Shown piece after piece: positions 1-64,000 of a stretch of 64,000 bases of DNA. Both the position numbers and the translations under genes were made by a program. The notes beneath the pieces were generated by a model that was not told the origin of the DNA, ran no database searches, and worked only from the letters and a program-made list of their open reading frames with translations. How positions within the stretch are numbered: position 1 is the stretch's first letter; each line of letters starts with the position of its first letter. The stretch comes from an uncultured Bacteroides sp. (GTDB lineage Bacteria; Bacteroidota; Bacteroidia; Bacteroidales; Muribaculaceae). The stretch lies in the NCBI GenBank assembly GCA_964489495.1, contig CAZAZA010000003.1, positions 1,660 to 65,659 of the forward strand, given 5' to 3'.

Positions 1-2192
1 ATCATCCGGTCGGCGACCCGGCCGGTCCTACGCGTCAGACTGAAGACTGCCTGAAATTTGCACGTTATGCATGTATGGCAGCCGGCGAAGACCTCACGGA
101 ATTTTTCGAAGGGTGGGGTTTCCTCACTCCTTGTGACAACTATCTGGTAGGCGACTACACCAACCACTACACCTCACTGACTCAAGAAGAAGCCGACCGC
201 TGGCGTGCGGAGATAAAGGCTTTGGGCTTACCCAAAAACATCACCCCGCTGTTTATTGATGACCGACCCGGAGAAACCGGACGTTATTACCGTAACGACA
301 ACCCGTGGGATTCGCGAAAGGCTTCCGAACTGATCGGCAATCTCGGAGGAGTCGTCCACTTCAAAGCCAAGAGCCGTGTGACAAGTCCATATAGCTATTT
401 TATATCAGGCAACAACGTGGTTATGGACGGCGGCGCCGGTGGCATAGGATTTGTGGTGCGCGACAACAACGGACGTATGTTAGCATTTGCCAACAGTTAC
501 AAATTTGACGTAAACCCGTCGACATTGAAAGCACTTCTCGACGGTAAAGCGAAGGTCTACGCCATAAGTGAGGGACGTGACACTGAGCCGCAGCTCTGTG
601 CATCCGGACTCGACACAGCAACTCCTGAAAAACTCGCGGAACTACTTGAAGACCTCATCAAAAACGCCAACACCTATGTCGACAACATAGATGACGAAGG
701 CCGTATTGTAGGCAAATACAAACCGTCGGCCGTGGGAACACTCCGCGACCTATGCAATGAGGCACGCGAGATACTCGACAATAATGATGCCGACAGCTAC
801 CGCGACATACTGTCACGACTGTCTGACGAATTTTATTCGGTCGACTCCGACACACGCAAGTCAATCACTGTAATATCCGGCTCATCTTATCTTATCAGCA
901 ATAAAGGACTGAATTTCACAAAATCAATCACAGCCGACGGCAACAAGCTTGCAATGAGCGAAACCGACCAATCTGACGAAACCCAGCAGTGGGTGCTTGA
1001 ATCAGACGGTAACGACCGGTATTACATACGCAGCGTAGCATCCGGACTATATGTGCAGGGAATTACTTCTAACGACCTTGGCGGCGACGACTATCTGCTG
1101 GCATCCAGTCCGGTAGCTTTCACCATCGGATATCCGGGTCCGTCAGACCTATGTATCTATCCCAACAACACATGGAATCATTCCATTAACTATAACCGCA
1201 CTTATAACCGGCTTATAGGATATAACGGCAACGACAACTATTCGCAATGGCGTCTTATGCTTGTCACAGCCAACGAGGCCGGAGAAGCACGCGCAATGCT
1301 TGAAGACCTTATAGAAAAGACCGGAGAACTTATAACCGAAGCCGGAGAAGTCGGCATCAACAGCGAGAAATTTGCCGTACCAAGGGGTGAAGAAGACAAA
1401 TATTTCTTCTCAAACGCCAAATGCAAAGAATCAGCCTACGGCGACCAGTTTACAAGTTTCGGCGTTATAAACGACGGAGCGTCAGACACGTTCTTCCATT
1501 CCGACTATTCAGGTGCTGACTCTGACGACGGTCTTGATCATTACCTCGGCATCGACCTGTGCGGAGGCGATGCTTCAAAAGGTGTGACGACAAGTGACTT
1601 CCAATTAATGTACACCACACGCGGCAGCGGAAATGTATGCGCACCGTCACGCATTATCATACAAGTATCGACCGACGGCGACAGCTGGGTCGATCAGGAG
1701 GTAATAGCCGCCGGGCTGCCCGCATCGGTCAACACAGAATATGTGTCCGACATCATAAGTCTTTCCGAATCTGTGCGATACGTACGTATGATGGTGACAT
1801 CTACCGGTAGCGGACAGAGTGCCGGCGGACACCAGTATTTTGTGGTCAGCGAATTCGGAATAGCCGAAGCCTCAATCTTTACAATTCCATCCGACAAATA
1901 TCCTGAAGTGACAGCCGGACTGCTCGAGGAAGTATATGAGATTCTAAAATCGGCTAAATCAACAGCCGCATCGAGCAACGACACTGACACACTCCGCGAC
2001 ACTTACGACACACTTTTAGAAGCATACAATCGTCTGAAACAAGCCATGGACCAGACCGGTATCGATAAGGTGGATGCCGACCGACCTGCAAATGGACGCG
2101 AAGGCATATACGACCTTCAGGGACGCCGCCTTAAATCAGCCGCTCTTCCCGGCATCTATATAATCAACGGCACTAAAACAGTCGTAAGATAA
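1..2192 (+). CDS. 5'-truncated secreted multidomain protein: probable M60-like peptidase C-terminal region, ricin-type beta-trefoil, F5/8 type C (discoidin) domain, T9SS C-terminal sorting domain
   Basis: The frame of ORF 75..2192 stays open back to base 3 (HPVGDPAGPTRQTEDCLKFARYAC...), so the gene starts upstream of the window. FFEGWGF motif resembles M60-like peptidases. QQWVLESDGNDRYYIRSVASGLYV resembles a ricin QxW repeat. HYLGIDLCGG...YVRMMVTS...SEFGI is discoidin-like. The C-terminus GIYDLQGRRL..PGIYIINGTKTVVR is a typical T9SS CTD. Confidence 0.6.
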   Translation, partial: HPVGDPAGPTRQTEDCLKFARYACMAAGEDLTEFFEGWGFLTPCDNYLVGDYTNHYTSLTQEEADRWRAEIKALGLPKNITPLFIDDRPGETGRYYRNDNPWDSRKASELIGNLGGVVHFKAKSRVTSPYSYFISGNNVVMDGGAGGIGFVVRDNNGRMLAFANSYKFDVNPSTLKALLDGKAKVYAISEGRDTEPQLCASGLDTATPEKLAELLEDLIKNANTYVDNIDDEGRIVGKYKPSAVGTLRDLCNEAREILDNNDADSYRDILSRLSDEFYSVDSDTRKSITVISGSSYLISNKGLNFTKSITADGNKLAMSETDQSDETQQWVLESDGNDRYYIRSVASGLYVQGITSNDLGGDDYLLASSPVAFTIGYPGPSDLCIYPNNTWNHSINYNRTYNRLIGYNGNDNYSQWRLMLVTANEAGEARAMLEDLIEKTGELITEAGEVGINSEKFAVPRGEEDKYFFSNAKCKESAYGDQFTSFGVINDGASDTFFHSDYSGADSDDGLDHYLGIDLCGGDASKGVTTSDFQLMYTTRGSGNVCAPSRIIIQVSTDGDSWVDQEVIAAGLPASVNTEYVSDIISLSESVRYVRMMVTSTGSGQSAGGHQYFVVSEFGIAEASIFTIPSDKYPEVTAGLLEEVYEILKSAKSTAASSNDTDTLRDTYDTLLEAYNRLKQAMDQTGIDKVDADRPANGREGIYDLQGRRLKSAALPGIYIINGTKTVVR

Positions 2193-2213
2193 CCATTTTC
2201 CACTCTCCGATGA

Positions 2214-2255
2214 CTGAAAAAGCCATCCGTCCGGCGTGACGGGTGGCTTTTTCAG
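2214..2255 (+). terminator. Stem-loop terminator after the M60-like gene
   Basis: ctgaaaaagccatccgtc / gacgggtggctttttcag inverted repeat with one G-U pair, followed by T-rich sequence, 22 nt after the stop codon. Confidence 0.7.
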
Positions 2256-2276
2256 TCTTATATCAACTAATATGAT

Positions 2277-2284
2277 TAATTTTG
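2277..2284 (+). promoter_or_regulatory. Bacteroidota -7 box TAATTTTG
   Basis: Matches TAnnTTTG. It lies only 4 nt upstream of the ATG at 2289, implying a leaderless or near-leaderless mRNA, or a different true start. Confidence 0.4.
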
Positions 2285-2288
2285 CAGC

Positions 2289-3950
2289 ATGGAATGGTTA
2301 CAAAGCATTTTTTGCGAGCATTCGCCGCTTCAAGCCGTAGTGCTTCTGTCGGTGATCATAGCTGTCGGACTCGGACTCGGCAAAATACACGTATTCGGCA
2401 TATCGCTTGGCGTAACATGGGTGTTCTTTGCCGGAATACTCGCCGGACATCTGGGATTTTCGGTCGACTCCGGCATGCTCAACTATGCCGAAAGCTTCGG
2501 CCTTGTTCTATTTGTATATGAACTGGGACTCAAAGTCGGCCCGGGATTCTTCAGTTCGTTCCGCGAAGGAGGAATAAAACTCAATCTGCTCGGACTCGGA
2601 GTAGTGGTATCCGGCACTCTTCTGGCCATAGCGTTGAGTGCTGCCACAGGCATATCGATGGCCGACATGGTTGGTATAATCAGCGGGGCCACCACCAACA
2701 CTCCTTCGCTCGGAGCCGCCCAGCAGGCCCTGCAGCAACTCGGAATATCGGCAAACGGAGCAGCCCTAAGCTGCGCCGTCACCTATCCGCTGGGAGTGGT
2801 GGGTGTGATACTCGCAATGATATTTGTACGCAAATGTTTTGTACGTCCGGGCGACATAACCGACCATTCGCACAAAGATGATGACGAAACATTCATAGCA
2901 GGATTTCAGGTACACAATCCCGCAGTATTCGGTAAATCAATACGCGAAGCCGCCGAACTGATACAGCCCAAATTTGTAATATCGCGTCTCTGGCGCGACG
3001 GGCGAGTGAGCATACCCACATCTGAGATATGTCTGCGTGAAAACGACCGCCTGCTCGTAATCACCACCGAACACGACCTGCCAGCCCTGACCGTGCTTTT
3101 CGGCCAGCAGGAAAATAAAGACTGGAATACAGGCGACATCGACTGGGATGCCATAGACAGCACCCTTATATCTAAACATATAATAGTGAGCCGTCCGGAA
3201 ATCAACGGGCGCCGTCTCGGATCATTGCGCCTGCGCAACAATTATGGCATTAACATAAGCCGGGTGCTACGCAGCGGAGTCAAGCTTCTGGCCACTCCTC
3301 AATTGGTACTACAACTCGGTGACCGACTCACCGTAGTGGGAGAGGCCAAATCGATTGAAAATGTCGAAAAAGTGCTCGGCAACCGTGTGAACACACTCAA
3401 AGATCCAAATCTTGCAGCAATATTCATCGGCATCGTGCTCGGACTTCTGATAGGCTCGATACCAATCACTGTTCCCGGGATATCGGTTCCGGTAAAGCTC
3501 GGACTTGCCGGCGGACCCATAGTGGTGGGCATACTGATAGGACGCTTCGGCCCGCAATTCCATATGGTAACATACACCACGCGCAGTGCCAACCTCATGT
3601 TGCGCGGCATAGGGCTGTCGCTCTACCTTGCCTGTCTCGGGCTGGATGCAGGCGCGCATTTTCTCGACACAATCCTGCGTGCCGACGGCCTGTTGTGGAT
3701 AGGGGTGGGATTCATAATAACCGTGGTTCCGGTAGTAATAATGGCACTTGTGTCTATGAGATGGACGCGACTCGATTTCGGTTCGTCATGCGGTATGCTG
3801 TGCGGCGCCATGGCCAACCCCATGGCTCTGACTTATGCCAACGACACCATCCCCGGCGACAATCCTGCCGTAAGCTATGCCACGGTTTACCCCCTGGCAA
3901 TGTTTTCGAGAGTGGTCATAGCCCAGCTTCTCGTTCTCACTTTTCTTTGA
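2289..3950 (+). CDS. AAE-family (YidE/YbjL-like) putative transporter with two central TrkA-C/RCK_C domains
   Basis: 553 aa. Hydrophobic N- and C-terminal halves flank two soluble repeats (..FVISRLWRDGRVSIPTSEICLRENDRLLVI.. and ..INISRVLRSGVKLLATPQLVLQLGDRLTVVG..), the typical architecture of this family. Confidence 0.8.
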   Translation: MEWLQSIFCEHSPLQAVVLLSVIIAVGLGLGKIHVFGISLGVTWVFFAGILAGHLGFSVDSGMLNYAESFGLVLFVYELGLKVGPGFFSSFREGGIKLNLLGLGVVVSGTLLAIALSAATGISMADMVGIISGATTNTPSLGAAQQALQQLGISANGAALSCAVTYPLGVVGVILAMIFVRKCFVRPGDITDHSHKDDDETFIAGFQVHNPAVFGKSIREAAELIQPKFVISRLWRDGRVSIPTSEICLRENDRLLVITTEHDLPALTVLFGQQENKDWNTGDIDWDAIDSTLISKHIIVSRPEINGRRLGSLRLRNNYGINISRVLRSGVKLLATPQLVLQLGDRLTVVGEAKSIENVEKVLGNRVNTLKDPNLAAIFIGIVLGLLIGSIPITVPGISVPVKLGLAGGPIVVGILIGRFGPQFHMVTYTTRSANLMLRGIGLSLYLACLGLDAGAHFLDTILRADGLLWIGVGFIITVVPVVIMALVSMRWTRLDFGSSCGMLCGAMANPMALTYANDTIPGDNPAVSYATVYPLAMFSRVVIAQLLVLTFL

Positions 3951-4686
3951 TAAGACCCGACAGCACCCGTTCCACATAAGGGGTGGGCTTAAGCTTATAG
4001 GCACGCGACAGATAATCTTCTGCTAATTGTTTTCCGTCGCTCCTAACCGCATAATAGTTGCCGAGATACAGCAAAGCATCGCAACAGTCAGGATGAATGT
4101 CGATCACTCGTCGATAAGTGTCGACAGCCTTGTCTATATCGTCCTGCAGAAGGTATCCCCTCGCAAGCAACAACAGGTAGCGTTCATTGTCAGGAAGACC
4201 TTCAAGCATCTTTCTGCTGTATGTCACAATCTGCGGGCCGTTGCAACGAAACGAATAGTAATCGAGTAAATAACCGTCGACAACACGCTCCATCCAGGCA
4301 TGTGAATCATTGACCGTGTGCAGAAACTTCTCGTACAGGTCTGTACTCCCACATTCAAAACTCACATTTCTTACATATGTAAGTAAGGAATCGAACGCTA
4401 TGCGGTTTTGCAAAGCCCCGTTGAAAAATTCCATCTGGGCCACGCTTCTGCCGCGCATTCCCTCAGACACTATGGCACGGGCATAAGTATCGGCTACGTT
4501 TGGCCGACGGTCAATCATCAGCTGATACATGGCGGCCGCACTCGCCCATTCACGGTTGTTGAAAAAACGTCCGGCCTTAGCCTCAAGAACAGCATACGGA
4601 GTGTCGGATGCTTCTGTCGACACTGTTGTCGACATAGTTGTCAACACAGCTGTCAATAGTATTGTCATAAGTCGTTTAGCATACAT
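3937..4686 (-). CDS. Secreted TPR-repeat protein (hypothetical)
   Basis: 249 aa. N-terminal signal-like hydrophobic segment. TPR-like helices (AAAMYQLMIDRRPNVADTY.., YLLLLARGYLLQDDIDKAVDTYRRVIDIHPD.., LLYLGNYY..). ATG start verified. The 3' end overlaps the convergent transporter gene by 14 bp. Confidence 0.6.
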   Translation of the reverse strand: MYAKRLMTILLTAVLTTMSTTVSTEASDTPYAVLEAKAGRFFNNREWASAAAMYQLMIDRRPNVADTYARAIVSEGMRGRSVAQMEFFNGALQNRIAFDSLLTYVRNVSFECGSTDLYEKFLHTVNDSHAWMERVVDGYLLDYYSFRCNGPQIVTYSRKMLEGLPDNERYLLLLARGYLLQDDIDKAVDTYRRVIDIHPDCCDALLYLGNYYAVRSDGKQLAEDYLSRAYKLKPTPYVERVLSGLIKEK

Positions 4687-5089
4687 ACTTATATAACGTA
4701 AAAATAGGCATTTGGATGTATATAACTATGTCTAAAACCATGTATACAACTTATCAACATATTGTCGATAAAACACATAATATATTATAAACCAAAAATA
4801 TATAATGTCTATAACATGTCAAATCAAATGTCTATATACCAAAACATACCCACACCGTCAAAACAGTGCCGTGCAGACATTTTTCAGCAGCATCACTACT
4901 GTGTCGGAAACCTGTCGACAACATTGAGTAAACCGCGACTAAAACTATCGACAACTTTATTTGGAAAACAGAGCACTTAAACCGTATATACAACTTTCTG
5001 AGACACCGGCCGATAGAGTGATGTAAGTTATGAATGGGTTTTAAACCCTTTTTTACGCGTTTATTGACTGTTGAATGAAGCTTTTTTAT

Positions 5090-5097
5090 TAACTTTG
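5090..5097 (+). promoter_or_regulatory. Candidate -7 box TAACTTTG inside the long AT-rich spacer, about 215 nt upstream of nadA
   Basis: Exact TAnnTTTG match, identical to the boxes found just upstream of several other genes in this window. No better box lies closer to nadA. Confidence 0.4.
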
Positions 5098-5314
5098 CAC
5101 GTTATTAACAGAGTGTTGATAAACATCCTAATTCTCTAACAAGCAATAGCTAACATTGTCGATAAACTGTTGGATAACGTCATCTGTACAACAATAACCA
5201 TAAATAACAAGAAAACGTTGCTGAAGTTTTAATAACAATCGACAGACATTATTATTACTTGGGGAGATTTTTGAAAAAATTTTTATTTCTTGAAAATTAA
5301 AAAAACAATAAAAA

Positions 5315-6259
5315 ATGGCTGTTGAAAACTGTCGAGAAAATGATTTGCGCGACGAGGTGATCAGGCTTAAGAAAGAGCGTGGGGCCGTGATTATGGCACA
5401 TTATTACCAGACAGGCGACATTCAGGATATAGCCGACTATGTCGGCGACTCGCTTGCCCTGGCCCAGATTGCGACACGTATCGATGCTCCTGTCATAGTG
5501 ATGTGCGGGGTGCATTTCATGGGTGAGACTGCCAAGATTCTTTGTCCGGAAAAAACCGTGCTCGTTCCTGACACAAATGCCGGTTGCTCTCTCGCCGACA
5601 GCTGTCCTGCCGATAAGTTTGCCGAATTTGTGGCCGCCCATCCCGGCTACACCGTAGTCAGCTATGTCAACACTTCAGCTGCCGTAAAGGCTCTCACGGA
5701 TATTGTGGTGACCTCGGGCAATGCCCGCAAAGTTGTCGACAGTCTGCCTGCAGATGAAAAGATAATTTTCGGGCCGGACCGAAACCTTGGCGAATATATC
5801 AACAGTTCCACAGGGCGCCATATGCTTCTCTGGGACGGAGCCTGCCACGTGCACGAACGGTTCTCGACCGAGAAAGTCGTAGAACTGAAAAAAATCTATC
5901 CGGATGCCGAAGTGCTCGTACACCCGGAATGTCAGAAACCACTGCAGCTGCTGGCCGACCGGCTCGGCTCGACCGCCGTGTTGCTGCGCCATGCCAAAGA
6001 AAGCAATGCCAAGCGGTTTATCGTGGCTACCGAGAGCGGTATACTGCACAAGATGCGTATCGAATGCCCTGAAAAGGAATTCATACCTGCGCCGCCTGCC
6101 GATAGCACCTGTGCCTGCAACGATTGCTCGTTCATGAAGCTTAACACTATGGAGAAACTCCGCAATTGTCTGCGCGACCTCAGTCCGGAAATCACAGTCG
6201 ATCCGGATATTGCCGAACGCGCACGTCGTCCTATTGACCGCATGCTCGCACTCAGTTAA
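5315..6259 (+). CDS. nadA: Quinolinate synthase
   Basis: 314 aa. IMAHYYQ..DIQDIADYVGDSLALAQ...VMCGVHFMGETAKIL and later VHPEC..ATE.GI motifs are characteristic of NadA. Confidence 0.93.
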   Translation: MAVENCRENDLRDEVIRLKKERGAVIMAHYYQTGDIQDIADYVGDSLALAQIATRIDAPVIVMCGVHFMGETAKILCPEKTVLVPDTNAGCSLADSCPADKFAEFVAAHPGYTVVSYVNTSAAVKALTDIVVTSGNARKVVDSLPADEKIIFGPDRNLGEYINSSTGRHMLLWDGACHVHERFSTEKVVELKKIYPDAEVLVHPECQKPLQLLADRLGSTAVLLRHAKESNAKRFIVATESGILHKMRIECPEKEFIPAPPADSTCACNDCSFMKLNTMEKLRNCLRDLSPEITVDPDIAERARRPIDRMLALS

Positions 6260-6283
6260 CCCAGTCAAAAATCACATCAGAAA

Positions 6284-9058
6284 ATGGAATATAATCATAA
6301 GGATATTGAAAAGCGCTGGCAGCAGTACTGGCGCGACCACTCGACCTATAAGACCGAAATTGACCGGTCACGTCCGAAATATTACGTGCTCGACATGTTC
6401 CCCTATCCTTCGGGAGCCGGTCTCCATGTCGGTCACCCGTTAGGCTATATAGCTTCTGACATCATAGCGCGTTTCAAACGTCAGCAAGGATTCAACGTAC
6501 TTCATCCGATGGGATATGATGCTTATGGTTTACCCGCCGAGCAGTACGCCATACAGACGGGGCAGCATCCGGAGATAACGACTGTCAAAAACATTGAACG
6601 TTATCGCGCACAGCTCGACAAGATAGGAATGTGCTACGACTGGAGTCGCGAGGTGCGCACATGCGACCCCGCCTATTACCACTGGACGCAGTGGGCTTTT
6701 GCCAGAATGTTCGAGAGCTATTATGATACGGCTCTTGACAAGGCTATGCCTATCGCTTCGCTCGTCGAACATTTTTCCGAACACGGCACGGACGGAGTCC
6801 ATGCCGCATGCACCGAAGAACTTGACTTCACAGCCGGGCAGTGGCAGGCAATGAGCGACAAGGAGAAGAGCGATACGCTGATGAACTACCGCATTGCCTA
6901 TCTGGGCAACACAATGGTGAACTGGTGTCCCGCACTTGGAACCGTACTTGCAAATGACGAGGTGAGCGAAGGTGTGTCGCTGCGCGGCGGATATCCTGTG
7001 GAGCAGAAACTCATGTACCAATGGTGTCTGCGTGTGTCGGCTTATGCCTCGCGTCTTCTTGAAGGGCTTGAGCGTGTCGACTGGAGCGATTCGCTCAAAG
7101 AGACACAGCGCAACTGGATCGGTCGCTCGGAAGGAGCAGAGATGTATTTCCCCATCGAGGGCACTGACCGTTCGATAGAAATATTTACCACACGTGCCGA
7201 TACAGTGTTCGGAGTCACGTTTATGGTGCTCGCTCCCGAAAGCGAATATGTGGCACAGCTAACTACTCCTGACCGTAAAGCCGAGGTCGACGCTTACCTT
7301 GAAGAGGTGAAGCATAAAACCGAACGCGAACGTATGATCGAGAAGAAGGTCACCGGCGTGTTCACAGGTTCTTATGCCATTAACCCTCTGTCGGGTGCTC
7401 GTATCCCGGTATGGGTAAGCGATTACGTACTCGCCGGCTATGGAACAGGAGCCATTATGGCGGTTCCGGCTCATGACAGTCGCGACTATGCGTTCGCACG
7501 CCATTTTGATCTGCCCGTCATACCGTTGATCGAAGGCTGCGACGTCTCGGAGCAATCGTTCGATGCAAAAAGCGGTAAAATGATCAACAGTTGCGGTCCC
7601 GAACTCGACTTGAACGGGCTCGAGGTCAAGGACGCCATAGCACGCACAAAGCAGTTTATCGAAGCTAAAGGTATAGGCCGTGTAAAAACCAACTATCGTC
7701 TGCGTGACGCCATATTCAGCCGTCAGCGTTACTGGGGCGAGCCGTTCCCCGTATATTATAAGGACGGGATTCCGACACTTCTTCCGGATGACAAGCTGCC
7801 GCTCCTGCTTCCTGAGATAGATTCGTTCAAGCCCACGTCGACAGGCGAACCTCCGCTCGGACATGCCAAAGACTGGAATATCGACGGATATCCTCTGGAA
7901 CTATGCACTATGCCCGGATTTGCCGGATCGTCGGCCTACTATTTCAGATATATGGACCCTCACAACGACAAAGAGCTTGTGAGTCGCGATGCAAACGAGT
8001 ACTGGCGCAGTGTTGACTTGTATATCGGTGGTACGGAACATGCGACAGGCCACCTTATATATAGCCGTTTCTGGAATAAATTTCTTTTTGACCTCGGACT
8101 TGTTTGCGAGGACGAACCGTTCCGCCGTCTGGTCAACCAGGGCATGATACAGGGCCGCAGCAACTTTGTATACCGTATCAAAGACACCAATACATTCGTG
8201 TCGGCCGGTCTCAAGGACAACTACGATGTGACACCGATACATGTCGACGTGAATATCGTCAGCAACGACATACTCGATACAGAGGCATTCCGCCGCTGGC
8301 GTCCCGATTACGCAGATGCCGAGTTTATACTCGAAGACGGAAAATATGTGTGCGGCTGGGCTGTTGAAAAAATGTCGAAATCGATGTTCAACGTAGTCAA
8401 TCCCGACGACATAGTGGAGCGTTACGGTGCCGATACACTTCGTCTGTATGAAATGTTCCTCGGACCTCTCCAGCAGAGCAAGCCATGGGATACTAACGGC
8501 ATAGACGGAGTGAACCGATTCCTGCGACGTCTGTGGTCTTTGTTCTACAAAGGTGACCAGTGGATCGTTGACGATAGCGAGCCTACGCCCGAGCAGTTGA
8601 AATCGCTTCACAAACTTATCAAAAAAGTGACCGGCGACATAGAGTCGATGTCGTTCAACACATCGGTGGCCGCCTTCATGATATGTGTCAACGAGCTCAC
8701 TTCGCTCAAATGTCACAGCAGACGCATACTTGAGCCGCTTCTGGCGGTCATCGCTCCTTTTGCTCCGCATATCACCCAGCAGCTCTGGCACGATCTCGGC
8801 CACGGCGACGAAATGATAGTCGATGCCGGATGGCCGGAGTGGAACGAAGAATATCTCCGCGAGAACAATGTGACTTATGCAGTGTCGTTCAACGGCAAGG
8901 CACGCTTCAATATCGAAGTGCCGGCCGATATGCCTTCCGACGAGGTGCAGTCTATGGCTTTAAGCCATGAAAATGCAGCAAAGTGGATAGATGGCAAACA
9001 GATTGTCAAAGTCATCGTCGTACCTCGTAAGATTGTAAATATTGTTGTCAAAGGTTGA
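6284..9058 (+). CDS. leuS: Leucine--tRNA ligase
   Basis: 924 aa. N-terminus [32 protein letters not shown] (HIGH region) and a KMSKS motif ([12 protein letters not shown]). Confidence 0.97.
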
Positions 9059-9088
9059 AACCTTTTTTGCAGTGTCAAAATAAAAGGG

Positions 9089-9096
9089 TAACTTTG
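9089..9096 (+). promoter_or_regulatory. -7 box TAACTTTG upstream of korA
   Basis: Exact TAnnTTTG match in the leuS-korA spacer. Confidence 0.5.
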
Positions 9097-9183
9097 CCAC
9101 GCTGAAAACCTCAAATGAAGTATCCGTGTCCCGGAGGGGGCACGGGTGCTCTGATACCATTATTAATAGAATCTCTGACAATC

Positions 9184-11037
9184 ATGTTAGCAGAAACCAA
9201 CATTAAACTGCTCGAAAAAGTAGTTGTGCGCTTCTCCGGTGACTCCGGCGACGGTATGCAGCTCGTGGGCAACATTTTTACGAACGTGTCGGCCGAACTT
9301 GGCAACCAGGTGTCGACATTCCCCGACTATCCCGCCGAAATACGTGCCCCGCAGGGCTCGCTTGGCGGAGTTTCCGGATTCCAGGTGAGCGTGGGTGCCG
9401 AAGTACACACTCCCGGCGACAAGTGCGACGTGCTTGTCGCAATGAATCCTGCCGCCTTAAAACAGAACGTGCGCTTCGTTAAGTCGGGCGGCGTGATCAT
9501 CGTAGACATCGACTCGTTTAAGGAGGCTGATTTCCGAAAAGCCCTTTACAAGACCAACGATCCGGTGAAGGAACTCGGAATCCATGCCCAGATGGTTGAA
9601 GTGCCTATCACGACCATGACAAAGGCCGCTCTGGCTGACTCCGGTCTTGACAACAAAGCCGTTGTAAAGTGCCGCAACATATTTGCCCTCGGCCTGATAT
9701 GCTGGCTCTTTGACCGTCCGCTTGAAAACGCTGTCAACTTCCTGCACCGCAAATTTGCAAAGAAGCCGGCTGTTTTCGAGGCTAACAAAAAAGTTATACA
9801 CGCCGGTTATAACTACGGAAACAACATACACGCTTCCGTATCGACATACCGCATAGAGAGCGATGCCGCACGTCCTGGCGTATATACCGATATAAACGGC
9901 AATACTGCCACGGCATGGGGTCTGATTCTCGCATCGGAAAAGAGCGGACGTCCGCTTTTCCTCGGCAGTTATCCTATCACTCCTGCCACCGACATACTTC
10001 AGGAACTTGCCAAACGGCGTGACCTGGGTGTGAAGGCCCTGCAGATGGAGGACGAAATAGCCGGTGTATGTTCGGCTATCGGTGCCTCGTTCGCAGGCAA
10101 TCTGGCCGTGACATCGACATCAGGACCCGGTCTCGCGCTCAAGAGCGAAGGTATAGGACTGGCTGTAATGGCCGAACTGCCCCTCGTGGTGATAGACGTT
10201 CAGCGCGGCGGCCCATCAACCGGTCTGCCTACAAAAACCGAACAGACCGACCTTATGCAGGCTCTTTACGGACGCAACGGTGAGTCTCCTGTGGCCGTAG
10301 TGGCTCCCGCTACCCCCACCGACTGCTTCACCATGGCATTCGAGGCTGCACGCATAGCCATCGAGCATATGACCCCGGTGATTCTGCTGACCGACGCGTT
10401 TATAGGCAACGGTGCTTCGGCATGGCGTATTCCCGATGATGACGAATATCCCGAAATACATCCTCATTACCTGCCGGAGGAACGTCACGGTGATCCTTCA
10501 TGGCGTCCCTATGAACGTGACGAAAAAACCAAAGTACGTTATTGGGCTATCCCGGGTACCGAAGGATGCATGCACCGCATCGGCGGTCTGGAAAAAGACT
10601 ATGTGTCGGGGGCCATATCCAACGACCCTGTAAACCATGAGCTGATGGTGAAGACTCGTCGCGAGAAAATAGCCCGTATAGCCGACTGCATACCTGAGCT
10701 TGAAGTGATAGGTTCGGGACGTGCCGATACCCTCCTTGTAGGTTGGGGCGGAACTTACGGACACCTCCGCTCGGCTGCTGCCGAATTAAACCAGGCCGGT
10801 ACAAAGATTGATTTCGCTCATTTCCGCTATATCAATCCGCTTCCAGCAAATACAGGAGACATACTCCGCAGATATCGTCGCGTGATTGTGGCCGAACTCA
10901 ACTGCGGACAGTTTGCCGACTGGCTGCAGTGCAAATATCCCGACGTAAATATCGAGAGAATAAACAAGATACAGGGACAGCCGTTCCAGGTAAGCGAACT
11001 CCGGGCCGACATATTTGATATTATTAACCGCAAGTAA
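9184..11037 (+). CDS. korA: 2-oxoacid (2-oxoglutarate):ferredoxin oxidoreductase, alpha subunit
   Basis: ORF 9115..11037. The internal ATG at 9184 gives MLAETNIKLLEKVVVRFSGDSGDGMQLVG, the usual N-terminus and a length of about 617 aa for this family. The start choice is an inference. Confidence 0.85.
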   Translation: MLAETNIKLLEKVVVRFSGDSGDGMQLVGNIFTNVSAELGNQVSTFPDYPAEIRAPQGSLGGVSGFQVSVGAEVHTPGDKCDVLVAMNPAALKQNVRFVKSGGVIIVDIDSFKEADFRKALYKTNDPVKELGIHAQMVEVPITTMTKAALADSGLDNKAVVKCRNIFALGLICWLFDRPLENAVNFLHRKFAKKPAVFEANKKVIHAGYNYGNNIHASVSTYRIESDAARPGVYTDINGNTATAWGLILASEKSGRPLFLGSYPITPATDILQELAKRRDLGVKALQMEDEIAGVCSAIGASFAGNLAVTSTSGPGLALKSEGIGLAVMAELPLVVIDVQRGGPSTGLPTKTEQTDLMQALYGRNGESPVAVVAPATPTDCFTMAFEAARIAIEHMTPVILLTDAFIGNGASAWRIPDDDEYPEIHPHYLPEERHGDPSWRPYERDEKTKVRYWAIPGTEGCMHRIGGLEKDYVSGAISNDPVNHELMVKTRREKIARIADCIPELEVIGSGRADTLLVGWGGTYGHLRSAAAELNQAGTKIDFAHFRYINPLPANTGDILRRYRRVIVAELNCGQFADWLQCKYPDVNIERINKIQGQPFQVSELRADIFDIINRK

Positions 11038-11048
11038 GCTCTCACACC

Positions 11049-12068
11049 ATGCAAGAAAACATTAAAAACTATACGGCTGCCGATTTCAAGAGCGACCAGG
11101 CTGTGCGCTGGTGTCCGGGCTGCGGCGACCATGCTATCATCAATTCTCTTCAGAAGGCTATGGCCACGCTCGGAGTGGCTCCGCATATGACTGCCGTTAT
11201 TTCAGGTATCGGATGTAGTTCGCGACTCCCTTACTATATGAATGCCTACGGTTTCCATACCATTCACGGACGTGCTGCCGCTGTTGCGACAGGTTTCAAG
11301 GTGGCCAATCCCGAGATGACTGTATGGCAGATTTCGGGTGACGGTGACGGACTCGCTATCGGCGGTAACCACTTCATACATGCCGTGCGTCGAAACATTG
11401 ACATAAACATGATGCTCTTCAACAACAAAATCTACGGTCTTACCAAGGGTCAATATTCTCCTACAAGCGACCGTGGGTTCGTATCCAAGACTTCGCCTTA
11501 CGGCACTGTCGAGGATCCGTTTATACCGGCAGAGCTTGTGTTTGGAGCACGCGGCAACTTCTTTGCACGCACTATCGACGTGGAGCTGCAGATTTCACAG
11601 GAAGTGCTTTTGGCAGCAGCGAAACACAAAGGTGCTTCGGTGGTCGAAGTTCTTCAGAACTGTGTGATATACAACAACGGCATCCACAATTATATAGTTG
11701 ACCGCGAATTTCGTGCCGACCGCACTATCCACCTCGTTCATGGCGAGAAGATGCTTTTCGGTGCCAACCACGAGAAAGGTCTCGTGCGTGACGGATTCCT
11801 CCTTAAAGCTGTCACAGTGGGCGAGGATGGCTACACTATCGACGACGTGCTCGTACACGATGCCCATTGTAAGAGCAATTTCCTGCACCAGCAGTTAGCC
11901 ATGATGGACGGTCACGACCTGCCGCTTGCCATAGGCGTTATTCGTGATGTGGATTCACTGACATATAACGACGAGGTTGAGCGTCAGATTGCCGACGTAC
12001 GTGCTGCCAAGGGATACTCCTGCTTCCGTGACATGGTCAAAGGAGGAGAGACCTGGGAAGTAAAATAA
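11049..12068 (+). CDS. korB: 2-oxoacid:ferredoxin oxidoreductase, beta (TPP-binding) subunit
   Basis: 339 aa. WCPGCGDHAI.. and GDGDGLAIGGNHFIHA TPP-binding motifs. Located 12 nt downstream of korA. Confidence 0.9.
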   Translation: MQENIKNYTAADFKSDQAVRWCPGCGDHAIINSLQKAMATLGVAPHMTAVISGIGCSSRLPYYMNAYGFHTIHGRAAAVATGFKVANPEMTVWQISGDGDGLAIGGNHFIHAVRRNIDINMMLFNNKIYGLTKGQYSPTSDRGFVSKTSPYGTVEDPFIPAELVFGARGNFFARTIDVELQISQEVLLAAAKHKGASVVEVLQNCVIYNNGIHNYIVDREFRADRTIHLVHGEKMLFGANHEKGLVRDGFLLKAVTVGEDGYTIDDVLVHDAHCKSNFLHQQLAMMDGHDLPLAIGVIRDVDSLTYNDEVERQIADVRAAKGYSCFRDMVKGGETWEVK

Positions 12069-12086
12069 AATACCTAAAAAAGCAAG

Positions 12087-12126
12087 GGAGAGTTTTCAAA
12101 ATCTCTCATGATTTTGAAAACTCTCC
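12087..12126 (+). terminator. Perfect 17-bp stem hairpin after korB
   Basis: ggagagttttcaaaatc ..tctcat.. gattttgaaaactctcc, 19 nt after the stop codon. No strong T-tract follows. Confidence 0.65.
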
Positions 12127-12145
12127 TCTGATTTAAAGTACTTAT

Positions 12146-12982
12146 ATGAGTCGATTTTATCTGCTTTTTGTTTTGGCATTATTGGTGCCATTTGCTGCGC
12201 ACAGTCGTAATTATATTGAGGAAGGAATGGAATGGCATTCGCTTCGTGTGGATTCGACAGAGTCGGGTTTGGTATATTCGATTGAGGTGGTTACTTTGGA
12301 AAATTGGGACGGTCATTCGTGGTATAAGGCCTATGTCTCGTATGGCGAGGATAGGTCGGTTAAAGAACTGGCGGGATTAGTGGCCGTTTTTGGAGATAAT
12401 CATGTATATTATAAAGAAGACATCTCGTTTACGCAGATTTTGCATAATATGTATGATTTCGGATTGGAAGAGGGTGATAGTACCTATATATCTTCGGCAG
12501 ACAAAGATTTAATTCAAACCTACATAAAGTGTACAGGCATCGAGAAATGCCCATATAGTGGATGGGATATAATGACATTTGACGAATATAAGGACTTACG
12601 ATACACTGAACTGTGCGGGCATGGCAGCTGGCTGATCGGACTGTCTTCGACTCAGGGATTTTTGAAAAACAACCAATTCGGTATGGCAGGAAGCTCTTCA
12701 AGACTGTTTTTGGTGAAAGACGCTTCAGGACGTGAAATATATTCTAATCCCAGTGTCTCAATTCCGGAGACAGCCGTTAAAACGGAATTCGTAAGGGTGG
12801 AAGGCCGCAGTGTTTTTGTGGACGGACAAGGTGATTGTTCCTGTGATCTTTACGAAAAGTCCGGAAAGCTTATAGGCAGATACCGTCTGGATGCTACGAA
12901 CAGATGCATAGAACTTCCCGGATCAGGCCTCTACATTTTAAGAATGGAAAACGGACGGTCACTCAAAATATTGGCCCGCTGA
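12146..12982 (+). CDS. Hypothetical secreted protein with T9SS C-terminal sorting domain
   Basis: 278 aa. Signal peptide MSRFYLLFVLALLVPFAAHS. C-terminus ..LPGSGLYILRMENGRSLKILAR is CTD-like. Visibly lower GC than its neighbours. Confidence 0.6.
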   Translation: MSRFYLLFVLALLVPFAAHSRNYIEEGMEWHSLRVDSTESGLVYSIEVVTLENWDGHSWYKAYVSYGEDRSVKELAGLVAVFGDNHVYYKEDISFTQILHNMYDFGLEEGDSTYISSADKDLIQTYIKCTGIEKCPYSGWDIMTFDEYKDLRYTELCGHGSWLIGLSSTQGFLKNNQFGMAGSSSRLFLVKDASGREIYSNPSVSIPETAVKTEFVRVEGRSVFVDGQGDCSCDLYEKSGKLIGRYRLDATNRCIELPGSGLYILRMENGRSLKILAR

Positions 12983-13042
12983 ACTAACGTCGGCCTTGAC
13001 GCATTCATGGGGACTGACGAAGCAGTCATCGGATTTTTTTCG

Positions 13043-13050
13043 TAACTTTG
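13043..13050 (+). promoter_or_regulatory. -7 box TAACTTTG upstream of mutS
   Basis: Exact TAnnTTTG match, 20 nt before the mutS ATG. Confidence 0.55.
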
Positions 13051-13069
13051 TGGCCTGAACAGTACCGAA

Positions 13070-15691
13070 ATGAAGAAAGTTGTCGAAACACCGCTGATGA
13101 AGCAGTATTTCGCGATGAAGCAAAAGCACCCCGACGCGGTTCTCCTCTTCCGCGTCGGGGACTTCTATGAAACCTTTTGCGATGACGCGATCACTGCTTC
13201 CGAAATATTGGGGATAACGCTCACCAAGCGTGCCAACGGATCGGCACAGTCGGTCGAGCTTGCCGGTTTCCCGCATCATGCCCTTGACACCTATCTGCCT
13301 AAGCTTGTCAGGGCAGGCAAGCGTGTGGCCATATGTGAACAGCTTGAAGACCCCAAGCTTGCAAAGAAACTGGTGAAGCGTGGCATAACAGAGCTTGTGA
13401 CTCCCGGTGTGTCGACAAACGACAATATACTTGACCACCGGGAAAACAACTTCCTTGCTGCCGTTCATTTTGGAAAGTCGGAATGTGGAGTGGCTTTTCT
13501 CGACATTTCGACCGGAGAGTTTCTGACAGCTGAAGGAAAAACAGACTATATAGACAAACTCCTCGGCAATTTCGCCCCCAAGGAAGTACTTGTTGAAAGA
13601 GGCAAGCGGCATATGCTTGAGGAGTCGTTCTCTCAGAAATATCTGTCGTTTGAGCTCGACGACTGGATGTTTACCGAAGAAGCTGCCACGGAGCGCCTCC
13701 TACGGCATTTCGAGACACAGAACCTGAAGGGGTTCGGAATCAACCGTATGCCTGCGGCTATTGTCGCAGCAGGCGTGATTATGCACTATCTCGACCAGAC
13801 GCAGCACACACACACCTCGCATATAACGTCGATAGCACGTATAGAGGAGCAACGTTATGTCAGGCTTGACAAATTCACCGTACACAATCTGGAGCTGATT
13901 CAGGCTATCGGTGAGGAAGGACGCAGCTTACTCGACGTAATAGACCGCACAGTCACGCCTATGGGGGCGCGTATGCTGAGGCGGTGGCTGCTCTTCCCGC
14001 TTAAAGATGTACCTGAAATCAACAGAAGGCTTGACATTGTCGAATATTTCATGCGCGAGCCTGATGATGCCGCGCTGCTCCACGACAGCCTTGCCGCGAT
14101 TGGCGATATGGAAAGACTGGTGTCGAAGGTTGCTATCGGGCGTGTAAATCCACGTGAACTTCTGCAGCTGTCCAATGCGCTCAAAGAGATGGTGCCTGTA
14201 AAGGAAATATGTCTCAGGGCCGAGGGTCGCGAGGATGCGCTTATGGCACTGGGGCGTTCGATTGACTGTTGTGAGGCCATACGCGACCGCATAAGTCGCG
14301 AGATAAGGAATGATGCTCCCGCTTTGCTGGCCAAAGGCATGGTGATAAATGACGGTGTGGATCCCGAACTTGATGAGTTGCGGGAGATAGCTTACCGCAG
14401 TAAGGACTATCTGATGAAAATTCAGGCACGCGAGGTGGAGGCTACCGGCATATCGAGTCTTAAGATAGGCTACAACAATGTGTTCGGATATTATATTGAG
14501 GTTACGAATACACACAAATCTAAAGTACCGCAAGACTGGATAAGAAAGCAGACACTCGTAAATGCCGAACGCTACATTACTCAGGAACTGAAGGAGTATG
14601 AGGAAAAAATCCTCGGTGCTCAGGAAAAGATAGCGTCTATAGAGGCACGCCTCTTTGCCGAGCTGGTAGGAGCTGTGGGACAATATGTAGAGACTATCTT
14701 GCATGATGCACAGACCATAGCGCAAATAGACTGTCTCGCGGCATTCACTCGTGTGGCTGTCGACAACCGTTATAACCGTCCGGTGGTTGACGATTCTCTC
14801 GATATAGACATTTGCGAAGGACGACACCCGGTGATAGAGAGGCAGTTGCCTCCCGGTGAACCCTACATATCAAATAGCGTCAAGCTGTCGAACAACGGCA
14901 CTCAGATAATGATGATCACCGGACCAAATATGTCGGGAAAATCGGCTCTGCTGCGTCAGACGGCCCTGATTGTCATTATGGCCCAGATAGGGTGCTTCGT
15001 GCCTGCCGACAGTGCGCGTATCGGTGTGGTCGATAAAGTGTTTACCCGCGTTGGGGCAAACGACAATATATCGTTCGGAGAATCGACATTTATGGTCGAG
15101 ATGAACGAGGCAGCTTCGATTATAAACAACATGTCAGAGCGGTCGCTCATACTGTTTGACGAACTAGGACGCGGCACATCGACCTATGACGGCATATCGA
15201 TAGCGTGGGCGATAGTGGAATATATCCATGACCACGGGAAGATGCATCCCAAGACCCTGTTTGCAACCCACTATCACGAACTGAATGAAATGGAACATTC
15301 GTTCGAGCGCATTGTCAATTACAATGTGTCGGTGCTTGAGCGTGACGGCAAGGTGGTGTTTTTGCGCAAGCTTGCAAAAGGCGGCAGCGAACATAGCTTC
15401 GGCATACATGTGGCGCGTCTGGCCGGAATGCCGCAGTCGATAGTGAAGCGTGCCAACACAGTGCTCCGGCAGCTGGAAAAAAGCAATAGCGAGGCCGATG
15501 CGGCTATCAGCCGTAGGCTCGATTCTATTGACAACACATCAGACGGTATACAGATGAGTCTGTTTCAGCTCGATGACCCCGTATTGAGCCAGATACGCGA
15601 CGAGATACTGCGCACCGACATTGACACGCTTACCCCGGTAGCCGCCCTCAACAAGCTCAATGACATAAAATCGATAATCACCGGTAAATAA
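13070..15691 (+). CDS. mutS: DNA mismatch repair protein MutS
   Basis: 873 aa. [31 protein letters not shown]-terminus. Walker [11 protein letters not shown]. ..[14 protein letters not shown].. and ..FATHYHEL.. motifs. Confidence 0.97.
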
Positions 15692-15729
15692 TCCTTCATG
15701 ACGGCGTGACGGGAATTCCGCAGAATATC

Positions 15730-15785
15730 CGAGAAACGAGTAGGAGGTAAACTGTGATTAGTGTTTACCTCCTACTCGTTTCTCG
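15730..15785. terminator. 23-bp perfect-stem hairpin between convergent genes (bidirectional terminator candidate)
   Basis: cgagaaacgagtaggaggtaaac (15730-15752) pairs perfectly with gtttacctcctactcgtttctcg (15763-15785). It lies between the mutS stop (15691) and the stop of the minus-strand gene (15815). Confidence 0.7.
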
Positions 15786-15814
15786 CTTCAAAAAGTTTTA
15801 TCTGACAGCAATAA

Positions 15815-16588
15815 TTATTTTACAAGTATTTTCTGTACTTTTGAACCATTACGTACTATGTAGAGGCCGTTGGCAATATTTTCAGCCGGCACGCGCTCAC
15901 CCTGCATATTGAAATATTCGACTGGAGCGTTGGTATTTTCGGTCTCGACAACATCGATGGCGGTCGATGGATTGGAAATCAGAGCCAGTGACGACAAGCC
16001 GAAAAAGCAACCTTCGTTCATCGTTCCTTTTGTTATCTTAAGCTGGATAAACATCGGGCTTGTGGCTGCCTTGCTTTCCTCCATTTCCATATTCCATACT
16101 TGATTGCGGCTGCTTTCTCCGGGATTTACATCAGCGGCTATATCTATATCGTCGAATGATGCAAACTTCTCAAGGGAGTTTAAGCTGTTGCCTGTGAGCA
16201 CTTCGACGTTATACTGACGTATTTTATCATCGTCCGACATCTGGTAGCCGTTGCCTCCGTTCAGAGCATGGATATCAAGGGCTACTTCGTCGTATTTAAA
16301 GGTTGAAGGTAGGTTTGCAACCAAAAAAGTCATGGTGATTGTGGGGTCGGTGTTGCCGTTGACATTCGGACAAAGAATCGATGAAGTCACGTTGCCGGCA
16401 GTGGCTTTAAACTGATGATTGCTTTCAACGAGCTGAGCTGCGACACCGGGCATGTTGGTTGAAGTTATCACATCCTGTACTTCGGTGCCTACCCGGTTGA
16501 AGGTAAGTTCGAGTGACTCTGTCTGCTGTGCGTTCAGAGCTAAGCCGATAGCTGTAGTTGCTGCAAAGAGTAAAGATTTTAATTTCAT
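15815..16588 (-). CDS. Hypothetical secreted protein with T9SS C-terminal sorting domain
   Basis: 257 aa. Signal peptide MKLKSLLFAATTAIGLALNA. C-terminus NAPVEYFNMQGERVPAENIANGLYIVRNGSKVQKILVK is CTD-like. Confidence 0.6.
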   Translation of the reverse strand: MKLKSLLFAATTAIGLALNAQQTESLELTFNRVGTEVQDVITSTNMPGVAAQLVESNHQFKATAGNVTSSILCPNVNGNTDPTITMTFLVANLPSTFKYDEVALDIHALNGGNGYQMSDDDKIRQYNVEVLTGNSLNSLEKFASFDDIDIAADVNPGESSRNQVWNMEMEESKAATSPMFIQLKITKGTMNEGCFFGLSSLALISNPSTAIDVVETENTNAPVEYFNMQGERVPAENIANGLYIVRNGSKVQKILVK

Positions 16589-16629
16589 AAGCGGTTTTTG
16601 ATTAAGTTTATATAATATTGTTCTATTTG

Positions 16630-16637
16630 CAAATATA
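16630..16637 (-). promoter_or_regulatory. -7 box TATATTTG (minus strand) for the 15815..16588 gene
   Basis: The reverse complement of caaatata matches TAnnTTTG, about 40 nt upstream of the ATG at 16588. Confidence 0.45.
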
Positions 16638-16683
16638 ACATTTTGGTCTTAATCTACAGCTGGCAATGCAGTTGTATGTGAAT

Positions 16684-16717
16684 CCGGGAGTCTGTATCAA
16701 TTGATACAGACTCCCGG
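16684..16717 (-). terminator. 34-bp perfect palindrome downstream of ftsZ (end of dcw operon)
   Basis: ccgggagtctgtatcaa|ttgatacagactcccgg, 10 nt after the ftsZ stop codon. Confidence 0.7.
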
Positions 16718-16726
16718 TAAAGAAGC

Positions 16727-18112
16727 CTATTCGGTGAAGCTTATCGTAGAATTTGCAGCAGGTCGACCCGGATCAGCCTGCGTAACAAGCGGTTGTCCTG
16801 TCTCACCGTTTGAGCGCAGGTTCTCTACAAGGCGGGTATCGCGCTTGTAAGTGGGGTTGTGTTCAAGGGCCTCGATCACTTCGTCGTTATCCATCTGTTC
16901 GGGATGCAGTATGACGAAATGACGGCTTTCGTCAGTGCCGTAATCCTCGCGCATCCTTATCTGGTTAGGATCGGGAGTGACGTTTGCCTGTTCTTTTGGC
17001 TTAACCACTTGCCCTTCGTTTTTGCCGCTTTGCACATTTGTACGTGTCTGCGAGTTAATCAGTGGAGGAGCAGGGGTCATCGTACCATCCTCCCGGTTGT
17101 TCGAAGGGTCGAATCCGGCGGCAAGTATGGTGATTTTAACCTGGTCGCCAAGTGATTCGTCAAATCCAAGACCCCATATCACGTCGACATCCGACGATAT
17201 TCCCTTGACAAAGTCGGTGAGTTCGTCGGCTTCGGCCATCTTGAATTCGTCGCTTGCCTGTCGCGAATAGAATATATGGAACAGGAGGCGTTTCGAACCG
17301 AAAATGTCGCGGTTTTTCAGCAGGGGCGAATTTAGAGCGTCCTCGATAGCTTTAGTCACGCGGTGCTCGCCCTCGCCGAATCCACACGATATAATGGCGG
17401 CCCCGCCGTTTCGCAGCGTTGTGTCTACGTCGTTGAAATCGACATTCATATAGCCGTCGTCGGTGATAAGCTCGGATATGGAGCTGGCAGCTACTGAAAG
17501 AGTGTCATCGGCTTTGCCGAATGCATTGAGGAAGTTCAGGTCGCCGTAGATTTCCGACAGACGTTGGTTGTTGATGACCAGCAGCGCGTCGACATGCTTG
17601 GCAAGCTCGTCGGCGCCTCCGTAGGCTTTGAGAATCTTTTTCTCGCCTTCGAAGCCAAACGGGATGGTGACAATACCTATGGTGAGGATGCCTTTTTCTT
17701 TTGCGACGCGGGCAATCACCGGCGACGCGCCTGTACCGGTGCCACCACCCATCCCGGCGGTGATAAATACCATCTTGGTGTGGTCGTCAAAGATAGCTTC
17801 GATTTTGTCTATATTGTCCTCGGCAGCTTTTCGGGCTACTTCGGGCTTGTTGCCTGCTCCGAGACCGTTGCCGATCTCTACTTTCGTAGGCACATCGGAG
17901 TTTTTAAGTGCCTGTCTGTCGGTGTTGAGCACGACAAACGACACATTTTTTATGCCTTGCGCATACATGTGGTTGACGGCGTTGTTGCCGCCTCCACCCA
18001 CACCGATCACCTTGATGATGGGATGCTCTTCTGCATTTTCATCGCACGGCGATGAGTTGAACTGTTGTCCGAACTGGTCGGTGTCTATATCGTGGATATT
18101 GTCCATTTCCAT
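16727..18112 (-). CDS. ftsZ: Cell division protein FtsZ
   Basis: 461 aa. IKVIGVGGGGNNAVNHM and GMGGGTGTGASPVIA tubulin signature motifs. Confidence 0.97.
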   Translation of the reverse strand: MEMDNIHDIDTDQFGQQFNSSPCDENAEEHPIIKVIGVGGGGNNAVNHMYAQGIKNVSFVVLNTDRQALKNSDVPTKVEIGNGLGAGNKPEVARKAAEDNIDKIEAIFDDHTKMVFITAGMGGGTGTGASPVIARVAKEKGILTIGIVTIPFGFEGEKKILKAYGGADELAKHVDALLVINNQRLSEIYGDLNFLNAFGKADDTLSVAASSISELITDDGYMNVDFNDVDTTLRNGGAAIISCGFGEGEHRVTKAIEDALNSPLLKNRDIFGSKRLLFHIFYSRQASDEFKMAEADELTDFVKGISSDVDVIWGLGFDESLGDQVKITILAAGFDPSNNREDGTMTPAPPLINSQTRTNVQSGKNEGQVVKPKEQANVTPDPNQIRMREDYGTDESRHFVILHPEQMDNDEVIEALEHNPTYKRDTRLVENLRSNGETGQPLVTQADPGRPAANSTISFTE

Positions 18113-18136
18113 GTTTGTGTCTGTTTGATTGTGTTG

Positions 18137-19474
18137 TTAATCGTCCTCGTCCATGAGGTCGTCGGGGTCCATGATAAATTTGTTGACACCACGTCTTATG
18201 CGCGAGAAGAAGCCTTCTTTTTTAGGCGTGTTGTAGTCGTATGTCTGTCGTACGGGCTGCTCCGGCTGGATGGCGTCCTCGTCGGGCTGCTCCGGTTCGG
18301 ATTCCTGTATTGGCTCAGGTATCACAGGTTTCGGCTCAGGCATGCATTCCTCGGCTTCAGAGAGTGCACCGAAAAGAACCGATATTATGTCAATAGAGTC
18401 GGCCGGCTGTATGCGTCCGTCGGCAATTCTGACGCTCTGCGACGGCATTCCCAGGCGTACCTTCATCTTGGAGTCTGATTCCAGACGGGTGATGAAGTCG
18501 CGCAGTTTTGCTCCGCCACCTACCACCACTATTCCGGCCGGTAAGTCGGCCGGTTTATATCCGGCATATTCCACCTGTTTGGCTATATTGGCTATAATTT
18601 CACCGGCACGGGCGCTGACATACCCGTAAACCTTGTCGGCATCCACACCTTCTATCGACTGGTGAGCCGCTACGAGTCCGGCATTGGGATTGGCGCTGGC
18701 CATGGTGCATTTCACCGTCTCGGCTGTTTCTTCGAGGTGCAGCAGTTTGCACAGGTCGAATGTTATATTGCGTGAGCCGAGCGGGAGTGTTGCCAGGTAC
18801 TGGAGTGAGCCTTTCTTATAGATACTCACTGTAGTGGTTTCGGCTCCGAAGTCCACAAACATGCATCCCGAGCGTTTTTCCTCGGAAGTGAGCACAAGGT
18901 CGGCTTCGGCTGTAGGACGTATGATATAGTTGAATACCTTAAGGTTGAGCTTGTCGGCCAGTACACGGTTTATATTGCATTTCAGACGGCTCTTGCATGA
19001 GATAAGATTCAACTGCAGGCGTATGTTGGTTCCGTAAGTTCCCTCGGGACGTTCCGACACCTTGCCGTCGATGAGGTAGAGCAGCGGGGCATAGCCTATC
19101 ACATCGCGGTCGTTGAGTGCTGTGTTTGCACCCTCGGTCTTAAGCTGTGCCGTGAGATTGCGTGTGATTTCCATTTCTTCCGGAAGCTGACGCTGCACTT
19201 CCATATGGGTGGTGCACAATGACAAGCCACCGACAGCCACATACACTCCCTCGACCTTGCGGGGCATCATTCGCTGTTCGATACGGTGCAGTATGTCGTT
19301 TACGGTGTTGGCTACGATTTCGACGTTCTGAATGACTCCATAGCGTACGCAGTCGATCAGCGGCTGTTCCTCGACAATCTGCACAGAGAGGGAGCCGTTG
19401 CTGTCAACGCATCCGACAGCTCCTTTGATTTTGGAGCTGCCGATTTCGATGCCGACTATATATTTGGATTCCAT
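18137..19474 (-). CDS. ftsA: Cell division protein FtsA
   Basis: 445 aa. Actin-like N-terminus IVGIEIGSSKIKGAVG, VDFGAETTTVSIY, C-terminal amphipathic tail. Sits between ftsQ and ftsZ. Confidence 0.93.
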   Translation of the reverse strand: MESKYIVGIEIGSSKIKGAVGCVDSNGSLSVQIVEEQPLIDCVRYGVIQNVEIVANTVNDILHRIEQRMMPRKVEGVYVAVGGLSLCTTHMEVQRQLPEEMEITRNLTAQLKTEGANTALNDRDVIGYAPLLYLIDGKVSERPEGTYGTNIRLQLNLISCKSRLKCNINRVLADKLNLKVFNYIIRPTAEADLVLTSEEKRSGCMFVDFGAETTTVSIYKKGSLQYLATLPLGSRNITFDLCKLLHLEETAETVKCTMASANPNAGLVAAHQSIEGVDADKVYGYVSARAGEIIANIAKQVEYAGYKPADLPAGIVVVGGGAKLRDFITRLESDSKMKVRLGMPSQSVRIADGRIQPADSIDIISVLFGALSEAEECMPEPKPVIPEPIQESEPEQPDEDAIQPEQPVRQTYDYNTPKKEGFFSRIRRGVNKFIMDPDDLMDEDD

Positions 19475-19504
19475 AATATGTGGTTTTTTTTATTGTTATT
19501 CAGT

Positions 19505-20359
19505 TTAATTAGGAGATGTCTCGACATTGAGTATAGGTAAAGCCTCGTCGTAAGCCGACTGCGGCAGCGTGTCGACAGGCAGCCGATGGTCGGTTTTGAC
19601 TTTGTCGCTCCTCGATGCCACCACTTGCCCGGCCCATTTCACTGCTATTGTATCATAATAATTCCATCCCTTGTAAGGCATGACGCGCTTATAGAAACGG
19701 GCGAGACGGTCAAATTTGTCGTCGACAGCGTCAAGACTGCCGAACTTGATTACCTGACCGCGTATGTCGGGTATGAGATATATGTTCATACTGTCGCGCA
19801 CCTCTATCATCGATATGAGGTCGTTCCACGGTGAGTGATTTTCTATATAGTCGGCAAGCGGGAGCATAGCGACCGGATCTAAGCCTGTCGATGTGAAGTT
19901 GCCTTTGATTACCGGAACATCCATATGATAACGGGCGTCGGCGCCGATACGTTTTCCCGATCGGTTGATATAGTACGATTTCGTCCCGTCGAAGATACGT
20001 GCAGCCGGAACAAGCGGGCATACTGTCACTTTAACGCTGTCGTTTGTGAGGATCACGGCCTGAACACTTTCTATTTTGTCGCTTGCCATAAGTCTGGCCT
20101 CGACGCTGTCGAGCGGGAAATTATAGAGAAGACGTCCGGTGGCTGACGAATAAAGGTGTCCGAGATCACGTTTAAGTTCCTCTGTCCTGACAAACCCGAG
20201 GTTGAGGGGGTCGTCAAGTTCTATCTCCATGCCACGGCATTGGCGCGTGGCGGAGAGACGCGAGGTAAAGCTCAGCGCAACCAACAGGTAGCCTGCCATG
20301 ACAACTACGAGCGATATTCGCAGTATCTTTTTAAGCATCGGTGTGGACGGCGTTTGCAT
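19505..20359 (-). CDS. ftsQ: Cell division protein FtsQ (single TM helix plus POTRA-like domain)
   Basis: 284 aa. N-terminal TM helix ILRISLVVVMAGYLLVALSF. Position between murC and ftsA. Its start overlaps the murC 3' end by 29 bp. Confidence 0.8.
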   Translation of the reverse strand: MQTPSTPMLKKILRISLVVVMAGYLLVALSFTSRLSATRQCRGMEIELDDPLNLGFVRTEELKRDLGHLYSSATGRLLYNFPLDSVEARLMASDKIESVQAVILTNDSVKVTVCPLVPAARIFDGTKSYYINRSGKRIGADARYHMDVPVIKGNFTSTGLDPVAMLPLADYIENHSPWNDLISMIEVRDSMNIYLIPDIRGQVIKFGSLDAVDDKFDRLARFYKRVMPYKGWNYYDTIAVKWAGQVVASRSDKVKTDHRLPVDTLPQSAYDEALPILNVETSPN

Positions 20360-21767
20360 AAGGCGCTATTATTTGAGGGAGAGTGTTGCATATGTCGCCG
20401 GCACCGACAGTTAAGAGTACGTCGAAACCTTCCTTGTGAAGTACGTCAGCCAGTTCCTCTTTTTTCACCATTCGTTTCGACGGGCATGTTATGCTGTCGA
20501 ATATTATTTGCGAAGTCACTCCGGGTATCGGTAATTCGCGGGCAGGGTAAATGTCGAGAAGAAGCACCTCGTCGGCAAGCGAGAGAGCTTCTGCAAACTG
20601 AGGGGCAAAATCGCGTGTGCGGCTGTAGAGATGAGGCTGGAACGCTACAGTGAGACGATGGTTCGGGAACAGGGCACGAACCGACTTTACCGAGGCTTTG
20701 AGCTCGTCGGGATGATGGGCGTAATCGTCGATCACATAACGGCTGTTCAGCGTGTCGCGGAGGTGGAACTCAAAGCGGCGTTTGGCACCCTGGAACGTAC
20801 GCATTGCCTCACGGGCAACATCCTCGTCGAGTAGACCGACGCTGTCGAGGGCGGCCAGGGCAGCCACTGCATTGTCGATATTGATTTCGACAGGTACGCC
20901 AAGTTCGATGTCGGAGACGGTGCGGTCGGGCGTCACAAGGTCAAATATGATGCGTCCCTCGCCACGGCGTATGTTTGCCGCATGCCAGTCGCCGCTGTCC
21001 CGGCCGTAGGTCTTGACTTCGACACCTTCGGCCGGTGCGGGTTTCAGTTTTAGACCGGTATGCACGATTATCTTGCCTCCCGGACGGACGAGCGTGGTAA
21101 AGTGCCTGAAACTCTCAAGGTAAGCCTCCTCGGTCCCGTATATGTCGAGATGATCGGGATCGGTTGCCGTTATGACGGCTACAAAAGGGCGTAGGTGATG
21201 GAATGAGCGGTCGTATTCGTCAGCCTCAACCACGCTGTAAGGCGAATCCTGGCTGAGCAGCATGTTGCTGCCATAGTTGCGAAGCACTCCTCCAAGAAAA
21301 GCATTGCAGCCGATTGGTCCGCTTTGAAGTATGTGGGCGGCCATTGACGAGGTAGTAGTCTTGCCGTGTGTCCCGGCAAAACATAAGCTTTTGCTCTCAT
21401 GTGTAACCAATCCGAGCAGCTGCGAGCGCTTTACAATCACAAAACCACGGTCGCGGAAATAAGCCGGTAAAGGATTGTCGGCACCTATAGCGGGAGTGAT
21501 GACCACGAGTGTGCGTCGTGGGTCGGCAAAGCGGCCCGGTATCAATGTCGGATCGGCATCGAATATAATGTCGGCTCCTTCGGCTTGAAGTGCGGCTGTC
21601 AGGTCGGAGGCCGTGCGGTCGTAGCCGCCGACGGTCATACCTTTAGACATATAGTAGCGTTCGAGAGCGGCCATACCTATGCCTCCGGCTCCGATAAAGA
21701 ACAGGGAGTCGAATTTGTCGGGCAGATCGGCCGGCGTTACGACAGTATGTGTGAGATCGCGTGTCAT
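20331..21767 (-). CDS. murC: UDP-N-acetylmuramate--L-alanine ligase
   Basis: 478 aa. FFIGAGGIGMAALE and GTHGKTTTSSM Mur-ligase motifs. Position in the dcw cluster. Confidence 0.95.
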   Translation of the reverse strand: MTRDLTHTVVTPADLPDKFDSLFFIGAGGIGMAALERYYMSKGMTVGGYDRTASDLTAALQAEGADIIFDADPTLIPGRFADPRRTLVVITPAIGADNPLPAYFRDRGFVIVKRSQLLGLVTHESKSLCFAGTHGKTTTSSMAAHILQSGPIGCNAFLGGVLRNYGSNMLLSQDSPYSVVEADEYDRSFHHLRPFVAVITATDPDHLDIYGTEEAYLESFRHFTTLVRPGGKIIVHTGLKLKPAPAEGVEVKTYGRDSGDWHAANIRRGEGRIIFDLVTPDRTVSDIELGVPVEINIDNAVAALAALDSVGLLDEDVAREAMRTFQGAKRRFEFHLRDTLNSRYVIDDYAHHPDELKASVKSVRALFPNHRLTVAFQPHLYSRTRDFAPQFAEALSLADEVLLLDIYPARELPIPGVTSQIIFDSITCPSKRMVKKEELADVLHKEGFDVLLTVGAGDICNTLPQIIAPYANAVHTDA

Positions 21768-22882
21768 TTTTCTGATTGGTTTTGTGATGAAACGATGCTG
21801 TCGATACAGTCGACAATTTTTGTGTCGCTGTCGCGTAGACCCATTTCGCCGGCGGCACGAGCCATGTTTTCGCGCTTTAACGGGTCACTGAGCAGACCGG
21901 CAACGAGCGGCCCGAGACGGTCTGCTGCTTCGGCATCGGGCAGCAATTCGGCCGCTCCGCGCTGTGCCAGAGCGTTTGCATTATGGAACTGGTGATTTTC
22001 GGCTACGTTGGGAGACGGTATCAGTATTGCCGGAACTCGGAGCAGCTGCAGTTCGGAAATGGTTGCGGCACCGGCTCGGCACACCATCAGGTCTGCGGCA
22101 CGATAGACAAGGTCCATGTCGGAAATAAAGGGCATTGTCCTGACATTTTCACGTCCGGCAGCCTTTGGAGCGTATTCGTCGTAATATATTTTTCCGGTTT
22201 GCCATAGCAGCGAGGCTCCGGCATCGGATATATGGTCAAGTGCGGCGGCAACGCTCCGGTTAACGGTCAGGGCACCGAGGCTTCCGCCGACCACTGCCAC
22301 GAGCGGTTTTTCCGGGTCGAATCCCAAGGCTTTTTTAGCCTCTTCGCGGTTCATGCGGTTTTCAAGCAGGTTGGCCCGGACGGGATTGCCGGTGAGAATG
22401 ATTTTGTCGGAGGGAAAAAACCGATCCATACCTTCATAAGCCACGCAAACGGCTTTTGCTTTCGAGCCCAGAAGTCTGTTTGTTACGCCGGCATATGAAT
22501 TTTGTTCCTGAAGCAATGTGGGTATGCCGCGCTTTTGGGCTTCCTTGAGCACCGGACCGCTCGCATATCCGCCTACTCCGACTGCTATGTCCGGACGGAA
22601 GTCGTCGAGCACTTTGCGGGCTCTGCGCATGCTCACCCACAGGCGGTATAATACCGGGATGTTTCGCCACAGACGCTTGCGGTCGAATCCGGCGACAGGG
22701 AGTCCGACAATTTCATATCCGGCAGCCGGTACGCGTTCCATTTCCATGCGTCCTTCGGCTCCTACAAAAAGTATTTTGGCATCGGGATGTCTGCGCCGCA
22801 CGGCATTGGCTATCGACAGTGCCGGGAAAATGTGTCCGCCGGTACCTCCGCCGCTGATCAGTATTTTTAAAGGTCGGTTCAT
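21764..22882 (-). CDS. murG: UDP-N-acetylglucosamine--N-acetylmuramyl-(pentapeptide) pyrophosphoryl-undecaprenol N-acetylglucosamine transferase
   Basis: The ORF extends to 22951. The ATG at 22882 (MNRPLKILISGGGTGGHIFPAL..) starts 10 nt after the ftsW stop and gives the canonical N-terminus. Confidence 0.93.
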   Translation of the reverse strand: MNRPLKILISGGGTGGHIFPALSIANAVRRRHPDAKILFVGAEGRMEMERVPAAGYEIVGLPVAGFDRKRLWRNIPVLYRLWVSMRRARKVLDDFRPDIAVGVGGYASGPVLKEAQKRGIPTLLQEQNSYAGVTNRLLGSKAKAVCVAYEGMDRFFPSDKIILTGNPVRANLLENRMNREEAKKALGFDPEKPLVAVVGGSLGALTVNRSVAAALDHISDAGASLLWQTGKIYYDEYAPKAAGRENVRTMPFISDMDLVYRAADLMVCRAGAATISELQLLRVPAILIPSPNVAENHQFHNANALAQRGAAELLPDAEAADRLGPLVAGLLSDPLKRENMARAAGEMGLRDSDTKIVDCIDSIVSSQNQSEK

Positions 22883-22892
22883 TTCGTCAGGA

Positions 22893-24302
22893 TTATAGCT
22901 GTGTGGGGTTGTCGGAACGGAAACTTTCGGGTACGGAGGCTGTTTCGGCATTGGAGTCCTGTTTGTGGCCTGTGCGCACGCCGAAGCGGCTCACGCTGAG
23001 CATCACTCCGAATGCAGCCGAAGTCACGAGGATCGATGTGCCGCCTTTCGAAATCAGAGGCAACGGTTGGCCTGACACAGGGAACAGGCCGGTGACGATA
23101 GCCATGTGGAAAAGTGCCTGAAGCACTATCATTACCGCCATACCTATGCACAACAGAGCCGCGAAACGCTGGTTGCAGCGGGATGCTATGCTGCTGGCGC
23201 GTGCCAGAAGCCATAAATAGAGAACAAGAAGCACGAGTCCTCCTATCAGTCCCCATTCCTCGACAATGATTGAGAATATATAGTCGGAAAATGCCAGCGG
23301 CAGACGTGCTGTCTCGCGTGAATTGCCCGGTTTGACACCGTCGAGTCCGCCGTGAGCCTGGGCCATGTATCCGTACATTTCCTGACGGTTGAGGTCGTTG
23401 ATGGGCTGTTTGTACTTGGGTATATTGTCGTCATTGCTATGGCGTTTGATTCGGGCCATCCATGTTTCGAGACGTCCGAGTATTCCGCTTTCCACCTTTT
23501 TGTCGTTGACAGGCCGGTCCTTGTCGATCTCGGCGAACATCTGCCGTTCCTCGGCCGACACCTGCCTCTCGGCCACTACCTTTTTGTCGTTCGGCCATAC
23601 CGTGCTGATGGCAATTGTTACTCCGAACAGCACGGTTGCCGCCACGATAAACACTCCGAGCACCTTGCCGAGGTGCGTCCATTTCACTCCGCCAATGATG
23701 AGCATCGCCATGGATATTCCCATCAGCAGTATGGTGTTGGTCAGACCCTGGGTTATGAGCATGACGCCGAACAACAGGGTTGCCCCTGTTGCCACCCATA
23801 CTCCTATCATCCTGACTCGTTCGGTTTTGTTTTTTGAATGTGTGTAGGCCATGATCAGGGCTATGACCATGGCCGCCGAGAGTTTGATAAGTTCCGACGG
23901 GTATAAGGTAAACACCATCAGGTCGAGACACCGTCGCGCACCGTTGACTTCCTTGCCGAACAAGAGCACGCAGACCATCATGATAAGACTGATGACGGCT
24001 ATCCCCGGACCCCAGATTATGAAATTGATATAGCTGCGTCGCTGTATGAACATGAGCAGTCCGAAGCCGAGCAGCAGCTGTGCGCCGTGGCGCATGATGG
24101 GTCCGTAGACACCGAAGTTGCTGTCGGCACGTATCTCCTGCGATGACGCGCTGTACAGCTCCACGAGCGAAATCAGGCACAGGGCGAAGTATATGCCCCA
24201 TATAGTGCGGTCGCCCTTGAGGGGGGGAGCGACTTTGGCCGTCTGTGTTGTATCAGACACCATTATCCCCGGGGATGCGGAAAGTTCGGTAATGGCTTCC
24301 AT
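22893..24302 (-). CDS. ftsW: SEDS-family peptidoglycan glycosyltransferase FtsW
   Basis: 469 aa polytopic membrane protein with a C-terminal ..SGQPLPLISKGGTSIL.. SEDS motif. Sits between murD and murG. Confidence 0.9.
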   Translation of the reverse strand: MEAITELSASPGIMVSDTTQTAKVAPPLKGDRTIWGIYFALCLISLVELYSASSQEIRADSNFGVYGPIMRHGAQLLLGFGLLMFIQRRSYINFIIWGPGIAVISLIMMVCVLLFGKEVNGARRCLDLMVFTLYPSELIKLSAAMVIALIMAYTHSKNKTERVRMIGVWVATGATLLFGVMLITQGLTNTILLMGISMAMLIIGGVKWTHLGKVLGVFIVAATVLFGVTIAISTVWPNDKKVVAERQVSAEERQMFAEIDKDRPVNDKKVESGILGRLETWMARIKRHSNDDNIPKYKQPINDLNRQEMYGYMAQAHGGLDGVKPGNSRETARLPLAFSDYIFSIIVEEWGLIGGLVLLVLYLWLLARASSIASRCNQRFAALLCIGMAVMIVLQALFHMAIVTGLFPVSGQPLPLISKGGTSILVTSAAFGVMLSVSRFGVRTGHKQDSNAETASVPESFRSDNPTQL

Positions 24303-24334
24303 TATTTATGAGAGAGTATCGGTATGGGTTTGCT

Positions 24335-25723
24335 TTATTTCAGGTTGCGGACCGCTTCCTTGAAGCGGTCGCCACGGTCTTCATAACTCTTGAACAGGTC
24401 GAAGCTTGCGCAACACGGCGACAGAAGCACCGTGTCACCGTCAGTGGCTATGCTGCGGCATGCTGCCACAGCCTCTTCGAGCGAATGGGTGTCGCGTATT
24501 TCGGCCACTTTCCCGTTAAAGAAATCGAGTATTTTGGCATTGTCCTTACCCATGCACACGATAGCTTTCACCTTTTCGCGCACAAGAGGTTCGATTTCGG
24601 AGTAGTCGTTTCCTTTGTCTTTGCCGCCGAGTATGAGCACTACGCCTGATGAAGGCATGCTTTCGAGCGCATACCAGCAGGAATTGACATTTGTGGCTTT
24701 GGAGTCGTTGATCCACCGCACCCCGTTGACTGTGGCCACATATTCGAGTCGGTGCTCCACACCGGCGAAGTCACTCAGGGCTCCGCGTATCACATCCTTG
24801 CGTATGTCGAGCAGCGATGCCGACAGAGCGGCAGCCAGTGAGTTGTAAAGGTTGTGCAGCCCGCTGAGCGACAGTTCGGCCCGTGCCAGCTCGATGTGTC
24901 GGCCGGGGGTGTTGATTATAATCTCGCTGTCGTCATCGGTCACATATGCTGCCGTGTGTGAATCGTCGTGGTGGAGTGCAAAGGGAAACTGGCGTGCCTC
25001 CACCGCCGCACGCCGAAGCTGCTGCTGTATGACGGGGTCATCCTGCCAGTAAATGAATGCATCCTCGGGTGTCTGGTTACGGATGATGCGGAACTTGGCG
25101 TTGATATAGTTCTGCATGTCGAAATCGTAGCGGTCGAGGTGGTCGGGAGTGATGTTGAGCAGCACCGCTATATTGGCCTTGAACTCATACATGTTTTCAA
25201 GCTGGAAGCTTGAAAGTTCTATCACATACACGTCATGGTCTTCGCGGGCTACCTGGGCGGCAAGGCTGCGTCCGACGTTTCCGGCCAGACCCACGTTGAG
25301 GCCGGCGTTGGTGAGTATGTGGTAAGTGAGCATAGTGGTGGTAGTCTTGCCGTTGCTGCCGGTGATGCACACCATCTTTGCGTCGGTATATCGTCCTGCA
25401 AACTCTATTTCGGAAATCACCGGTATTCCTTTGGCAAGAATAGCCTTCACTATTGGAGCCGTGGGGGGGATGCCGGGGCTTTTCACCACTTCGGTGGCTT
25501 GCAGAATGCGTTCTTCGGAATGTCTGCCCTGTTCCCATTCGATGCCTTCGCTGTCGAGCACCTTGCGGAATCGCTCTGCAATAGTGCCGCTGTCGGATAG
25601 AAACACCTGCATGCCGAGGTCCTTGGCGAGGATGGCGGCTCCAACGCCGCTCTCACCGCCCCCCAGCACTACTATGCGGGTATTGGCCGCTTGTTCAGGA
25701 TCTATTTTGAATTTTTCTGTCAT
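24335..25723 (-). CDS. murD: UDP-N-acetylmuramoylalanine--D-glutamate ligase
   Basis: 462 aa. VVLGGGESGVGAA and ITGSNGKTTTT motifs. Position in the dcw cluster. Confidence 0.95.
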   Translation of the reverse strand: MTEKFKIDPEQAANTRIVVLGGGESGVGAAILAKDLGMQVFLSDSGTIAERFRKVLDSEGIEWEQGRHSEERILQATEVVKSPGIPPTAPIVKAILAKGIPVISEIEFAGRYTDAKMVCITGSNGKTTTTMLTYHILTNAGLNVGLAGNVGRSLAAQVAREDHDVYVIELSSFQLENMYEFKANIAVLLNITPDHLDRYDFDMQNYINAKFRIIRNQTPEDAFIYWQDDPVIQQQLRRAAVEARQFPFALHHDDSHTAAYVTDDDSEIIINTPGRHIELARAELSLSGLHNLYNSLAAALSASLLDIRKDVIRGALSDFAGVEHRLEYVATVNGVRWINDSKATNVNSCWYALESMPSSGVVLILGGKDKGNDYSEIEPLVREKVKAIVCMGKDNAKILDFFNGKVAEIRDTHSLEEAVAACRSIATDGDTVLLSPCCASFDLFKSYEDRGDRFKEAVRNLK

Positions 25724-25745
25724 AGTTGTTCTTTACAGGGTGTGA

Positions 25746-26993
25746 TTATCTGATTTTCAATGTAACGAATGTCAGTACGGCCAGAAACACGGCTACAATC
25801 CAGAACCGCGTGACTATTTTTGATTCCGGAATCACGTTACGGGGTCTTTGTATCAGAGAGCGTATCGATCCGTCGCCGGGTTTGCGGAAGTGGTCGTGTA
25901 TGGGGGTGCATTTAAAGACGCGTCCTCCGTGGCTGTATTTGAAATAGCGTGTCTGTATGATGACGCTCAGCGCCTCCACGAAGAATATGCCGCAGAGCAG
26001 TGGCAGCAACAGCTCCTTGCGTATCAGCAGCGAGAACACCGCTATGATGCCGCCGATGGTCAGCGAGCCTGTATCGCCCATGAATACCTGGGCCGGCGCG
26101 GCGTTATACCACAGAAACCCGATCAGCGCACCTATAAACGCTGCCGAGAACACGACGAGTTCCTCGCTGCCCGGTATATACATTATATTAAGATATGAGG
26201 AGTAGATGACGTTGGCCCCGAGATAAGCCATAATGGCGAGGGCCACCCCTATGACAGCCGACACGCCGGTGCAGAGGCCGTCCATGCCGTCGTTGAGGTT
26301 TGCGCCGTTTGAGGTGCCGCTTATCACCAGTATGCAGACTATGCCGAAAAGCACCCATCCCAGAGGCTGGGCGGCTTTGCCTGCCCATGACGTGAGCCAC
26401 GCATAGTTGAAATTGTGGTTCTTTATGAAAGGCAGTGTTGTTTCCGGACTTTTGACTTCCTCTTTTGAATAGGTGATTACCTCTTCCTTGCCCGGGATGT
26501 TGACTATTTCGTTGTTCTGGCGTATGACTATGTCATTGCTGCCGTACATGGTTATTCCCACCACAATGCCGAGTATCACCTGGCCGAGTATCTTATAGCG
26601 TCCCGACAGGCCGTCTTTGTTGCGGTATTTGATCTTGAGCCAGTCGTCGGTGAAGCCTATGAGTCCGAGCCAGAGTGTGGTGACGAGCATCAGAACCATG
26701 TACACATTATCGAGCCGGCTGACAAGCAGACACGGTATGACGATGGCTATGATGATGATGATTCCGCCCATTGTGGGGGTGCCTTTCTTTGATTTTTCTC
26801 CTTCGAACCCCATGTCGCGGACAATCTCGCCTATCTGGTGGCGGCGCAGCGCCTCGATGATGCGGTGGCCGATGAATGTGGCTATGAAGAGCGACAGCAC
26901 GAGGGCGCATGCCGACCTGACGGTGACGTAGGTCAGCAGACGTGCGCCGGGCACGCCGAACTGATTGAGATATTCCGATAGATAATATAGCAT
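25746..26993 (-). CDS. mraY: Phospho-N-acetylmuramoyl-pentapeptide transferase
   Basis: 415 aa. KKGTPTMGGIIII, TNGANLNDGMDGL and FMGDTGSL motifs. Confidence 0.96.
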   Translation of the reverse strand: MLYYLSEYLNQFGVPGARLLTYVTVRSACALVLSLFIATFIGHRIIEALRRHQIGEIVRDMGFEGEKSKKGTPTMGGIIIIIAIVIPCLLVSRLDNVYMVLMLVTTLWLGLIGFTDDWLKIKYRNKDGLSGRYKILGQVILGIVVGITMYGSNDIVIRQNNEIVNIPGKEEVITYSKEEVKSPETTLPFIKNHNFNYAWLTSWAGKAAQPLGWVLFGIVCILVISGTSNGANLNDGMDGLCTGVSAVIGVALAIMAYLGANVIYSSYLNIMYIPGSEELVVFSAAFIGALIGFLWYNAAPAQVFMGDTGSLTIGGIIAVFSLLIRKELLLPLLCGIFFVEALSVIIQTRYFKYSHGGRVFKCTPIHDHFRKPGDGSIRSLIQRPRNVIPESKIVTRFWIVAVFLAVLTFVTLKIR

Positions 26994-27009
26994 ATCTTAA
27001 ATCGTTTGA

Positions 27010-28467
27010 CTACTGTTTCAGACATTCCATCACCACCTCGCGGTCGTCGAAATGGTGCTTGACACCGGCTATTTCCTGATAGTCTTCGTGGCCTTTGCCT
27101 GCGACAAGCACCACGTCGCCCCGTGAGGCCAGTGCTATGGCTGTGCGTATCGCCTCGCGGCGGTCGGTTATGAAGAGGGTGGTTGCAGCCTGCTCAGGTG
27201 TCAGGCCTGCTTTCATGTCCTCGATAATGGCCTGCGGGTCTTCGTCGCGGGGATTGTCGGATGTGAGTATAAGCCGGTCGCTGCGCATGGCCGCGTCACG
27301 GGCCATTATGGGGCGTTTACCGTGGTCGCGGTTGCCTCCCGCGCCTACAACGGTTATGATATGCCCTTCCGACCCCATCACTTCGCGTATGGCCGTGAGC
27401 ACGTTGACTACGGCATCGGGTGTGTGGGCGTAGTCGACCACGGCGGTCACGCCGCGCTCGGGCGAGCGGAAGGTCTGGAAGCGTCCGGCCACCGGTACCA
27501 GGCGGCTCATATCTACAAGTATTTCCGCCGGATCCCATCCGAGCAGGCACGATACCCCGTAGACGGCGGTGAGGTTGTAGGCATTGTAACGGCCTGTGAA
27601 CATCACTTCCACTTCCTGTCCGTTGAGTTGGAGAAGTGTGCCGTCGAGACGGCTTTCCACCACTTTGCAGCGGAAGTCCGCGTAGTCGCGCAGGGAGTAG
27701 TAGAACCGACGGGCGTGGGTGTTCTGCAGCATTACCTCGCCCACCTTGTCATCACGGTTGCTGAGGGCAAAGGCGCTTTCGGGCAGATTGTCGAAAAATG
27801 ATTTCTTGGCCTGGAGGTAGGCTTCGACCGTGCGGTGGTAGTCGAGGTGGTCGCGGGTGAGGTTGGTGAACACTCCGCCGGTGAAATGCAGTCCGGCTAT
27901 GCGGTGCTGGTGAGCGGCATGCGAGCTTACCTCCATGGCGGCATACGAGCAGCCTGCTGCCACCATACGTGCAAGCAGGGCGTTGATGGTCAGCGGGTCG
28001 GGTGTTGTCTGGGTTGTGGGCACCGCCTCGTTGTCGATATAGTTGCAAACGGTCGACAGCAGACCTGCCTTGTAGCCGCGCAGACGAGCCATCTCATAGA
28101 TGAGGGTGGCCGTGGTGGTCTTGCCGTTGGTGCCTGTCACGCCCACGAGCTTGAGTTTGCGCGACGGGTTGTCCCACCACTGTGAGGCAAGGAATCCGAG
28201 GGCTACGGCTGAGTTTTCCACTTTAATATATGTAACCGTTGAATCGAGGCGTTCGGGAAGTTCCTCGCACACTATGGCTGCGGCTCCCGCAAGTGTCACA
28301 AGCGGTATGAACTTGTGGGCGTCGACCGAGACTCCGCGCACAGCCACGAAGAGCGCGCCCGGCGTTATACGCCTTGAGTCGCATTCCACGGCTGTGATGT
28401 CGCGTTCGCGTTCGCCGATTATCTCTTTGACCTGGATGGCCGCGAGTAGGTGGGTTAGTTTTTTCAT
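27010..28467 (-). CDS. murE: UDP-N-acetylmuramoyl-L-alanyl-D-glutamate--2,6-diaminopimelate ligase
   Basis: 485 aa. VTGTNGKTTTATLI and DNPR motif (LTSDNPRDEDP). Position in the dcw cluster. Confidence 0.94.
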   Translation of the reverse strand: MKKLTHLLAAIQVKEIIGERERDITAVECDSRRITPGALFVAVRGVSVDAHKFIPLVTLAGAAAIVCEELPERLDSTVTYIKVENSAVALGFLASQWWDNPSRKLKLVGVTGTNGKTTTATLIYEMARLRGYKAGLLSTVCNYIDNEAVPTTQTTPDPLTINALLARMVAAGCSYAAMEVSSHAAHQHRIAGLHFTGGVFTNLTRDHLDYHRTVEAYLQAKKSFFDNLPESAFALSNRDDKVGEVMLQNTHARRFYYSLRDYADFRCKVVESRLDGTLLQLNGQEVEVMFTGRYNAYNLTAVYGVSCLLGWDPAEILVDMSRLVPVAGRFQTFRSPERGVTAVVDYAHTPDAVVNVLTAIREVMGSEGHIITVVGAGGNRDHGKRPIMARDAAMRSDRLILTSDNPRDEDPQAIIEDMKAGLTPEQAATTLFITDRREAIRTAIALASRGDVVLVAGKGHEDYQEIAGVKHHFDDREVVMECLKQ

Positions 28468-28505
28468 ATATAGAGTAGTTTTCTTTAATCGTTACTTTAA
28501 TTATT

Positions 28506-30602
28506 TCAATGTGAGAGATGCAGAGTTACTGACGTGCCGGCTCTGGCGTGGGTGCCCGGCGCGGGGGATTGCGTGCTGACATATCCCGAACCGGAGAAGT
28601 CGATGTTGTATCCGGCACTTTCAAGCAGGTCTATTGCCTCGCGTATGTCGAGTCCCGAGACATCGGGAACACCCGACTGCGTGGCCTGTGGCTGGCGGAT
28701 GTGGCGTGGGGCAACCGTCACACCGAGTTGTTCGCGCAGCCGGTTGTTGCGTCCCTCGCGGGTCGAGGCATAGAATACGGGCGACTGGGGCAGGCTGAGG
28801 GCGTGCTCGTCGTGTGCGCGGTAGTCGGGCGTGTTGTCGAGGAGTCCGCGTGCGTCGAAGCTTTCAGCAATGTTTTTGAACACCTGGCCGCTTGTCGACG
28901 GCGCTCCGAACGCATTCTGTGTGGGATGGCTGACAATCACTATGCACGAATACTTAGGCTTGTCGTACGGGAAGAATCCGCAGAATGCCAGACGTTTGTT
29001 GTCGCTATATCCTTGTTTTGGCACGTAAATGCGGGCTGTGCCCGTCTTGCCGGCTATTTTCACACGGCTGTTGCGCAGCGATTTGGCAGTGCCTCCCTTG
29101 GTGTACACCACGTCATGAAGCATCTTGCGCAGTATGGCCGCGTTGGCCGGCGAGCATACCGACTCCCGCACGCATGTCACGGGGAAAACCGTATCGCCCA
29201 ACTCGCCGTGGAGCTCCCGCACGAGGCGTGGCTTTACAAAACGTCCGTCGTTGGCAACGGCGTTATACAGGGCGAGTGTGTAGATAGGCGGTATGGCCGT
29301 GCCGTAGCCGTAAGCCTGGCTGGCAAGCATCAGCCTCTTCTCATGCAGTTTGCCGCGCATCGGATACATGACGGCGCATCCTTCGCGTTCAAATCCTATG
29401 TTGAACCGGTCGAGGAATCCCGTGCGGCGTACCGCTGTCTGGAAAGCGTCGGGATCGTCGCCGTATCCGTCGAATATAATGCGGCTGATGCCGATGTTTG
29501 ATGACTCGGGAATTACCTGCGACACGCGCTTGGTCGCGCTCTTGTGGCTGTCCTGCACGGTGAACCCCTTGCCGAGCGACGCGGTCTGCACGATGGCCGA
29601 CGTGTCGCGCACCACACCGTTTTCAAGAGCCACAAGCATCGACAGCAACTTTACCACCGAGCCCGGTTCGTAGGGTAGCACGGCGTGGTTCTGCGACTGG
29701 ACTATGTGTCCCAGCGTGTCGATCTCGATATTCGTTATGGCCTTTATGTCGCCGGTGGCCACTTCCATCACCACGCACGAGGCCCATTCGGGACGGCAGT
29801 GTTCCACCATTCTTGTGAGCTGGTGTTCGACTATATCCTGCATGGCTATGTCGATGGTTGTTGTCACGTCGTAGCCGCGTTTGGGAGGTACGTTCACCCA
29901 GTTGGTTATGCCCCGGTTCAGAGCTTCGCGGCGTGCGTAGCCGGGGCGTCCGTAGAGCAGCGAGTCGAGGGTGCGTTCCAGTCCGCTGCGGCCTATGCGG
30001 CGGCGGTCTTTGTCTGTTTGTCCGACGGTGCCTATGCTCTTGCGGGCCATGTCGCCGTAAGGCTTGAAACGGATGAGGCGTTCTTCGAGTTTCCATCCGG
30101 TCTTGTCGGAGTTGTGAATCTTGAAGAAGGGCCATTCGCGTATGCGCTGCGACTGGTAGTACGTGATATTTGTGAGTATCGGGTAGTTGCGGCGGTAGAC
30201 GCTCGACGGGCCTTTAATCAGGTGTTTGCGCCACTGTGCGCGGGTGCGGTGCGGGAAATACGTGGCCAGCGAGTCGCTCAGGCTGTCGATGGCGAGCATG
30301 TAGCGTTCGCGTGCGAACCGCTGCACCTCGTAGTCGATGCGTAGGTTGTATTTGAGCATGTTGGTGGCTATGATTGTGCCGTCGCATGCCAGCAGGTCGC
30401 CTCGGTCGGGCGCTATGGTGTCGACCACGGCCATCATCGAGTCGGCTCTGTGGTTCCAGTGCTGGGCCATTACCACTGTATTGTCGACGAGTTTCCATGA
30501 TATGCCTCCCGCGAGCGCGAGAATGCACGCGATAATAACGGCGTAGCGCAGCAGAATCTCTTTGCGGCCGCCTGATTTTTTGTCTCTTCTGTTTCCGGCC
30601 AT
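28506..30602 (-). CDS. ftsI: Class B penicillin-binding protein (divisome transpeptidase FtsI/PBP3) with C-terminal PASTA domain
   Basis: 698 aa. N-terminal TM helix. Transpeptidase motifs (..PGSVVKLLSM.. SxxK, ..KIAGKTGTA.. KTG). C-terminal VPDVSGLDIREAIDLLESAGYNIDFSGSGYVSTQSPAPG is PASTA-like. The ATG lies 2 nt after the upstream stop (TGAccATG). Confidence 0.92.
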   Translation of the reverse strand: MAGNRRDKKSGGRKEILLRYAVIIACILALAGGISWKLVDNTVVMAQHWNHRADSMMAVVDTIAPDRGDLLACDGTIIATNMLKYNLRIDYEVQRFARERYMLAIDSLSDSLATYFPHRTRAQWRKHLIKGPSSVYRRNYPILTNITYYQSQRIREWPFFKIHNSDKTGWKLEERLIRFKPYGDMARKSIGTVGQTDKDRRRIGRSGLERTLDSLLYGRPGYARREALNRGITNWVNVPPKRGYDVTTTIDIAMQDIVEHQLTRMVEHCRPEWASCVVMEVATGDIKAITNIEIDTLGHIVQSQNHAVLPYEPGSVVKLLSMLVALENGVVRDTSAIVQTASLGKGFTVQDSHKSATKRVSQVIPESSNIGISRIIFDGYGDDPDAFQTAVRRTGFLDRFNIGFEREGCAVMYPMRGKLHEKRLMLASQAYGYGTAIPPIYTLALYNAVANDGRFVKPRLVRELHGELGDTVFPVTCVRESVCSPANAAILRKMLHDVVYTKGGTAKSLRNSRVKIAGKTGTARIYVPKQGYSDNKRLAFCGFFPYDKPKYSCIVIVSHPTQNAFGAPSTSGQVFKNIAESFDARGLLDNTPDYRAHDEHALSLPQSPVFYASTREGRNNRLREQLGVTVAPRHIRQPQATQSGVPDVSGLDIREAIDLLESAGYNIDFSGSGYVSTQSPAPGTHARAGTSVTLHLSH

Positions 30603-31564
30603 GGTCAGTCGTTTTCTTTTGTGACATGATATGGCGGACGCTCGCGCACGCTCAGTCCGAGGTGCAGCGTGTCGATACGCCTGGACATCGACGATTCACG
30701 GGTGTTGCTCATATAGTTTTCGCGCTCGTTTGCTTTTTCGGCCTCGATGATCTCGAGTTGCTTTTCGAGTCGCCGCGTGGTGAGTTTCTGGTCTCGCACC
30801 ATATATCTGCTCGATATGTAGGCTTCGAGTTTCCATCCGGTCTTGTCGGAGTTGTGAATCTTGAAGAAGGGCCATTCGCGTATGCGCTGCGACTGGTAGT
30901 ACGTGATATTTGTGAGTATCGGGTAGTTGCGGCGGTAGACGCTCGACGGGCCTTTAATCAGGTGTTTGCGCCACTGTGCGCGGGTGCGGTGCGGGAAATA
31001 CGTGGCCAGCGAGTCGCTCAGGCTGTCGATGGCGAGCATGTAGCGTTCGCGTGCGAACCGCTGCACCTCGTAGTCGATGCGTAGGTTGTATTTGAGCATG
31101 TTGGTGGCTATGATTGTGCCGTCGCATGCCAGCAGGTCGCCTCGGTCGGGCGCTATGGTGTCGACCACGGCCATCATCGAGTCGGCTCTGTGGTTCCAGT
31201 GCTGGGCCATTACCACTGTATTGTCGACGAGTTTCCATGATATGCCTCCCGCGAGCGCGAGAATGCACGCGATAATAACGGCGTAGCGCAGCAGAATCTC
31301 TTTGCGGCCGCCTGATTTTTTGTCTCTTCTGTTTCCGGCCATGGTCAGTCGTTTTCTTTTGTGACATGATATGGCGGACGCTCGCGCACGCTCAGTCCGA
31401 GGTGCAGCGTGTCGATACGCCTGGACATCGACGATTCACGGGTGTTGCTCATATAGTTTTCGCGCTCGTTTGCTTTTTCGGCCTCGATGATCTCGAGTTG
31501 CTTTTCGAGTCGCCGCGTGGTGAGTTTCTGGTCTCGCACCATATATCTGCTCGATATGTAGGCT
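30083..31564. repeat. Perfect tandem duplication, 2 x 740 bp (copy 1 30083-30822, copy 2 30823-31562, 2-bp CT junction microhomology)
   Basis: The sequence from cttcgagtttccatccgg.. onward repeats with a period of exactly 740. Three pairs of ORFs in different frames are identical in the track (30214..30627 = 30954..31367; 30337..30546 = 31077..31286; first 172 aa of 28506..30602 = first 172 aa of 30605..31342). Confidence 0.95.
30605..31342 (-). CDS. Duplication-junction chimeric ORF: FtsI residues 1-172 fused in frame to FtsL residues 50-122
   Basis: 245 aa. The N-terminal 172 aa are identical to ftsI (MAGNRRDKK...DKTGWKLE). The C-terminal 73 aa are identical to the end of ftsL (AYISSRYMVRDQKL...HVTKEND). 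It has the same TGAccATG coupling to upstream ftsL, and its stop has the same coupling to downstream ftsI. Confidence 0.85.
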   Translation of the reverse strand: MAGNRRDKKSGGRKEILLRYAVIIACILALAGGISWKLVDNTVVMAQHWNHRADSMMAVVDTIAPDRGDLLACDGTIIATNMLKYNLRIDYEVQRFARERYMLAIDSLSDSLATYFPHRTRAQWRKHLIKGPSSVYRRNYPILTNITYYQSQRIREWPFFKIHNSDKTGWKLEAYISSRYMVRDQKLTTRRLEKQLEIIEAEKANERENYMSNTRESSMSRRIDTLHLGLSVRERPPYHVTKEND

Positions 31565-31713
31565 ATGGCCATGAACATCAGGCAGGTCACTATCAGCCAG
31601 TGACGCAGGAAGAAATCGACGTTGAACCACCGTCCGTAGGCTGCGTCGGAGAGTATCGTGAGCGGCGATCGGCGTTTCGGTGTGTCTGTTTGTCTGTTAT
31701 TGCGGTCTTGCAT
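31345..31713 (-). CDS. ftsL: FtsL-like small bitopic division protein
   Basis: 122 aa. Single TM helix (WLIVTCLMFMAIAYI) followed by a coiled-coil-like segment (LEKQLEIIEAEKANEREN). Conserved position between rsmH and ftsI. Confidence 0.7.
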   Translation of the reverse strand: MQDRNNRQTDTPKRRSPLTILSDAAYGRWFNVDFFLRHWLIVTCLMFMAIAYISSRYMVRDQKLTTRRLEKQLEIIEAEKANERENYMSNTRESSMSRRIDTLHLGLSVRERPPYHVTKEND

Positions 31714-31738
31714 TGACGGGGTTGTATGAGGAGTGTTC

Positions 31739-32653
31739 TTAAATTTTTTCGGCAGCCCTGAGCTTGGCGCTGCGGCTTCGCGGGTTGCGCTCTACTTCGC
31801 TTGCCGAGGGGGTGACCGGTTTTCCTGTCAGCGTACACCACGGTGAGTCGCTGCGCCCGTAAAGGTCTTTTTCGATAGTGCCGTGGATGTTGCCCGAGCG
31901 CATGAGGTTTTTCACCATACGGTCTTCGAGCGACTGGTAGGTGATCACAGCCAGGCGTCCTCCTGTCCGCAACGCGCCGGCGCACTGTCCGAGGAAGTCG
32001 CTGAGCGCTCCCATTTCGTCGTTGACCTCGATGCGCAGAGCCTGAAACAGAGGGGCGAGTTCTTTTTTCTCGCGTCCACGGCTCAGCAACGGGCCTACGG
32101 CTGCAGTGAGGTCGGCGATGGTGGCGAACCGGTGTGTGTCGCGGGCTTTCACTATTGCTGCGGCGATTCGCGGGGCGGCTTTCAGTTCACCATACAGCCT
32201 GAATATTTCGGTCAGCTTGGTGAGGTCGGCCGTGTTCAGCAGGTCGGCGGCTGTTAGAGTCATTCCACGGTTCATGCGCATGTCGAGAGCTCCTTCGGGC
32301 GAGCGGAACGAGAAGCCTCGGTCGCCGTCGTCGAAGTGGTGGAACGATACCCCGAGGTCTGCAAGTATGCCGTCGACTTTGCCCTCGATGTCGTAAAAAC
32401 GAAGGAAGTCGCTCATATACCGGAAATTGGCGTGTATGGGCGTGATGTGTGGGTGCGGTTCGAAGCGCTTTATGGCATCGCTGTCCTGATCGAACGCAAA
32501 AAGCATTCCGCCGTCACCGAGACGGTCGGCTATGGCGCGTGAATGGCCTCCGCCGCCCAAAGTGGCGTCGACATATATGCCGTCGGGCTTCACGTCAAGA
32601 AGCCCGAGTGTCTCGGGCAGCAAGGCCGGTATGTGATAAACTTCCTGATTCAT
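31739..32653 (-). CDS. rsmH: 16S rRNA (cytosine1402-N4)-methyltransferase
   Basis: 304 aa. YHIPALLPETL..DGIYVDATLGGGGHS.. and ..LADLGVSFHHFD.. motifs. First gene of the dcw cluster here. Confidence 0.95.
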   Translation of the reverse strand: MNQEVYHIPALLPETLGLLDVKPDGIYVDATLGGGGHSRAIADRLGDGGMLFAFDQDSDAIKRFEPHPHITPIHANFRYMSDFLRFYDIEGKVDGILADLGVSFHHFDDGDRGFSFRSPEGALDMRMNRGMTLTAADLLNTADLTKLTEIFRLYGELKAAPRIAAAIVKARDTHRFATIADLTAAVGPLLSRGREKKELAPLFQALRIEVNDEMGALSDFLGQCAGALRTGGRLAVITYQSLEDRMVKNLMRSGNIHGTIEKDLYGRSDSPWCTLTGKPVTPSASEVERNPRSRSAKLRAAEKI

Positions 32654-32845
32654 TGGTAGTTGCGGTCAGGGGCATATGCCTCTGATTTGAGGGGATAAAA
32701 TTAGTCATTTTTGCTGAAAATTTACATATCCAAACAGCACTTTTTTGAACAGGTTCGCCAAAAAAATGCACTCGCCCAACCAATAATCCTGTAATCAGTA
32801 AGTTACCGTTCTAATTTGCAATTGCAAATCAATCGGGGCTGCATA

Positions 32846-34666
32846 TTACTCGATCCTCACCGACGGAGAGATTTGTCCGAAGTCATTGTCGAGTATGTCG
32901 ACATTGCGCGTGCGCAGCAGACGGAAGTTGAATGTGTTGGAATGGAATGCCGGATAGTCGTGGTTAAAAACTATTTTGTTTCCCGAAAAGCGCAGTCCGT
33001 CAACCGATTTGGCAAACAGGAGGGGTGCGTCGAATGTCACGAATTCGTTGTCTTCGATCACTATGCCCGAATGAAAATATTTCTGTTGGGCGGCGAGATT
33101 GTGTATCTCGGGATAGATCGATATGACGGCTTCCGTAAACTGGAACATGTTGGTCAGTGAGTTGACGAAGCGGTTGTGGCGTATTGTCACGTCGCGGCAC
33201 GCCCCGGTCTCAAACCATCCCATGCAGTCGCCGCACAGCAGCACGGCTGTGCCCGATGTGTGGTCGAAGAGATTGCGCTCCACCACGGTGCGTCGCGGCG
33301 TGCTGAACAGCGACCCGCGAGCCCTGTTGTTGCGTATGACGTTGTCGGCAAAGTAGACTTCCGGACTCCAGGTCAGGTTTTCAAATCCGTAAGCCCCGGT
33401 TTCAGTGATGCCGGCGGGTAGCGGAGCAGTGAAGGTGATTTCAAATTCTTTGCATCCGGCCGTTGTAGGAGTGTCGGACGGAATGATTGATTCTATCACA
33501 TACACGCCGTCGATTGTTTCCATTGTCTCTGAGGATATTATCTGTACGGAGTCGCCCGGTTCGCCCCATTTGAATCCATAGCTCTGACCGTGCATATATC
33601 GGGCGCGGACGGTGCGTTCTGATTGTCTGGCTGTCAGTTTCAGGTATGTGCCGTGTACGTTTATGGCATCATCCATCATTCCCTCGTACAGTCCGCCTGT
33701 CGAGCGTATCAGTCCACGGCATCCCGAGAAGTGGGTGGCGTCGGCCTGGGTGGTGAAATATCTCGGGTCGTCAGTCCCTCGGAGTGCCACCTTGAACCCT
33801 TCGAGATTCACGCTGTCGCATAATTGGGCGAGCAGACCCATTCCTTCGGCATAATGTACGGTCACATCGCGCAGAGTGGTGGAGACGCATTCGTCGAGAA
33901 ACACGCCGGGAGCGGGTCTGCCCCATGTGCGTAATGCCACTACTGTTCCCGGTTTCAGCCTGTCGTCATGCCATTTGGGAGCGAAAAATGCAGATTTACC
34001 TCTGGCTATGACACTGTCGACCGGGCACCATAGGTCGCTTGTCCGATAGACAAGGCGACGGGTGTCGTGTTCAAACGCTATCCCGTTCATCGGAGTCATC
34101 TGCCATCCTTCGCCTTTCGACACAAAAGCTCCTTTTCCGTTAACCTCCGCTTTGACCCAGGGAGCTGTCCTGAAGGTGATTCCGTCGGCATTGTTGTCGA
34201 CTATCTCCACTTGGGTGATATGCGGAGTGGCGAAGTCGATGCTGAATCCCGAGAGTGTGCATCCCCGCGATCCTGTCACCGCTACCGGAAGCATGCGTCC
34301 GTGAAACATGAATTCCGCACCTTCGCCGGCAATCGTCACGCTGTCCCAGTTCTCAATCGCAATTCCCACGTTTTTAGGGTTTTCCTGATCGTGGTTCGAA
34401 ATATAGTAAGTGCGGCTTATGCTTCCTTTGGGATAGAAGTCATATCGTCCCGGGGCGAATTTCAATGTGACGGCATGTCCCGCATGGCGTGATTTTATGT
34501 CGGCGAGAGCCCGGGCCACACGGTCGGAAACATTTTTCCCACGGTCAGGTTTGATGCCGTATTCTGCGGCCATGTCGACCACAGTCTGTGCTGATGCCCC
34601 GAGTGATCCGCAGCAGCATGCCGCCGCGATGGCCAGGGCGAATAACTTTCTCATGTCAGATTTCAT
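32846..34666 (-). CDS. Secreted right-handed beta-helix glycoside hydrolase, GH110-like alpha-1,3-galactosidase (probable)
   Basis: 606 aa. Signal peptide. The N-terminal pattern ..GRYDFYP...YYISNHDQENPKNVGI.. and repeated beta-helix segments are recalled from GH110 enzymes. Not verified by search. Confidence 0.6.
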   Translation of the reverse strand: MKSDMRKLFALAIAAACCCGSLGASAQTVVDMAAEYGIKPDRGKNVSDRVARALADIKSRHAGHAVTLKFAPGRYDFYPKGSISRTYYISNHDQENPKNVGIAIENWDSVTIAGEGAEFMFHGRMLPVAVTGSRGCTLSGFSIDFATPHITQVEIVDNNADGITFRTAPWVKAEVNGKGAFVSKGEGWQMTPMNGIAFEHDTRRLVYRTSDLWCPVDSVIARGKSAFFAPKWHDDRLKPGTVVALRTWGRPAPGVFLDECVSTTLRDVTVHYAEGMGLLAQLCDSVNLEGFKVALRGTDDPRYFTTQADATHFSGCRGLIRSTGGLYEGMMDDAINVHGTYLKLTARQSERTVRARYMHGQSYGFKWGEPGDSVQIISSETMETIDGVYVIESIIPSDTPTTAGCKEFEITFTAPLPAGITETGAYGFENLTWSPEVYFADNVIRNNRARGSLFSTPRRTVVERNLFDHTSGTAVLLCGDCMGWFETGACRDVTIRHNRFVNSLTNMFQFTEAVISIYPEIHNLAAQQKYFHSGIVIEDNEFVTFDAPLLFAKSVDGLRFSGNKIVFNHDYPAFHSNTFNFRLLRTRNVDILDNDFGQISPSVRIE

Positions 34667-34685
34667 GGTTTTGGTGATAGCAATC

Positions 34686-36353
34686 TCAATAATGGAACGA
34701 GCTTCCTCCGAGAAATTCGCGCAGCAGTGAGGTCGACGGTATGTATTCTTCGCTGATAGGGGAGAAGTAGCTCAGGAACAGTCGCAGACGGTATGCCTCG
34801 GCATATTCGGGCGTGTCGCGTGGCACTTGCCGCAATATCGATTCACCCCGTTCTTTCATCACGCCAAGCTCGAAGAGCAGCGACGAATTGAACATCGAGT
34901 CGGCGTTTTCCTGATAGGGGAATATCCAGCGTTCCTCGCCACGCCGCACGCTCGGCCATCGGCGTATGGTCTCGACCGCGCTCACTCCACGGTATTTGTA
35001 GTCGCGTATTATTCGGCGAAGCATCCGGTTGTCGGTTGTCGGTATCCAGTTGTGGTCGTCGATCGAGATAGTGGTCAGGGCCGACACATAGACCGTGTAT
35101 GTCATGCTCGGGTCGATGCCGGCCGTCAGTTCGGGGTTGAGGCCGTGGATGCCCTCGATAAGCAGTATCGTGCCGGGTCCGAGCTTTATGCGGTTGCCAC
35201 GGTATTCGCGTTGCCCTTTCTCGAAGTTGTAATATGGAAGCTCCACTTCCTCGCCGCGCAGCAAGGCGTTGAGGTCGCGGTTGAAGGCCTCAAGGTCGAG
35301 TGCGTAAAGCGACTCGAAGTCATATTCTCCCGATTCGTCACGCGGGGTTTGATCCCGGTTCACGAAATAGTCGTCGAGCGAGATCATCTGCGGGCGCAGC
35401 AGGTTGGTCATCATCTGTATGGCCAGGCGTTTGGTGAAAGTGGTTTTGCCCGACGACGACGGGCCGGCCACCAGCACTATGCGTGCGCCCCCGTCGCGGT
35501 ATCGTGCCGTTATCCGGTCGGCAATGTCTGCGAAACATTTGTTCTGAAGAGCCTCGGCCACATTGATTATCATGGCCGATTTTCCCTGGGCAACCTTCTC
35601 GTTCAGCTGCCCCACGTCGCTCACGCCGATTATGCGGTTGAAGTTGAGGTGTTCGGTGAAAGCTTCGAACATCTTGGGCTGAGCCATCGGCTTCCGTGGC
35701 TTGCGCCGGTCATGAGGGTCGGTGCCGAGAAGCAGCAACCCCTGCTCATAGGGCACTAGGTCAAACACGTCGACACATCCGGTCGACAGGGCCAGGGCGC
35801 TGTAATAGCTGTCGCAGACCCCCTCCAGACGGTAATATACCGTATAAAGCTCGTGGGTCGATTTGAGCAGCCGCACTTTGTCATCGAGCTGCTGGTGCTC
35901 GAAGAGTTTTATCACATCCTCGGTGCGCCTTTCCTCGCGCTCGAAAGTGAGGTCGGAGTCGATGATTCCGCGCATGCATTCGCGCAGCCGGCGCACGGTG
36001 CCGGCGTCAGGCTTGCCCCCCGACAGGGTGCAGTAATAGCCGTGCGAGATGGAGTGTTCGATGCGCAGCGACACGCCGGGCAGGATCTGTCGTACGGCCT
36101 TGTAGAGTATCATGCACAGCGACCTGATATACACGCGCTCGCCGCTTGGACAGGTAGGGGGCAGAAATTCTATGGTCTTGGGCGAGAAAACCGGATATTG
36201 CAGCCCCTCGTTCTTGTTGTTGACCCTCGCGCAGATAGGCATGAACGGTATGCGCGGGCCGATGCGCCTGAGTATGTCGGCAAGTGTTGTGCCCCCCTCT
36301 ATTTCGATGTAGTCGTGGGTGTTGGCGCAGTATATCTTTATGTTTCGTTTCAT
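34686..36353 (-). CDS. P-loop nucleoside (uridine/cytidine)-kinase-family protein with N-terminal TGS-like extension
   Basis: 555 aa. Walker A VAGPSSSGKTTF followed by ISLDDYF..., as in the Udk/PRK family. ATG verified. Confidence 0.65.
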   Translation of the reverse strand: MKRNIKIYCANTHDYIEIEGGTTLADILRRIGPRIPFMPICARVNNKNEGLQYPVFSPKTIEFLPPTCPSGERVYIRSLCMILYKAVRQILPGVSLRIEHSISHGYYCTLSGGKPDAGTVRRLRECMRGIIDSDLTFEREERRTEDVIKLFEHQQLDDKVRLLKSTHELYTVYYRLEGVCDSYYSALALSTGCVDVFDLVPYEQGLLLLGTDPHDRRKPRKPMAQPKMFEAFTEHLNFNRIIGVSDVGQLNEKVAQGKSAMIINVAEALQNKCFADIADRITARYRDGGARIVLVAGPSSSGKTTFTKRLAIQMMTNLLRPQMISLDDYFVNRDQTPRDESGEYDFESLYALDLEAFNRDLNALLRGEEVELPYYNFEKGQREYRGNRIKLGPGTILLIEGIHGLNPELTAGIDPSMTYTVYVSALTTISIDDHNWIPTTDNRMLRRIIRDYKYRGVSAVETIRRWPSVRRGEERWIFPYQENADSMFNSSLLFELGVMKERGESILRQVPRDTPEYAEAYRLRLFLSYFSPISEEYIPSTSLLREFLGGSSFHY

Positions 36354-36394
36354 TTCAGTCGCTATTGGTGATCAGATGGTCCACATTGTTGTTA

Positions 36395-36402
36395 CAAAGT
36401 TA
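36395..36402 (-). promoter_or_regulatory. -7 box TAACTTTG (minus strand) for the kinase-family gene
   Basis: The reverse complement of caaagtta matches TAnnTTTG, about 40 nt upstream of the ATG at 36353. Confidence 0.5.
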
Positions 36403-36497
36403 GGCAAATAGTCATGATTATGCAATAGGGTTCACTGCCAAAACATAACATTTGTGAAAAAGCCCGTAAAAGTGTCTGTCGTTTGCTTTAAAAGATG

Positions 36498-36505
36498 TAA
36501 TTTTG
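36498..36505 (+). promoter_or_regulatory. -7 box TAATTTTG for the DUF2723 gene
   Basis: TAnnTTTG match. It overlaps the TTG that opens ORF 36503, which argues for the ATG at 36524 as the true start. Confidence 0.5.
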
Positions 36506-36523
36506 CGCAATCATTACGCGCAT

Positions 36524-39500
36524 ATGAAACGTTACAACCTTTTTAACGACATTCTCGGATGGTTTTGCTTTGTAGTGGCTGCGGTCACTTACATGCTTAC
36601 TCTCGAACCTACCGCAAGTTTCTGGGACTGCCCGGAATTCATCACTCAGGGATACAAACTTGAAATCGGCCACCCGCCGGGAAACCCGATATTTATGCTC
36701 ACGGCAAGATTTTTTGTCAATTTTGTCGGGGGGGACGTAAGTAAGGTGGCATGGGCTGTCAACTGTATGTCAGGACTCCTTTCGGCTGCCACCATTCTCT
36801 TGCTTTTCTGGACCATAACCCATCTGGTCCGGCGCCTGATCGTCAAGGATGACGCAACCGAGGTGCCGGTGGGCCGTATGCTCGTTATTTTCGGCTCGGG
36901 AATCTGCGGTGCGTTGATGTATGCCTGGAGCGATACATTCTGGTTCTCGGCTGTCGAAGGCGAGGTTTATGCGTTCTCGTCGTTCTGCACCGCCCTGGTG
37001 TTCTGGCTTATCCTCAAATGGGAAAACCGTGCCGACCAGCCGCACAGCGACCGCTATCTGGTGCTGATCGCCTATGTCATAGGTATCTCTATCGCCGTCC
37101 ATCTGCTCAACCTGCTCTGTATCCCGGCGATAGTGCTTGTGTTCTACTACCGTAAGTGGCGCAATGTCAACGTCAAAGGGTCGCTCCTTGCGCTCCTCCT
37201 GTCGTTTGTGCTCGTGGCCGTCGTTCTCTACGGACTTGTGCCCGGGTTTATCAAGATGGCACAGTATTTCGAACTGTTGTGTACGAACGTAATGCATATG
37301 CCGTTCAATAGCGGTGCGTTGATTTATGCCGTCATAGTGCTTGCCTTGTTCATCATCACCATAAGGCAGCTCTATGTGCAGCGTCATCCGCTGGCCGAAC
37401 GACTCCTTTTTGCCGGTTGTATAGTCATATCCGGCATCCCGCTTATGGTTCATAACGAGTGGCTCGCCCTGTTTGTGGCTGCCGCCGTATTCGCCGTCAT
37501 GGCCAAGCTGCCTAAAGTCAGCACCCGTGTCATGGCTATCTCCACGCTTAGCCTTCTCGTGATATTCATAGGATATTCGTCATATGCGCTGCTCATCATA
37601 CGCTCGTCGGCCGAAACTCCGATGAATCAGAACTCGCCCGACAATGTGTTTGCACTCAGCAGCTACCTCAACCGCGAGCAGTATGGCGAACGTCCGCTGT
37701 TCTACGGCGTTACGCCTTATTCGGCAGTCACCTATGCTCCCGACGGCAAAGGCAGCTACAGGGCTCGCTACAAGGATGGTGACCGCCAGTATTCCAAGGC
37801 TGTCAAGGCGTCGCCCGACGACCGCGATTCATATGTCATGACCGGTTACAAGCGCGAATACCAGATGGCCCCCGAGCTTGACATGCTGTTCCCGCGTATC
37901 TATTCGAGCGATCCGAATCACATCCAGGCCTATACCGACTGGGTGGGCATGCGCGGCAATCAGGTGAAGTATGCGCAGGTCTACGACTCCCAGGGCAATC
38001 CTATCCCCGGCGGCGACCAGTATGCTGTCAAGCCCACTCTTGGCGAAAGCCTGCAGTTCTTCCTCTCCTACCAGCTTAATTATATGTACTGGCGATACTT
38101 TATGTGGAACTTTGCAGGCCGTCAGAACGACATACAGGGCAATGGCGAGATTAACCACGGAAACTGGATTTCAGGCATACCGTTCATCGACAATCCCCGA
38201 CTTGGCGACCAGTCGCTCCTCCCTTATGACGAGGGCGAGGGAAACAAGGGCCATAACGTGTTCTTCATGCTCCCGCTGATAATGGGTATAATCGGGTTGC
38301 TGTGGCAGGCGTTTGTAAGCAAGCGCGGCATCGAACAGTTCTGGGTGGTGTTCTTTCTCTTCTTCATGACCGGTATAGCAATCGTCATCTACCTCAACCA
38401 AACTCCTCAGCAGCCGCGTGAACGCGACTATGCTTTTGCCGGTTCGTTCTATGCCTATGCCATATGGGTCGGTATGGGAGTGGCCGGGCTGTCATATCTG
38501 CTCCACCGTCTGTTTGACCGCACGAGCAAAGAGGCTGTCAGGAAAGGCGATCATTCCGAAGCGTCTTCGGGGCGCAGCCTTGCCCTGACATGTGTGGCTG
38601 TGGCTGTAGGCGTGATTGTGCCTCTGCAGGTCGTGTCGCAGACCTGGGACGACCACGACCGTTCAGGCCGTTACACCACCCGCGACTTTGGTGAGAATTA
38701 TCTCAACAGTCTCGATGATGACGCCATTATATTCACCAATGGCGACAACGACACCTTCCCCTTGTGGTACGCACAGGAAGTGGAGGGAGTGCGCACCGAC
38801 GTGAAGGTTGTAAACCTCAGCTACCTCACCACCGACTGGTACGCCAACCAGATCCGTCAGCCGTCATATGATGCCAAGCCTATACGCATGACCGCGCAAC
38901 CTGCCGACTATGCCTACGACCGCATGCAATACAGCTATGTCGACCCGAAAGACTCGTCGGTGGTCGATGTACGCCATGCTCTTGCCGACCTTTACTCGCA
39001 GAAAGGCAGCGATATACGCACTGTGCGCTATCCGCGTATGTATCTCCCTGTCGATGCCGAGGCCATGGTTAAGGCCGGACGCATTTCCCCCGAAGAGGCT
39101 GCTGCCGTCGAGCCGCAGCTCCGGATGGATTTCAGTGGGTCGAACGGTCTTGCGCTGAACACTGTTCTCGCGCTTGACATGCTGGCCAATTCGGCTGAGA
39201 ACGGCTGGGACCGTCCGTTGTATTTCGCCATGACGGTGCCCGAGAGCTACTATCTCGGTCTTTCGCCCTATATGCGTAGCACCGGCCTTGCCTATGAAAT
39301 AGGCGCTATTAAGAACCCGGCAGGCACGACCGGAGTCAGGACCGACCGTATGTACGACAATGTCACCTCTAAGTTCAAGTGGGGTGGTCTCGATCAGCCC
39401 GGAGCCGAGAAGCTTTACCTCGACGAGACCGTGCGCCGTATGGTCAACACCAACCGTACAGCCATGATCGATCTCGCTGCCGCTCTTATCCAAGAGGGTA

Positions 39501-39985
39501 AGGACGCCGCAAGGCTTATCGACAGTGCCTCGGTGGCTGTAGATATCGACACGGCGCGTACCCGCGAGTTTGTTGCCGACCGCTTTGCAAAGGCCCGCAA
39601 CGTGCTGGCGATGATGGAAGAGAAGCTGCCCGAGAAAGTGTCGCCGCTTTCGGCACACATGGGTCTTGAGATTGTCGACCTCTACCGCGAGCTGGCCATT
39701 CAGACCGACAGCAAGGAGGACCTCGACCATGCTGTCAGCCTGCTGCAGTCCGAACTCGACAAATATGCGCGTAACTTTGTCTACTATTCCAGCCTGTCGC
39801 AGAGTCAGTTTGCGTCGCTGCAGAATACCGACAAATATATCTATTATTATTATTTCCCCGACCTTGTCCGCACTATGGCGACAATGACCGGCGACTATGA
39901 GGCTGTGGAGAAGCATGTATCTGCTTTAGGAGTCAATCCTTATGCGCTCCAGCAGCTGATTTTCGGTCAGGAAGGGCAAAACTGA
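36524..39985 (+). CDS. DUF2723-family large polytopic membrane protein (glycosyltransferase-like, TMEM260-like)
   Basis: ORF 36503..39985. The ATG at 36524 gives MKRYNLFNDILGW... The motif ASFWDCPEFITQGYKLEIGHPPGNPIFML is characteristic of DUF2723. About 12 TM segments are followed by a large soluble C-terminal half. Confidence 0.75.
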   Translation: MKRYNLFNDILGWFCFVVAAVTYMLTLEPTASFWDCPEFITQGYKLEIGHPPGNPIFMLTARFFVNFVGGDVSKVAWAVNCMSGLLSAATILLLFWTITHLVRRLIVKDDATEVPVGRMLVIFGSGICGALMYAWSDTFWFSAVEGEVYAFSSFCTALVFWLILKWENRADQPHSDRYLVLIAYVIGISIAVHLLNLLCIPAIVLVFYYRKWRNVNVKGSLLALLLSFVLVAVVLYGLVPGFIKMAQYFELLCTNVMHMPFNSGALIYAVIVLALFIITIRQLYVQRHPLAERLLFAGCIVISGIPLMVHNEWLALFVAAAVFAVMAKLPKVSTRVMAISTLSLLVIFIGYSSYALLIIRSSAETPMNQNSPDNVFALSSYLNREQYGERPLFYGVTPYSAVTYAPDGKGSYRARYKDGDRQYSKAVKASPDDRDSYVMTGYKREYQMAPELDMLFPRIYSSDPNHIQAYTDWVGMRGNQVKYAQVYDSQGNPIPGGDQYAVKPTLGESLQFFLSYQLNYMYWRYFMWNFAGRQNDIQGNGEINHGNWISGIPFIDNPRLGDQSLLPYDEGEGNKGHNVFFMLPLIMGIIGLLWQAFVSKRGIEQFWVVFFLFFMTGIAIVIYLNQTPQQPRERDYAFAGSFYAYAIWVGMGVAGLSYLLHRLFDRTSKEAVRKGDHSEASSGRSLALTCVAVAVGVIVPLQVVSQTWDDHDRSGRYTTRDFGENYLNSLDDDAIIFTNGDNDTFPLWYAQEVEGVRTDVKVVNLSYLTTDWYANQIRQPSYDAKPIRMTAQPADYAYDRMQYSYVDPKDSSVVDVRHALADLYSQKGSDIRTVRYPRMYLPVDAEAMVKAGRISPEEAAAVEPQLRMDFSGSNGLALNTVLALDMLANSAENGWDRPLYFAMTVPESYYLGLSPYMRSTGLAYEIGAIKNPAGTTGVRTDRMYDNVTSKFKWGGLDQPGAEKLYLDETVRRMVNTNRTAMIDLAAALIQEGKDAARLIDSASVAVDIDTARTREFVADRFAKARNVLAMMEEKLPEKVSPLSAHMGLEIVDLYRELAIQTDSKEDLDHAVSLLQSELDKYARNFVYYSSLSQSQFASLQNTDKYIYYYYFPDLVRTMATMTGDYEAVEKHVSALGVNPYALQQLIFGQEGQN

Positions 39986-39989
39986 ATAG

Positions 39990-40616
39990 ATGCTGTCGCG
40001 ACTTGTCGAACAACCTCCGCTGCTGTATCGCCTCCTGTTTCCGGAGGCGATATGGCGGCTTAAAAAAAATAAGCGCAAAGTGGCCTATCTCACATTCGAT
40101 GACGGTCCTGTGCCTGAGGTCACCCCGTGGGTGCTCGACACTCTTGACCGTTACGGGGTGAAAGCCACTTTTTTCATGGTGGGTGACAATGTCAGGCGTA
40201 ATCCCGATTTGTTCAGGGAGGTTCAGCGACGTGGCCACAGCTACGGCAACCACACCATGCACCACGTTCAGGGCATGAAGATCACGTCGCACTCCTATTG
40301 GCGCGACATCACCGAGGCCGATAACCTTATCGACAGTCCGTTGTTCAGACCTCCCCACGGGCTGATGCGGTGGTCGCAGGCACGAACCATCAAAGCCCAC
40401 TATAATGTGGTGATGTATGATGTGGTCACACGCGACTATAATCCCGCTCTCACGGGCGAGCGCGTGTTTGAGTCTGTGAAGAAGTTTGCCCGCAACGGTT
40501 CGCTGATTGTGTTTCACGACTCGCTCAAGGCTGCCGACCGCATGCGTTACGCTCTGCCCCGGGCCATCGAATGGCTGCAATCGCAAGGATATGAGTTGCT
40601 ACCGCTCCCTATGTAA
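39990..40616 (+). CDS. Polysaccharide deacetylase (NodB homology, CE4)
   Basis: 208 aa. LTFDDGP...ATFFMVG... and HSYGNHTMHH motifs. Starts 5 nt after the DUF2723 gene. Confidence 0.85.
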   Translation: MLSRLVEQPPLLYRLLFPEAIWRLKKNKRKVAYLTFDDGPVPEVTPWVLDTLDRYGVKATFFMVGDNVRRNPDLFREVQRRGHSYGNHTMHHVQGMKITSHSYWRDITEADNLIDSPLFRPPHGLMRWSQARTIKAHYNVVMYDVVTRDYNPALTGERVFESVKKFARNGSLIVFHDSLKAADRMRYALPRAIEWLQSQGYELLPLPM

Positions 40617-41520
40617 GGATGATTTGGCGCGTGTGCTCACGCCGAAGCGCGGAATCGCCGCTTTCGGCATTGCCGCCGCACGTCCTGTCGATGCGGAGGC
40701 TTCGGCCCGTTACAGCCGTTGGATTGCCGCCGGATGTCACGGCTCTATGGAATATCTTGCCCGCAATTGCGCTGTGCGCGATGATCCACGTCTTTTGCTC
40801 GACGACGGTGTTGCGCGGTCGCTTGTCGTGTGCGCGTTTCCTTATTATCCGCATGAAGGCCGCTCTCCCGAATTGCCGCATATCGCCCGGTATGCCCTGG
40901 GACGCGACTATCATGAAGTGGTGCGTGAGCGTCTTTCGGAGGCTGTCGGCGAGTTGCGCGATTTGTATGGAGGGGAGTGGCGCGTATGTGTCGACACAGC
41001 CCCGTTGCGCGAGCGTTATTGGGCCGTGCAGGCAGGGATCGGATTTGTGGGACGCAACAGCCAGCTGATTGTGCCGGGTGTGGGTTCGTATTGTTTTATA
41101 GGCACGATCATCACTTCTGTTGAAATAGAGCCCGACAAGCCTTGCACGTGTACGTGCGACGGTTGTGGGCGCTGTGTGGCGGAGTGTCCCGGCGGGGCAA
41201 TCGGGCCTGACGGTTCGTTCGATGCCCGCCGATGTCTGTCGTATCTTACCATCGAATATAGGGGCGCGTTTCCTGAAGGCACACGTCTCGGCAACGCCCT
41301 TTACGGCTGCGACCGTTGTCAGGAAGTGTGCCCGCACAACTGCCGGCCGATGCCGGCTCTTCTGCCTGATTTCGATCCTCGGCCCGGTTTGTTGCAACTG
41401 ACAGCCGACGATGTGGCAGGGATGACTCCTGAAGGCTTCAGCAAGTTGTTCAGTCACTCTGCTGTCAAGCGCACCAAACTTGCCGGGTTGCTGCGCAATC
41501 TGGCCGCGCTCGGCAAGTAA
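40591..41520 (+). CDS. queG: tRNA epoxyqueuosine(34) reductase
   Basis: The ORF opens at 40507 but overlaps the deacetylase gene. The ATG at 40591 is the likeliest start (inference). Two 4Fe-4S motifs (CDGCGRCVAECP, CDRCQEVCPHN) and HGSMEYL are typical of QueG. Confidence 0.85.
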   Translation: MSCYRSLCKDDLARVLTPKRGIAAFGIAAARPVDAEASARYSRWIAAGCHGSMEYLARNCAVRDDPRLLLDDGVARSLVVCAFPYYPHEGRSPELPHIARYALGRDYHEVVRERLSEAVGELRDLYGGEWRVCVDTAPLRERYWAVQAGIGFVGRNSQLIVPGVGSYCFIGTIITSVEIEPDKPCTCTCDGCGRCVAECPGGAIGPDGSFDARRCLSYLTIEYRGAFPEGTRLGNALYGCDRCQEVCPHNCRPMPALLPDFDPRPGLLQLTADDVAGMTPEGFSKLFSHSAVKRTKLAGLLRNLAALGK

Positions 41521-41598
41521 TATTCAGCTTTAAGGATATTTATGTAGCTGGCGGTCTTATTTTTATTATGTTATGAATTTATTCCGGAGTTTTTCCCT

Positions 41599-41606
41599 AA
41601 ATTTGC
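41599..41606 (+). promoter_or_regulatory. -7 box TAAATTTG upstream of the fucosidase gene
   Basis: TAnnTTTG match, about 45 nt upstream of the ATG at 41652. Confidence 0.5.
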
Positions 41607-41651
41607 AAATAGAAAATACAATCATTTATATCCCTAAAACCAAATCAGTAG

Positions 41652-43043
41652 ATGAACCTTAAAGCTTTTATCGTCTCAGCACTTTTTGCAACGGCAGCCA
41701 TAGGTTATGCCGGCGCTTCGAGCGTGGCAGGCGAGACTCCCGAACAGCAGGCTAAACGCATGGAATGGTTCGGCAATGCCAAGCTTGGCATATTTATCCA
41801 TTGGGGTCCCTACTCCACCGGACGCACTTCCGAGAGCTGGGCGTTTCACAACAGCCATATCTCGTTGAAGGACTATATGAAGCAGGCCGATGAGTTCACG
41901 GCTGCCAACTACGATCCTGAATATTGGGCCAAACTCATCAAGGAGAGTGGCGCAAAATACACGGTAATAACAACCAAACACCACGACGGATTTGCCCTTT
42001 GGGACACCAAGGCCGGCGATGTGAGTGCCGTAAAGTCGTCGCCCGCCAAGCGTGATGTGATAGCTCCGTTTGCCAAGGCTGTGCGTGATCAGGGCCTGAA
42101 ACTCGGATTTTATTATTCGCTTATCGACTGGCCTCGTCAGGACTATCCCGAGACTTACCGCGACAAGGCTCCGAAATATGACCTTAAGGCAGAGCCGAAA
42201 AAATGGCAGCACTTCCTCGACTTCAATGACGCTCAGATGAAGGAGCTCGCCACGCAGTGGAATCCCGACCTCTGGTGGTTTGACGGCGACTGGGAGCATT
42301 CGGCCGAGGAATGGAAGGCTGACCAGATTGTGGCTAAGCTCCATAGCTATAACCCCGACGTGATTGTCAATTCGCGCATACAGGGTCATGGCGATTACGA
42401 GACTCCTGAGCTTGGCGTGCCTGTCACCCGTCCCGATTCCAAGTGGTGGGAGACCTGCATGACTTCAAATGACTCATGGGGTTTCCGTCTGGCCGACAAA
42501 AATTTCAAGTCGTCTAAGACTGTCATAAAGATGCTTGCCGACTGCATCGGCATGGGTGGCAATCTGTTGCTCGACATTGGTCCGCGTGCCGATGGCACTA
42601 TTCCCGAGGAGCAGGTACAGATACTCAAAGATCTTGGCCGCTGGACAAGCAAGCATGCCGAGGCCATATACGACACTCATGCCGGCATCCCTGCCGGTCA
42701 TGTGCAGGCTTATACCGCTCTCAACAAGACCGGTGACATACTCTATCTCTTCGTTCCATATACACCCAACGAGGCAATCGAACTGAAGGGCCTTAAGAGT
42801 TATATCAAGAAGGCGCGTGTGGTCGGTACTGACCGTGAACTCACCTGGAAACTCTACAACGATGTTTCGTGGGGCGTTGCTGCCGGATGCTACTACATCG
42901 ATGTACCGGCCGACGTTTGTGACCCCGACATGACCGTAATAGCCCTTGAGCTGGAGGAACCGGTCAAACTCTACAGCGGCTCAGGTCAGGTAATGACCTT
43001 CAACGACATCGAGTCAGCCGCCATCTCTTCCGAAAAGAAGTAA
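41652..43043 (+). CDS. Alpha-L-fucosidase (GH29)
   Basis: 463 aa. Signal peptide. KLGIFIHWGPYS and TKHHDGFALWDTK motifs are typical of GH29. Confidence 0.9.
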   Translation: MNLKAFIVSALFATAAIGYAGASSVAGETPEQQAKRMEWFGNAKLGIFIHWGPYSTGRTSESWAFHNSHISLKDYMKQADEFTAANYDPEYWAKLIKESGAKYTVITTKHHDGFALWDTKAGDVSAVKSSPAKRDVIAPFAKAVRDQGLKLGFYYSLIDWPRQDYPETYRDKAPKYDLKAEPKKWQHFLDFNDAQMKELATQWNPDLWWFDGDWEHSAEEWKADQIVAKLHSYNPDVIVNSRIQGHGDYETPELGVPVTRPDSKWWETCMTSNDSWGFRLADKNFKSSKTVIKMLADCIGMGGNLLLDIGPRADGTIPEEQVQILKDLGRWTSKHAEAIYDTHAGIPAGHVQAYTALNKTGDILYLFVPYTPNEAIELKGLKSYIKKARVVGTDRELTWKLYNDVSWGVAAGCYYIDVPADVCDPDMTVIALELEEPVKLYSGSGQVMTFNDIESAAISSEKK

Positions 43044-43057
43044 ATTCCCTCCATACA

Positions 43058-43113
43058 TAAAACCCCAACCGGGGCATGAAAGATGATGTGCTTTCATGTC
43101 CCGGTTGGGGTTT
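43058..43113 (+). terminator. 24-bp stem hairpin after the fucosidase gene
   Basis: aaaaccccaaccggggcatgaaag ..8-nt loop.. ctttcatgtcccggttggggtttt (one G-U pair), followed by T-rich sequence. Confidence 0.75.
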
Positions 43114-43129
43114 TATTAAAGTGGTTGTA

Positions 43130-43301
43130 TATCAAACACCAATATTGGGAACATCTACATATTGGAATGCTTGCTACAAACAAAAAATGTGGATTTTACC
43201 GATTATAATCGGTAAAATCCACATTTTTTGTTTTAAATCCAGGTTATACTCGGGAATATTATCCAATGATGGTCTTCTGATCATCAATCAAACACCAATA
43301 T
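43130..43301. repeat. 16-nt perfect direct repeats (atcaaacaccaatatt at 43130-43145 and 43286-43301) enclosing a 56-bp perfect palindrome (43177-43232)
   Basis: Read directly. The palindrome is aaacaaaaaatgtggattttaccgatta|taatcggtaaaatccacattttttgttt with no spacer. Confidence 0.9.
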
Positions 43302-43318
43302 TATATTTATAATATAAT

Positions 43319-43342
43319 TGTAGGGTTGCGGCATGCCGCAAC
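43319..43342 (+). repeat. REP-like element: GTAG plus 20-bp perfect palindrome
   Basis: gtag ggttgcggca|tgccgcaacc. Confidence 0.7.
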
Positions 43343-43400
43343 CGAAGCTAACGAGGTAATTTTTAGATGTTTAATATTGTGTTTGCCCCTGTCGTTGCTC

Positions 43401-43424
43401 GGATGTTCCGTGGAACATCCCTAC
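43401..43424 (-). repeat. REP-like element (minus orientation): GTAG plus 9-bp stem palindrome
   Basis: The plus strand reads ggatgttcc gt ggaacatcc ctac. On the minus strand this is GTAG then the palindrome. The GTAG overlaps the stop codon of the hepT remnant. Confidence 0.55.
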
Positions 43425-43556
43425 ATGTCGAAATGCGTGTACTCGTATTCTGCTATTATTCGTTCAATATCTTTTTTGAGTTCCGGAATATGCCGTTTTA
43501 CCAAGCTCCACAAAAACTCCGGTTGAACATTATCGTAGGCGTGTTATTCTATTGCG
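43421..43556 (-). pseudogene. hepT: HepT (DUF86, HEPN) toxin remnant: only the C-terminal about 45 codons, with a frame disruption inside the Rx4HxY motif
   Basis: The minus strand right after the mntA stop reads cgc aat aga ata (RNRI). After a frame slip it reads HAYDNVQPEFLWSLVKRHIPELKKDIERIIAEYEYTHFDM*. This resembles the RNxxxHxY..(V/I)W...LP.L end of HepT. No N-terminal part is present. Confidence 0.6.
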
Positions 43557-43560
43557 TGTG

Positions 43561-43863
43561 TCAATAAATCAGTTGTTTTGTACGATTGACATTCGCAATA
43601 AAATACTTGTTCCTCAATCCTTTTTCTTCGATTAAGTCGACTTTGCGATTGAAAAGGTGTTCCAAAGCGTCCCGCAAACCGAAATAATTGCTTACGTAGT
43701 CAAATTGATCATGGTCGACAGGCTCAAAATCAACCAATAAATCCACGTCGCTCTTGTCGTTGAATCTATCTGTAAGAATTGATCCAAAAACAGCCAATGT
43801 CTTTACCTTGTGCTTGCGACACAGGTCGAAAATCCGTTGTAAATTAAGTTCGATCAGTTTCAT
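43561..43863 (-). CDS. mntA: MntA-type nucleotidyltransferase (type VII TA antitoxin family)
   Basis: 100 aa. ..LAVFGSILTDRFNDKSDVDLLVDF.. has the GS-x10-DxD minimal nucleotidyltransferase signature. Confidence 0.8.
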   Translation of the reverse strand: MKLIELNLQRIFDLCRKHKVKTLAVFGSILTDRFNDKSDVDLLVDFEPVDHDQFDYVSNYFGLRDALEHLFNRKVDLIEEKGLRNKYFIANVNRTKQLIY

Positions 43864-43936
43864 AAGCAGTTATCATTTGAAAAATCAACACTTTGGAGTT
43901 GGAAAAAGTTGTTCCAATCGGGTGTGGTTACCGGGG

Positions 43937-44830
43937 TTACCGGGCGAGGACGGCGGCGATGTCGGCGGCGGTGCCGTTGAACGGGCCGGAGTGGCGGAGC
44001 TTCAGCGTACACATGGCGGCGGCATAGCATCCGGCGTCGTAGTAGGAGGCGCCCCGGCTGCGACTGTAGAGGTAGCCGGCCATGTAAGTGTCGCCGCAGC
44101 CGGTTGCGTCGACCACTTCGTCGAGCGGGAAGGCCGGAATCTCATAGAACTCTCCGCCGGCATATATCAGCGAACCACGGTCGCCCAAGGTCAGAAGGAC
44201 CTCTCCGCAGCCCCATCCGGCAAGCTTCAGCGCGGCCTCATGAGGGTCAGCTGTGCCGGTGATGGTTTCCATCTCCTTCTCATTGGCCTTCAGAATGTCG
44301 ATATATTTGAGGGCTTCGAGCTTGTCGTTCCAGTCGACTGCGTAAACCTTTTCGCCGCGAACCTCGCGCAGATAGCCCTGCACGTCGACCGACACACGGC
44401 CCTTTGTCGAAAGCAGCTTTATGGCATCGAGCGAGAAATCGTCGGCAAGAAGCGTCCCCAAGTGAAACACCCGTGCTTTGACATCGCGAAGGTTATCAAC
44501 GGTGAATGGATCGGCCTTGGCGAGCACGCGCTGAGTGCGGTCGTTCTGGTTCTCGCCATACTTATTCTCGAAAAACACCGACTTGCGCGATGGAATCACG
44601 TCAACGTTTATGTCCATTGCACGTATCTCCTCGACCGCCCCGAGTTCGCTCTCACCCACCGAGGTGATGAGTTTGAAGCCGTCATGCTCAAGCCCGGCCA
44701 GGGCATTGGCGAAATAGAAAGCCGTGCCGCCGGGCATATATTTTTCAAGCTTCGGGGTTATGATTTTGTCGAGCGTTATATGTCCGATGCAGCAGATATC
44801 GGCGGTGGTGTCGCAGTTGTTTGTAGTCAT
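43937..44830 (-). CDS. PfkB-family carbohydrate kinase
   Basis: The ORF extends to 44956. The ATG at 44830 (MTTNNCDTTADICCIGHITLDKI..) starts 2 nt after the upstream permease stop. DATGCGDTYMAGY is the PfkB signature. Confidence 0.8.
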   Translation of the reverse strand: MTTNNCDTTADICCIGHITLDKIITPKLEKYMPGGTAFYFANALAGLEHDGFKLITSVGESELGAVEEIRAMDINVDVIPSRKSVFFENKYGENQNDRTQRVLAKADPFTVDNLRDVKARVFHLGTLLADDFSLDAIKLLSTKGRVSVDVQGYLREVRGEKVYAVDWNDKLEALKYIDILKANEKEMETITGTADPHEAALKLAGWGCGEVLLTLGDRGSLIYAGGEFYEIPAFPLDEVVDATGCGDTYMAGYLYSRSRGASYYDAGCYAAAMCTLKLRHSGPFNGTAADIAAVLAR

Positions 44831-44832
44831 AT

Positions 44833-46062
44833 TTATTTTGATTGAGTCTTGGAGAACGCCCCCGACAATGCCATACCTCCGTAAATGAGCACGGCGCAGT
44901 AGGCTAAGGCGGGCACCACGAATGCTGTGGATATGGAAGTGACTCCGGCTGTCCAACCCATCAGGAATGTGCCGACAGCTCCGCCCAGAGGCGTCATCAT
45001 CAGGAACGAGGAAGCGATTTTGGTGTCAGACCCGCATTCGCTGATAGTGATTGCAAAAATAGTAGGAAACATTATAGCCTCGAAGGCATAGCACATAAAC
45101 AGGCCGGCACGCGACAGCACCCCTAAGTCGAGGGCCACGAGCGATGCGCCGATCACCGTCATAACCGCGCATGCCACAAGTACCTTTTCGGCCCTGACGC
45201 GCTTCATTATCGAGCTGCCCGCCACACGGGCAACCATAAACAGACCGAGTGCGCCGAACGAAAGCACCCATGTGGCTGTGACCTTGTCCATCCACCCGCT
45301 GTCGGTGGCATAGTTGATAAACAGGCTGTTGATGGCTATTTCGGCTATTTCGTAGCAGAAGAGGGCAAGCACGCCGATTCTGAACCGTCGCGACGACCAC
45401 AGACGGCGTATCGAAGCCCCCGTGCCGCAGTCTCTTTCCGGGCTGTCGCACTGTGTGCTTCGTATTTCGGGCAGGCTGACACGCGTGAAAACCAACGCCA
45501 CGGTCAGCACCACAACGCCCATTATCGAGTAGGGGAGCGCCACAGAGCCACCGCCGTCGCCCGAGAACAGAAACCCTCCGACGAGCACCGGACCGAGTAT
45601 GCATCCTAACCCGTTGAACGACTGGGCCAGATTGAGTCGGCTCGCGGCCGTGGCCGGGCTACCGAGCTCGGCGGCATAAGGGTTGGCCGCCGTCTCAAGG
45701 GTGGCAAGTCCGCAACCTATCACAAACAGAGCCGTCAGATACACGCCGAACGAGCCCGACATGTCGCCGGGGATAAACGCCAGCGCCCCCAGCCCGAACA
45801 GCAGCAGTCCGAGCACCACACCGCGCCTGTATCCGAACCGCGTGATGAAAATGCCGGCCGGCAGCGCCATCAGCGCGTAGGCCACATAAGTCGTTGCCTG
45901 GATCATGGTGCTGTGCACGATGGATATGTCGAGAGATTCCTGAAAGTGCTTGTTGAGCACGTCGAGTATGGCCCGGGCAAACCCCCACATGAAAAACAGC
46001 GAGGTGATCAGAATGAAGGGCAGAAGGTAATGACGGCCTATTAATGACGGTTTATTGTTCAT
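44833..46062 (-). CDS. MFS sugar:H+ symporter (FucP/GluP-like)
   Basis: The ORF extends to 46152. The ATG at 46062 (MNNKPSLIGRHYLLPFILITSLFFMWGFARAILDVLNKHFQ) matches the usual N-terminus of fucose/glucose-galactose permeases. 12 TM-like segments. Confidence 0.8.
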   Translation of the reverse strand: MNNKPSLIGRHYLLPFILITSLFFMWGFARAILDVLNKHFQESLDISIVHSTMIQATTYVAYALMALPAGIFITRFGYRRGVVLGLLLFGLGALAFIPGDMSGSFGVYLTALFVIGCGLATLETAANPYAAELGSPATAASRLNLAQSFNGLGCILGPVLVGGFLFSGDGGGSVALPYSIMGVVVLTVALVFTRVSLPEIRSTQCDSPERDCGTGASIRRLWSSRRFRIGVLALFCYEIAEIAINSLFINYATDSGWMDKVTATWVLSFGALGLFMVARVAGSSIMKRVRAEKVLVACAVMTVIGASLVALDLGVLSRAGLFMCYAFEAIMFPTIFAITISECGSDTKIASSFLMMTPLGGAVGTFLMGWTAGVTSISTAFVVPALAYCAVLIYGGMALSGAFSKTQSK

Positions 46063-46082
46063 AAATATAAAATTGAAACTTG

Positions 46083-46090
46083 CAAAGTTA
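46083..46090 (-). promoter_or_regulatory. -7 box TAACTTTG (minus strand) for the permease-kinase operon
   Basis: The reverse complement of caaagtta, about 20 nt upstream of the ATG at 46062. Confidence 0.55.
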
Positions 46091-46152
46091 ACAAAAAAAA
46101 ACGACACATGAGGCCTTGAATGTGTCAAATCATTAGTTTCAATTATTTTCAT

Positions 46153-46160
46153 TAACTTTG
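46153..46160 (+). promoter_or_regulatory. -7 box TAACTTTG for panB
   Basis: TAnnTTTG match, 28 nt upstream of the ATG at 46188. Divergent from the permease promoter. Confidence 0.55.
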
Positions 46161-46187
46161 CAGCCTCATTTGATAAAGTTATTGATT

Positions 46188-47006
46188 ATGTCAACCTATA
46201 TCGAAAACAAACCGAAAGTTACCACCCGCCGTCTGCTCGAAATGAAGCAGAAGGGTGAGAAAATAGCATGTATAACTGCCTATGACTACACGATGGCGCG
46301 TCTTGTCGACAATGCCGGCATCGACCTCATACTTGTGGGCGACTCGGCCGCCAACGTCATGGCCGGATATCAGACCACCATTCCCATCACGCTCGACGAA
46401 ATGATCACATATGCCAAAGGCGTAGTACGCGGCGTGACCCGGTCGATGGTGGTTGTCGACATGCCTTTCGGCTCCTATCAGACAAGCCCCGAGGAGGCAG
46501 TCCGTTCGGCCGTGCGCATAATGAAGGAGACCGGGGCTGAGGCCGTGAAGCTGGAGGGCGGTGCGGAGATAGCCGAGCATATACGCCTGATTATCGCCGC
46601 CGGTATCCCCGTGGTCGGACATTTGGGGCTCACACCCCAGTCGGTCAACGTGTTCGGCGGCTACGGCGTGCGTGCCAAGGATGAGAAAGAGGCACGTAAA
46701 TTTGCCGATGACTGCCGGCTGCTTCAGGAGTTGGGCTGCTGTGCCATAGTTTTTGAGAAAATCCCTGCGGCCCTTGCGGCATCAGTGACGGCTGAGCTTT
46801 CAGTCCCCACAATCGGTATCGGCGCGGGATCGGAAACCGACGGGCAGATCATCGTGCTTCAGGACATGCTCGGAATGAACGAAGGGTTCAAACCCAAATT
46901 CCTGCGCCTCTACGGCAACTTCGGACGCGAGATTACCGACGCGATCAACCATTACGTCACCGATGTGAAGGCCGTAGACTTCCCCAACGCCGACGAGCGT
47001 TATTGA
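46188..47006 (+). CDS. panB: 3-methyl-2-oxobutanoate hydroxymethyltransferase
   Basis: The ORF opens with TTG at 46158. The ATG at 46188 gives MSTYIENKPKVTTRRLLEMKQKGEKIACITAYDY..LVGDSAANVMAGY, which is typical of PanB. Confidence 0.93.
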   Translation: MSTYIENKPKVTTRRLLEMKQKGEKIACITAYDYTMARLVDNAGIDLILVGDSAANVMAGYQTTIPITLDEMITYAKGVVRGVTRSMVVVDMPFGSYQTSPEEAVRSAVRIMKETGAEAVKLEGGAEIAEHIRLIIAAGIPVVGHLGLTPQSVNVFGGYGVRAKDEKEARKFADDCRLLQELGCCAIVFEKIPAALAASVTAELSVPTIGIGAGSETDGQIIVLQDMLGMNEGFKPKFLRLYGNFGREITDAINHYVTDVKAVDFPNADERY

Positions 47007-47010
47007 GTCT

Positions 47011-48360
47011 ATGGGCGTGGACAAGTCGTCACTCGACGCCCTGCGCGGGCGCGGGGCCTATATGCGCATCATCCGGCTCGGCCTGCCTATACTGGTGGGC
47101 CAGTTGGGAATGATTGTTGTGGGGTTTGCCGATACCAAGATGGTGGGGCTTTATTCCACCGAGGCATTGGCTTCGGCTTCGTTTGTCAACAATCTGTTTA
47201 ATGTCGCTGTGTTTGCATGCGTGGGGTTTGCCTATGGGCTTACCCCGCTCATCGGCGCCCTGTTCGGCCAGGGACGCCGGCGTTCGATAGGCGAGATGCT
47301 GCTCAACGGCGTGTTTGTCAACACTCTGTTCTCTCTGCTTGTCACCGGCGTGATGGCGTGTATCTACTTCAACCTCGAACGGCTCGACCAGCCCGAGGAG
47401 CTTCTTCCGCTGATACGGCCCTATTTTCTGATTTACCTTGCCGGCATTGTGCCGATAGGTGTTTTCAATGCATTCGCACAGTGGAGCTATGCCATCAACC
47501 GCACGGCTCTCCCCATGTGGATAACGCTGTTTGCCAATCTGGTGAACATATTGGGCAACTGGCTGCTGATATACGGCAACTGGGGATGTCCTGAGTTAGG
47601 ACTTGTCGGGGCGGGGATTTCGACCCTTGTGTCACGTCTGCTCTGCCCGCTGATGCTTGCGGGGGCATTCTTTTTTGCCCGGATCTACCGCGAATACCGC
47701 GAAGGCTTTGTCAGGGGACGACTGCGCGGCCTTTACATCGGCCAGATCAACCGCACGTCGTGGCCTGTGTCAATGCAGATGACATTCGAGTCGGGCTCGT
47801 TCACTGCGGCAGCCGTGATGACCGGGTGGCTCGGTGCCATACCGCTTGCGGCATTCCAGATAGTGGTGATAACGGGCACGCTCGGATTCTGTATCTATTA
47901 CAGCGTGGCCGCCGCCGTGTCGGTGCTTGTCAGCAATGCCGCCGGCAACTCCGACAAGCCGCTGATGCGTCATGTGGCATGGTGCGGCTATCTGGTAATA
48001 ATGGTTCTGGCCACATGCTCCTCGGCACTCTTCATTTTTGCCGGGCCGCAGGTCATACGCCAGTTCACGCATGACCCGGCCGTGATAACGGCGGCCATGG
48101 CCCTTATCGTGCCACTGGTGCTGTATCAGTATGGCGACGCCACCCAGATAACGTTTGCCAACGCCCTGCGAGGCACCGCCAATGTGATGCCGATGATGTG
48201 GATAGCGTTTGTGTGTTACGTGGTGGTGGGTGTCCCCGCCACCTATATTCTCGGCTTTCCCTGCGGGTTGGGTGCCTACGGCATAATATTGAGTTTCTCG
48301 GTGTCGCTATTTCTGGCCGCTATACTTTTCGCTTGGTTTTTCAGGCGTGCCACCCGCTGA
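47011..48360 (+). CDS. MATE-family efflux transporter
   Basis: 449 aa. 12 TM-like segments. The N-terminal IIRLGLPILVGQLGMIVVGFADTKMVG is typical of MATE/NorM. An alternative start at 47062 is possible. Confidence 0.85.
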   Translation: MGVDKSSLDALRGRGAYMRIIRLGLPILVGQLGMIVVGFADTKMVGLYSTEALASASFVNNLFNVAVFACVGFAYGLTPLIGALFGQGRRRSIGEMLLNGVFVNTLFSLLVTGVMACIYFNLERLDQPEELLPLIRPYFLIYLAGIVPIGVFNAFAQWSYAINRTALPMWITLFANLVNILGNWLLIYGNWGCPELGLVGAGISTLVSRLLCPLMLAGAFFFARIYREYREGFVRGRLRGLYIGQINRTSWPVSMQMTFESGSFTAAAVMTGWLGAIPLAAFQIVVITGTLGFCIYYSVAAAVSVLVSNAAGNSDKPLMRHVAWCGYLVIMVLATCSSALFIFAGPQVIRQFTHDPAVITAAMALIVPLVLYQYGDATQITFANALRGTANVMPMMWIAFVCYVVVGVPATYILGFPCGLGAYGIILSFSVSLFLAAILFAWFFRRATR

Positions 48361-48378
48361 CCTTGTGGAATTTTTTAT

Positions 48379-48386
48379 TAACTTTG
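48379..48386 (+). promoter_or_regulatory. -7 box TAACTTTG for the C10 peptidase gene
   Basis: TAnnTTTG match, about 32 nt upstream of the ATG at 48418. Confidence 0.55.
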
Positions 48387-48417
48387 TGACATTTATTGCA
48401 ATAACCGAAACTCTCAG

Positions 48418-50421
48418 ATGAAGAAGATATTCTCATATATGCTGGCATCGGTCCTTCCGGTGGCTGCATGTGCTGCGTCCCTTACCCCTGAAGAGGCTTT
48501 GCAGAGGGCTATGCCTATGGTGCGTAAGGCCGCTTCGAAAGAAAAAAGTTCTGCCACTCTTCTGTCCGTAACCGATATAGCCGGCACCGGTGTGCCGGCG
48601 GTATATGTTTTCGGGTATTCGGGAGATGAAGGCTACCTCGTGCTCAGTGCCGACGATGTGGCAGCCCCGGTGCTCGGATATGCCGACAGCGGGCGTTTTG
48701 ATGCCGACAATATGTCGCCGCAGATGCGCTACTGGCTCGACGAATATGCGCGTCAGATTGAATATGCGCGTGAGAACGGCCTCCGCTACACATCGGCTTC
48801 CCGTTCTGTCGGTGACCCTATAGAGCCCATGATTAAGACTAAATGGGGTCAGACAGCGCCATACAATAACACTTGTCCGCTGGATGGCGTTAAGAGATCG
48901 GTGACGGGGTGCGTCGCCACGGCCCTGGCCCAGGTCATGAACTACTGGCAGTATCCCGAGCGTGGCACCGGATGGGATGCCGCCAGGGTCAGGGATGTTC
49001 CTGTCGACTCCATCGATTTGGGAGAGATAGCATTCGACTGGGAGAATATGACCGACACATACACTCAGTCGAGCACCCCGGAGGAGCGTTCGGCAGTCGC
49101 CGAGCTGATGAGGGCGTGCGGCTATGCCATACACATGAATTACTCCAATGTTGAGTCAGGTTCGACCACGAATGATCTGATCAGCGGTCTGGCTTCGCAT
49201 TTCGGATATAACTCATCCATGACGGTGCTTCAGCGCAACCGCTACACTATCCCCGAATGGGAGCGTGTCATATACACAGAGCTTGAGGAAGGCCGTCCGG
49301 TGCTCTACTCCGGACGCACGCTGACGGGTGGCCACCAGTTTGTGTGCGACGGATATGACGGAGCCGGGTTCTTCCACATAAACTGGGGTTGGGACGGCAT
49401 GAGCGACGGATATTTCGCCTTGTCGGTTCTTGATCCGGGCTTGCAGGGAACCGGCGGCAGTATTTCAGGGTTCAAGTTCGACCAGGATATAGTGCAGGGC
49501 GTGCAGAAGACAACGGTCCCGCGTACATTGTCGTCGATGGCCCTGTCTAATTCAGGGGTCGAGGGAAGCATACAGCAGCCATGGGTGATAGCGTCGCTTG
49601 GCGAAGAGGCTTTTTTCTACAACTGCGGTGCTTTGCCTATAGCCAATTCATTTGCCGGCATGATGCTGACACCTGTCGGCGGTGACAGAAAGATCTGTTT
49701 CAGGAGCTGGCAGATAGGTTATGACGAATCGCCGCTGCTTGTCGGCTGGGGTTACGGAAGCAATTCGTTAGTGTTTGAGTTTCCGATGAATGAGCCTGAC
49801 GGACTGTATAAGGCGCAACTGGCATACATGTCTGGCGACACGGGCGAATGGTTTCCCGTTCCGGCCACGTTAGGGTATTCGTCCTATTTCTATGTCGAAA
49901 AAAAGGACGGAGTCCTGTCAGTGAGGAATGTCGGCTTCCAGTCGTTTGACCTTGAAGGAAATTACGAGGGCGAAATCTGCAAGGGCAAGCCGGTCAGCTT
50001 CAGCATAACCGCAACCAATCCTACCGACCGGGAGCTGACCCAGAGCATCTGTGCGTCGCTTTCCGACGATTCCGGAATACGTTACGCGGCCGAAGGACCG
50101 GTAGTCACTCTTGCGCCGGGCGAGGAGACAACGCTGGAATGGTCATCGACATTTATCCTCGAATACCAGAAGTCTGACATAACCGAGGACACGGAGTTTA
50201 CATTCTGCTTCTATAACCGCGACAACGGGGTGCCCTACGGTGACGGAGAGAAGGTGACAATGCATCTCAAGAGCGGCATCGGTCTGATGCCGGCAGACTC
50301 TGACAATACCCCGGTTGAATATTTCAACATGCAGGGAGTCAGAGTCGACGGTGAAAGCCTGCTCCCGGGCCTTTATGTATGGCGGCGGGGCGGCACGACT
50401 GGAAAAATCGAAATCAAATGA
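48418..50421 (+). CDS. C10-family (streptopain/SpeB-like) cysteine peptidase with N-terminal propeptide and T9SS C-terminal sorting domain
   Basis: 667 aa. Signal peptide. TKWGQTAPYNNTCP...GCVATALAQVMNYWQYP (catalytic Cys context) and ..GGHQFVCDGYD...HINWGWDG.. (His). C-terminus NTPVEYFNMQGVRVDGESLLPGLYVWRRGGTTGKIEIK. Confidence 0.85.
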   Translation: MKKIFSYMLASVLPVAACAASLTPEEALQRAMPMVRKAASKEKSSATLLSVTDIAGTGVPAVYVFGYSGDEGYLVLSADDVAAPVLGYADSGRFDADNMSPQMRYWLDEYARQIEYARENGLRYTSASRSVGDPIEPMIKTKWGQTAPYNNTCPLDGVKRSVTGCVATALAQVMNYWQYPERGTGWDAARVRDVPVDSIDLGEIAFDWENMTDTYTQSSTPEERSAVAELMRACGYAIHMNYSNVESGSTTNDLISGLASHFGYNSSMTVLQRNRYTIPEWERVIYTELEEGRPVLYSGRTLTGGHQFVCDGYDGAGFFHINWGWDGMSDGYFALSVLDPGLQGTGGSISGFKFDQDIVQGVQKTTVPRTLSSMALSNSGVEGSIQQPWVIASLGEEAFFYNCGALPIANSFAGMMLTPVGGDRKICFRSWQIGYDESPLLVGWGYGSNSLVFEFPMNEPDGLYKAQLAYMSGDTGEWFPVPATLGYSSYFYVEKKDGVLSVRNVGFQSFDLEGNYEGEICKGKPVSFSITATNPTDRELTQSICASLSDDSGIRYAAEGPVVTLAPGEETTLEWSSTFILEYQKSDITEDTEFTFCFYNRDNGVPYGDGEKVTMHLKSGIGLMPADSDNTPVEYFNMQGVRVDGESLLPGLYVWRRGGTTGKIEIK

Positions 50422-50428
50422 CGGTGTT

Positions 50429-51598
50429 TCAGCCGATGATGGCTGAAGCCAGCTTTTCAAGCGCGCCCGGTGTAGATGCATCGGGCGCTGACTTTATGGT
50501 GACGGCCGGTGACACGACGGTGCAGCCTGACAGTTCGCCTATCATGGCTTCCATGGTCCGGGCTGCGGAGGGCGACCACGAGCCGTTCTCGATAAGGCCG
50601 AAACGGCGTCCGCGAAGGGCTTTGATGCGCAGGTGGTAGAGGAAGTCGTGCATGGCCGGGAAAAGTCCCGCGTCGTAAGTAGGGGCAGCAGCCACTATGC
50701 GTCCCATGCGGAACGCCTGGCTTACGGCTTCCGACACATCCTGACGGCACAGGTCGACACACACCACGTTGGTTCCGCGTCCTTCAAGCATGGCGGCAAG
50801 GTCGCGTGCCACGGAGGCTGTATTCCCGTAAATCGAGGCATAGGCCACAAGCACTCCCTCCGGTTCCTCAGGCTCGTAGCGGCTCCAGAGGTCGTAGAGC
50901 TTCACCGAACGGGCTATGTCGTCCCCTTCGATCACAGGCCCGTGGAGCGGGCACAGACGGTCGATCTCCAGTCCGGAAGCTTTTGAAAGCAGTCGCTGCA
51001 CCTGGGGGCCGTATTTGCCCACGATGTTGGTGTAATAGCGTCTTGCCTCGCCGGGCCACAGGGAGGCATAGTCGTCCGACGTGCCGAATGTGCCGAATGC
51101 GTCGGCCGAAAACAGTGTGCGCGTGGACTTGTCGTAGGTCACGATCACCTCGGGCCAGTGTACCATTGGGGCTGCCAGGAATGTGAGCGTGTGCGCTCCC
51201 ACTTCGAGCGTCGACCCTTCGCCAGCCTCGATGACGCGCCCGCTGAAATCGGTCGTCGGGAAAAACTGTCCGAGCATCTTCAGGGCTATCGGGCTGGTTA
51301 CTATCTTTGCCTGAGGGTAGCGGGCCATGAAATCGGCCACCGTGGCCGAGTGGTCGGGCTCCATATGCTGCACCACGAGATAGTCGACACCCGACGGGGC
51401 GGCGATTGCCAGTTTCTCGAACCATTCCGCCCCACGGCGTTTGTCGACGGCATCGATTACGGCCGTGACGCCGTTATCGCTGACCAGATATGAGTTATAA
51501 GTGACACCGTCGGGAACAGGATACTGGTTCTCGAACAACTGCAGGTCGGTATCGGTGACTCCGATTGCCCTGATTGATGTCGTAATCTGCTTGAACAT
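50429..51598 (-). CDS. FprA-family flavodiiron protein (metallo-beta-lactamase-like plus flavodoxin domains)
   Basis: 389 aa. ..LVVQHMEPDHS.. di-iron motif and a C-terminal flavodoxin-like VAYASIYGNT... Confidence 0.85.
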   Translation of the reverse strand: MFKQITTSIRAIGVTDTDLQLFENQYPVPDGVTYNSYLVSDNGVTAVIDAVDKRRGAEWFEKLAIAAPSGVDYLVVQHMEPDHSATVADFMARYPQAKIVTSPIALKMLGQFFPTTDFSGRVIEAGEGSTLEVGAHTLTFLAAPMVHWPEVIVTYDKSTRTLFSADAFGTFGTSDDYASLWPGEARRYYTNIVGKYGPQVQRLLSKASGLEIDRLCPLHGPVIEGDDIARSVKLYDLWSRYEPEEPEGVLVAYASIYGNTASVARDLAAMLEGRGTNVVCVDLCRQDVSEAVSQAFRMGRIVAAAPTYDAGLFPAMHDFLYHLRIKALRGRRFGLIENGSWSPSAARTMEAMIGELSGCTVVSPAVTIKSAPDASTPGALEKLASAIIG

Positions 51599-51631
51599 AA
51601 TAAAAGATTGTGTTTTGATATTTGAACCATT

Positions 51632-52678
51632 TCAGGGGCGGCGTGGTTCGTGTCGAAGTGCATAATTGTCGCGAAGCGACTCAAAAGCGCCGGGCTCCGA
51701 TTTCAGGGCGGCGGTGTCGGCCATCGGGTCGTATGAGCTGAGGACCGAGGCCGGTGTGACCGTCGCGGGCCATCCGGGGGCGCTCCCGCATTCCAGCTCT
51801 ATTTGCGGAAGGCCGAACCGGCGCGCAACGGCGTCGACAGCCGCCTGCGACGCCCTCATTTTACCTTCGGCCGAATATCCGGCGATGTGCGGTGTGGCTA
51901 TCGTCGTGCGTTGCAGAAGTCCGCGGTCGATTTGCGGTTCCCCTTCCCAGCAGTCGATGGCGAGAGCGCCGATCAGGCCGCTGTCATAGGCGCGTACGAG
52001 TGCCCGGGTGTCGGTCACAGGGCCTCTCGCACTGTTGATGAGCAGCGGCTTGCGCTGCAGCGAGCACAGAAATGTCTCGTCAACCAGATGGTAGGTGGGG
52101 TAGGGGTCGGGTGTGCGTGTCAGCGGCGTGTGCACGGTTATCACGTCGGCTTCGGCTGCGATGCGGTCAAGCCCTGCAAAGCCGTCGGCACCTTCGCGGA
52201 CCGCCCTCGGCGGGTCGCATAGCAGTGTGCGCATGCCCAACGAGCGGCACCATGCGTCGACGATGCTTCCTACGTGGCCCGCGCCGACGATTCCCACGGT
52301 CAGTTTACCCAACACCTCCGGGTCGGCAGAGAATATGTTCATTATGGCCGCCGTGACATATTGTGCCACAGCCGGTGCGTTGCATCCCGGTGCGTTTGCC
52401 ACCTCTATTCCGTGCGATGCGCACCAGGGCAGGTCGATGTGGTCGGTGCCTATCGTGGCCGTGGCCACCATGCGGCAGCGCGACCCGGCGAGCAGCGACG
52501 CGTCGCAGCGCGTGCGTGTGCGCGTGATCAGTGCGTCGGCGTCTTTCACGGCATCGGCCGTTATATCCCGTGCCGGCAGATAGAGGGTTTCCACGCCCAG
52601 ACGTTCGAATGCCCCTTTGACAAAGGGCACTTTGCTCTCGATTACAATACGTTTCAAATCATAAGTTTCCATAGCCAT
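51632..52678 (-). CDS. pdxB: 4-phosphoerythronate dehydrogenase (D-2-hydroxyacid dehydrogenase family)
   Basis: 348 aa. N-terminus ..VPFVKGAFERLG.VETLYLPARDI....VKDADALITRTRTRC. and GIVGAGHVGS NAD motif. Confidence 0.8.
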   Translation of the reverse strand: MAMETYDLKRIVIESKVPFVKGAFERLGVETLYLPARDITADAVKDADALITRTRTRCDASLLAGSRCRMVATATIGTDHIDLPWCASHGIEVANAPGCNAPAVAQYVTAAIMNIFSADPEVLGKLTVGIVGAGHVGSIVDAWCRSLGMRTLLCDPPRAVREGADGFAGLDRIAAEADVITVHTPLTRTPDPYPTYHLVDETFLCSLQRKPLLINSARGPVTDTRALVRAYDSGLIGALAIDCWEGEPQIDRGLLQRTTIATPHIAGYSAEGKMRASQAAVDAVARRFGLPQIELECGSAPGWPATVTPASVLSSYDPMADTAALKSEPGAFESLRDNYALRHEPRRP

Positions 52679-53643
52679 ATGCCGCTATATGCCGCTATGA
52701 GCAGCAGAATCATTATGTAGCCGCGCCGCTGCAGGTTGATGCGGAAGAAATGTGCGGCCTGCAGGGCCACGCAGGCGTTGAGCAGAGGTATGTAGAATTC
52801 GATGTTGGTGAAGTCGACCACGGCCATTATTCCCGCCACCACCGATGTCACCGACAGCAGCCCGTGGTAGGCACGCATCCTCGCGTTGAAGCTGATTATC
52901 TTGATCAGGTTGGCCATGCCGCAGACAATGCCTGCGAGCAGTGTCACGCCCACGGGCAGATAGACCTGGAGCAGCCCGGTGGTATCCATTGCGGCAAAAG
53001 GGTTCGACAGTTCGGGCAAATGTAGCTGACTGAATGATGCGAATCCCATGCCGAATGCTATCCACCAGGGGGTTATGATGCCGAGTATGGCTGCTGTCAC
53101 GGTCCGGAGGGTGAAGATGCGCATCTGGGCGCACCCCGACAGCATGACACCTGTGAACACCACAAACCCGTATTGCACCATCGACCCCGCCGAAAGCAGG
53201 CAGAATGTCATGAACACGCGCTTGGTGAGACGCCGCCGGTGGTAGGTCGAGAACATCAGCCACAGGCACCACATCAGCGTCAGCGCCCCTAACTGGCCGC
53301 CGGTAAAGAGTCGCAGAGTCTCGGGCGAGGCGGCCTCCATGACGGCGAACAGTCCGCCGAACAGCCACGTCATGGTGCGCAGCAGGTTGTACCGCCTGTT
53401 GATAATGGTCATGACGCCGATCACGAGCAGGTTGAGTGAGAGCGCCCACCATCGCGAGCGGTCCGGATCGGCTATCCAGTGGCCGGGCGATTCGAACAGC
53501 AGTCCCCGGTCGATGCCGTCGGTGACGTTGCTCACCCCTTCGGGCATGTGTACGAACGCGCTGATCCCCGCCAGTATAACCAGGATGAGTATAAAGGCGT
53601 GGGATCGCAGCAGGCGTGTGATGGCTGTTTCGGCCGGGCGCAT
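52654..53643 (-). CDS. Hypothetical polytopic membrane protein
   Basis: 329 aa with about 9-10 hydrophobic segments. Tightly packed between purD (stop 53645) and pdxB (25-bp overlap). No recognisable motif. Confidence 0.55.
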   Translation of the reverse strand: MRPAETAITRLLRSHAFILILVILAGISAFVHMPEGVSNVTDGIDRGLLFESPGHWIADPDRSRWWALSLNLLVIGVMTIINRRYNLLRTMTWLFGGLFAVMEAASPETLRLFTGGQLGALTLMWCLWLMFSTYHRRRLTKRVFMTFCLLSAGSMVQYGFVVFTGVMLSGCAQMRIFTLRTVTAAILGIITPWWIAFGMGFASFSQLHLPELSNPFAAMDTTGLLQVYLPVGVTLLAGIVCGMANLIKIISFNARMRAYHGLLSVTSVVAGIMAVVDFTNIEFYIPLLNACVALQAAHFFRINLQRRGYIMILLLIAAYSGIWLWKLMI

Positions 53644-53644
53644 C

Positions 53645-54925
53645 TTACATCAGGTCTTTGCCTATGTCGCGCCGGTGGTATTCGCCTTCGAATTTGATGG
53701 TTGCCACGGCATCGTAGCTCAGCCGGAGTGCCTCTTCCATTGTGGAGGCCAGAGATGTGACCGCAAGCACGCGGCCTCCCGATGTGACGAGGCGTCCGTC
53801 CGCCTCGCGGCGCGTGCCGGCATGGAACACGATGGTGCGTCCGTCGCCGGCATAACGTCCGTCGCCTGAAATCTCATATCCTTTCTTGTAGGATTCGGGA
53901 TAGCCGCCCGAAACCATTATCACCGTAGCGGCGGTGTCGGGGCTTATTTCAAGCTTCAGGTCGCCGAGGTCGCCCGATGCGGCCGCATAGAGCAGTTCCA
54001 CGAGGTGGGAGGTGATGCGCGGCATCTCGGCCTCGGTCTCGGGGTCGCCCATGCGGGCGTTGTATTCGATCACCATCGGTTCGCCTCCGACGTTGATCAG
54101 TCCGAGGAAAATGAATCCACGGTAGCCGATCCCCTCCTCGCGCAGTCCGTCGATTGTCGGACGGATGATGCGTGTCTCGACGAGGTCCATGAAGCGCTTG
54201 TCGGCGAAAGGTACGGGGCTGATGGCTCCCATGCCGCCGGTGTTGAGGCCCTTGTCGCCTTCGCCGATGCGTTTGTAGTCTTTTGCCACCGGCAGTATGC
54301 GGTAGCCGCCGTTGCCGTCGGTGAGCACGAACACCGAGCACTCGATACCCGAGAGGAATTCCTCGATCACTACCTTCGACGACGAGCTCCCGAACATGCC
54401 GCCGAGCATTTCGCGCAGCGCTGCCTTGGCCTCGGCGGGGTCGTTGAGTATGATCACGCCCTTGCCGGCTGCAAGTCCGTCGGCTTTGAGCACGTAGGGG
54501 GCTTTGAGCGAGTCGATCATCGCTTCGCCCTCGGCGAGGGTGTCGGCGGTGAAGGTGCGGTAGGCGGCGGTAGGGATTCCGTGGCGCTGCATGAAGTGTT
54601 TTGCAAAATCCTTGCTCCCTTCGAGGGCGGCGCCCGCCTTGGTCGGGCCTACAACCCTGAGCTGCGGGCGGCTCTCGGCAAAAAAGTCGGTTATGCCGGC
54701 CACAAGCGGGTCTTCGTTGCCGACCACGAGCATGTCGATGTCTTTTTCATCAACAAATCGGCCCACGGCCTCGAAGTCGAGGGGCGAAAGAGCGATGTTT
54801 TCGCCGTATGCCCCGGTGCCTCCGTTGCCGGGGGCTATGTATAGTTTTTCGGTCAGCGGGCTTTGGCTGATTTTCCATGCGAGGGCGCATTCACGGCCGC
54901 CCGAGCCGAGCAGAAGTATCTTCAT
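53645..54925 (-). CDS. purD: Phosphoribosylamine--glycine ligase
   Basis: 426 aa. MKILLLGSGGRECALAWKISQSP N-terminus and ATP-grasp core. Confidence 0.95.
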   Translation of the reverse strand: MKILLLGSGGRECALAWKISQSPLTEKLYIAPGNGGTGAYGENIALSPLDFEAVGRFVDEKDIDMLVVGNEDPLVAGITDFFAESRPQLRVVGPTKAGAALEGSKDFAKHFMQRHGIPTAAYRTFTADTLAEGEAMIDSLKAPYVLKADGLAAGKGVIILNDPAEAKAALREMLGGMFGSSSSKVVIEEFLSGIECSVFVLTDGNGGYRILPVAKDYKRIGEGDKGLNTGGMGAISPVPFADKRFMDLVETRIIRPTIDGLREEGIGYRGFIFLGLINVGGEPMVIEYNARMGDPETEAEMPRITSHLVELLYAAASGDLGDLKLEISPDTAATVIMVSGGYPESYKKGYEISGDGRYAGDGRTIVFHAGTRREADGRLVTSGGRVLAVTSLASTMEEALRLSYDAVATIKFEGEYHRRDIGKDLM

Positions 54926-54949
54926 AAGGTTGTGTGGATTATTGTTTGG

Positions 54950-56569
54950 TTAGGAGTTGCTCTCGTCGTTTGCCGGTTTGTCGGGGCGTGTCTTCACCTT
55001 GCCTCGGCGTTCGCGCATGAACACTTCGCCCGACGGGGGGAGTGTGGGAGCCGAGGGCGTCCCGATGCGTTCGAGCAGGCGGGGATTGCGGCGCGGTTTG
55101 TCGGCGCGTGTGCGGTCGTTGTCACGGTCGTCCCACCGGTCACGGCCACCGTTGTCGTGGCGGTCACGCGAGTCCTTGCCTTTGAAATCGCGGTTTCTGA
55201 AATCTTTTCCCTTGAAGTCGCGGCGCGGTTTGTCGTGACGCAGGCGTTCGTCCGAATGGTCGTCCCAGTGACCGCGTCCCTTGCCTTTGGGACGGTCGCT
55301 GCGTCGTTCCTGTCGACGGTCGTGCTTGCACCGGATATTTGTTTCGCTGTCGTCATCTTCGTCGTCGCGGGTGCGCCGCAGCGTGCCTCCGGAGGCACGG
55401 AACTGCTTGTAGTCGCCTTCGAATATCACGTATTCGCGGAGCTGGCATTCCAGGTTGGCGTTGTAGAGGGTTTCTTTGTATGACGGGGCGAGGCCGATTT
55501 TGTCGAAATATTCCTCGCGGTAGCCGATTATCCATGCATGGTAGCCACGGAACACGTTCTTGAGCCGGTTGCCTATGAGCTCGTAGAATTTGTCCATGTC
55601 ATCCACGCTGATGCGTTCGCCGTAGGGCGGGTTGGTGACGATCACGCCGGGAGTGCCTCCCTCGGGGGCCTCTTCCCAGCGGGCTATCGGTCGCACCTGC
55701 AGGTCGACATAGCGTGCCATTCCCGCGCTTTTGAGGTTGCGGGTGGCAATGTCGATGGCCAGTGGAGATATGTCGGCTCCGTAGATTTTGCCTTCGAACG
55801 GGCGTTCGGAGCTTTCGTCGTTGTAGATTTCGTCGAACAGCTCGGCATCGAAGTCGGGCCATTTCTCAAACGCGAAGCTCTGGCGGAACACGCCGGGCAT
55901 CGTGCCTGTGGCGATAAGGGCGGCTTCGACAAGGAATGTGCCCGAGCCGCACATGGGGTCGACCAGGGGCTGGTCGCCGCGCCAGCCGCTTTTCAGCAGT
56001 ATGCCTGCGGCAAGCACTTCGTTGATCGGGGCCTCGGTCTGTGCCACGCGCCAGCCGCGTTTGTGCAGCGACTCGCCCGACGAGTCGAGCGACAGCGTCA
56101 CCTGGTTGCCCGATATGTGTACGTTGATTATCACGTCGGCATCCTGCAGGCGCACTTTGGGACGGCGACCCAGGCCTTCGCGGTCCTGGAACCAGTCCAC
56201 AATGCCGTCTTTGACACGGTATGTGACGTAGCGTGAGTGGGTGAAGTCTTCGGAATTGACCACCGAGTCGATCGCAAACGAGCTGTCGAGGTCGAGGTGC
56301 CGGCTCCAGTCATATTCCTTCACTCGGTCGTATAATGTGTCGGGGTCGGAGGCGTAGAACTTGTAAATGGGTTTAAGTATCCTTAACGCGGTGCGGCAGC
56401 ACATGTTAGCCCTGTAAAGGGTCTCGAGGGTGCCGTCGAACGACACCATTCGGCGTCCGGGTTCCACGTTCAGGGCTCCGATGCCGCGTAGTTCTTCGGC
56501 CAGGACGTCTTCGAGTCCTTGAAAGGTCTTTGCGACCATTTCAAACGTTTGAGGGTTCGTCTCCATCAT
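54950..56569 (-). CDS. THUMP-domain class I SAM-dependent RNA methyltransferase (RlmK/L-like) with a 142-aa Arg/Asp/Lys-rich C-terminal tail
   Basis: The ORF opens with TTG at 56590. ATG ATG at 56569/56566 is more likely. Motifs: ..MCGSGTFLVEA.., ..YGADISP.., ..IVTNPPYGERI... The tail starts at ..RRTRDDEDDD... Confidence 0.8.
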   Translation of the reverse strand: MMETNPQTFEMVAKTFQGLEDVLAEELRGIGALNVEPGRRMVSFDGTLETLYRANMCCRTALRILKPIYKFYASDPDTLYDRVKEYDWSRHLDLDSSFAIDSVVNSEDFTHSRYVTYRVKDGIVDWFQDREGLGRRPKVRLQDADVIINVHISGNQVTLSLDSSGESLHKRGWRVAQTEAPINEVLAAGILLKSGWRGDQPLVDPMCGSGTFLVEAALIATGTMPGVFRQSFAFEKWPDFDAELFDEIYNDESSERPFEGKIYGADISPLAIDIATRNLKSAGMARYVDLQVRPIARWEEAPEGGTPGVIVTNPPYGERISVDDMDKFYELIGNRLKNVFRGYHAWIIGYREEYFDKIGLAPSYKETLYNANLECQLREYVIFEGDYKQFRASGGTLRRTRDDEDDDSETNIRCKHDRRQERRSDRPKGKGRGHWDDHSDERLRHDKPRRDFKGKDFRNRDFKGKDSRDRHDNGGRDRWDDRDNDRTRADKPRRNPRLLERIGTPSAPTLPPSGEVFMRERRGKVKTRPDKPANDESNS

Positions 56570-56661
56570 GTGAAAAAAGCTTTGGTGCAAAATTACTCAC
56601 AAATCTCCAAACACAAAAAATCTCAGCCAATAATCTTTTTGAAGTTTCATCCGTTATTGTC

Positions 56662-56755
56662 CCCCACCACATTTTTTGTAGGGGCGTACGGTCGTGCGCC
56701 CGGCCCGAGCGGCATGCCGCAACCGGGGTGAATATGGTGTTAAATAATTGGGAAT
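56662..56755 (+). repeat. 94-nt repeat, left copy (contains a REP-like GTAG-hairpin at 56678-56701)
   Basis: 88 of 94 positions are identical to 58104-58197 in the same orientation. The first 40 nt are identical. Confidence 0.9.
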
Positions 56756-56759
56756 AATC

Positions 56760-57704
56760 TTATTTGCGCATCAACATTTCTGCAAATTCTTGGGCTTCAC
56801 GTTCTTTCTCAGGATCTTTGTTGCCGTAATTGACATTTTCAATGAAGATGTCTTTTTTACCATGAAGTAGGATGTGGCCTATCTCATGGTATAGCGTATT
56901 CCAGAATGCCGATTCGTCATCAAATACTTTGGCAAGTTGAATACATGGAATACCGGATATGTATCTGGCACAACCCTTGACAGGTGCCGTTGAAAGCGTT
57001 TCTGTGAAAATGAGCTTTACTCCGGCATCACCTAACATTGATTCCAATAGTTCAATGTGATTGTCAGCCTTGGATTTTCTAATTTCGGAAATCTCAGTTA
57101 GAATGCTACGAAGCAGCTTTGCATTATGCCGTTTCGCTATATGTATTTTTCCTGCTTGGATTTCGCCTTGACGTAGCCAGGCGGAAAGAGCATACGGGTC
57201 ACAGGCATTGGCAAGGGTTATGCTGAATGCTACACGAAGCCGTTGGTTGAGATAGAAGTCTTCCCAACCCTTAGGTGAACTGACAGCAAAGAATGTGCAA
57301 AGAATGTCGACAATGTTTTTTGTCTCTCCTTGTGTGTCGTTTATTCCAGCAAACCATCCGAGATTTGCTATTTCGTCGTATGGAAATTTTTTAGCCCAAA
57401 TTAGGCCTTCCTTGAACGTTTTTTCTCTCTTTTTGCGAGCTATAAATTCATCATAACTTTTCTGATGGCGAAGCCACATATGGGCCGGTATCTTCGTTAC
57501 TAATTCAAACGCGACAGCCATGTCCGGTGTTATGGAACTTTTGCCTTTTAAGACTGCAATAATTGTTTTTTCGGGTTTAGAAACCCGTGTGGCAAATTCT
57601 TTCACCCCCATTCCCATCTCTAAAAGTTTCTCTTCAAGAGTTTCGCCTGGATGATATATTACCGGTAACTTTGCCGGATTTAAAAATGGTCTTGTCTGTG
57701 CCAT
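56760..57704 (-). CDS. higA: HigA-like antitoxin: XRE-type HTH fused to an ImmA/IrrE (COG2856) zinc-metallopeptidase domain
   Basis: The ORF extends to 57749. The ATG at 57704 is 4 nt after the higB stop. HTH region GMGVKEFATRVSKPEKTIIAVLKGKSSITPDMAVAF. HExxH motif LYHEIGHILLH near the C-terminus. Confidence 0.7.
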   Translation of the reverse strand: MAQTRPFLNPAKLPVIYHPGETLEEKLLEMGMGVKEFATRVSKPEKTIIAVLKGKSSITPDMAVAFELVTKIPAHMWLRHQKSYDEFIARKKREKTFKEGLIWAKKFPYDEIANLGWFAGINDTQGETKNIVDILCTFFAVSSPKGWEDFYLNQRLRVAFSITLANACDPYALSAWLRQGEIQAGKIHIAKRHNAKLLRSILTEISEIRKSKADNHIELLESMLGDAGVKLIFTETLSTAPVKGCARYISGIPCIQLAKVFDDESAFWNTLYHEIGHILLHGKKDIFIENVNYGNKDPEKEREAQEFAEMLMRK

Positions 57705-57708
57705 ATCT

Positions 57709-57960
57709 TTATTTGCCGTGATAGTTTGTAATTTCAATGACTTCGACACCTTTAATTTCCAACCAGATATATCTACCGGAGGAATCGGTTGGAATTGGGT
57801 CTTCGTGTGGTTCGAATATCAAGCGGTAAGGATGGTCAAGATCACAAGCAGATAATCTTTTGAGAAATAGTTTAGTTCTCAGTGCGCCAAGTTCTCTTGT
57901 CAATTTGGAAGGATTGTCCAGTAATTTTTCGAGTTTTTTATTTTGGAACGAAATATTCAC
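57709..57960 (-). CDS. higB: HigB/killer-protein-family toxin, short form (possibly internally deleted)
   Basis: 83 aa with a GTG start. MNISFQNKKLEKL... and ...DLDHPYRLIFEP....IEITNYHGK match the two ends of HigB-like toxins. The middle segment seems to be missing. Confidence 0.6.
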   Translation of the reverse strand: MNISFQNKKLEKLLDNPSKLTRELGALRTKLFLKRLSACDLDHPYRLIFEPHEDPIPTDSSGRYIWLEIKGVEVIEITNYHGK

Positions 57961-57980
57961 TCTTTTGGTTTAATTAGCTC

Positions 57981-58046
57981 ACACAAACTGTAAGTTATTT
58001 CATTTGCAAAGATAATATATAATTTTTAATTACACAAACTGTAAGT
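57981..58046 (-). promoter_or_regulatory. higBA promoter region: -7 box TATCTTTG (58007-58014, minus) flanked by two 15-nt direct repeats acacaaactgtaagt (57981-57995, 58032-58046)
   Basis: Read directly. The repeats are 51 bp apart and straddle the -7 box. This is a candidate operator for HigA autoregulation. Confidence 0.5.
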
Positions 58047-58103
58047 GTTTATGAATGCAATATGTGCGACATGGCAGGATATAGGAAATCATTTATCCGT
58101 GTT

Positions 58104-58197
58104 CCCCACCACATTTTTTGTAGGGGCGTACGGTCGTGCGCCCTGTCCGAGCGGCATGCCACGACCGGGGTGAATATGGTGGTAAATGATTGGGAAT
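58104..58197 (+). repeat. 94-nt repeat, right copy (contains a REP-like GTAG-hairpin at 58120-58143)
   Basis: See the left copy at 56662-56755. Confidence 0.9.
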
Positions 58198-58212
58198 TAC
58201 TTTATTTGCTCC

Positions 58213-58236
58213 GGCCGTGGCGTGCCACGACCCTAC
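58213..58236 (-). repeat. REP-like element in inverted orientation
   Basis: The plus strand reads ggccgtggc gt gccacgacc ctac. On the minus strand this is GTAG then a palindrome with one G-T position. Confidence 0.6.
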
Positions 58237-58296
58237 AATTTTCGCCACAATTATCGGGTCGGTTGGTGCAGCCGGGGCAAACGCAATCCGCAAAAT

Positions 58297-58321
58297 GTAG
58301 GGCTGTACGGCCCGTGCAGCC
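58297..58321 (+). repeat. REP-like element: GTAG plus ggctgtac ggccc gtgcagcc
   Basis: Same architecture as 58120-58143 (gtag gggcgtac ggtc gtgcgccc), with compensatory stem changes. Confidence 0.6.
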
Positions 58322-58358
58322 GTCAAACGCAATCGGCAAAGATTTGTGGCTTCCGGCG

Positions 58359-59330
58359 TCAGATATAGCTCAGCCTTCTTCCGCTTGCTTCCCACTCCTT
58401 CCAGTAGGTGTTGTCAAGCCTCTGTAGATAAGGGAATTGATCGTACCATACGCCCGGTTCGTTACCACCAAAGAAATAATATCCGTTCTGTTCAAACTTT
58501 TCCGGCGATTCGAACTTGGCTGCCGATGCTGCAAGGAATTCATTTTTCGTCACTTCTACGTAACCCGCGTCCGACTTCACGTAGTAAGTGTTATCATAGA
58601 GGACGCTCCAGTGTGGTGCCACGGCGGCAAGCACCGTGAACTGAACCACATCATCATATTGGGTATTGGTCTCCTTGTCGTAGAGGAACGAGGCGCTTAT
58701 CGCCATGAGGTTCTCGCCATACTCCTTGAACGCATTTTCATACACGCCCGGAAGATTGGTGCGGATCCAGCTGTTATTCTCTTCTGACAAATAACTCTGA
58801 GGTTCATTCTTGCGATAGCGGACAAAGTCTGTTTCAAAGCCTTCGGCGCACCAGTCGGCTGTAGCATCCTCCTTGTATCTCGGGATGTAGACGTAAGGAT
58901 AGGAGAGTATCTTTTGTATCTCCGCCGGATCTGTGATGCTGTTCCCATTTTCGTCGATACAAATTTGATCGAGATACACCACACTGTTGAACGGATACAG
59001 CTGCTCATCTCCACGTGGGTCGTATGCCGCTTGATTCAATTCGTAATAGAACACCGACATGCTGAAATATCGTTCGGTGGCGTTGGTGTGTAATCTGACA
59101 GTACGAACCGGATAACGGACATGGTTGGATGAAAACCATATCTGTGCTACATATGAGATTTTGTCTTTATCCGGACCCATGTAACCTATTTCGAGTTCAA
59201 ACAGCCGATGGGAGAGCCATTCGTCGCTTATTGATGCAGACGGTTCATCCTCCTGCGAAGAGCAAGACCCTGAGGCCATGGCAAGCAGGGCAAATAGACC
59301 AATCGCTACTATGTGAATAAAAAGTTTCAT
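58359..59330 (-). CDS. Hypothetical lipoprotein
   Basis: 323 aa. Lipoprotein signal MKLFIHIVAIGLFALLAMASGSC. No recognisable motif. Starts 24 nt downstream of the preceding lipoprotein gene. Confidence 0.6.
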   Translation of the reverse strand: MKLFIHIVAIGLFALLAMASGSCSSQEDEPSASISDEWLSHRLFELEIGYMGPDKDKISYVAQIWFSSNHVRYPVRTVRLHTNATERYFSMSVFYYELNQAAYDPRGDEQLYPFNSVVYLDQICIDENGNSITDPAEIQKILSYPYVYIPRYKEDATADWCAEGFETDFVRYRKNEPQSYLSEENNSWIRTNLPGVYENAFKEYGENLMAISASFLYDKETNTQYDDVVQFTVLAAVAPHWSVLYDNTYYVKSDAGYVEVTKNEFLAASAAKFESPEKFEQNGYYFFGGNEPGVWYDQFPYLQRLDNTYWKEWEASGRRLSYI

Positions 59331-59353
59331 TTTAATGTGTTAAAGGGCGATTG

Positions 59354-61039
59354 TTATTCTATTATTGAATCCTCCCTGGTTCCCTTTCGTGGGGCGATTT
59401 TTTTTCTAAATTGAACCTCTCCCGTTGTAGCATTTATCGTTATTGTGACAGTGGCTCCGGTCGCATCGTTTGACTCAGGATAAACTTCCAGAGTATATGT
59501 GCCAGGCCCTGAGAAGCTAACCGCCTTATAAAAGCAGTTGGGCTCCAAAAACATGGCATCTCCGGGATACATCACGTCACTTATTGTCACACCAGGGTCA
59601 TTATAAGTCCAGACCCCATGTGCTTCCTCAGCACCCTCGTATCTAACTCTTAAGGTGTGTTCATACCCGGATTGGCCATATTGGAATGTGGATACCTCGG
59701 CGATTCTAAGATTGTTCCAAACCTCTACATCAACTGAAGGCACATTGAACATGGTGCCGTTCATTGTGAATGTTGCTGAAACACTGAAATTGTTAGATGC
59801 CCTAACCCTTATGCCTCCCTGATTTAGTTGGCCAATAATTTGAGCTGCACTCGTCGTTGTCATTGATGCAGATCCTGCGGAACTTCCACCTGTAACAGAA
59901 TAATCTGCTTCCACGTATTGTCCTTTTCTTTCCAGACTTGTAGGTCCGGATATTTTGAGATTTGATTTATAATATCTCACATCGTGCGAATCATAGGGGC
60001 AGTCTGAAATCATGTGTCTCATTAGACACCAAGCCCCCCACTTCGATACAACCCATCCGGTATTAGCATACACAACGCCCGAATGTGCCGCTCCGGTATT
60101 GTCATAATATACAATCTTTCGGCCCGGTGCAGTGTTCGTCCGAGTGTAGCTGCCATCTTCAACTGGCGGAAGTCTCAGAGTTCCCATTGCAGAAACGCCA
60201 TCGGGATTTAACCATATTTTTTTAGAGTTTCCCTCCCTCATGTACCAAGCATAGGCATGGCAATTATAGGTTGTTGTAGCCTCTCCAAGAATAATAGCTC
60301 TCGGATATGTTGATACAATATGATTTCTTATATCGTTCTTATCCTTTTCGCTTAATTCCAAAAGAGAAGCGATACGCCAAGACGAACCGAGAGGTGTATA
60401 GGCCGTAGAAGTGCTTGCTTTGACCACGTTATCTGAGCTTGAATGCATGCGTTCAGAAAACAATCCGTTGGCGGCGAGTATATTGATTGCGGCCTCAGCC
60501 ACCGACGAAGCATTCGCTGAGAGGTTCATTCTTATGGACTCTTTCTGTAAAAGTCCGATGGCTACTTCTGTTGCCAGATCGAGACGTGAGGTGGATTTAT
60601 CCGCGTTTGCCAGTTTTACTGACTGACTTTTGCGTTCGAGATACTTTGATAGCACCTCTGCATTGTCATCGCGACGCATAAATTCCTGAAAACCGTTGAA
60701 TCGGCTACACATCTTATCAAGTCCTTCCTCAAAACTGTTAAAGAGGAATGCGTCGACGAGCAACGGATAATCCATACAAACATCGAGCAGATCTTCAGTG
60801 CTAAGATTCTTAAGGATGTCATCAGGGAGCTGTGTGACACGCAGCTTTTCATCATGAGTCTTAAGTTCAAGCCACTCATCGCTCCCTGGTCGCACAGGGT
60901 AGTCATATGCAGGTAGCGAAGATCTTGACTGCATGGTTTCGATTGGCTCTGCAACCTGAATGAGAGCCTCCTGTTCGCTGCAGGCATCCAGCAATAGGAA
61001 TCCGATTAAAGCGAACAAGAAAAGGATAGTTTTATTCAT
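59354..61039 (-). CDS. Hypothetical lipoprotein with a possible papain/transglutaminase-like thiol-hydrolase core and beta-rich C-terminal domains
   Basis: 561 aa. Lipobox LLLDAC. Central TTYNCHAYAWY ... AAHSGVVY ... SKWGAWCLMRHM pattern (Cys then His). The functional assignment is inference only. Confidence 0.55.
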   Translation of the reverse strand: MNKTILFLFALIGFLLLDACSEQEALIQVAEPIETMQSRSSLPAYDYPVRPGSDEWLELKTHDEKLRVTQLPDDILKNLSTEDLLDVCMDYPLLVDAFLFNSFEEGLDKMCSRFNGFQEFMRRDDNAEVLSKYLERKSQSVKLANADKSTSRLDLATEVAIGLLQKESIRMNLSANASSVAEAAINILAANGLFSERMHSSSDNVVKASTSTAYTPLGSSWRIASLLELSEKDKNDIRNHIVSTYPRAIILGEATTTYNCHAYAWYMREGNSKKIWLNPDGVSAMGTLRLPPVEDGSYTRTNTAPGRKIVYYDNTGAAHSGVVYANTGWVVSKWGAWCLMRHMISDCPYDSHDVRYYKSNLKISGPTSLERKGQYVEADYSVTGGSSAGSASMTTTSAAQIIGQLNQGGIRVRASNNFSVSATFTMNGTMFNVPSVDVEVWNNLRIAEVSTFQYGQSGYEHTLRVRYEGAEEAHGVWTYNDPGVTISDVMYPGDAMFLEPNCFYKAVSFSGPGTYTLEVYPESNDATGATVTITINATTGEVQFRKKIAPRKGTREDSIIE

Positions 61040-61067
61040 AGCTTACATTTAATTGGTTTATATGTCG

Positions 61068-61075
61068 CAAATGTA
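61068..61075 (-). promoter_or_regulatory. -7 box TACATTTG (minus strand) for the two-lipoprotein operon
   Basis: The reverse complement of caaatgta, about 28 nt upstream of the ATG at 61039. Confidence 0.5.
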
Positions 61076-61274
61076 ATATTTATTTTTTCTTATAAACAAG
61101 TCTTATAATATGAAATATTGTTAAATATTACATTCGCGGTTTTTGATTCAGAATAATATAGGGTTATCAAGTCTGCAATCTGATGATATTGTCCTTATTA
61201 CTTTTATAAATGTACTCACAAAGTAATGGGACATTTAGCCAAGTAGGGATGAACCGTCGGCTAAGCATATAAAA

Positions 61275-61298
61275 AAGGGGCTGTTCATACAGCCCCTT
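61275..61298 (-). terminator. Intrinsic terminator after susD-like gene
   Basis: aaggggctgt tcat acagcccctt. On the minus strand the hairpin is followed by a T-tract (the complement of aaaaaa at 61271-61276). Confidence 0.75.
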
Positions 61299-61328
61299 AT
61301 AACTAAAATGAAAAAATATCAATAATAT

Positions 61329-63143
61329 TTATTCTTCATCATCCACCTCATAGCCTGGGTTCTGCTTGATTGTCGGATCTGAGCCGATAAGCTGTTGGTC
61401 TATAGGCCAGAGAAGCTTGTAGGCTTCTGTAGTGCTGAGTACCGGGTCAACAGTTCTTACAGCCTGTCCGTTCTGCTCTTTGAGCCATTGGTTTTCAACA
61501 GGATTCAAGCCGAAGCCAACACAGCCTTCGGGCTGGAATGCGAGGTGGTCGGTCTGTTCTCCATCCTTCTTCACGGTCATGCGACGGAGGTCCCACCAGC
61601 GCTGTCCTTCCATGATGAACTCCTTGTTCTTCTCCATCAGGATGGCAGCCTCGTTTTCGCGGAATGAACCGGCTTTGTAGCCAAGAGTGGCCTCATCCCA
61701 ACGTGAGCCGTAAGCTCTCTTGCGAATCAGGTTGATATACTTCTCTACACCAGGATTATCACCCTCGTAGTTGGCGATTTCGGCAAGATATGTATAGACG
61801 AGTGCGAGACGGTAGATGGTTGCGTCGTTATTCCATACATAGTTCGAGCTCCATGTCGGAACAATCGACGGACGATACTTAAGTACGAAAGATCCCATCA
61901 AGTCATGAGCCTTCTCATCGAAGTTCGCTATATAAGTGAGCGCTTCTTCGTCTTTCCTGACTTTCCACTGCGGGAAGAACATGTCGCGGCGACCGTCCTG
62001 CTCGTCGAACTGGAAGTAGAGAGCGTTCTTGTACATATAGCGGTTGGGGCTCGGTGTGAAGGCCGACCAGCATGTGTACTGGGCTTGCTTAGCTGTGGGG
62101 CTGTCGGTGAAATATCCGAAGCGGCTTACGGCGCCGTCGGTGCGGAGGCCCAATCCGAGAGCGTCCTGCTTCGACCATGCCACGGTGCCCGCACCGGCTG
62201 CTTTCGACCATACCATCTGGCCCTGGATGCCGCTGAACTGCTGGCTATCCTCTTCGCTTGAATAGCATATCGAGTAGATTACTTCCTTGTTACGCGGCTC
62301 TGTCCAGATGTCGAAATAGTTGTCCATCAGTCCATAGCCGTAGTTGTTCATCACGTTCTCGAAGTATCCTTTGGCTGTAGCCACTTCGCTGGCGCCTCCG
62401 GCCTTATGATCGTCGGTCGACACTTTTGCGCTCCAGAGGTAAACCTCGCCGGCAAGCATCTCGGTGCATGCCTTGCTCCAGTAGTACTGCTTGTGGGAAT
62501 TGAGCTGGTATGTCGACTCGTTGAAATAATTGAGCGATTTGGTGATGTCATCCTTGATAAACGTCAGAGTTTCTTCGGCCGTCGAGCGAGGCATGCGGAG
62601 CACGTCTGGATTAGTTTCTCCGAGCACTACGTCGGGTTTGTCGCGTAAGGGCACTCCGCCATACATCTTGTACATCTGGAAATATACATATGCACGCCAT
62701 CCGTGAGCGATACCAAGAAGGCCGTTCTTGACATTGTCGGAGAGCACTTCGGGGCTTACGCGGTCGCACTCATAGATAAGCTCGTTCAAGACAGCTATAA
62801 ATCCGGGATAGTTGCCGAAGTTTGAGAACTGGGTGTGTGAGAAATCGTAGTTGTTATTGATGTACTCCTGGTTGAGCGCGCCTGAACCATTGATGAGGTC
62901 GATGGTCAGCGTGCCGGAGCGAAGCTCGCCTGCCCAGAAGAGGATATCGCCCGGGTAGTTGGCGCGGAACATCGACGACATAGCGTAGATGTTGGTGGTG
63001 AATTCAGCTTCCGAGCTCCAGAACGAACCCATGCCGGGGTAATCAATCGGTTTAAGGTCAAGCTCATCGTTGCATGAAGCGGTGCCGAGGAGCATTCCTG
63101 CAGCCGATGCCGCTATCATGATATTTGAAAATATCTTGTTCAT
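61329..63143 (-). CDS. susD: SusD/RagB-family nutrient-binding outer-membrane lipoprotein
   Basis: 604 aa. Lipoprotein signal ..LLGTASC. Located immediately downstream (21 nt) of a SusC-type gene. Size and helix-rich TPR-like composition are typical of the family. Confidence 0.85.
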   Translation of the reverse strand: MNKIFSNIMIAASAAGMLLGTASCNDELDLKPIDYPGMGSFWSSEAEFTTNIYAMSSMFRANYPGDILFWAGELRSGTLTIDLINGSGALNQEYINNNYDFSHTQFSNFGNYPGFIAVLNELIYECDRVSPEVLSDNVKNGLLGIAHGWRAYVYFQMYKMYGGVPLRDKPDVVLGETNPDVLRMPRSTAEETLTFIKDDITKSLNYFNESTYQLNSHKQYYWSKACTEMLAGEVYLWSAKVSTDDHKAGGASEVATAKGYFENVMNNYGYGLMDNYFDIWTEPRNKEVIYSICYSSEEDSQQFSGIQGQMVWSKAAGAGTVAWSKQDALGLGLRTDGAVSRFGYFTDSPTAKQAQYTCWSAFTPSPNRYMYKNALYFQFDEQDGRRDMFFPQWKVRKDEEALTYIANFDEKAHDLMGSFVLKYRPSIVPTWSSNYVWNNDATIYRLALVYTYLAEIANYEGDNPGVEKYINLIRKRAYGSRWDEATLGYKAGSFRENEAAILMEKNKEFIMEGQRWWDLRRMTVKKDGEQTDHLAFQPEGCVGFGLNPVENQWLKEQNGQAVRTVDPVLSTTEAYKLLWPIDQQLIGSDPTIKQNPGYEVDDEE

Positions 63144-63164
63144 GAGATTGTCTTGTTAAAATAA

Positions 63165-64000
63165 TTAGAATGTCACATTGAGCCCGAAGATCACCGAACG
63201 CGGGAGGTTGTATGTACCACCGTTACCGGCTGTGTTGCCTGACCAGTAGGTCGTGTTGTCGGGCAGAGGTATCGTGCAGCTCTTGATGTAGCCGAGGTTC
63301 TGGCCTGTTACAGAGAGGCTGAGGCCCTGGCATGCAAACTTCTTGCAGATGTCGGTCGGCAGCTGGTAGCTGAGCTGGAGCTCGCGGCAAGCCAGATAAT
63401 TGCCGTTCTGTGCGAAGAAGTCGTTGGTACGTACGTAGCTGTCCGAGCCGTACTGGTCGGCCCATACGACGCGCGGGTATTTTGCACCGGGGTTATCAGG
63501 AGTCCAGGTGTCCTTCACCTGTTTCGGGAATGCCATGGCGCCCTGTCCTTCGGCAAGCCAGAACGAAAGGTTCGAGTCGTAGACCTGGAAGCCGAAGCCC
63601 ATGTCGAAGCGAGCATAGAGGGTCAGGCCTTTCCAGCTGAGGGTTGTGTTGAAGCCGCCGGTCCAGTGCGGATCGCGGTGGCCGATGATCTTGCGGTCAT
63701 AAGCGTCGATAGTGTTGTCGCCGTTCATATCCTCATAAACGAAGCTACCGGGCTGCAGACGAATCATGTTGCTGCTTGAAACACCCATTGCGATAAGGCG
63801 CTGGCGGCCGGCTTCGGTCGCATATACCTTCTGGCCGTTGACAATGTCGATGTAGTCGCCGAGGGCGTCGATGTCGGCCTGGCTGCGAACCATGTGCGAT
63901 ACGCCGTAGCCCACTTCCTGGAACGGGTTCTGGCCTTCCTGATAGCCGCCGATGAAGTGTGTCTCTGTGCCGTTGCCGGTGTAAACTTCGACACCTGTGC
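63165..64000 (-). CDS. susC: SusC/RagA-family TonB-dependent outer-membrane transporter, C-terminal part (gene continues beyond the window)
   Basis: The frame of ORF 63165..63914 stays open to base 63998 (..TGVEVYTGNGTETHFIGGYQEGQNPFQEVGYGV..). It has beta-barrel-like alternating sequence ending in ..VIFGLNVTF with a terminal Phe. Confidence 0.85.
   Translation of the reverse strand, partial: TGVEVYTGNGTETHFIGGYQEGQNPFQEVGYGVSHMVRSQADIDALGDYIDIVNGQKVYATEAGRQRLIAMGVSSSNMIRLQPGSFVYEDMNGDNTIDAYDRKIIGHRDPHWTGGFNTTLSWKGLTLYARFDMGFGFQVYDSNLSFWLAEGQGAMAFPKQVKDTWTPDNPGAKYPRVVWADQYGSDSYVRTNDFFAQNGNYLACRELQLSYQLPTDICKKFACQGLSLSVTGQNLGYIKSCTIPLPDNTTYWSGNTAGNGGTYNLPRSVIFGLNVTF

Follow-up and report, generated by a model that had tools for sequence, protein, structure and literature searches.

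The dcw cluster within the window (the whole 64-kb stretch of DNA that was analysed, from a deposited contig of a Muribaculaceae-like gut bacterium) carries a perfect head-to-tail duplication of 740 bp across the ftsL/ftsI boundary, and the hybrid ORF placed between the intact ftsL and the intact ftsI is the sole ORF that it adds. We regard this as a real and very young duplication, carried by at least some of the sequenced DNA and nearly neutral, with a probability of roughly 0.55. The sequence itself shows the anatomy of the repeat, the intact genes and the in-frame hybrid, and comparison shows that all relatives lack it; the existence of the duplication in vivo, its mode of formation and its effect on fitness are what we infer.

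Genetic context of the duplication

The dcw cluster is of the Bacteroidetes type, with the gene order rsmH-ftsL-ftsI-murE-mraY-murD-ftsW-murG-murC-(ftsQ)-ftsA-ftsZ and with an FtsL_2 protein and a class B PBP. On the minus strand, rsmH (mraW; 31739..32653; TIGR00006, E = 1.4e-79) is the first cluster gene here, followed by an intact ftsL (31345..31713), which encodes a Bacteroidetes FtsL_2 protein of 122 aa (PF19579, E = 1.4e-11) with a hydrophobic transmembrane core at about residues 35-53 according to its hydropathy. The exact FtsL protein was found in many metagenome contigs. The intact ftsI (28506..30602, minus strand) encodes a class B PBP of 698 aa with PBP_dimer (residues 63-230), Transpeptidase (275-579) and PASTA (645-697) domains, and murE lies downstream of it (27010..28467, minus strand). 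With the hybrid included, the minus-strand order rsmH, ftsL, ftsI, murE becomes rsmH - ftsL - (ftsI'1-173::'ftsL51-122) - ftsI - murE. Past murE, the cluster continues with mraY, murD, ftsW, murG, murC, an ORF at the ftsQ position, ftsA, and ftsZ, down to position 16727, and the same gene order was seen in the related locus L091. The ORF at the ftsQ position had no Pfam match, and no RNA families were found in the window with Rfam. All neighbouring genes are full length and free of frameshifts, indicating that the consensus sequence is of good quality.

Anatomy of the 740-bp repeat

Self-comparison of the window showed that positions 30083-30822 recur at 30823-31562 in the same orientation, with no spacer, a period of 740 and 0/740 mismatches, which bears out the perfect tandem duplication reported in the preliminary description. 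The identity run, defined as s[i]==s[i+740], extends from 30083 to 30824 and thus covers 742 nt, that is, the 740-bp unit plus the 2-bp CT common to the breakpoints, which had likewise been noted before. This CT microhomology lies at 30823-30824, and CT is also present at 30083-30084 and 31563-31564. The novel junction (30811..30834, breakpoint between 30822 and 30823) reads CGATATGTAGG/CTTCGAGTTTCCA on the plus strand, and the two wild-type boundaries read ...GGATGAGGCGTT/CTTCGAG... and ...GATATGTAGG/CTATGGCC..., respectively. A perfect match of 740 nt cannot be due to chance; breakpoint microhomology of at least 2 bp, by contrast, has a calculated chance probability of about 0.16.

The copy number in the assembly is two, and the 64 kb hold no perfect long repeat besides the 740-bp pair. 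The window has neither an inverted repeat nor any further long repeat, no long repeat (IS, REP or rrn, as in an R-D-R-D-R layout) borders the pair on the outside, and there are no Ns. Tandem Repeats Finder returned nothing, which is no evidence against a 740-bp repeat because its longest period is 500.

The unit comprises two-thirds of ftsL codon 51, ftsL codons 52-122, the stop codon, 'cc', ftsI codons 1-173, and one base of codon 174. The end of ftsL, the TGAccATG junction and the start of ftsI had been correctly recognised in the preliminary description, but its counts of 73 and 172 codons become 72 and 173 whole codons. One breakpoint is inside ftsL and the other inside ftsI, and both genes are unbroken because the two breakpoints fall in different genes. 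The promoter-proximal copy (30823..31562, minus strand) holds the 3' part of the intact ftsL, TGAccATG and the first 173 codons of the hybrid ORF, and the promoter-distal copy (30083..30822, minus strand) holds the 'ftsL tail of the hybrid ORF, the second TGAccATG and the first 173 codons of the intact ftsI.

Comparison with related loci

The orthologous locus was compared among relatives, a check that had been proposed earlier, and the single-copy allele was found in all 21 contigs of the same species, which come from 21 other samples and are 98.1-99.6% identical. Each of them aligned to the collapsed allele as one gapless HSP. The unit differs from each conspecific contig at 2-13 sites, whereas the two copies differ from each other at none, which places the duplication after every sampled strain split. 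In 100 loci, rsmH and ftsI are separated by a median of 400 nt, with 5th and 95th percentiles of 351 and 477; here the distance is 1136 nt, which shrinks to 396 nt once the duplication is collapsed. Beyond the species, 79 other Bacteroidales species were tested, and none had a perfect repeat at the ftsL/ftsI boundary.

The junction 24-mer had no match in the GTDB species representatives and JGI metagenomes, a search that covers only other records, since the best FtsI relative in those collections is 78% identical and the source genome is evidently not among them. Exact string search did not find the 24-mer in the first ten conspecific loci either. The exact FtsI, MurE, RsmH and hybrid alleles of the source strain were absent from every other indexed assembly, which leaves the duplication without an independent observation, and the hybrid protein (P0001) was found on one NCBI contig only (82,532 bp). 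A homologue search for the hybrid, with 144 candidates, gave no protein other than the identical NCBI one; this search is insensitive and could miss near-identical hybrids, because FtsI proteins with an identical N-terminus exist yet went unreturned. Judged from these sequences, the duplication is private to one assembly and, on an evolutionary scale, instantaneous, because the relatives are single-copy, the junction is absent elsewhere and the hybrid is confined to one contig.

The hybrid ORF and the case for selection

The hybrid ORF (30605..31342, minus strand) is in frame and encodes 245 aa, in which FtsI 1-173 is fused to FtsL 51-122, with matches to PBP_dimer (63-156) and FtsL_2 (175-243). 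The codon at the join is codon 174 (GCC), where ftsI codon 174 is connected to ftsL codon 51. TGAccATG is present at either end of the ORF, as the ftsL/hybrid stop/start junction at 31340..31347 and as an identical hybrid/ftsI junction at 30600..30607 (both read from the sequence, minus strand). The FtsI share of the hybrid consists of the cytoplasmic tail, the TM helix (residues ~16-38) and the first half of the pedestal/PBP_dimer domain, and the FtsL share is the periplasmic helix, without the FtsL TM. When the hybrid was modelled as a single sequence with AlphaFold2, the mean pLDDT was 40 and the pTM 0.24, scores too low to be informative, and the FtsL-derived helix (~190-210) alone reached a pLDDT of 71-81.

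According to the preliminary description, a duplication in this operon is not expected to be neutral and might mark selection under beta-lactam or division stress. The first statement is too strong, given that ftsL and ftsI are intact and only an in-frame hybrid ORF is added. The second belongs to a reading in which a real duplication is kept by selection, for example under such stress, either because the hybrid FtsI'-'FtsL or altered ftsI expression changes divisome activity or because the duplication is a first step towards higher amplification; we consider this very unlikely. In its favour, the reading frame is kept across the fusion, for which the chance is 1 in 3, and the topology is coherent, with the FtsI TM followed by periplasmic parts of both parents. 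The translational junction TGAccATG has been duplicated intact, and between ftsL and ftsI of a related genome (L090) there is likewise a partial-ftsI ORF, which is older and has diverged. However, the unit holds no complete gene, FtsI itself is unaltered, and the duplication recurs in 0/21 conspecific samples. The hybrid also cuts the pedestal in mid-domain (PF03717 spans 63-230, and the FtsI part ends at 173), so the FtsI fragment is unlikely to fold.

The coding strand of the unit has no Bacteroidetes-type TAnnTTTG motif and no terminator-like site, and sigma-70-like promoter and terminator matches were no more frequent than expected by chance. Dosage amplification was rejected on anatomy: the unit has only ftsL codons 51-122 and ftsI codons 1-173, with no recognisable promoter, so that nothing gains dosage and selection for higher dosage has no obvious substrate. 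A further reading, which we consider very improbable, is that the duplication is both real and maintained, the hybrid being made from the dcw operon and modulating the divisome; together with L090, this would mean that accessory genes for division or derived from PBPs arise repeatedly at the ftsL/ftsI boundary in Muribaculaceae.

Origin of the duplication

The main competitor of a real duplication is an assembly or post-assembly artefact in an organism that is itself single-copy, which we judge a substantial possibility although not the favoured one. Such an artefact might stem from an unmerged 740-bp overlap at contig joining, from gap-closing or polishing software, or from a spurious loop, formed by chimeric library molecules, that was traversed too often. 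It would fit a singleton on one NCBI contig that is absent from the 21 conspecific contigs and the 79 other species, with perfectly identical copies and a junction homology at chance level. In a genome-wide study of Salmonella, the verified junctions were at least 11 bp long, and putative junctions that shared fewer than 11 bp could not be verified experimentally (PMC3411829).

Several features stand against an artefact. The duplication lies in mid-contig without Ns, neither 740 nor 742 is a usual k or k-1 overlap, the strain background is constant across the junction, and the neighbouring genes are full length and unframeshifted. In de Bruijn-graph assemblers, a double pass through the 740-bp unit requires junction k-mers from reads. 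Repeats of this kind are usually collapsed by short-read assemblers and not created by them, and duplications are difficult to recognise in assemblies of short reads (PMC12607827). Two particular kinds of artefact were rejected. A contig-end or circularisation overlap does not fit the position of the duplication, which is 30 kb or more from each end of the window, in an 82,532-bp contig without Ns. A chimeric join of two strains was rejected on the SNP profile: the mismatch densities to the left and right of the duplication are, for example, 0.38% and 0.48% against L002, and 0.72% and 0.57% against L091, and such similar densities on both sides give no sign of a two-strain join.

For the favoured reading, a real and young duplication, we propose an illegitimate, essentially homology-independent joining, by unequal sister-strand exchange or template switching at the 2-bp CT. 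The event would have kept both essential genes and both TGAccATG junctions, and its only new product would be a membrane-anchored hybrid with the FtsI TM helix, half of the pedestal domain and the FtsL periplasmic helix. The duplication would probably be close to neutral or slightly harmful, maintained as a passenger through drift or a bottleneck and not selected as an amplification. The microhomology of 2 bp, with no longer flanking repeat, counts in favour of a real event, as bacterial duplication junctions with 0-5 bp of identity have been documented (PMC9997567). It also speaks against one, because 2 bp is the chance expectation and verified junctions are longer, as in Salmonella or in E. 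coli lac amplification, where they measure 4-15 bp (PMC1428787).

The zero divergence of the copies had been taken to mean that the event is very recent or unstable, or an artefact. Recency and artefact both stand as explanations, but instability does not follow: for engineered duplications of 2.6-3.3 kb, the loss rate is only ~1e-4 per generation (PMC12607827). At such a rate, a 0.74-kb duplication could persist for thousands of generations without any substitution. In respect of the hybrid, the FtsL helix binds FtsB/FtsI and the FtsI TM binds FtsW (PMC10764723), so a protein with both the FtsW-binding FtsI TM and the FtsB/FtsI-binding FtsL helix could interfere with the divisome, and such interference would speak against long persistence.

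If real, the duplication is a clean natural example of a general rule, by which breakpoints in two adjacent essential genes break neither and a fusion gene is gained for free. It would indicate that even core operons can tolerate such duplications, and it would provide a ready-made FtsI-FtsL hybrid in the little-studied Bacteroidales divisome. An artefact, on the other hand, would serve as a warning, as the spurious 245-aa protein P0001 would already be in protein databases. In either case, knowledge of duplication mechanisms and of cell division is unchanged.

Comparison with known systems

The closest counterparts are the short-junction (illegitimate, RecA-independent) duplications of A. baylyi cat (0-5 bp, PMC9997567) and E. 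coli lac (4-15 bp, PMC1428787), which are also head-to-tail and have no long flanking repeat. As in the present case, only a few bases are shared at the junction, relatives have the ancestral single-copy allele, and the copies do not differ in sequence. Those amplicons, however, are 7-290 kb long, were obtained under selection and include the complete selected gene, whereas the present unit is 0.74 kb, contains no whole gene, has no known selection and is known from assembly alone.

Tandem duplications that touch ftsI have also been reported in E. coli, where 12-bp in-frame duplications (YRIN/YRIK, PBP3) lower susceptibility to aztreonam-avibactam and cefiderocol (PMC10319620). Unlike these, which change the sole FtsI within its transpeptidase domain, the present duplication leaves FtsI unchanged and places its N-terminal 173 codons in a separate ORF. 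A YRIN-type change was rejected here: FtsI has the same length of 698 aa in all 21 conspecific loci, and the duplicated part of ftsI, which stops at codon 173, lies wholly upstream of the region for the transpeptidase domain (275-579).

Ca. Avimuribaculum pullicola (L090) similarly has an extra ftsI-derived ORF between an intact ftsL and an intact ftsI. That ORF differs in being old, with 67% aa identity to its parent, in coming from the transpeptidase domain (FtsI 256-601) and not the N-terminus, in having no FtsL part, and in the replacement of its SxxK lysine (SVMN).

Finally, false assembly duplications, such as unmerged overlaps and untrimmed circularisation overlaps, resemble the present repeat in their identical adjacent copies, arbitrary breakpoints and restriction to a single assembly. 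Such errors usually occur at contig ends or gaps, and their length depends on k or on the read overlap, whereas the repeat described here is in mid-contig, gapless and 740 bp long.

Gene Organization and the Hybrid ORF

All genes concerned are located on the minus strand, including rsmH (31739-32653; TIGR00006, E = 1.4e-79), ftsL (31345-31713, 122 aa; Pfam FtsL_2, PF19579), a new hybrid ORF (30605-31342, 245 aa), a gene for an FtsI-type class B PBP (28506-30602, 698 aa; PBP_dimer 63-230, Transpeptidase 275-579, PASTA 645-697), and murE (27010-28467; MurE equivalog NF001126, E = 2.6e-176), and the dcw cluster runs on to 16727 via ftsA and ftsZ. Between murC and ftsA, a 284-aa ORF at the ftsQ position (19505-20359, minus strand) had no Pfam match at E ≤ 1e-3, and none is on record for its 277-aa counterpart in the comparison locus L091.

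Self-comparison of the window showed that 30083-30822 and 30823-31562 form a perfect direct repeat of adjacent copies (0/740 mismatches), which bears out the tandem duplication reported in the preliminary description. Bases 740 apart are identical at 742 successive positions, which corresponds to a unit of 740 bp and the 2 bp (CT) that both breakpoints have in common. The window contains no Ns, and no second long perfect repeat or inverted repeat was found across the 64 kb; Tandem Repeats Finder gave no output for the 740-bp repeat because its longest period was only 500.

Since the breakpoints fall in separate neighbouring genes, ftsL and ftsI are each intact once, no complete gene is duplicated, and the only addition is the fusion ORF; the TGAccATG stop/start junction is present twice (31340-31347 and 30600-30607). 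The hybrid is built exactly from residues 1-173 of FtsI and, after them, residues 51-122 of FtsL; codon 174 (GCC), at the fusion point, is itself a hybrid, and the codon counts given earlier for the unit (172 and 73) were each off by one. The fusion is in frame, a 1 in 3 chance, because the unit length and the ftsL-to-ftsI frame offset both leave a remainder of 2 on division by three. According to hydropathy, the FtsI transmembrane helix covers about residues 16-38 and the FtsL transmembrane core residues 35-53; the hybrid retains the FtsI anchor and lacks that of FtsL, and its pedestal domain is broken off mid-domain and followed by the FtsL periplasmic helix.

Elsewhere in the window, a 110-nt direct repeat (91% identity; 56658-56767 and 58100-58209, 1442 nt apart) brackets an IrrE/M78 peptidase-domain ORF (56760-57749) within a low-GC section at 56-62 kb (45-47% vs 55-61% adjoining), and this segment may be mobile or foreign. 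An RlmL/THUMP-type methyltransferase ORF on the minus strand (54950-56590) carries at its 3' end, past its Pfam domains, three imperfect 48-nt repeats (54968-55267; 60-75% identity, spacing 120-132 nt) in a stretch of 61% GC, which suggests a repetitive C-terminal extension.

Distribution of the Duplication

An FtsI scan of GTDB species representatives returned 80 Muribaculaceae/Bacteroidales loci, of which the top match was just 78% identical, so this set evidently does not include the source genome. A perfect repeat at the ftsL/ftsI boundary was found in none of 90 comparison loci. Across 100 loci, the median distance from the rsmH end to the ftsI start was 400 nt (5th-95th percentile 351-477), compared with 1136 nt in the window and 396 nt once one unit is removed. 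Two of the comparison loci, L087 and L058, show 729 and 657 nt against the same median and may have an extended ftsL or additional sequence.

The exact FtsL protein was found in many public metagenome assemblies, from which 21 conspecific contigs of 21 different samples (Logan, ENA, JGI) were compared. All of them have the order rsmH, ftsL (122 aa), ftsI (698 aa), and murE, and align in one HSP to the single-copy version of the window at 98.05-99.61% identity, spanning both breakpoints; the junction string was not found in the first ten, which were searched for it. The unit and each contig differ at 2-13 positions, against none between the window's own two copies, so the event postdates the split from every sampled strain. 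Mismatch density against these relatives is similar left and right of the duplication, giving no sign of a join of two strain backgrounds.

The junction 24-mer had no exact match in the genome collection or the JGI metagenome collection; the hybrid protein occurred once in a 15-billion-protein collection, in an NCBI entry on an 82,532-bp contig that is evidently the source record; and the exact source-strain alleles (hybrid, FtsI, MurE, RsmH) were not found in the gene-position index. As relatives, junction 24-mer, and protein searches show no other instance, the duplication is, judged by sequence comparison, private to the one deposited assembly.

An extra 387-aa ORF (2774-3937) was identified in L090 (DVKC01000018.1, a Ca. 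Avimuribaculum pullicola MAG), between an intact ftsL (2314-2772) and an intact ftsI (3968-6097). Its product is a transpeptidase domain on its own, which shares 67% identity with residues 256-601 of the same-locus FtsI but has lost the SxxK lysine (SVMK to SVMN). It looks like an old, diverged, and decaying partial ftsI duplicate in the operon position seen in the window, so extra ftsI-derived ORFs are evidently able to persist between ftsL and ftsI. In the window, the gap between rsmH and the upstream GLAA-B-like beta-helix gene (32846-34666) is just 192 nt (32654-32845), leaving no space for an mraZ heading the cluster, and the 21 conspecific loci share this layout.

Origin of the Duplication

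We estimate a probability of roughly 0.55 that the junction is real in the sequenced DNA, perhaps in a subpopulation only. Against a trivial artefact, the repeat is 30 kb or more away from both ends of the window within an 82.5-kb contig, has no flanking gap, is of a length atypical for k-mer overlap, and is crossed by one continuous strain background; the neighbouring genes are full length, so consensus quality is good. Also against an artefact, a de Bruijn-graph assembler can thread a 740-bp unit twice only when reads supply the junction k-mers.

An assembly artefact is a tangible possibility, at somewhat below even odds, favoured by the singleton status of the duplication, the perfect identity between copies, and a junction homology at chance level (P(≥2 bp) ~0.16, our own calculation). 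These 2 bp are also shorter than verified duplication junctions genome-wide in Salmonella, all at least 11 bp (PMC3411829), and those of E. coli lac amplicons, 4-15 bp (PMC1428787); Acinetobacter duplications arise at 0-5 bp identity (PMC9997567), and the microhomology therefore cannot separate a real event from an artefact. Zero divergence is likewise uninformative, because engineered 2.6-3.3 kb duplications, lost at a rate of ~1e-4 per generation, have half-lives in the thousands of generations (PMC12607827), a time far too short for substitutions to build up in 1.5 kb. Either way, the event is of a well-known type, namely a small tandem duplication whose junction has minimal homology, or an assembly product that resembles one.

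Predicted Function and Selection

The hybrid is the sole new product of the duplication. The structure of Pseudomonas FtsWIQLB (PMC10764723) shows the transmembrane helix of FtsI as the main FtsW contact, and an FtsL helix that is paired with FtsB and contacts the pedestal and transpeptidase domains of FtsI. Because both elements make partner contacts there, the hybrid could in principle compete for divisome partners. Its pedestal fragment, cut in mid-domain, probably does not fold; a single-sequence AlphaFold2 model (pLDDT 40) was uninformative. We infer that the duplication is carried as a passenger with a near-neutral or mildly deleterious effect. It is of low significance unless the junction is borne out by reads and the hybrid proves expressed and active.

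The interpretation in the preliminary description, which proposed a very recent or unstable event or an artefact and, if real, possible selection, was supported in part. There is little for the suggested beta-lactam or division stress to select on: the unit carries no whole gene, its sigma-70-like promoter and terminator matches show no excess over chance, and the Bacteroidetes-type TAnnTTTG motif was not found on its coding strand. The duplication in the window leaves FtsI unchanged, in contrast to the YRIN duplications of 12 bp that alter E. coli PBP3 itself (PMC10319620).

Follow-up and report, generated by a model that had tools for sequence, protein, structure and literature searches.

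The dcw cluster of an uncultured Bacteroides sp. (Muribaculaceae) carries, as assembled, a perfect head-to-tail duplication of 740 nt that begins within ftsL and ends within ftsI, and whose junction creates an additional in-frame ORF for a 245-aa FtsI::FtsL fusion protein between the intact ftsL and ftsI genes. We consider it somewhat more probable than all else that this is a very recent, strain-private, illegitimate tandem duplication and that the chimera is incidental to it. The analysis covered a window of 64,000 nt (the whole stretch of DNA that was analyzed), taken from contig CAZAZA010000003.1 of assembly GCA_964489495.1. The feature is a fresh instance of an already known type of event, the duplication join-point fusion, and is known here from the assembly alone.

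In the dcw cluster, the minus strand of the window encodes, in order, rsmH (31739..32653, the first dcw gene here), ftsL (31345..31713), the chimeric ORF (30605..31342), ftsI (28506..30602) and, downstream of ftsI, murE (27010..28467). The intact ftsL encodes 122 aa of the FtsL_2 family and the intact ftsI 698 aa with PBP_dimer, Transpeptidase and PASTA domains; the ORFs of rsmH and murE correspond to genes with Pfam Methyltransf_5 and Mur_ligase domains, respectively, in conspecific loci. Comparison of the window with itself at an offset of 740 revealed a single perfect run in which positions 30083-30824 are 100% identical to 30823-31564 (742 nt, 0 mismatches), far above the chance expectation. 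The repeat unit is thus 740 nt long and repeated head to tail, with a junction microhomology of 2 nt (AG on the minus strand). The copy that is first in the direction of transcription (copy A, 30823..31564, minus strand) contains ftsL codons 51-122, the stop codon, CC and ftsI-type codons 1-173. Copy B (30083..30824, minus strand) contains the FtsL-derived tail of the chimera, its stop codon, CC and codons 1-173 of the real ftsI. The endpoints of the duplication accordingly lie at ftsL codon 50/51 and ftsI codon 173/174. At the junction (30823..30824, minus strand), the site of the microhomology AG and of the newly formed codon GCC for Ala174 of the chimera, the sequence reads ...GGAAACTCGAAG followed directly by CCTACATATCG, its native counterparts being ...CTCGAAGAACGC in ftsI and ...GCCATAGCCTAC in ftsL; the junction-spanning sequence of the duplication is GGATGGAAACTCGAAGCCTACATATCGAGC. 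The 740-nt unit contains 0 complete genes, and a dosage benefit was rejected for this reason. No promoter-like or terminator-like sites above background counts were found in the 740-nt unit, and an internal promoter or terminator is therefore not supported. The window has 0 Ns, and the 740-nt repeat is the sole long exact repeat within its 64 kb.

The chimeric ORF joins residues 1-173 of FtsI, ending in DKTGWKLE, to a final stretch of 72 residues (AYISSRYMV...KEND) that corresponds to FtsL 51-122. A preliminary description, made from the sequence, had proposed an in-frame fusion of 245 aa at a duplication junction; the 742/742-nt repeat and the comparison with the parental genes bear this out, with the borders, given there as FtsI 1-172 and FtsL 50-122, each moved by one residue. 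At its 5′ end the ORF consists of downstream-gene sequence and at its 3′ end of upstream-gene sequence, the intact parents flank it, and the two direct copies are adjacent, as expected of a join-point ORF. Since both endpoints lie inside adjacent genes on the same strand, such a duplication leaves one intact ftsL, one intact ftsI and exactly one junction ORF. At both ends of the chimera the sequence is TGA-CC-ATG: the ftsL stop TGA and CC stand immediately 5′ of the chimera ATG (31343..31347, minus strand), and the chimera stop TGA and CC immediately 5′ of the real ftsI ATG (30603..30607, minus strand). Moreover, the 40 nt 5′ of the chimera ATG are identical to the 40 nt 5′ of the real ftsI ATG. 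The native-like position of the ORF, 2 nt after the ftsL stop and 2 nt before the ftsI ATG, had thus been described correctly, and its translation along with the operon, also claimed there, is a fair expectation at an ftsI-like rate if the DNA is real, given the identical start context. The coupling context, which the same description called "kept", is indeed present at both ends; as a sign of selection the claim did not hold, because the repeat unit includes the native ftsL-stop/ftsI-start junction and the context follows automatically from duplication of this boundary. The in-frame junction has a prior of 1/3, and the two properties, frame and coupling context, are not independent surprises. 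With a junction in either of the two alternative frames, translation would end 93-105 nt before the ftsI ATG. Among related species, ftsL and ftsI most often overlap or are at most 2 nt apart (about 39 of the 66 loci in which the ATG could be assigned, start assignment being rough), and the remaining loci (about 40%) have ftsL-ftsI spacers of 14-72 nt.

According to hydropathy, the only membrane segment of the fusion protein is that of FtsI (at about residues 12-41), and just about four residues of the FtsL membrane segment (around 32-54) are retained, in agreement with the earlier statement that the FtsI helix is kept and the FtsL helix incomplete. The topology is consistent, as both fused parts are periplasmic in the parent proteins. 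In Pfam comparisons, the FtsL part matched FtsL_2 (PF19579) over profile positions 31-97 of 100 with 25.7 bits, above the cut-off of 24.6. By its profile, the chimera thus matches the FtsL family, but it does not have the bitopic FtsL architecture (FtsL 1-50 are absent). All conserved periplasmic motifs of FtsL_2, namely YISxRY, YMSxTRESSM, DTLHLGL and ERPPY, are kept. The match to PBP_dimer covered profile positions 2-92 of 180 and, with 24.3 bits, fell just below the cut-off of 24.4, i.e., the pedestal is incomplete; for the Transpeptidase domain (SxxK, SxN, KTG), which occupies residues 275-579 of the parent FtsI, there was no Pfam match in the chimera.

On P. aeruginosa PBP3, the FtsI breakpoint maps by alignment to residue 148/149, directly before RxYPxG. 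In the P. aeruginosa FtsWIQBL structure, helix alpha-1 of FtsL touches the FtsI anchor at I58, R193 and Q208-215, as well as H61 and, in the head, L64, P72-P78 and F151-P156 (PMC7614612). Judged from the aligned residues, the chimera would still have the first strand and the head, but not F151-P156, R193 or 208-215. The region missing from its FtsI half also covers the K211 site, to which an FtsW-activating FtsI mutation of E. coli maps (PMC8078798). An AlphaFold2 model of the chimera had a mean pLDDT of 75 and a pTM of 0.48 and was computed from an imperfect alignment, in which MAFFT had placed FtsI sequence beyond residue 173 on the FtsL part and FtsL N-termini on FtsI columns. It contains a confident membrane helix and FtsI head fold, one long FtsL helix, a weak junction and a disordered C-terminus. 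In Foldseek searches, the folded core of the model gave modest matches to N-terminal regions of class B PBPs, among them 8bh1 chain B (E of about 1e-4, 115-125 columns). The model thus suggests only that the FtsI head is foldable and the FtsL part helical, and is silent on contact between the two halves.

For comparison within the species, we used 20 conspecific contigs of differing sample origin, one of them a 94-kb ENA contig. By its FtsI relatives, the window belongs among Muribaculaceae-like Bacteroidales; the FtsI of the best-matching GTDB species representative is just 78% identical and that of most others 39-46%. Many metagenome contigs carry the exact FtsL or an FtsI with 90% identity or more (37 contigs for the exact FtsL protein). 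The 20 conspecific contigs share 98.4-99.7% identity with the window. None of them has a chimera: in each, a spacer of 2 nt separates ftsL (122 aa) from ftsI (698 aa, truncated at the contig end in three contigs), and the 742-nt unit occurs once per contig, with 2-12 mismatches to the window (20/20). The window and the 94-kb contig are collinear over 22 kb with 99.3-99.4% identity and differ in structure only by the 740-nt duplication. Beyond this region, the dcw cluster of the conspecific contigs continues with mraY, murD, ftsW, murG, murC, an unnamed 277-aa gene and ftsA; the unnamed gene between murC and ftsA had no Pfam match. As the two copies differ at 0 positions and the window differs from every conspecific contig at 2-12 nt of the unit, the event is either younger than any split among the sampled strains or non-biological. 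The same picture emerged across the family. In 78 of 80 related species only ftsL lies between rsmH and ftsI, and no tandem duplication of this kind was found elsewhere in the family by self-comparison of 90 loci. The longer rsmH-ftsI gaps in two loci (L038 and L058) were considered as extra ORFs and rejected, since they represent N-terminal extensions of FtsI or FtsL. The chimera, present in 0 of the 20 conspecific contigs and 0 of the 80 family loci, is therefore not a conserved gene.

Searches for the junction itself gave a corresponding result. A 30-mer and a 22-mer spanning it were absent from the GTDB species genomes and the JGI metagenome contigs; the 16-mers flanking the junction are conserved in most conspecific contigs, which makes these probes adequate. 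Among about 15 billion proteins, the fusion protein occurred once, on one NCBI contig (82,532 bp), and its 90% cluster has one member from one contig, vs 197 contigs for FtsL and about 103 for FtsI. A homolog search with the chimera returned the chimera alone, although FtsI and FtsL clusters exist in the collection. Because this search missed known clusters, the statement that there is no second chimera rests on an index-free HMMER scan of 1.84 billion representatives, which yielded 461 relatives. None of the representatives other than the chimera itself matched both halves; for each of the other relatives listed, the match was confined to one part, reaching to about query residue 208 on the FtsI side or covering 172-245 on the FtsL side. 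A Logan short-read assembly containing the junction should break at the repeat borders and give partial products. Such contig-break products (an FtsL tail of 72 or 73 aa or an FtsI tail of 534 aa) were not on record in the collection, a search of low power, as the source sample is possibly outside it; the gene-position index likewise has no entry for the exact FtsI of the window.

Join-point fusion genes from spontaneous tandem duplications are reportedly a classical subject of Salmonella and E. coli genetics, associated with Anderson and Roth. The arrangement in the window resembles such fusions in its head-to-tail direct repeat, its unique junction with short or no homology, the intact parent copies, and a junction ORF whose 5′ portion comes from the promoter-distal gene and whose 3′ portion comes from the promoter-proximal one. 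It differs from the classical cases in that the unit is tiny (740 nt), includes no whole gene, exerts no dosage effect and lies in the essential dcw operon.

On the protein side, the closest counterpart is an engineered one. The E. coli construct malF1-37-ftsL58-121, which combines the cytoplasmic and transmembrane part of MalF with periplasmic FtsL, had no dominant-negative effect and was not incorporated into FtsQLB, whereas FtsL lacking the cytoplasmic tail (residues 1-30) was strongly dominant negative (PMC7733951). Like the MalF construct, the chimera presents the FtsL coiled coil and C-terminus on a foreign N-in anchor, without the FtsL tail and membrane helix. In contrast to it, the anchor consists of the FtsI helix plus about 130 residues of the FtsI pedestal, the FtsL helix begins well away from the membrane and may be brought to FtsW, and the host belongs to the Bacteroidota, with their divergent FtsL_2 family.

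A natural parallel exists within the Muribaculaceae, in which an extra ftsI-derived ORF likewise lies between ftsL and ftsI of the dcw operon. In Candidatus Avimuribaculum pullicola (locus L090), an ORF of 387 aa starts 1-2 nt after the ftsL stop; in it, a lipoprotein-like leader precedes a diverged copy (77% at the nucleotide level) of the transpeptidase part of FtsI, with SVMN in place of the catalytic SxxK. Logan and ENA sources contribute 66 member sequences to the 90% cluster of this ORF, and their origin from many samples indicates that the duplicate is established in this species. A sister species (L087) has only a 112-aa remnant with the same lipoprotein-like leader. Unlike the chimera in the window, the L090 duplicate carries the transpeptidase part rather than the N-terminus, has a new leader and is not fused to FtsL. 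Together, the two loci show that partial ftsI duplicates can settle in the dcw operon, and at least the one in L090 is decaying. An established duplicate thus shows divergence and occurrence in many samples; the chimera in the window shows neither.

If the DNA is real, an illegitimate duplication with 2 nt of homology and endpoints inside ftsL and ftsI would by itself create the junction ORF, which would inherit the start context of ftsI and the stop context of ftsL without any selection. The chimera would then be translated at about the rate of ftsI, as expected from the identical initiation region. The protein would insert N-in via the FtsI membrane helix and display half a pedestal (the head subdomain) followed by the periplasmic FtsL helix. 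It would be incapable of transpeptidation and would lack the FtsL membrane helix, which E. coli FtsL needed to join FtsB/FtsQ. Such a protein could take up a share of FtsW while contributing neither transpeptidase activity nor a complete activating pedestal; at most, a weak competition with FtsI for FtsW would be expected, making it neutral or mildly harmful, and displacement of FtsL by its FtsL half appears unlikely. The in-frame junction may be due to chance (1/3) or to a viability filter, as ribosomes would terminate 2 nt upstream of the essential ftsI: should initiation at ftsI require adjacent termination, only in-frame events would be harmless. Recombination between the 740-nt copies would be predicted to delete the duplication again. 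Two copies of this length are substrates for RecA-dependent recombination, which should remove one of them.

Several points count against a recent incidental duplication. An unselected duplication that reaches the consensus of a clone or population is a rare event, an in-frame and topology-correct fusion of partners from the same complex is at least compatible with function, and older partial ftsI duplicates have persisted in the same slot in the lineage of L090 and L087. The explanation that competes most directly, and that we regard as possible though doubtful, is that the organism has an ordinary ftsL-ftsI pair and no chimeric gene, the 740-nt repeat having arisen from an assembly or post-assembly error, e.g., from abutted overlapping contigs, gap closing, polishing, a chimeric read or a misresolved loop. 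Exact identity of the two copies, the restriction of the junction to this one assembly among all assemblies and metagenomes searched, its absence from 20/20 conspecific contigs, the duplication as sole structural difference from the 94-kb contig and a unit without obvious selective benefit are all in line with an artefact, and false tandem duplications in draft assemblies likewise show identical copies, one assembly and an arbitrary junction. Unlike those, the 64-kb window has no gap marks (Ns), contig end or second such repeat: the repeat lies away from contig ends within the window, and its being the single long exact repeat argues against a general tendency of this assembly to duplicate. 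De Bruijn assemblers, moreover, tend to collapse or break at tandem repeats rather than invent them, and can write only junctions with k-mers in the reads, which would also speak against an error if such an assembler was used. The junction homology of 2 nt equals the expectation for random joining. In a Salmonella survey, the spontaneous duplications that were confirmed by experiment had junction homologies of 11 bp or more, and short-homology junctions like the present one were indistinguishable from chimeric reads (PMC3411829). On the other hand, tandem duplications with 0-3 bp of junction microhomology are known from read data, having been called from isolate and population reads of P. fluorescens (preprint 10.64898/2026.05.22.727201).

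Two further explanations take the duplication as real and assign it an effect. The preliminary description had suggested a dominant modulator, positive or negative, of septal wall synthesis. As a selected function, this would require that the FtsI helix docks on FtsW while the FtsL periplasmic domain or the FtsI head tunes or blocks FtsWI activation or, alternatively, that the chimera titrates FtsB/FtsQ. The in-frame fusion with correct topology and one membrane segment, the retention of all conserved periplasmic FtsL_2 motifs, the ftsI-identical start context, which predicts about 1:1 synthesis with FtsI, and the confident FtsI helix, head fold and long FtsL helix of the AlphaFold2 model would suit such a role, as would the finding that the membrane helix of class B PBPs is a complex-forming contact with the SEDS partner (PMC8078798) and that, given activation mutations, a foreign anchor did not prevent periplasmic FtsL of E. 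coli from acting on FtsWI (PMC7733951). We nevertheless consider it quite improbable. There is zero conservation (one contig, zero substitutions between the copies, 20/20 conspecific contigs without the chimera and no second example), the MalF-anchored periplasmic FtsL was neither dominant negative nor recruited in E. coli (PMC7733951), and the pedestal anchor and RxYPxG residues, which include P. aeruginosa FtsL contacts and the activating K211 site of E. coli, are missing. Furthermore, the junction region and the FtsL C-terminus were modeled at low confidence, and decay is seen in the other partial ftsI duplicate known from this slot (SxxK to SVMN, and 112 aa in the sister species). A chimera that has evolved as a regulator is therefore unsupported, whether the duplication is real or an artefact. 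A duplication that is retained, or merely tolerated, for an effect on ftsI expression rather than through its protein appears highly improbable. Here the 738-nt translated spacer would alter the number of ribosomes reaching ftsI by termination-reinitiation, or mRNA stability. The stop-CC-ATG arrangement at both boundaries, the frequency of overlapping or nearly abutting ftsL/ftsI in the family, the fact that the in-frame junction alone brings terminating ribosomes beside the ftsI ATG, and a unit with no promoter-like or terminator-like sites above background would agree with this. The spacers of 14-72 nt in about 40% of the related species, however, leave coupling only putative, and the duplication is not conserved.

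If the repeat is an artefact, it serves as a warning that perfect tandem repeats in draft genomes yield plausible fusion proteins that enter databases; the chimera is already contained in the 15-billion-protein collection as an NCBI-sourced protein. In the improbable event that the chimera acts as a natural tethered modulator, synthesized in a ratio of about 1:1 to FtsI, it would be the first natural FtsI::FtsL fusion and a spontaneous counterpart of the MalF-FtsL constructs. If the recent incidental duplication is real, it offers a snapshot of the birth of a gene fusion within an essential operon of tightly packed genes. The operon would then tolerate internal duplications that start and end within genes, because both parent genes survive, and the chimera would provide a ready-made construct for probing the parts of FtsI and FtsL in the little-studied divisomes of Bacteroidota.

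The space between ftsL and ftsI that holds the chimeric ORF in the window is also occupied in Candidatus Avimuribaculum pullicola, where contig DVKC01000018.1 carries an extra ORF of 387 aa on the plus strand (L090:4774-5937). This ORF contains the FtsI transpeptidase part in a diverged copy (77% nucleotide identity), preceded by a new, lipoprotein-like N terminus (..VIGVLSQSCGAS..). Among its motifs, SxxK has become SVMN, while SSN and KTG are retained. The ORF is an old, partial duplication of ftsI, and it is fixed in Candidatus Avimuribaculum pullicola, judging by the 66 member sequences of its 90% cluster. A Muribaculaceae MAG (CALUMJ010000006.1) encodes a 112-aa ORF between ftsL and ftsI, likewise on the plus strand (L087:5860-6198). 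It shares the lipoprotein-like leader of the 387-aa ORF, and what it retains of the FtsI transpeptidase part is limited to the C-terminal ~60 residues (FCGFFPYGNPRYSCIVVCE..). The 112-aa ORF appears to be what is left of that old ftsI duplicate after shrinkage.

Additional repeats were observed elsewhere in the window. Two copies of a 110-nt direct repeat (56658–56767 and 58100–58209; 91% identity, 1442 nt apart) lie near the ends of two minus-strand ORFs of ~325 aa (56760–57749 and 58359–59330), which may be paralogous neighboring genes. Three G+C-rich direct repeats of 48 nt, 60–75% identical and spaced by 120–132 nt, were located at 54968–55267, within a 546-aa minus-strand ORF (54950–56590), and suggest an internally repetitive segment in its predicted product.

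Upstream in the dcw cluster, no mraZ was found before rsmH, neither in the window (32654–34666, minus strand) nor in the conspecific loci (L001–L010 and L091–L100). The same-strand upstream neighbor of rsmH encodes a 606-aa beta-helix protein (Pfam Beta-barrel_GLAA-B_I/II, matched in the conspecific contigs), followed by a PRK-family kinase. In this species, rsmH seems to be the first gene of the cluster.

The FtsI of the window (28506–30602, minus strand) ends with a PASTA domain (residues 645–697; Pfam, 47 bits), in a lineage that is Gram-negative. Searches recovered this domain in many FtsI homologs of Bacteroidota, whereas the structural references, PBP3 of E. coli and P. aeruginosa, lack it. 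At the opposite end, one related species encodes a 766-aa FtsI with an N-terminal extension of ~60 residues (L038:5884-8184), and in another the 154-aa FtsL is lengthened at its N terminus by a long, charged stretch (L058:1449-1913). Within the family, the divisome proteins FtsI and FtsL differ in the length of their cytoplasmic tails.
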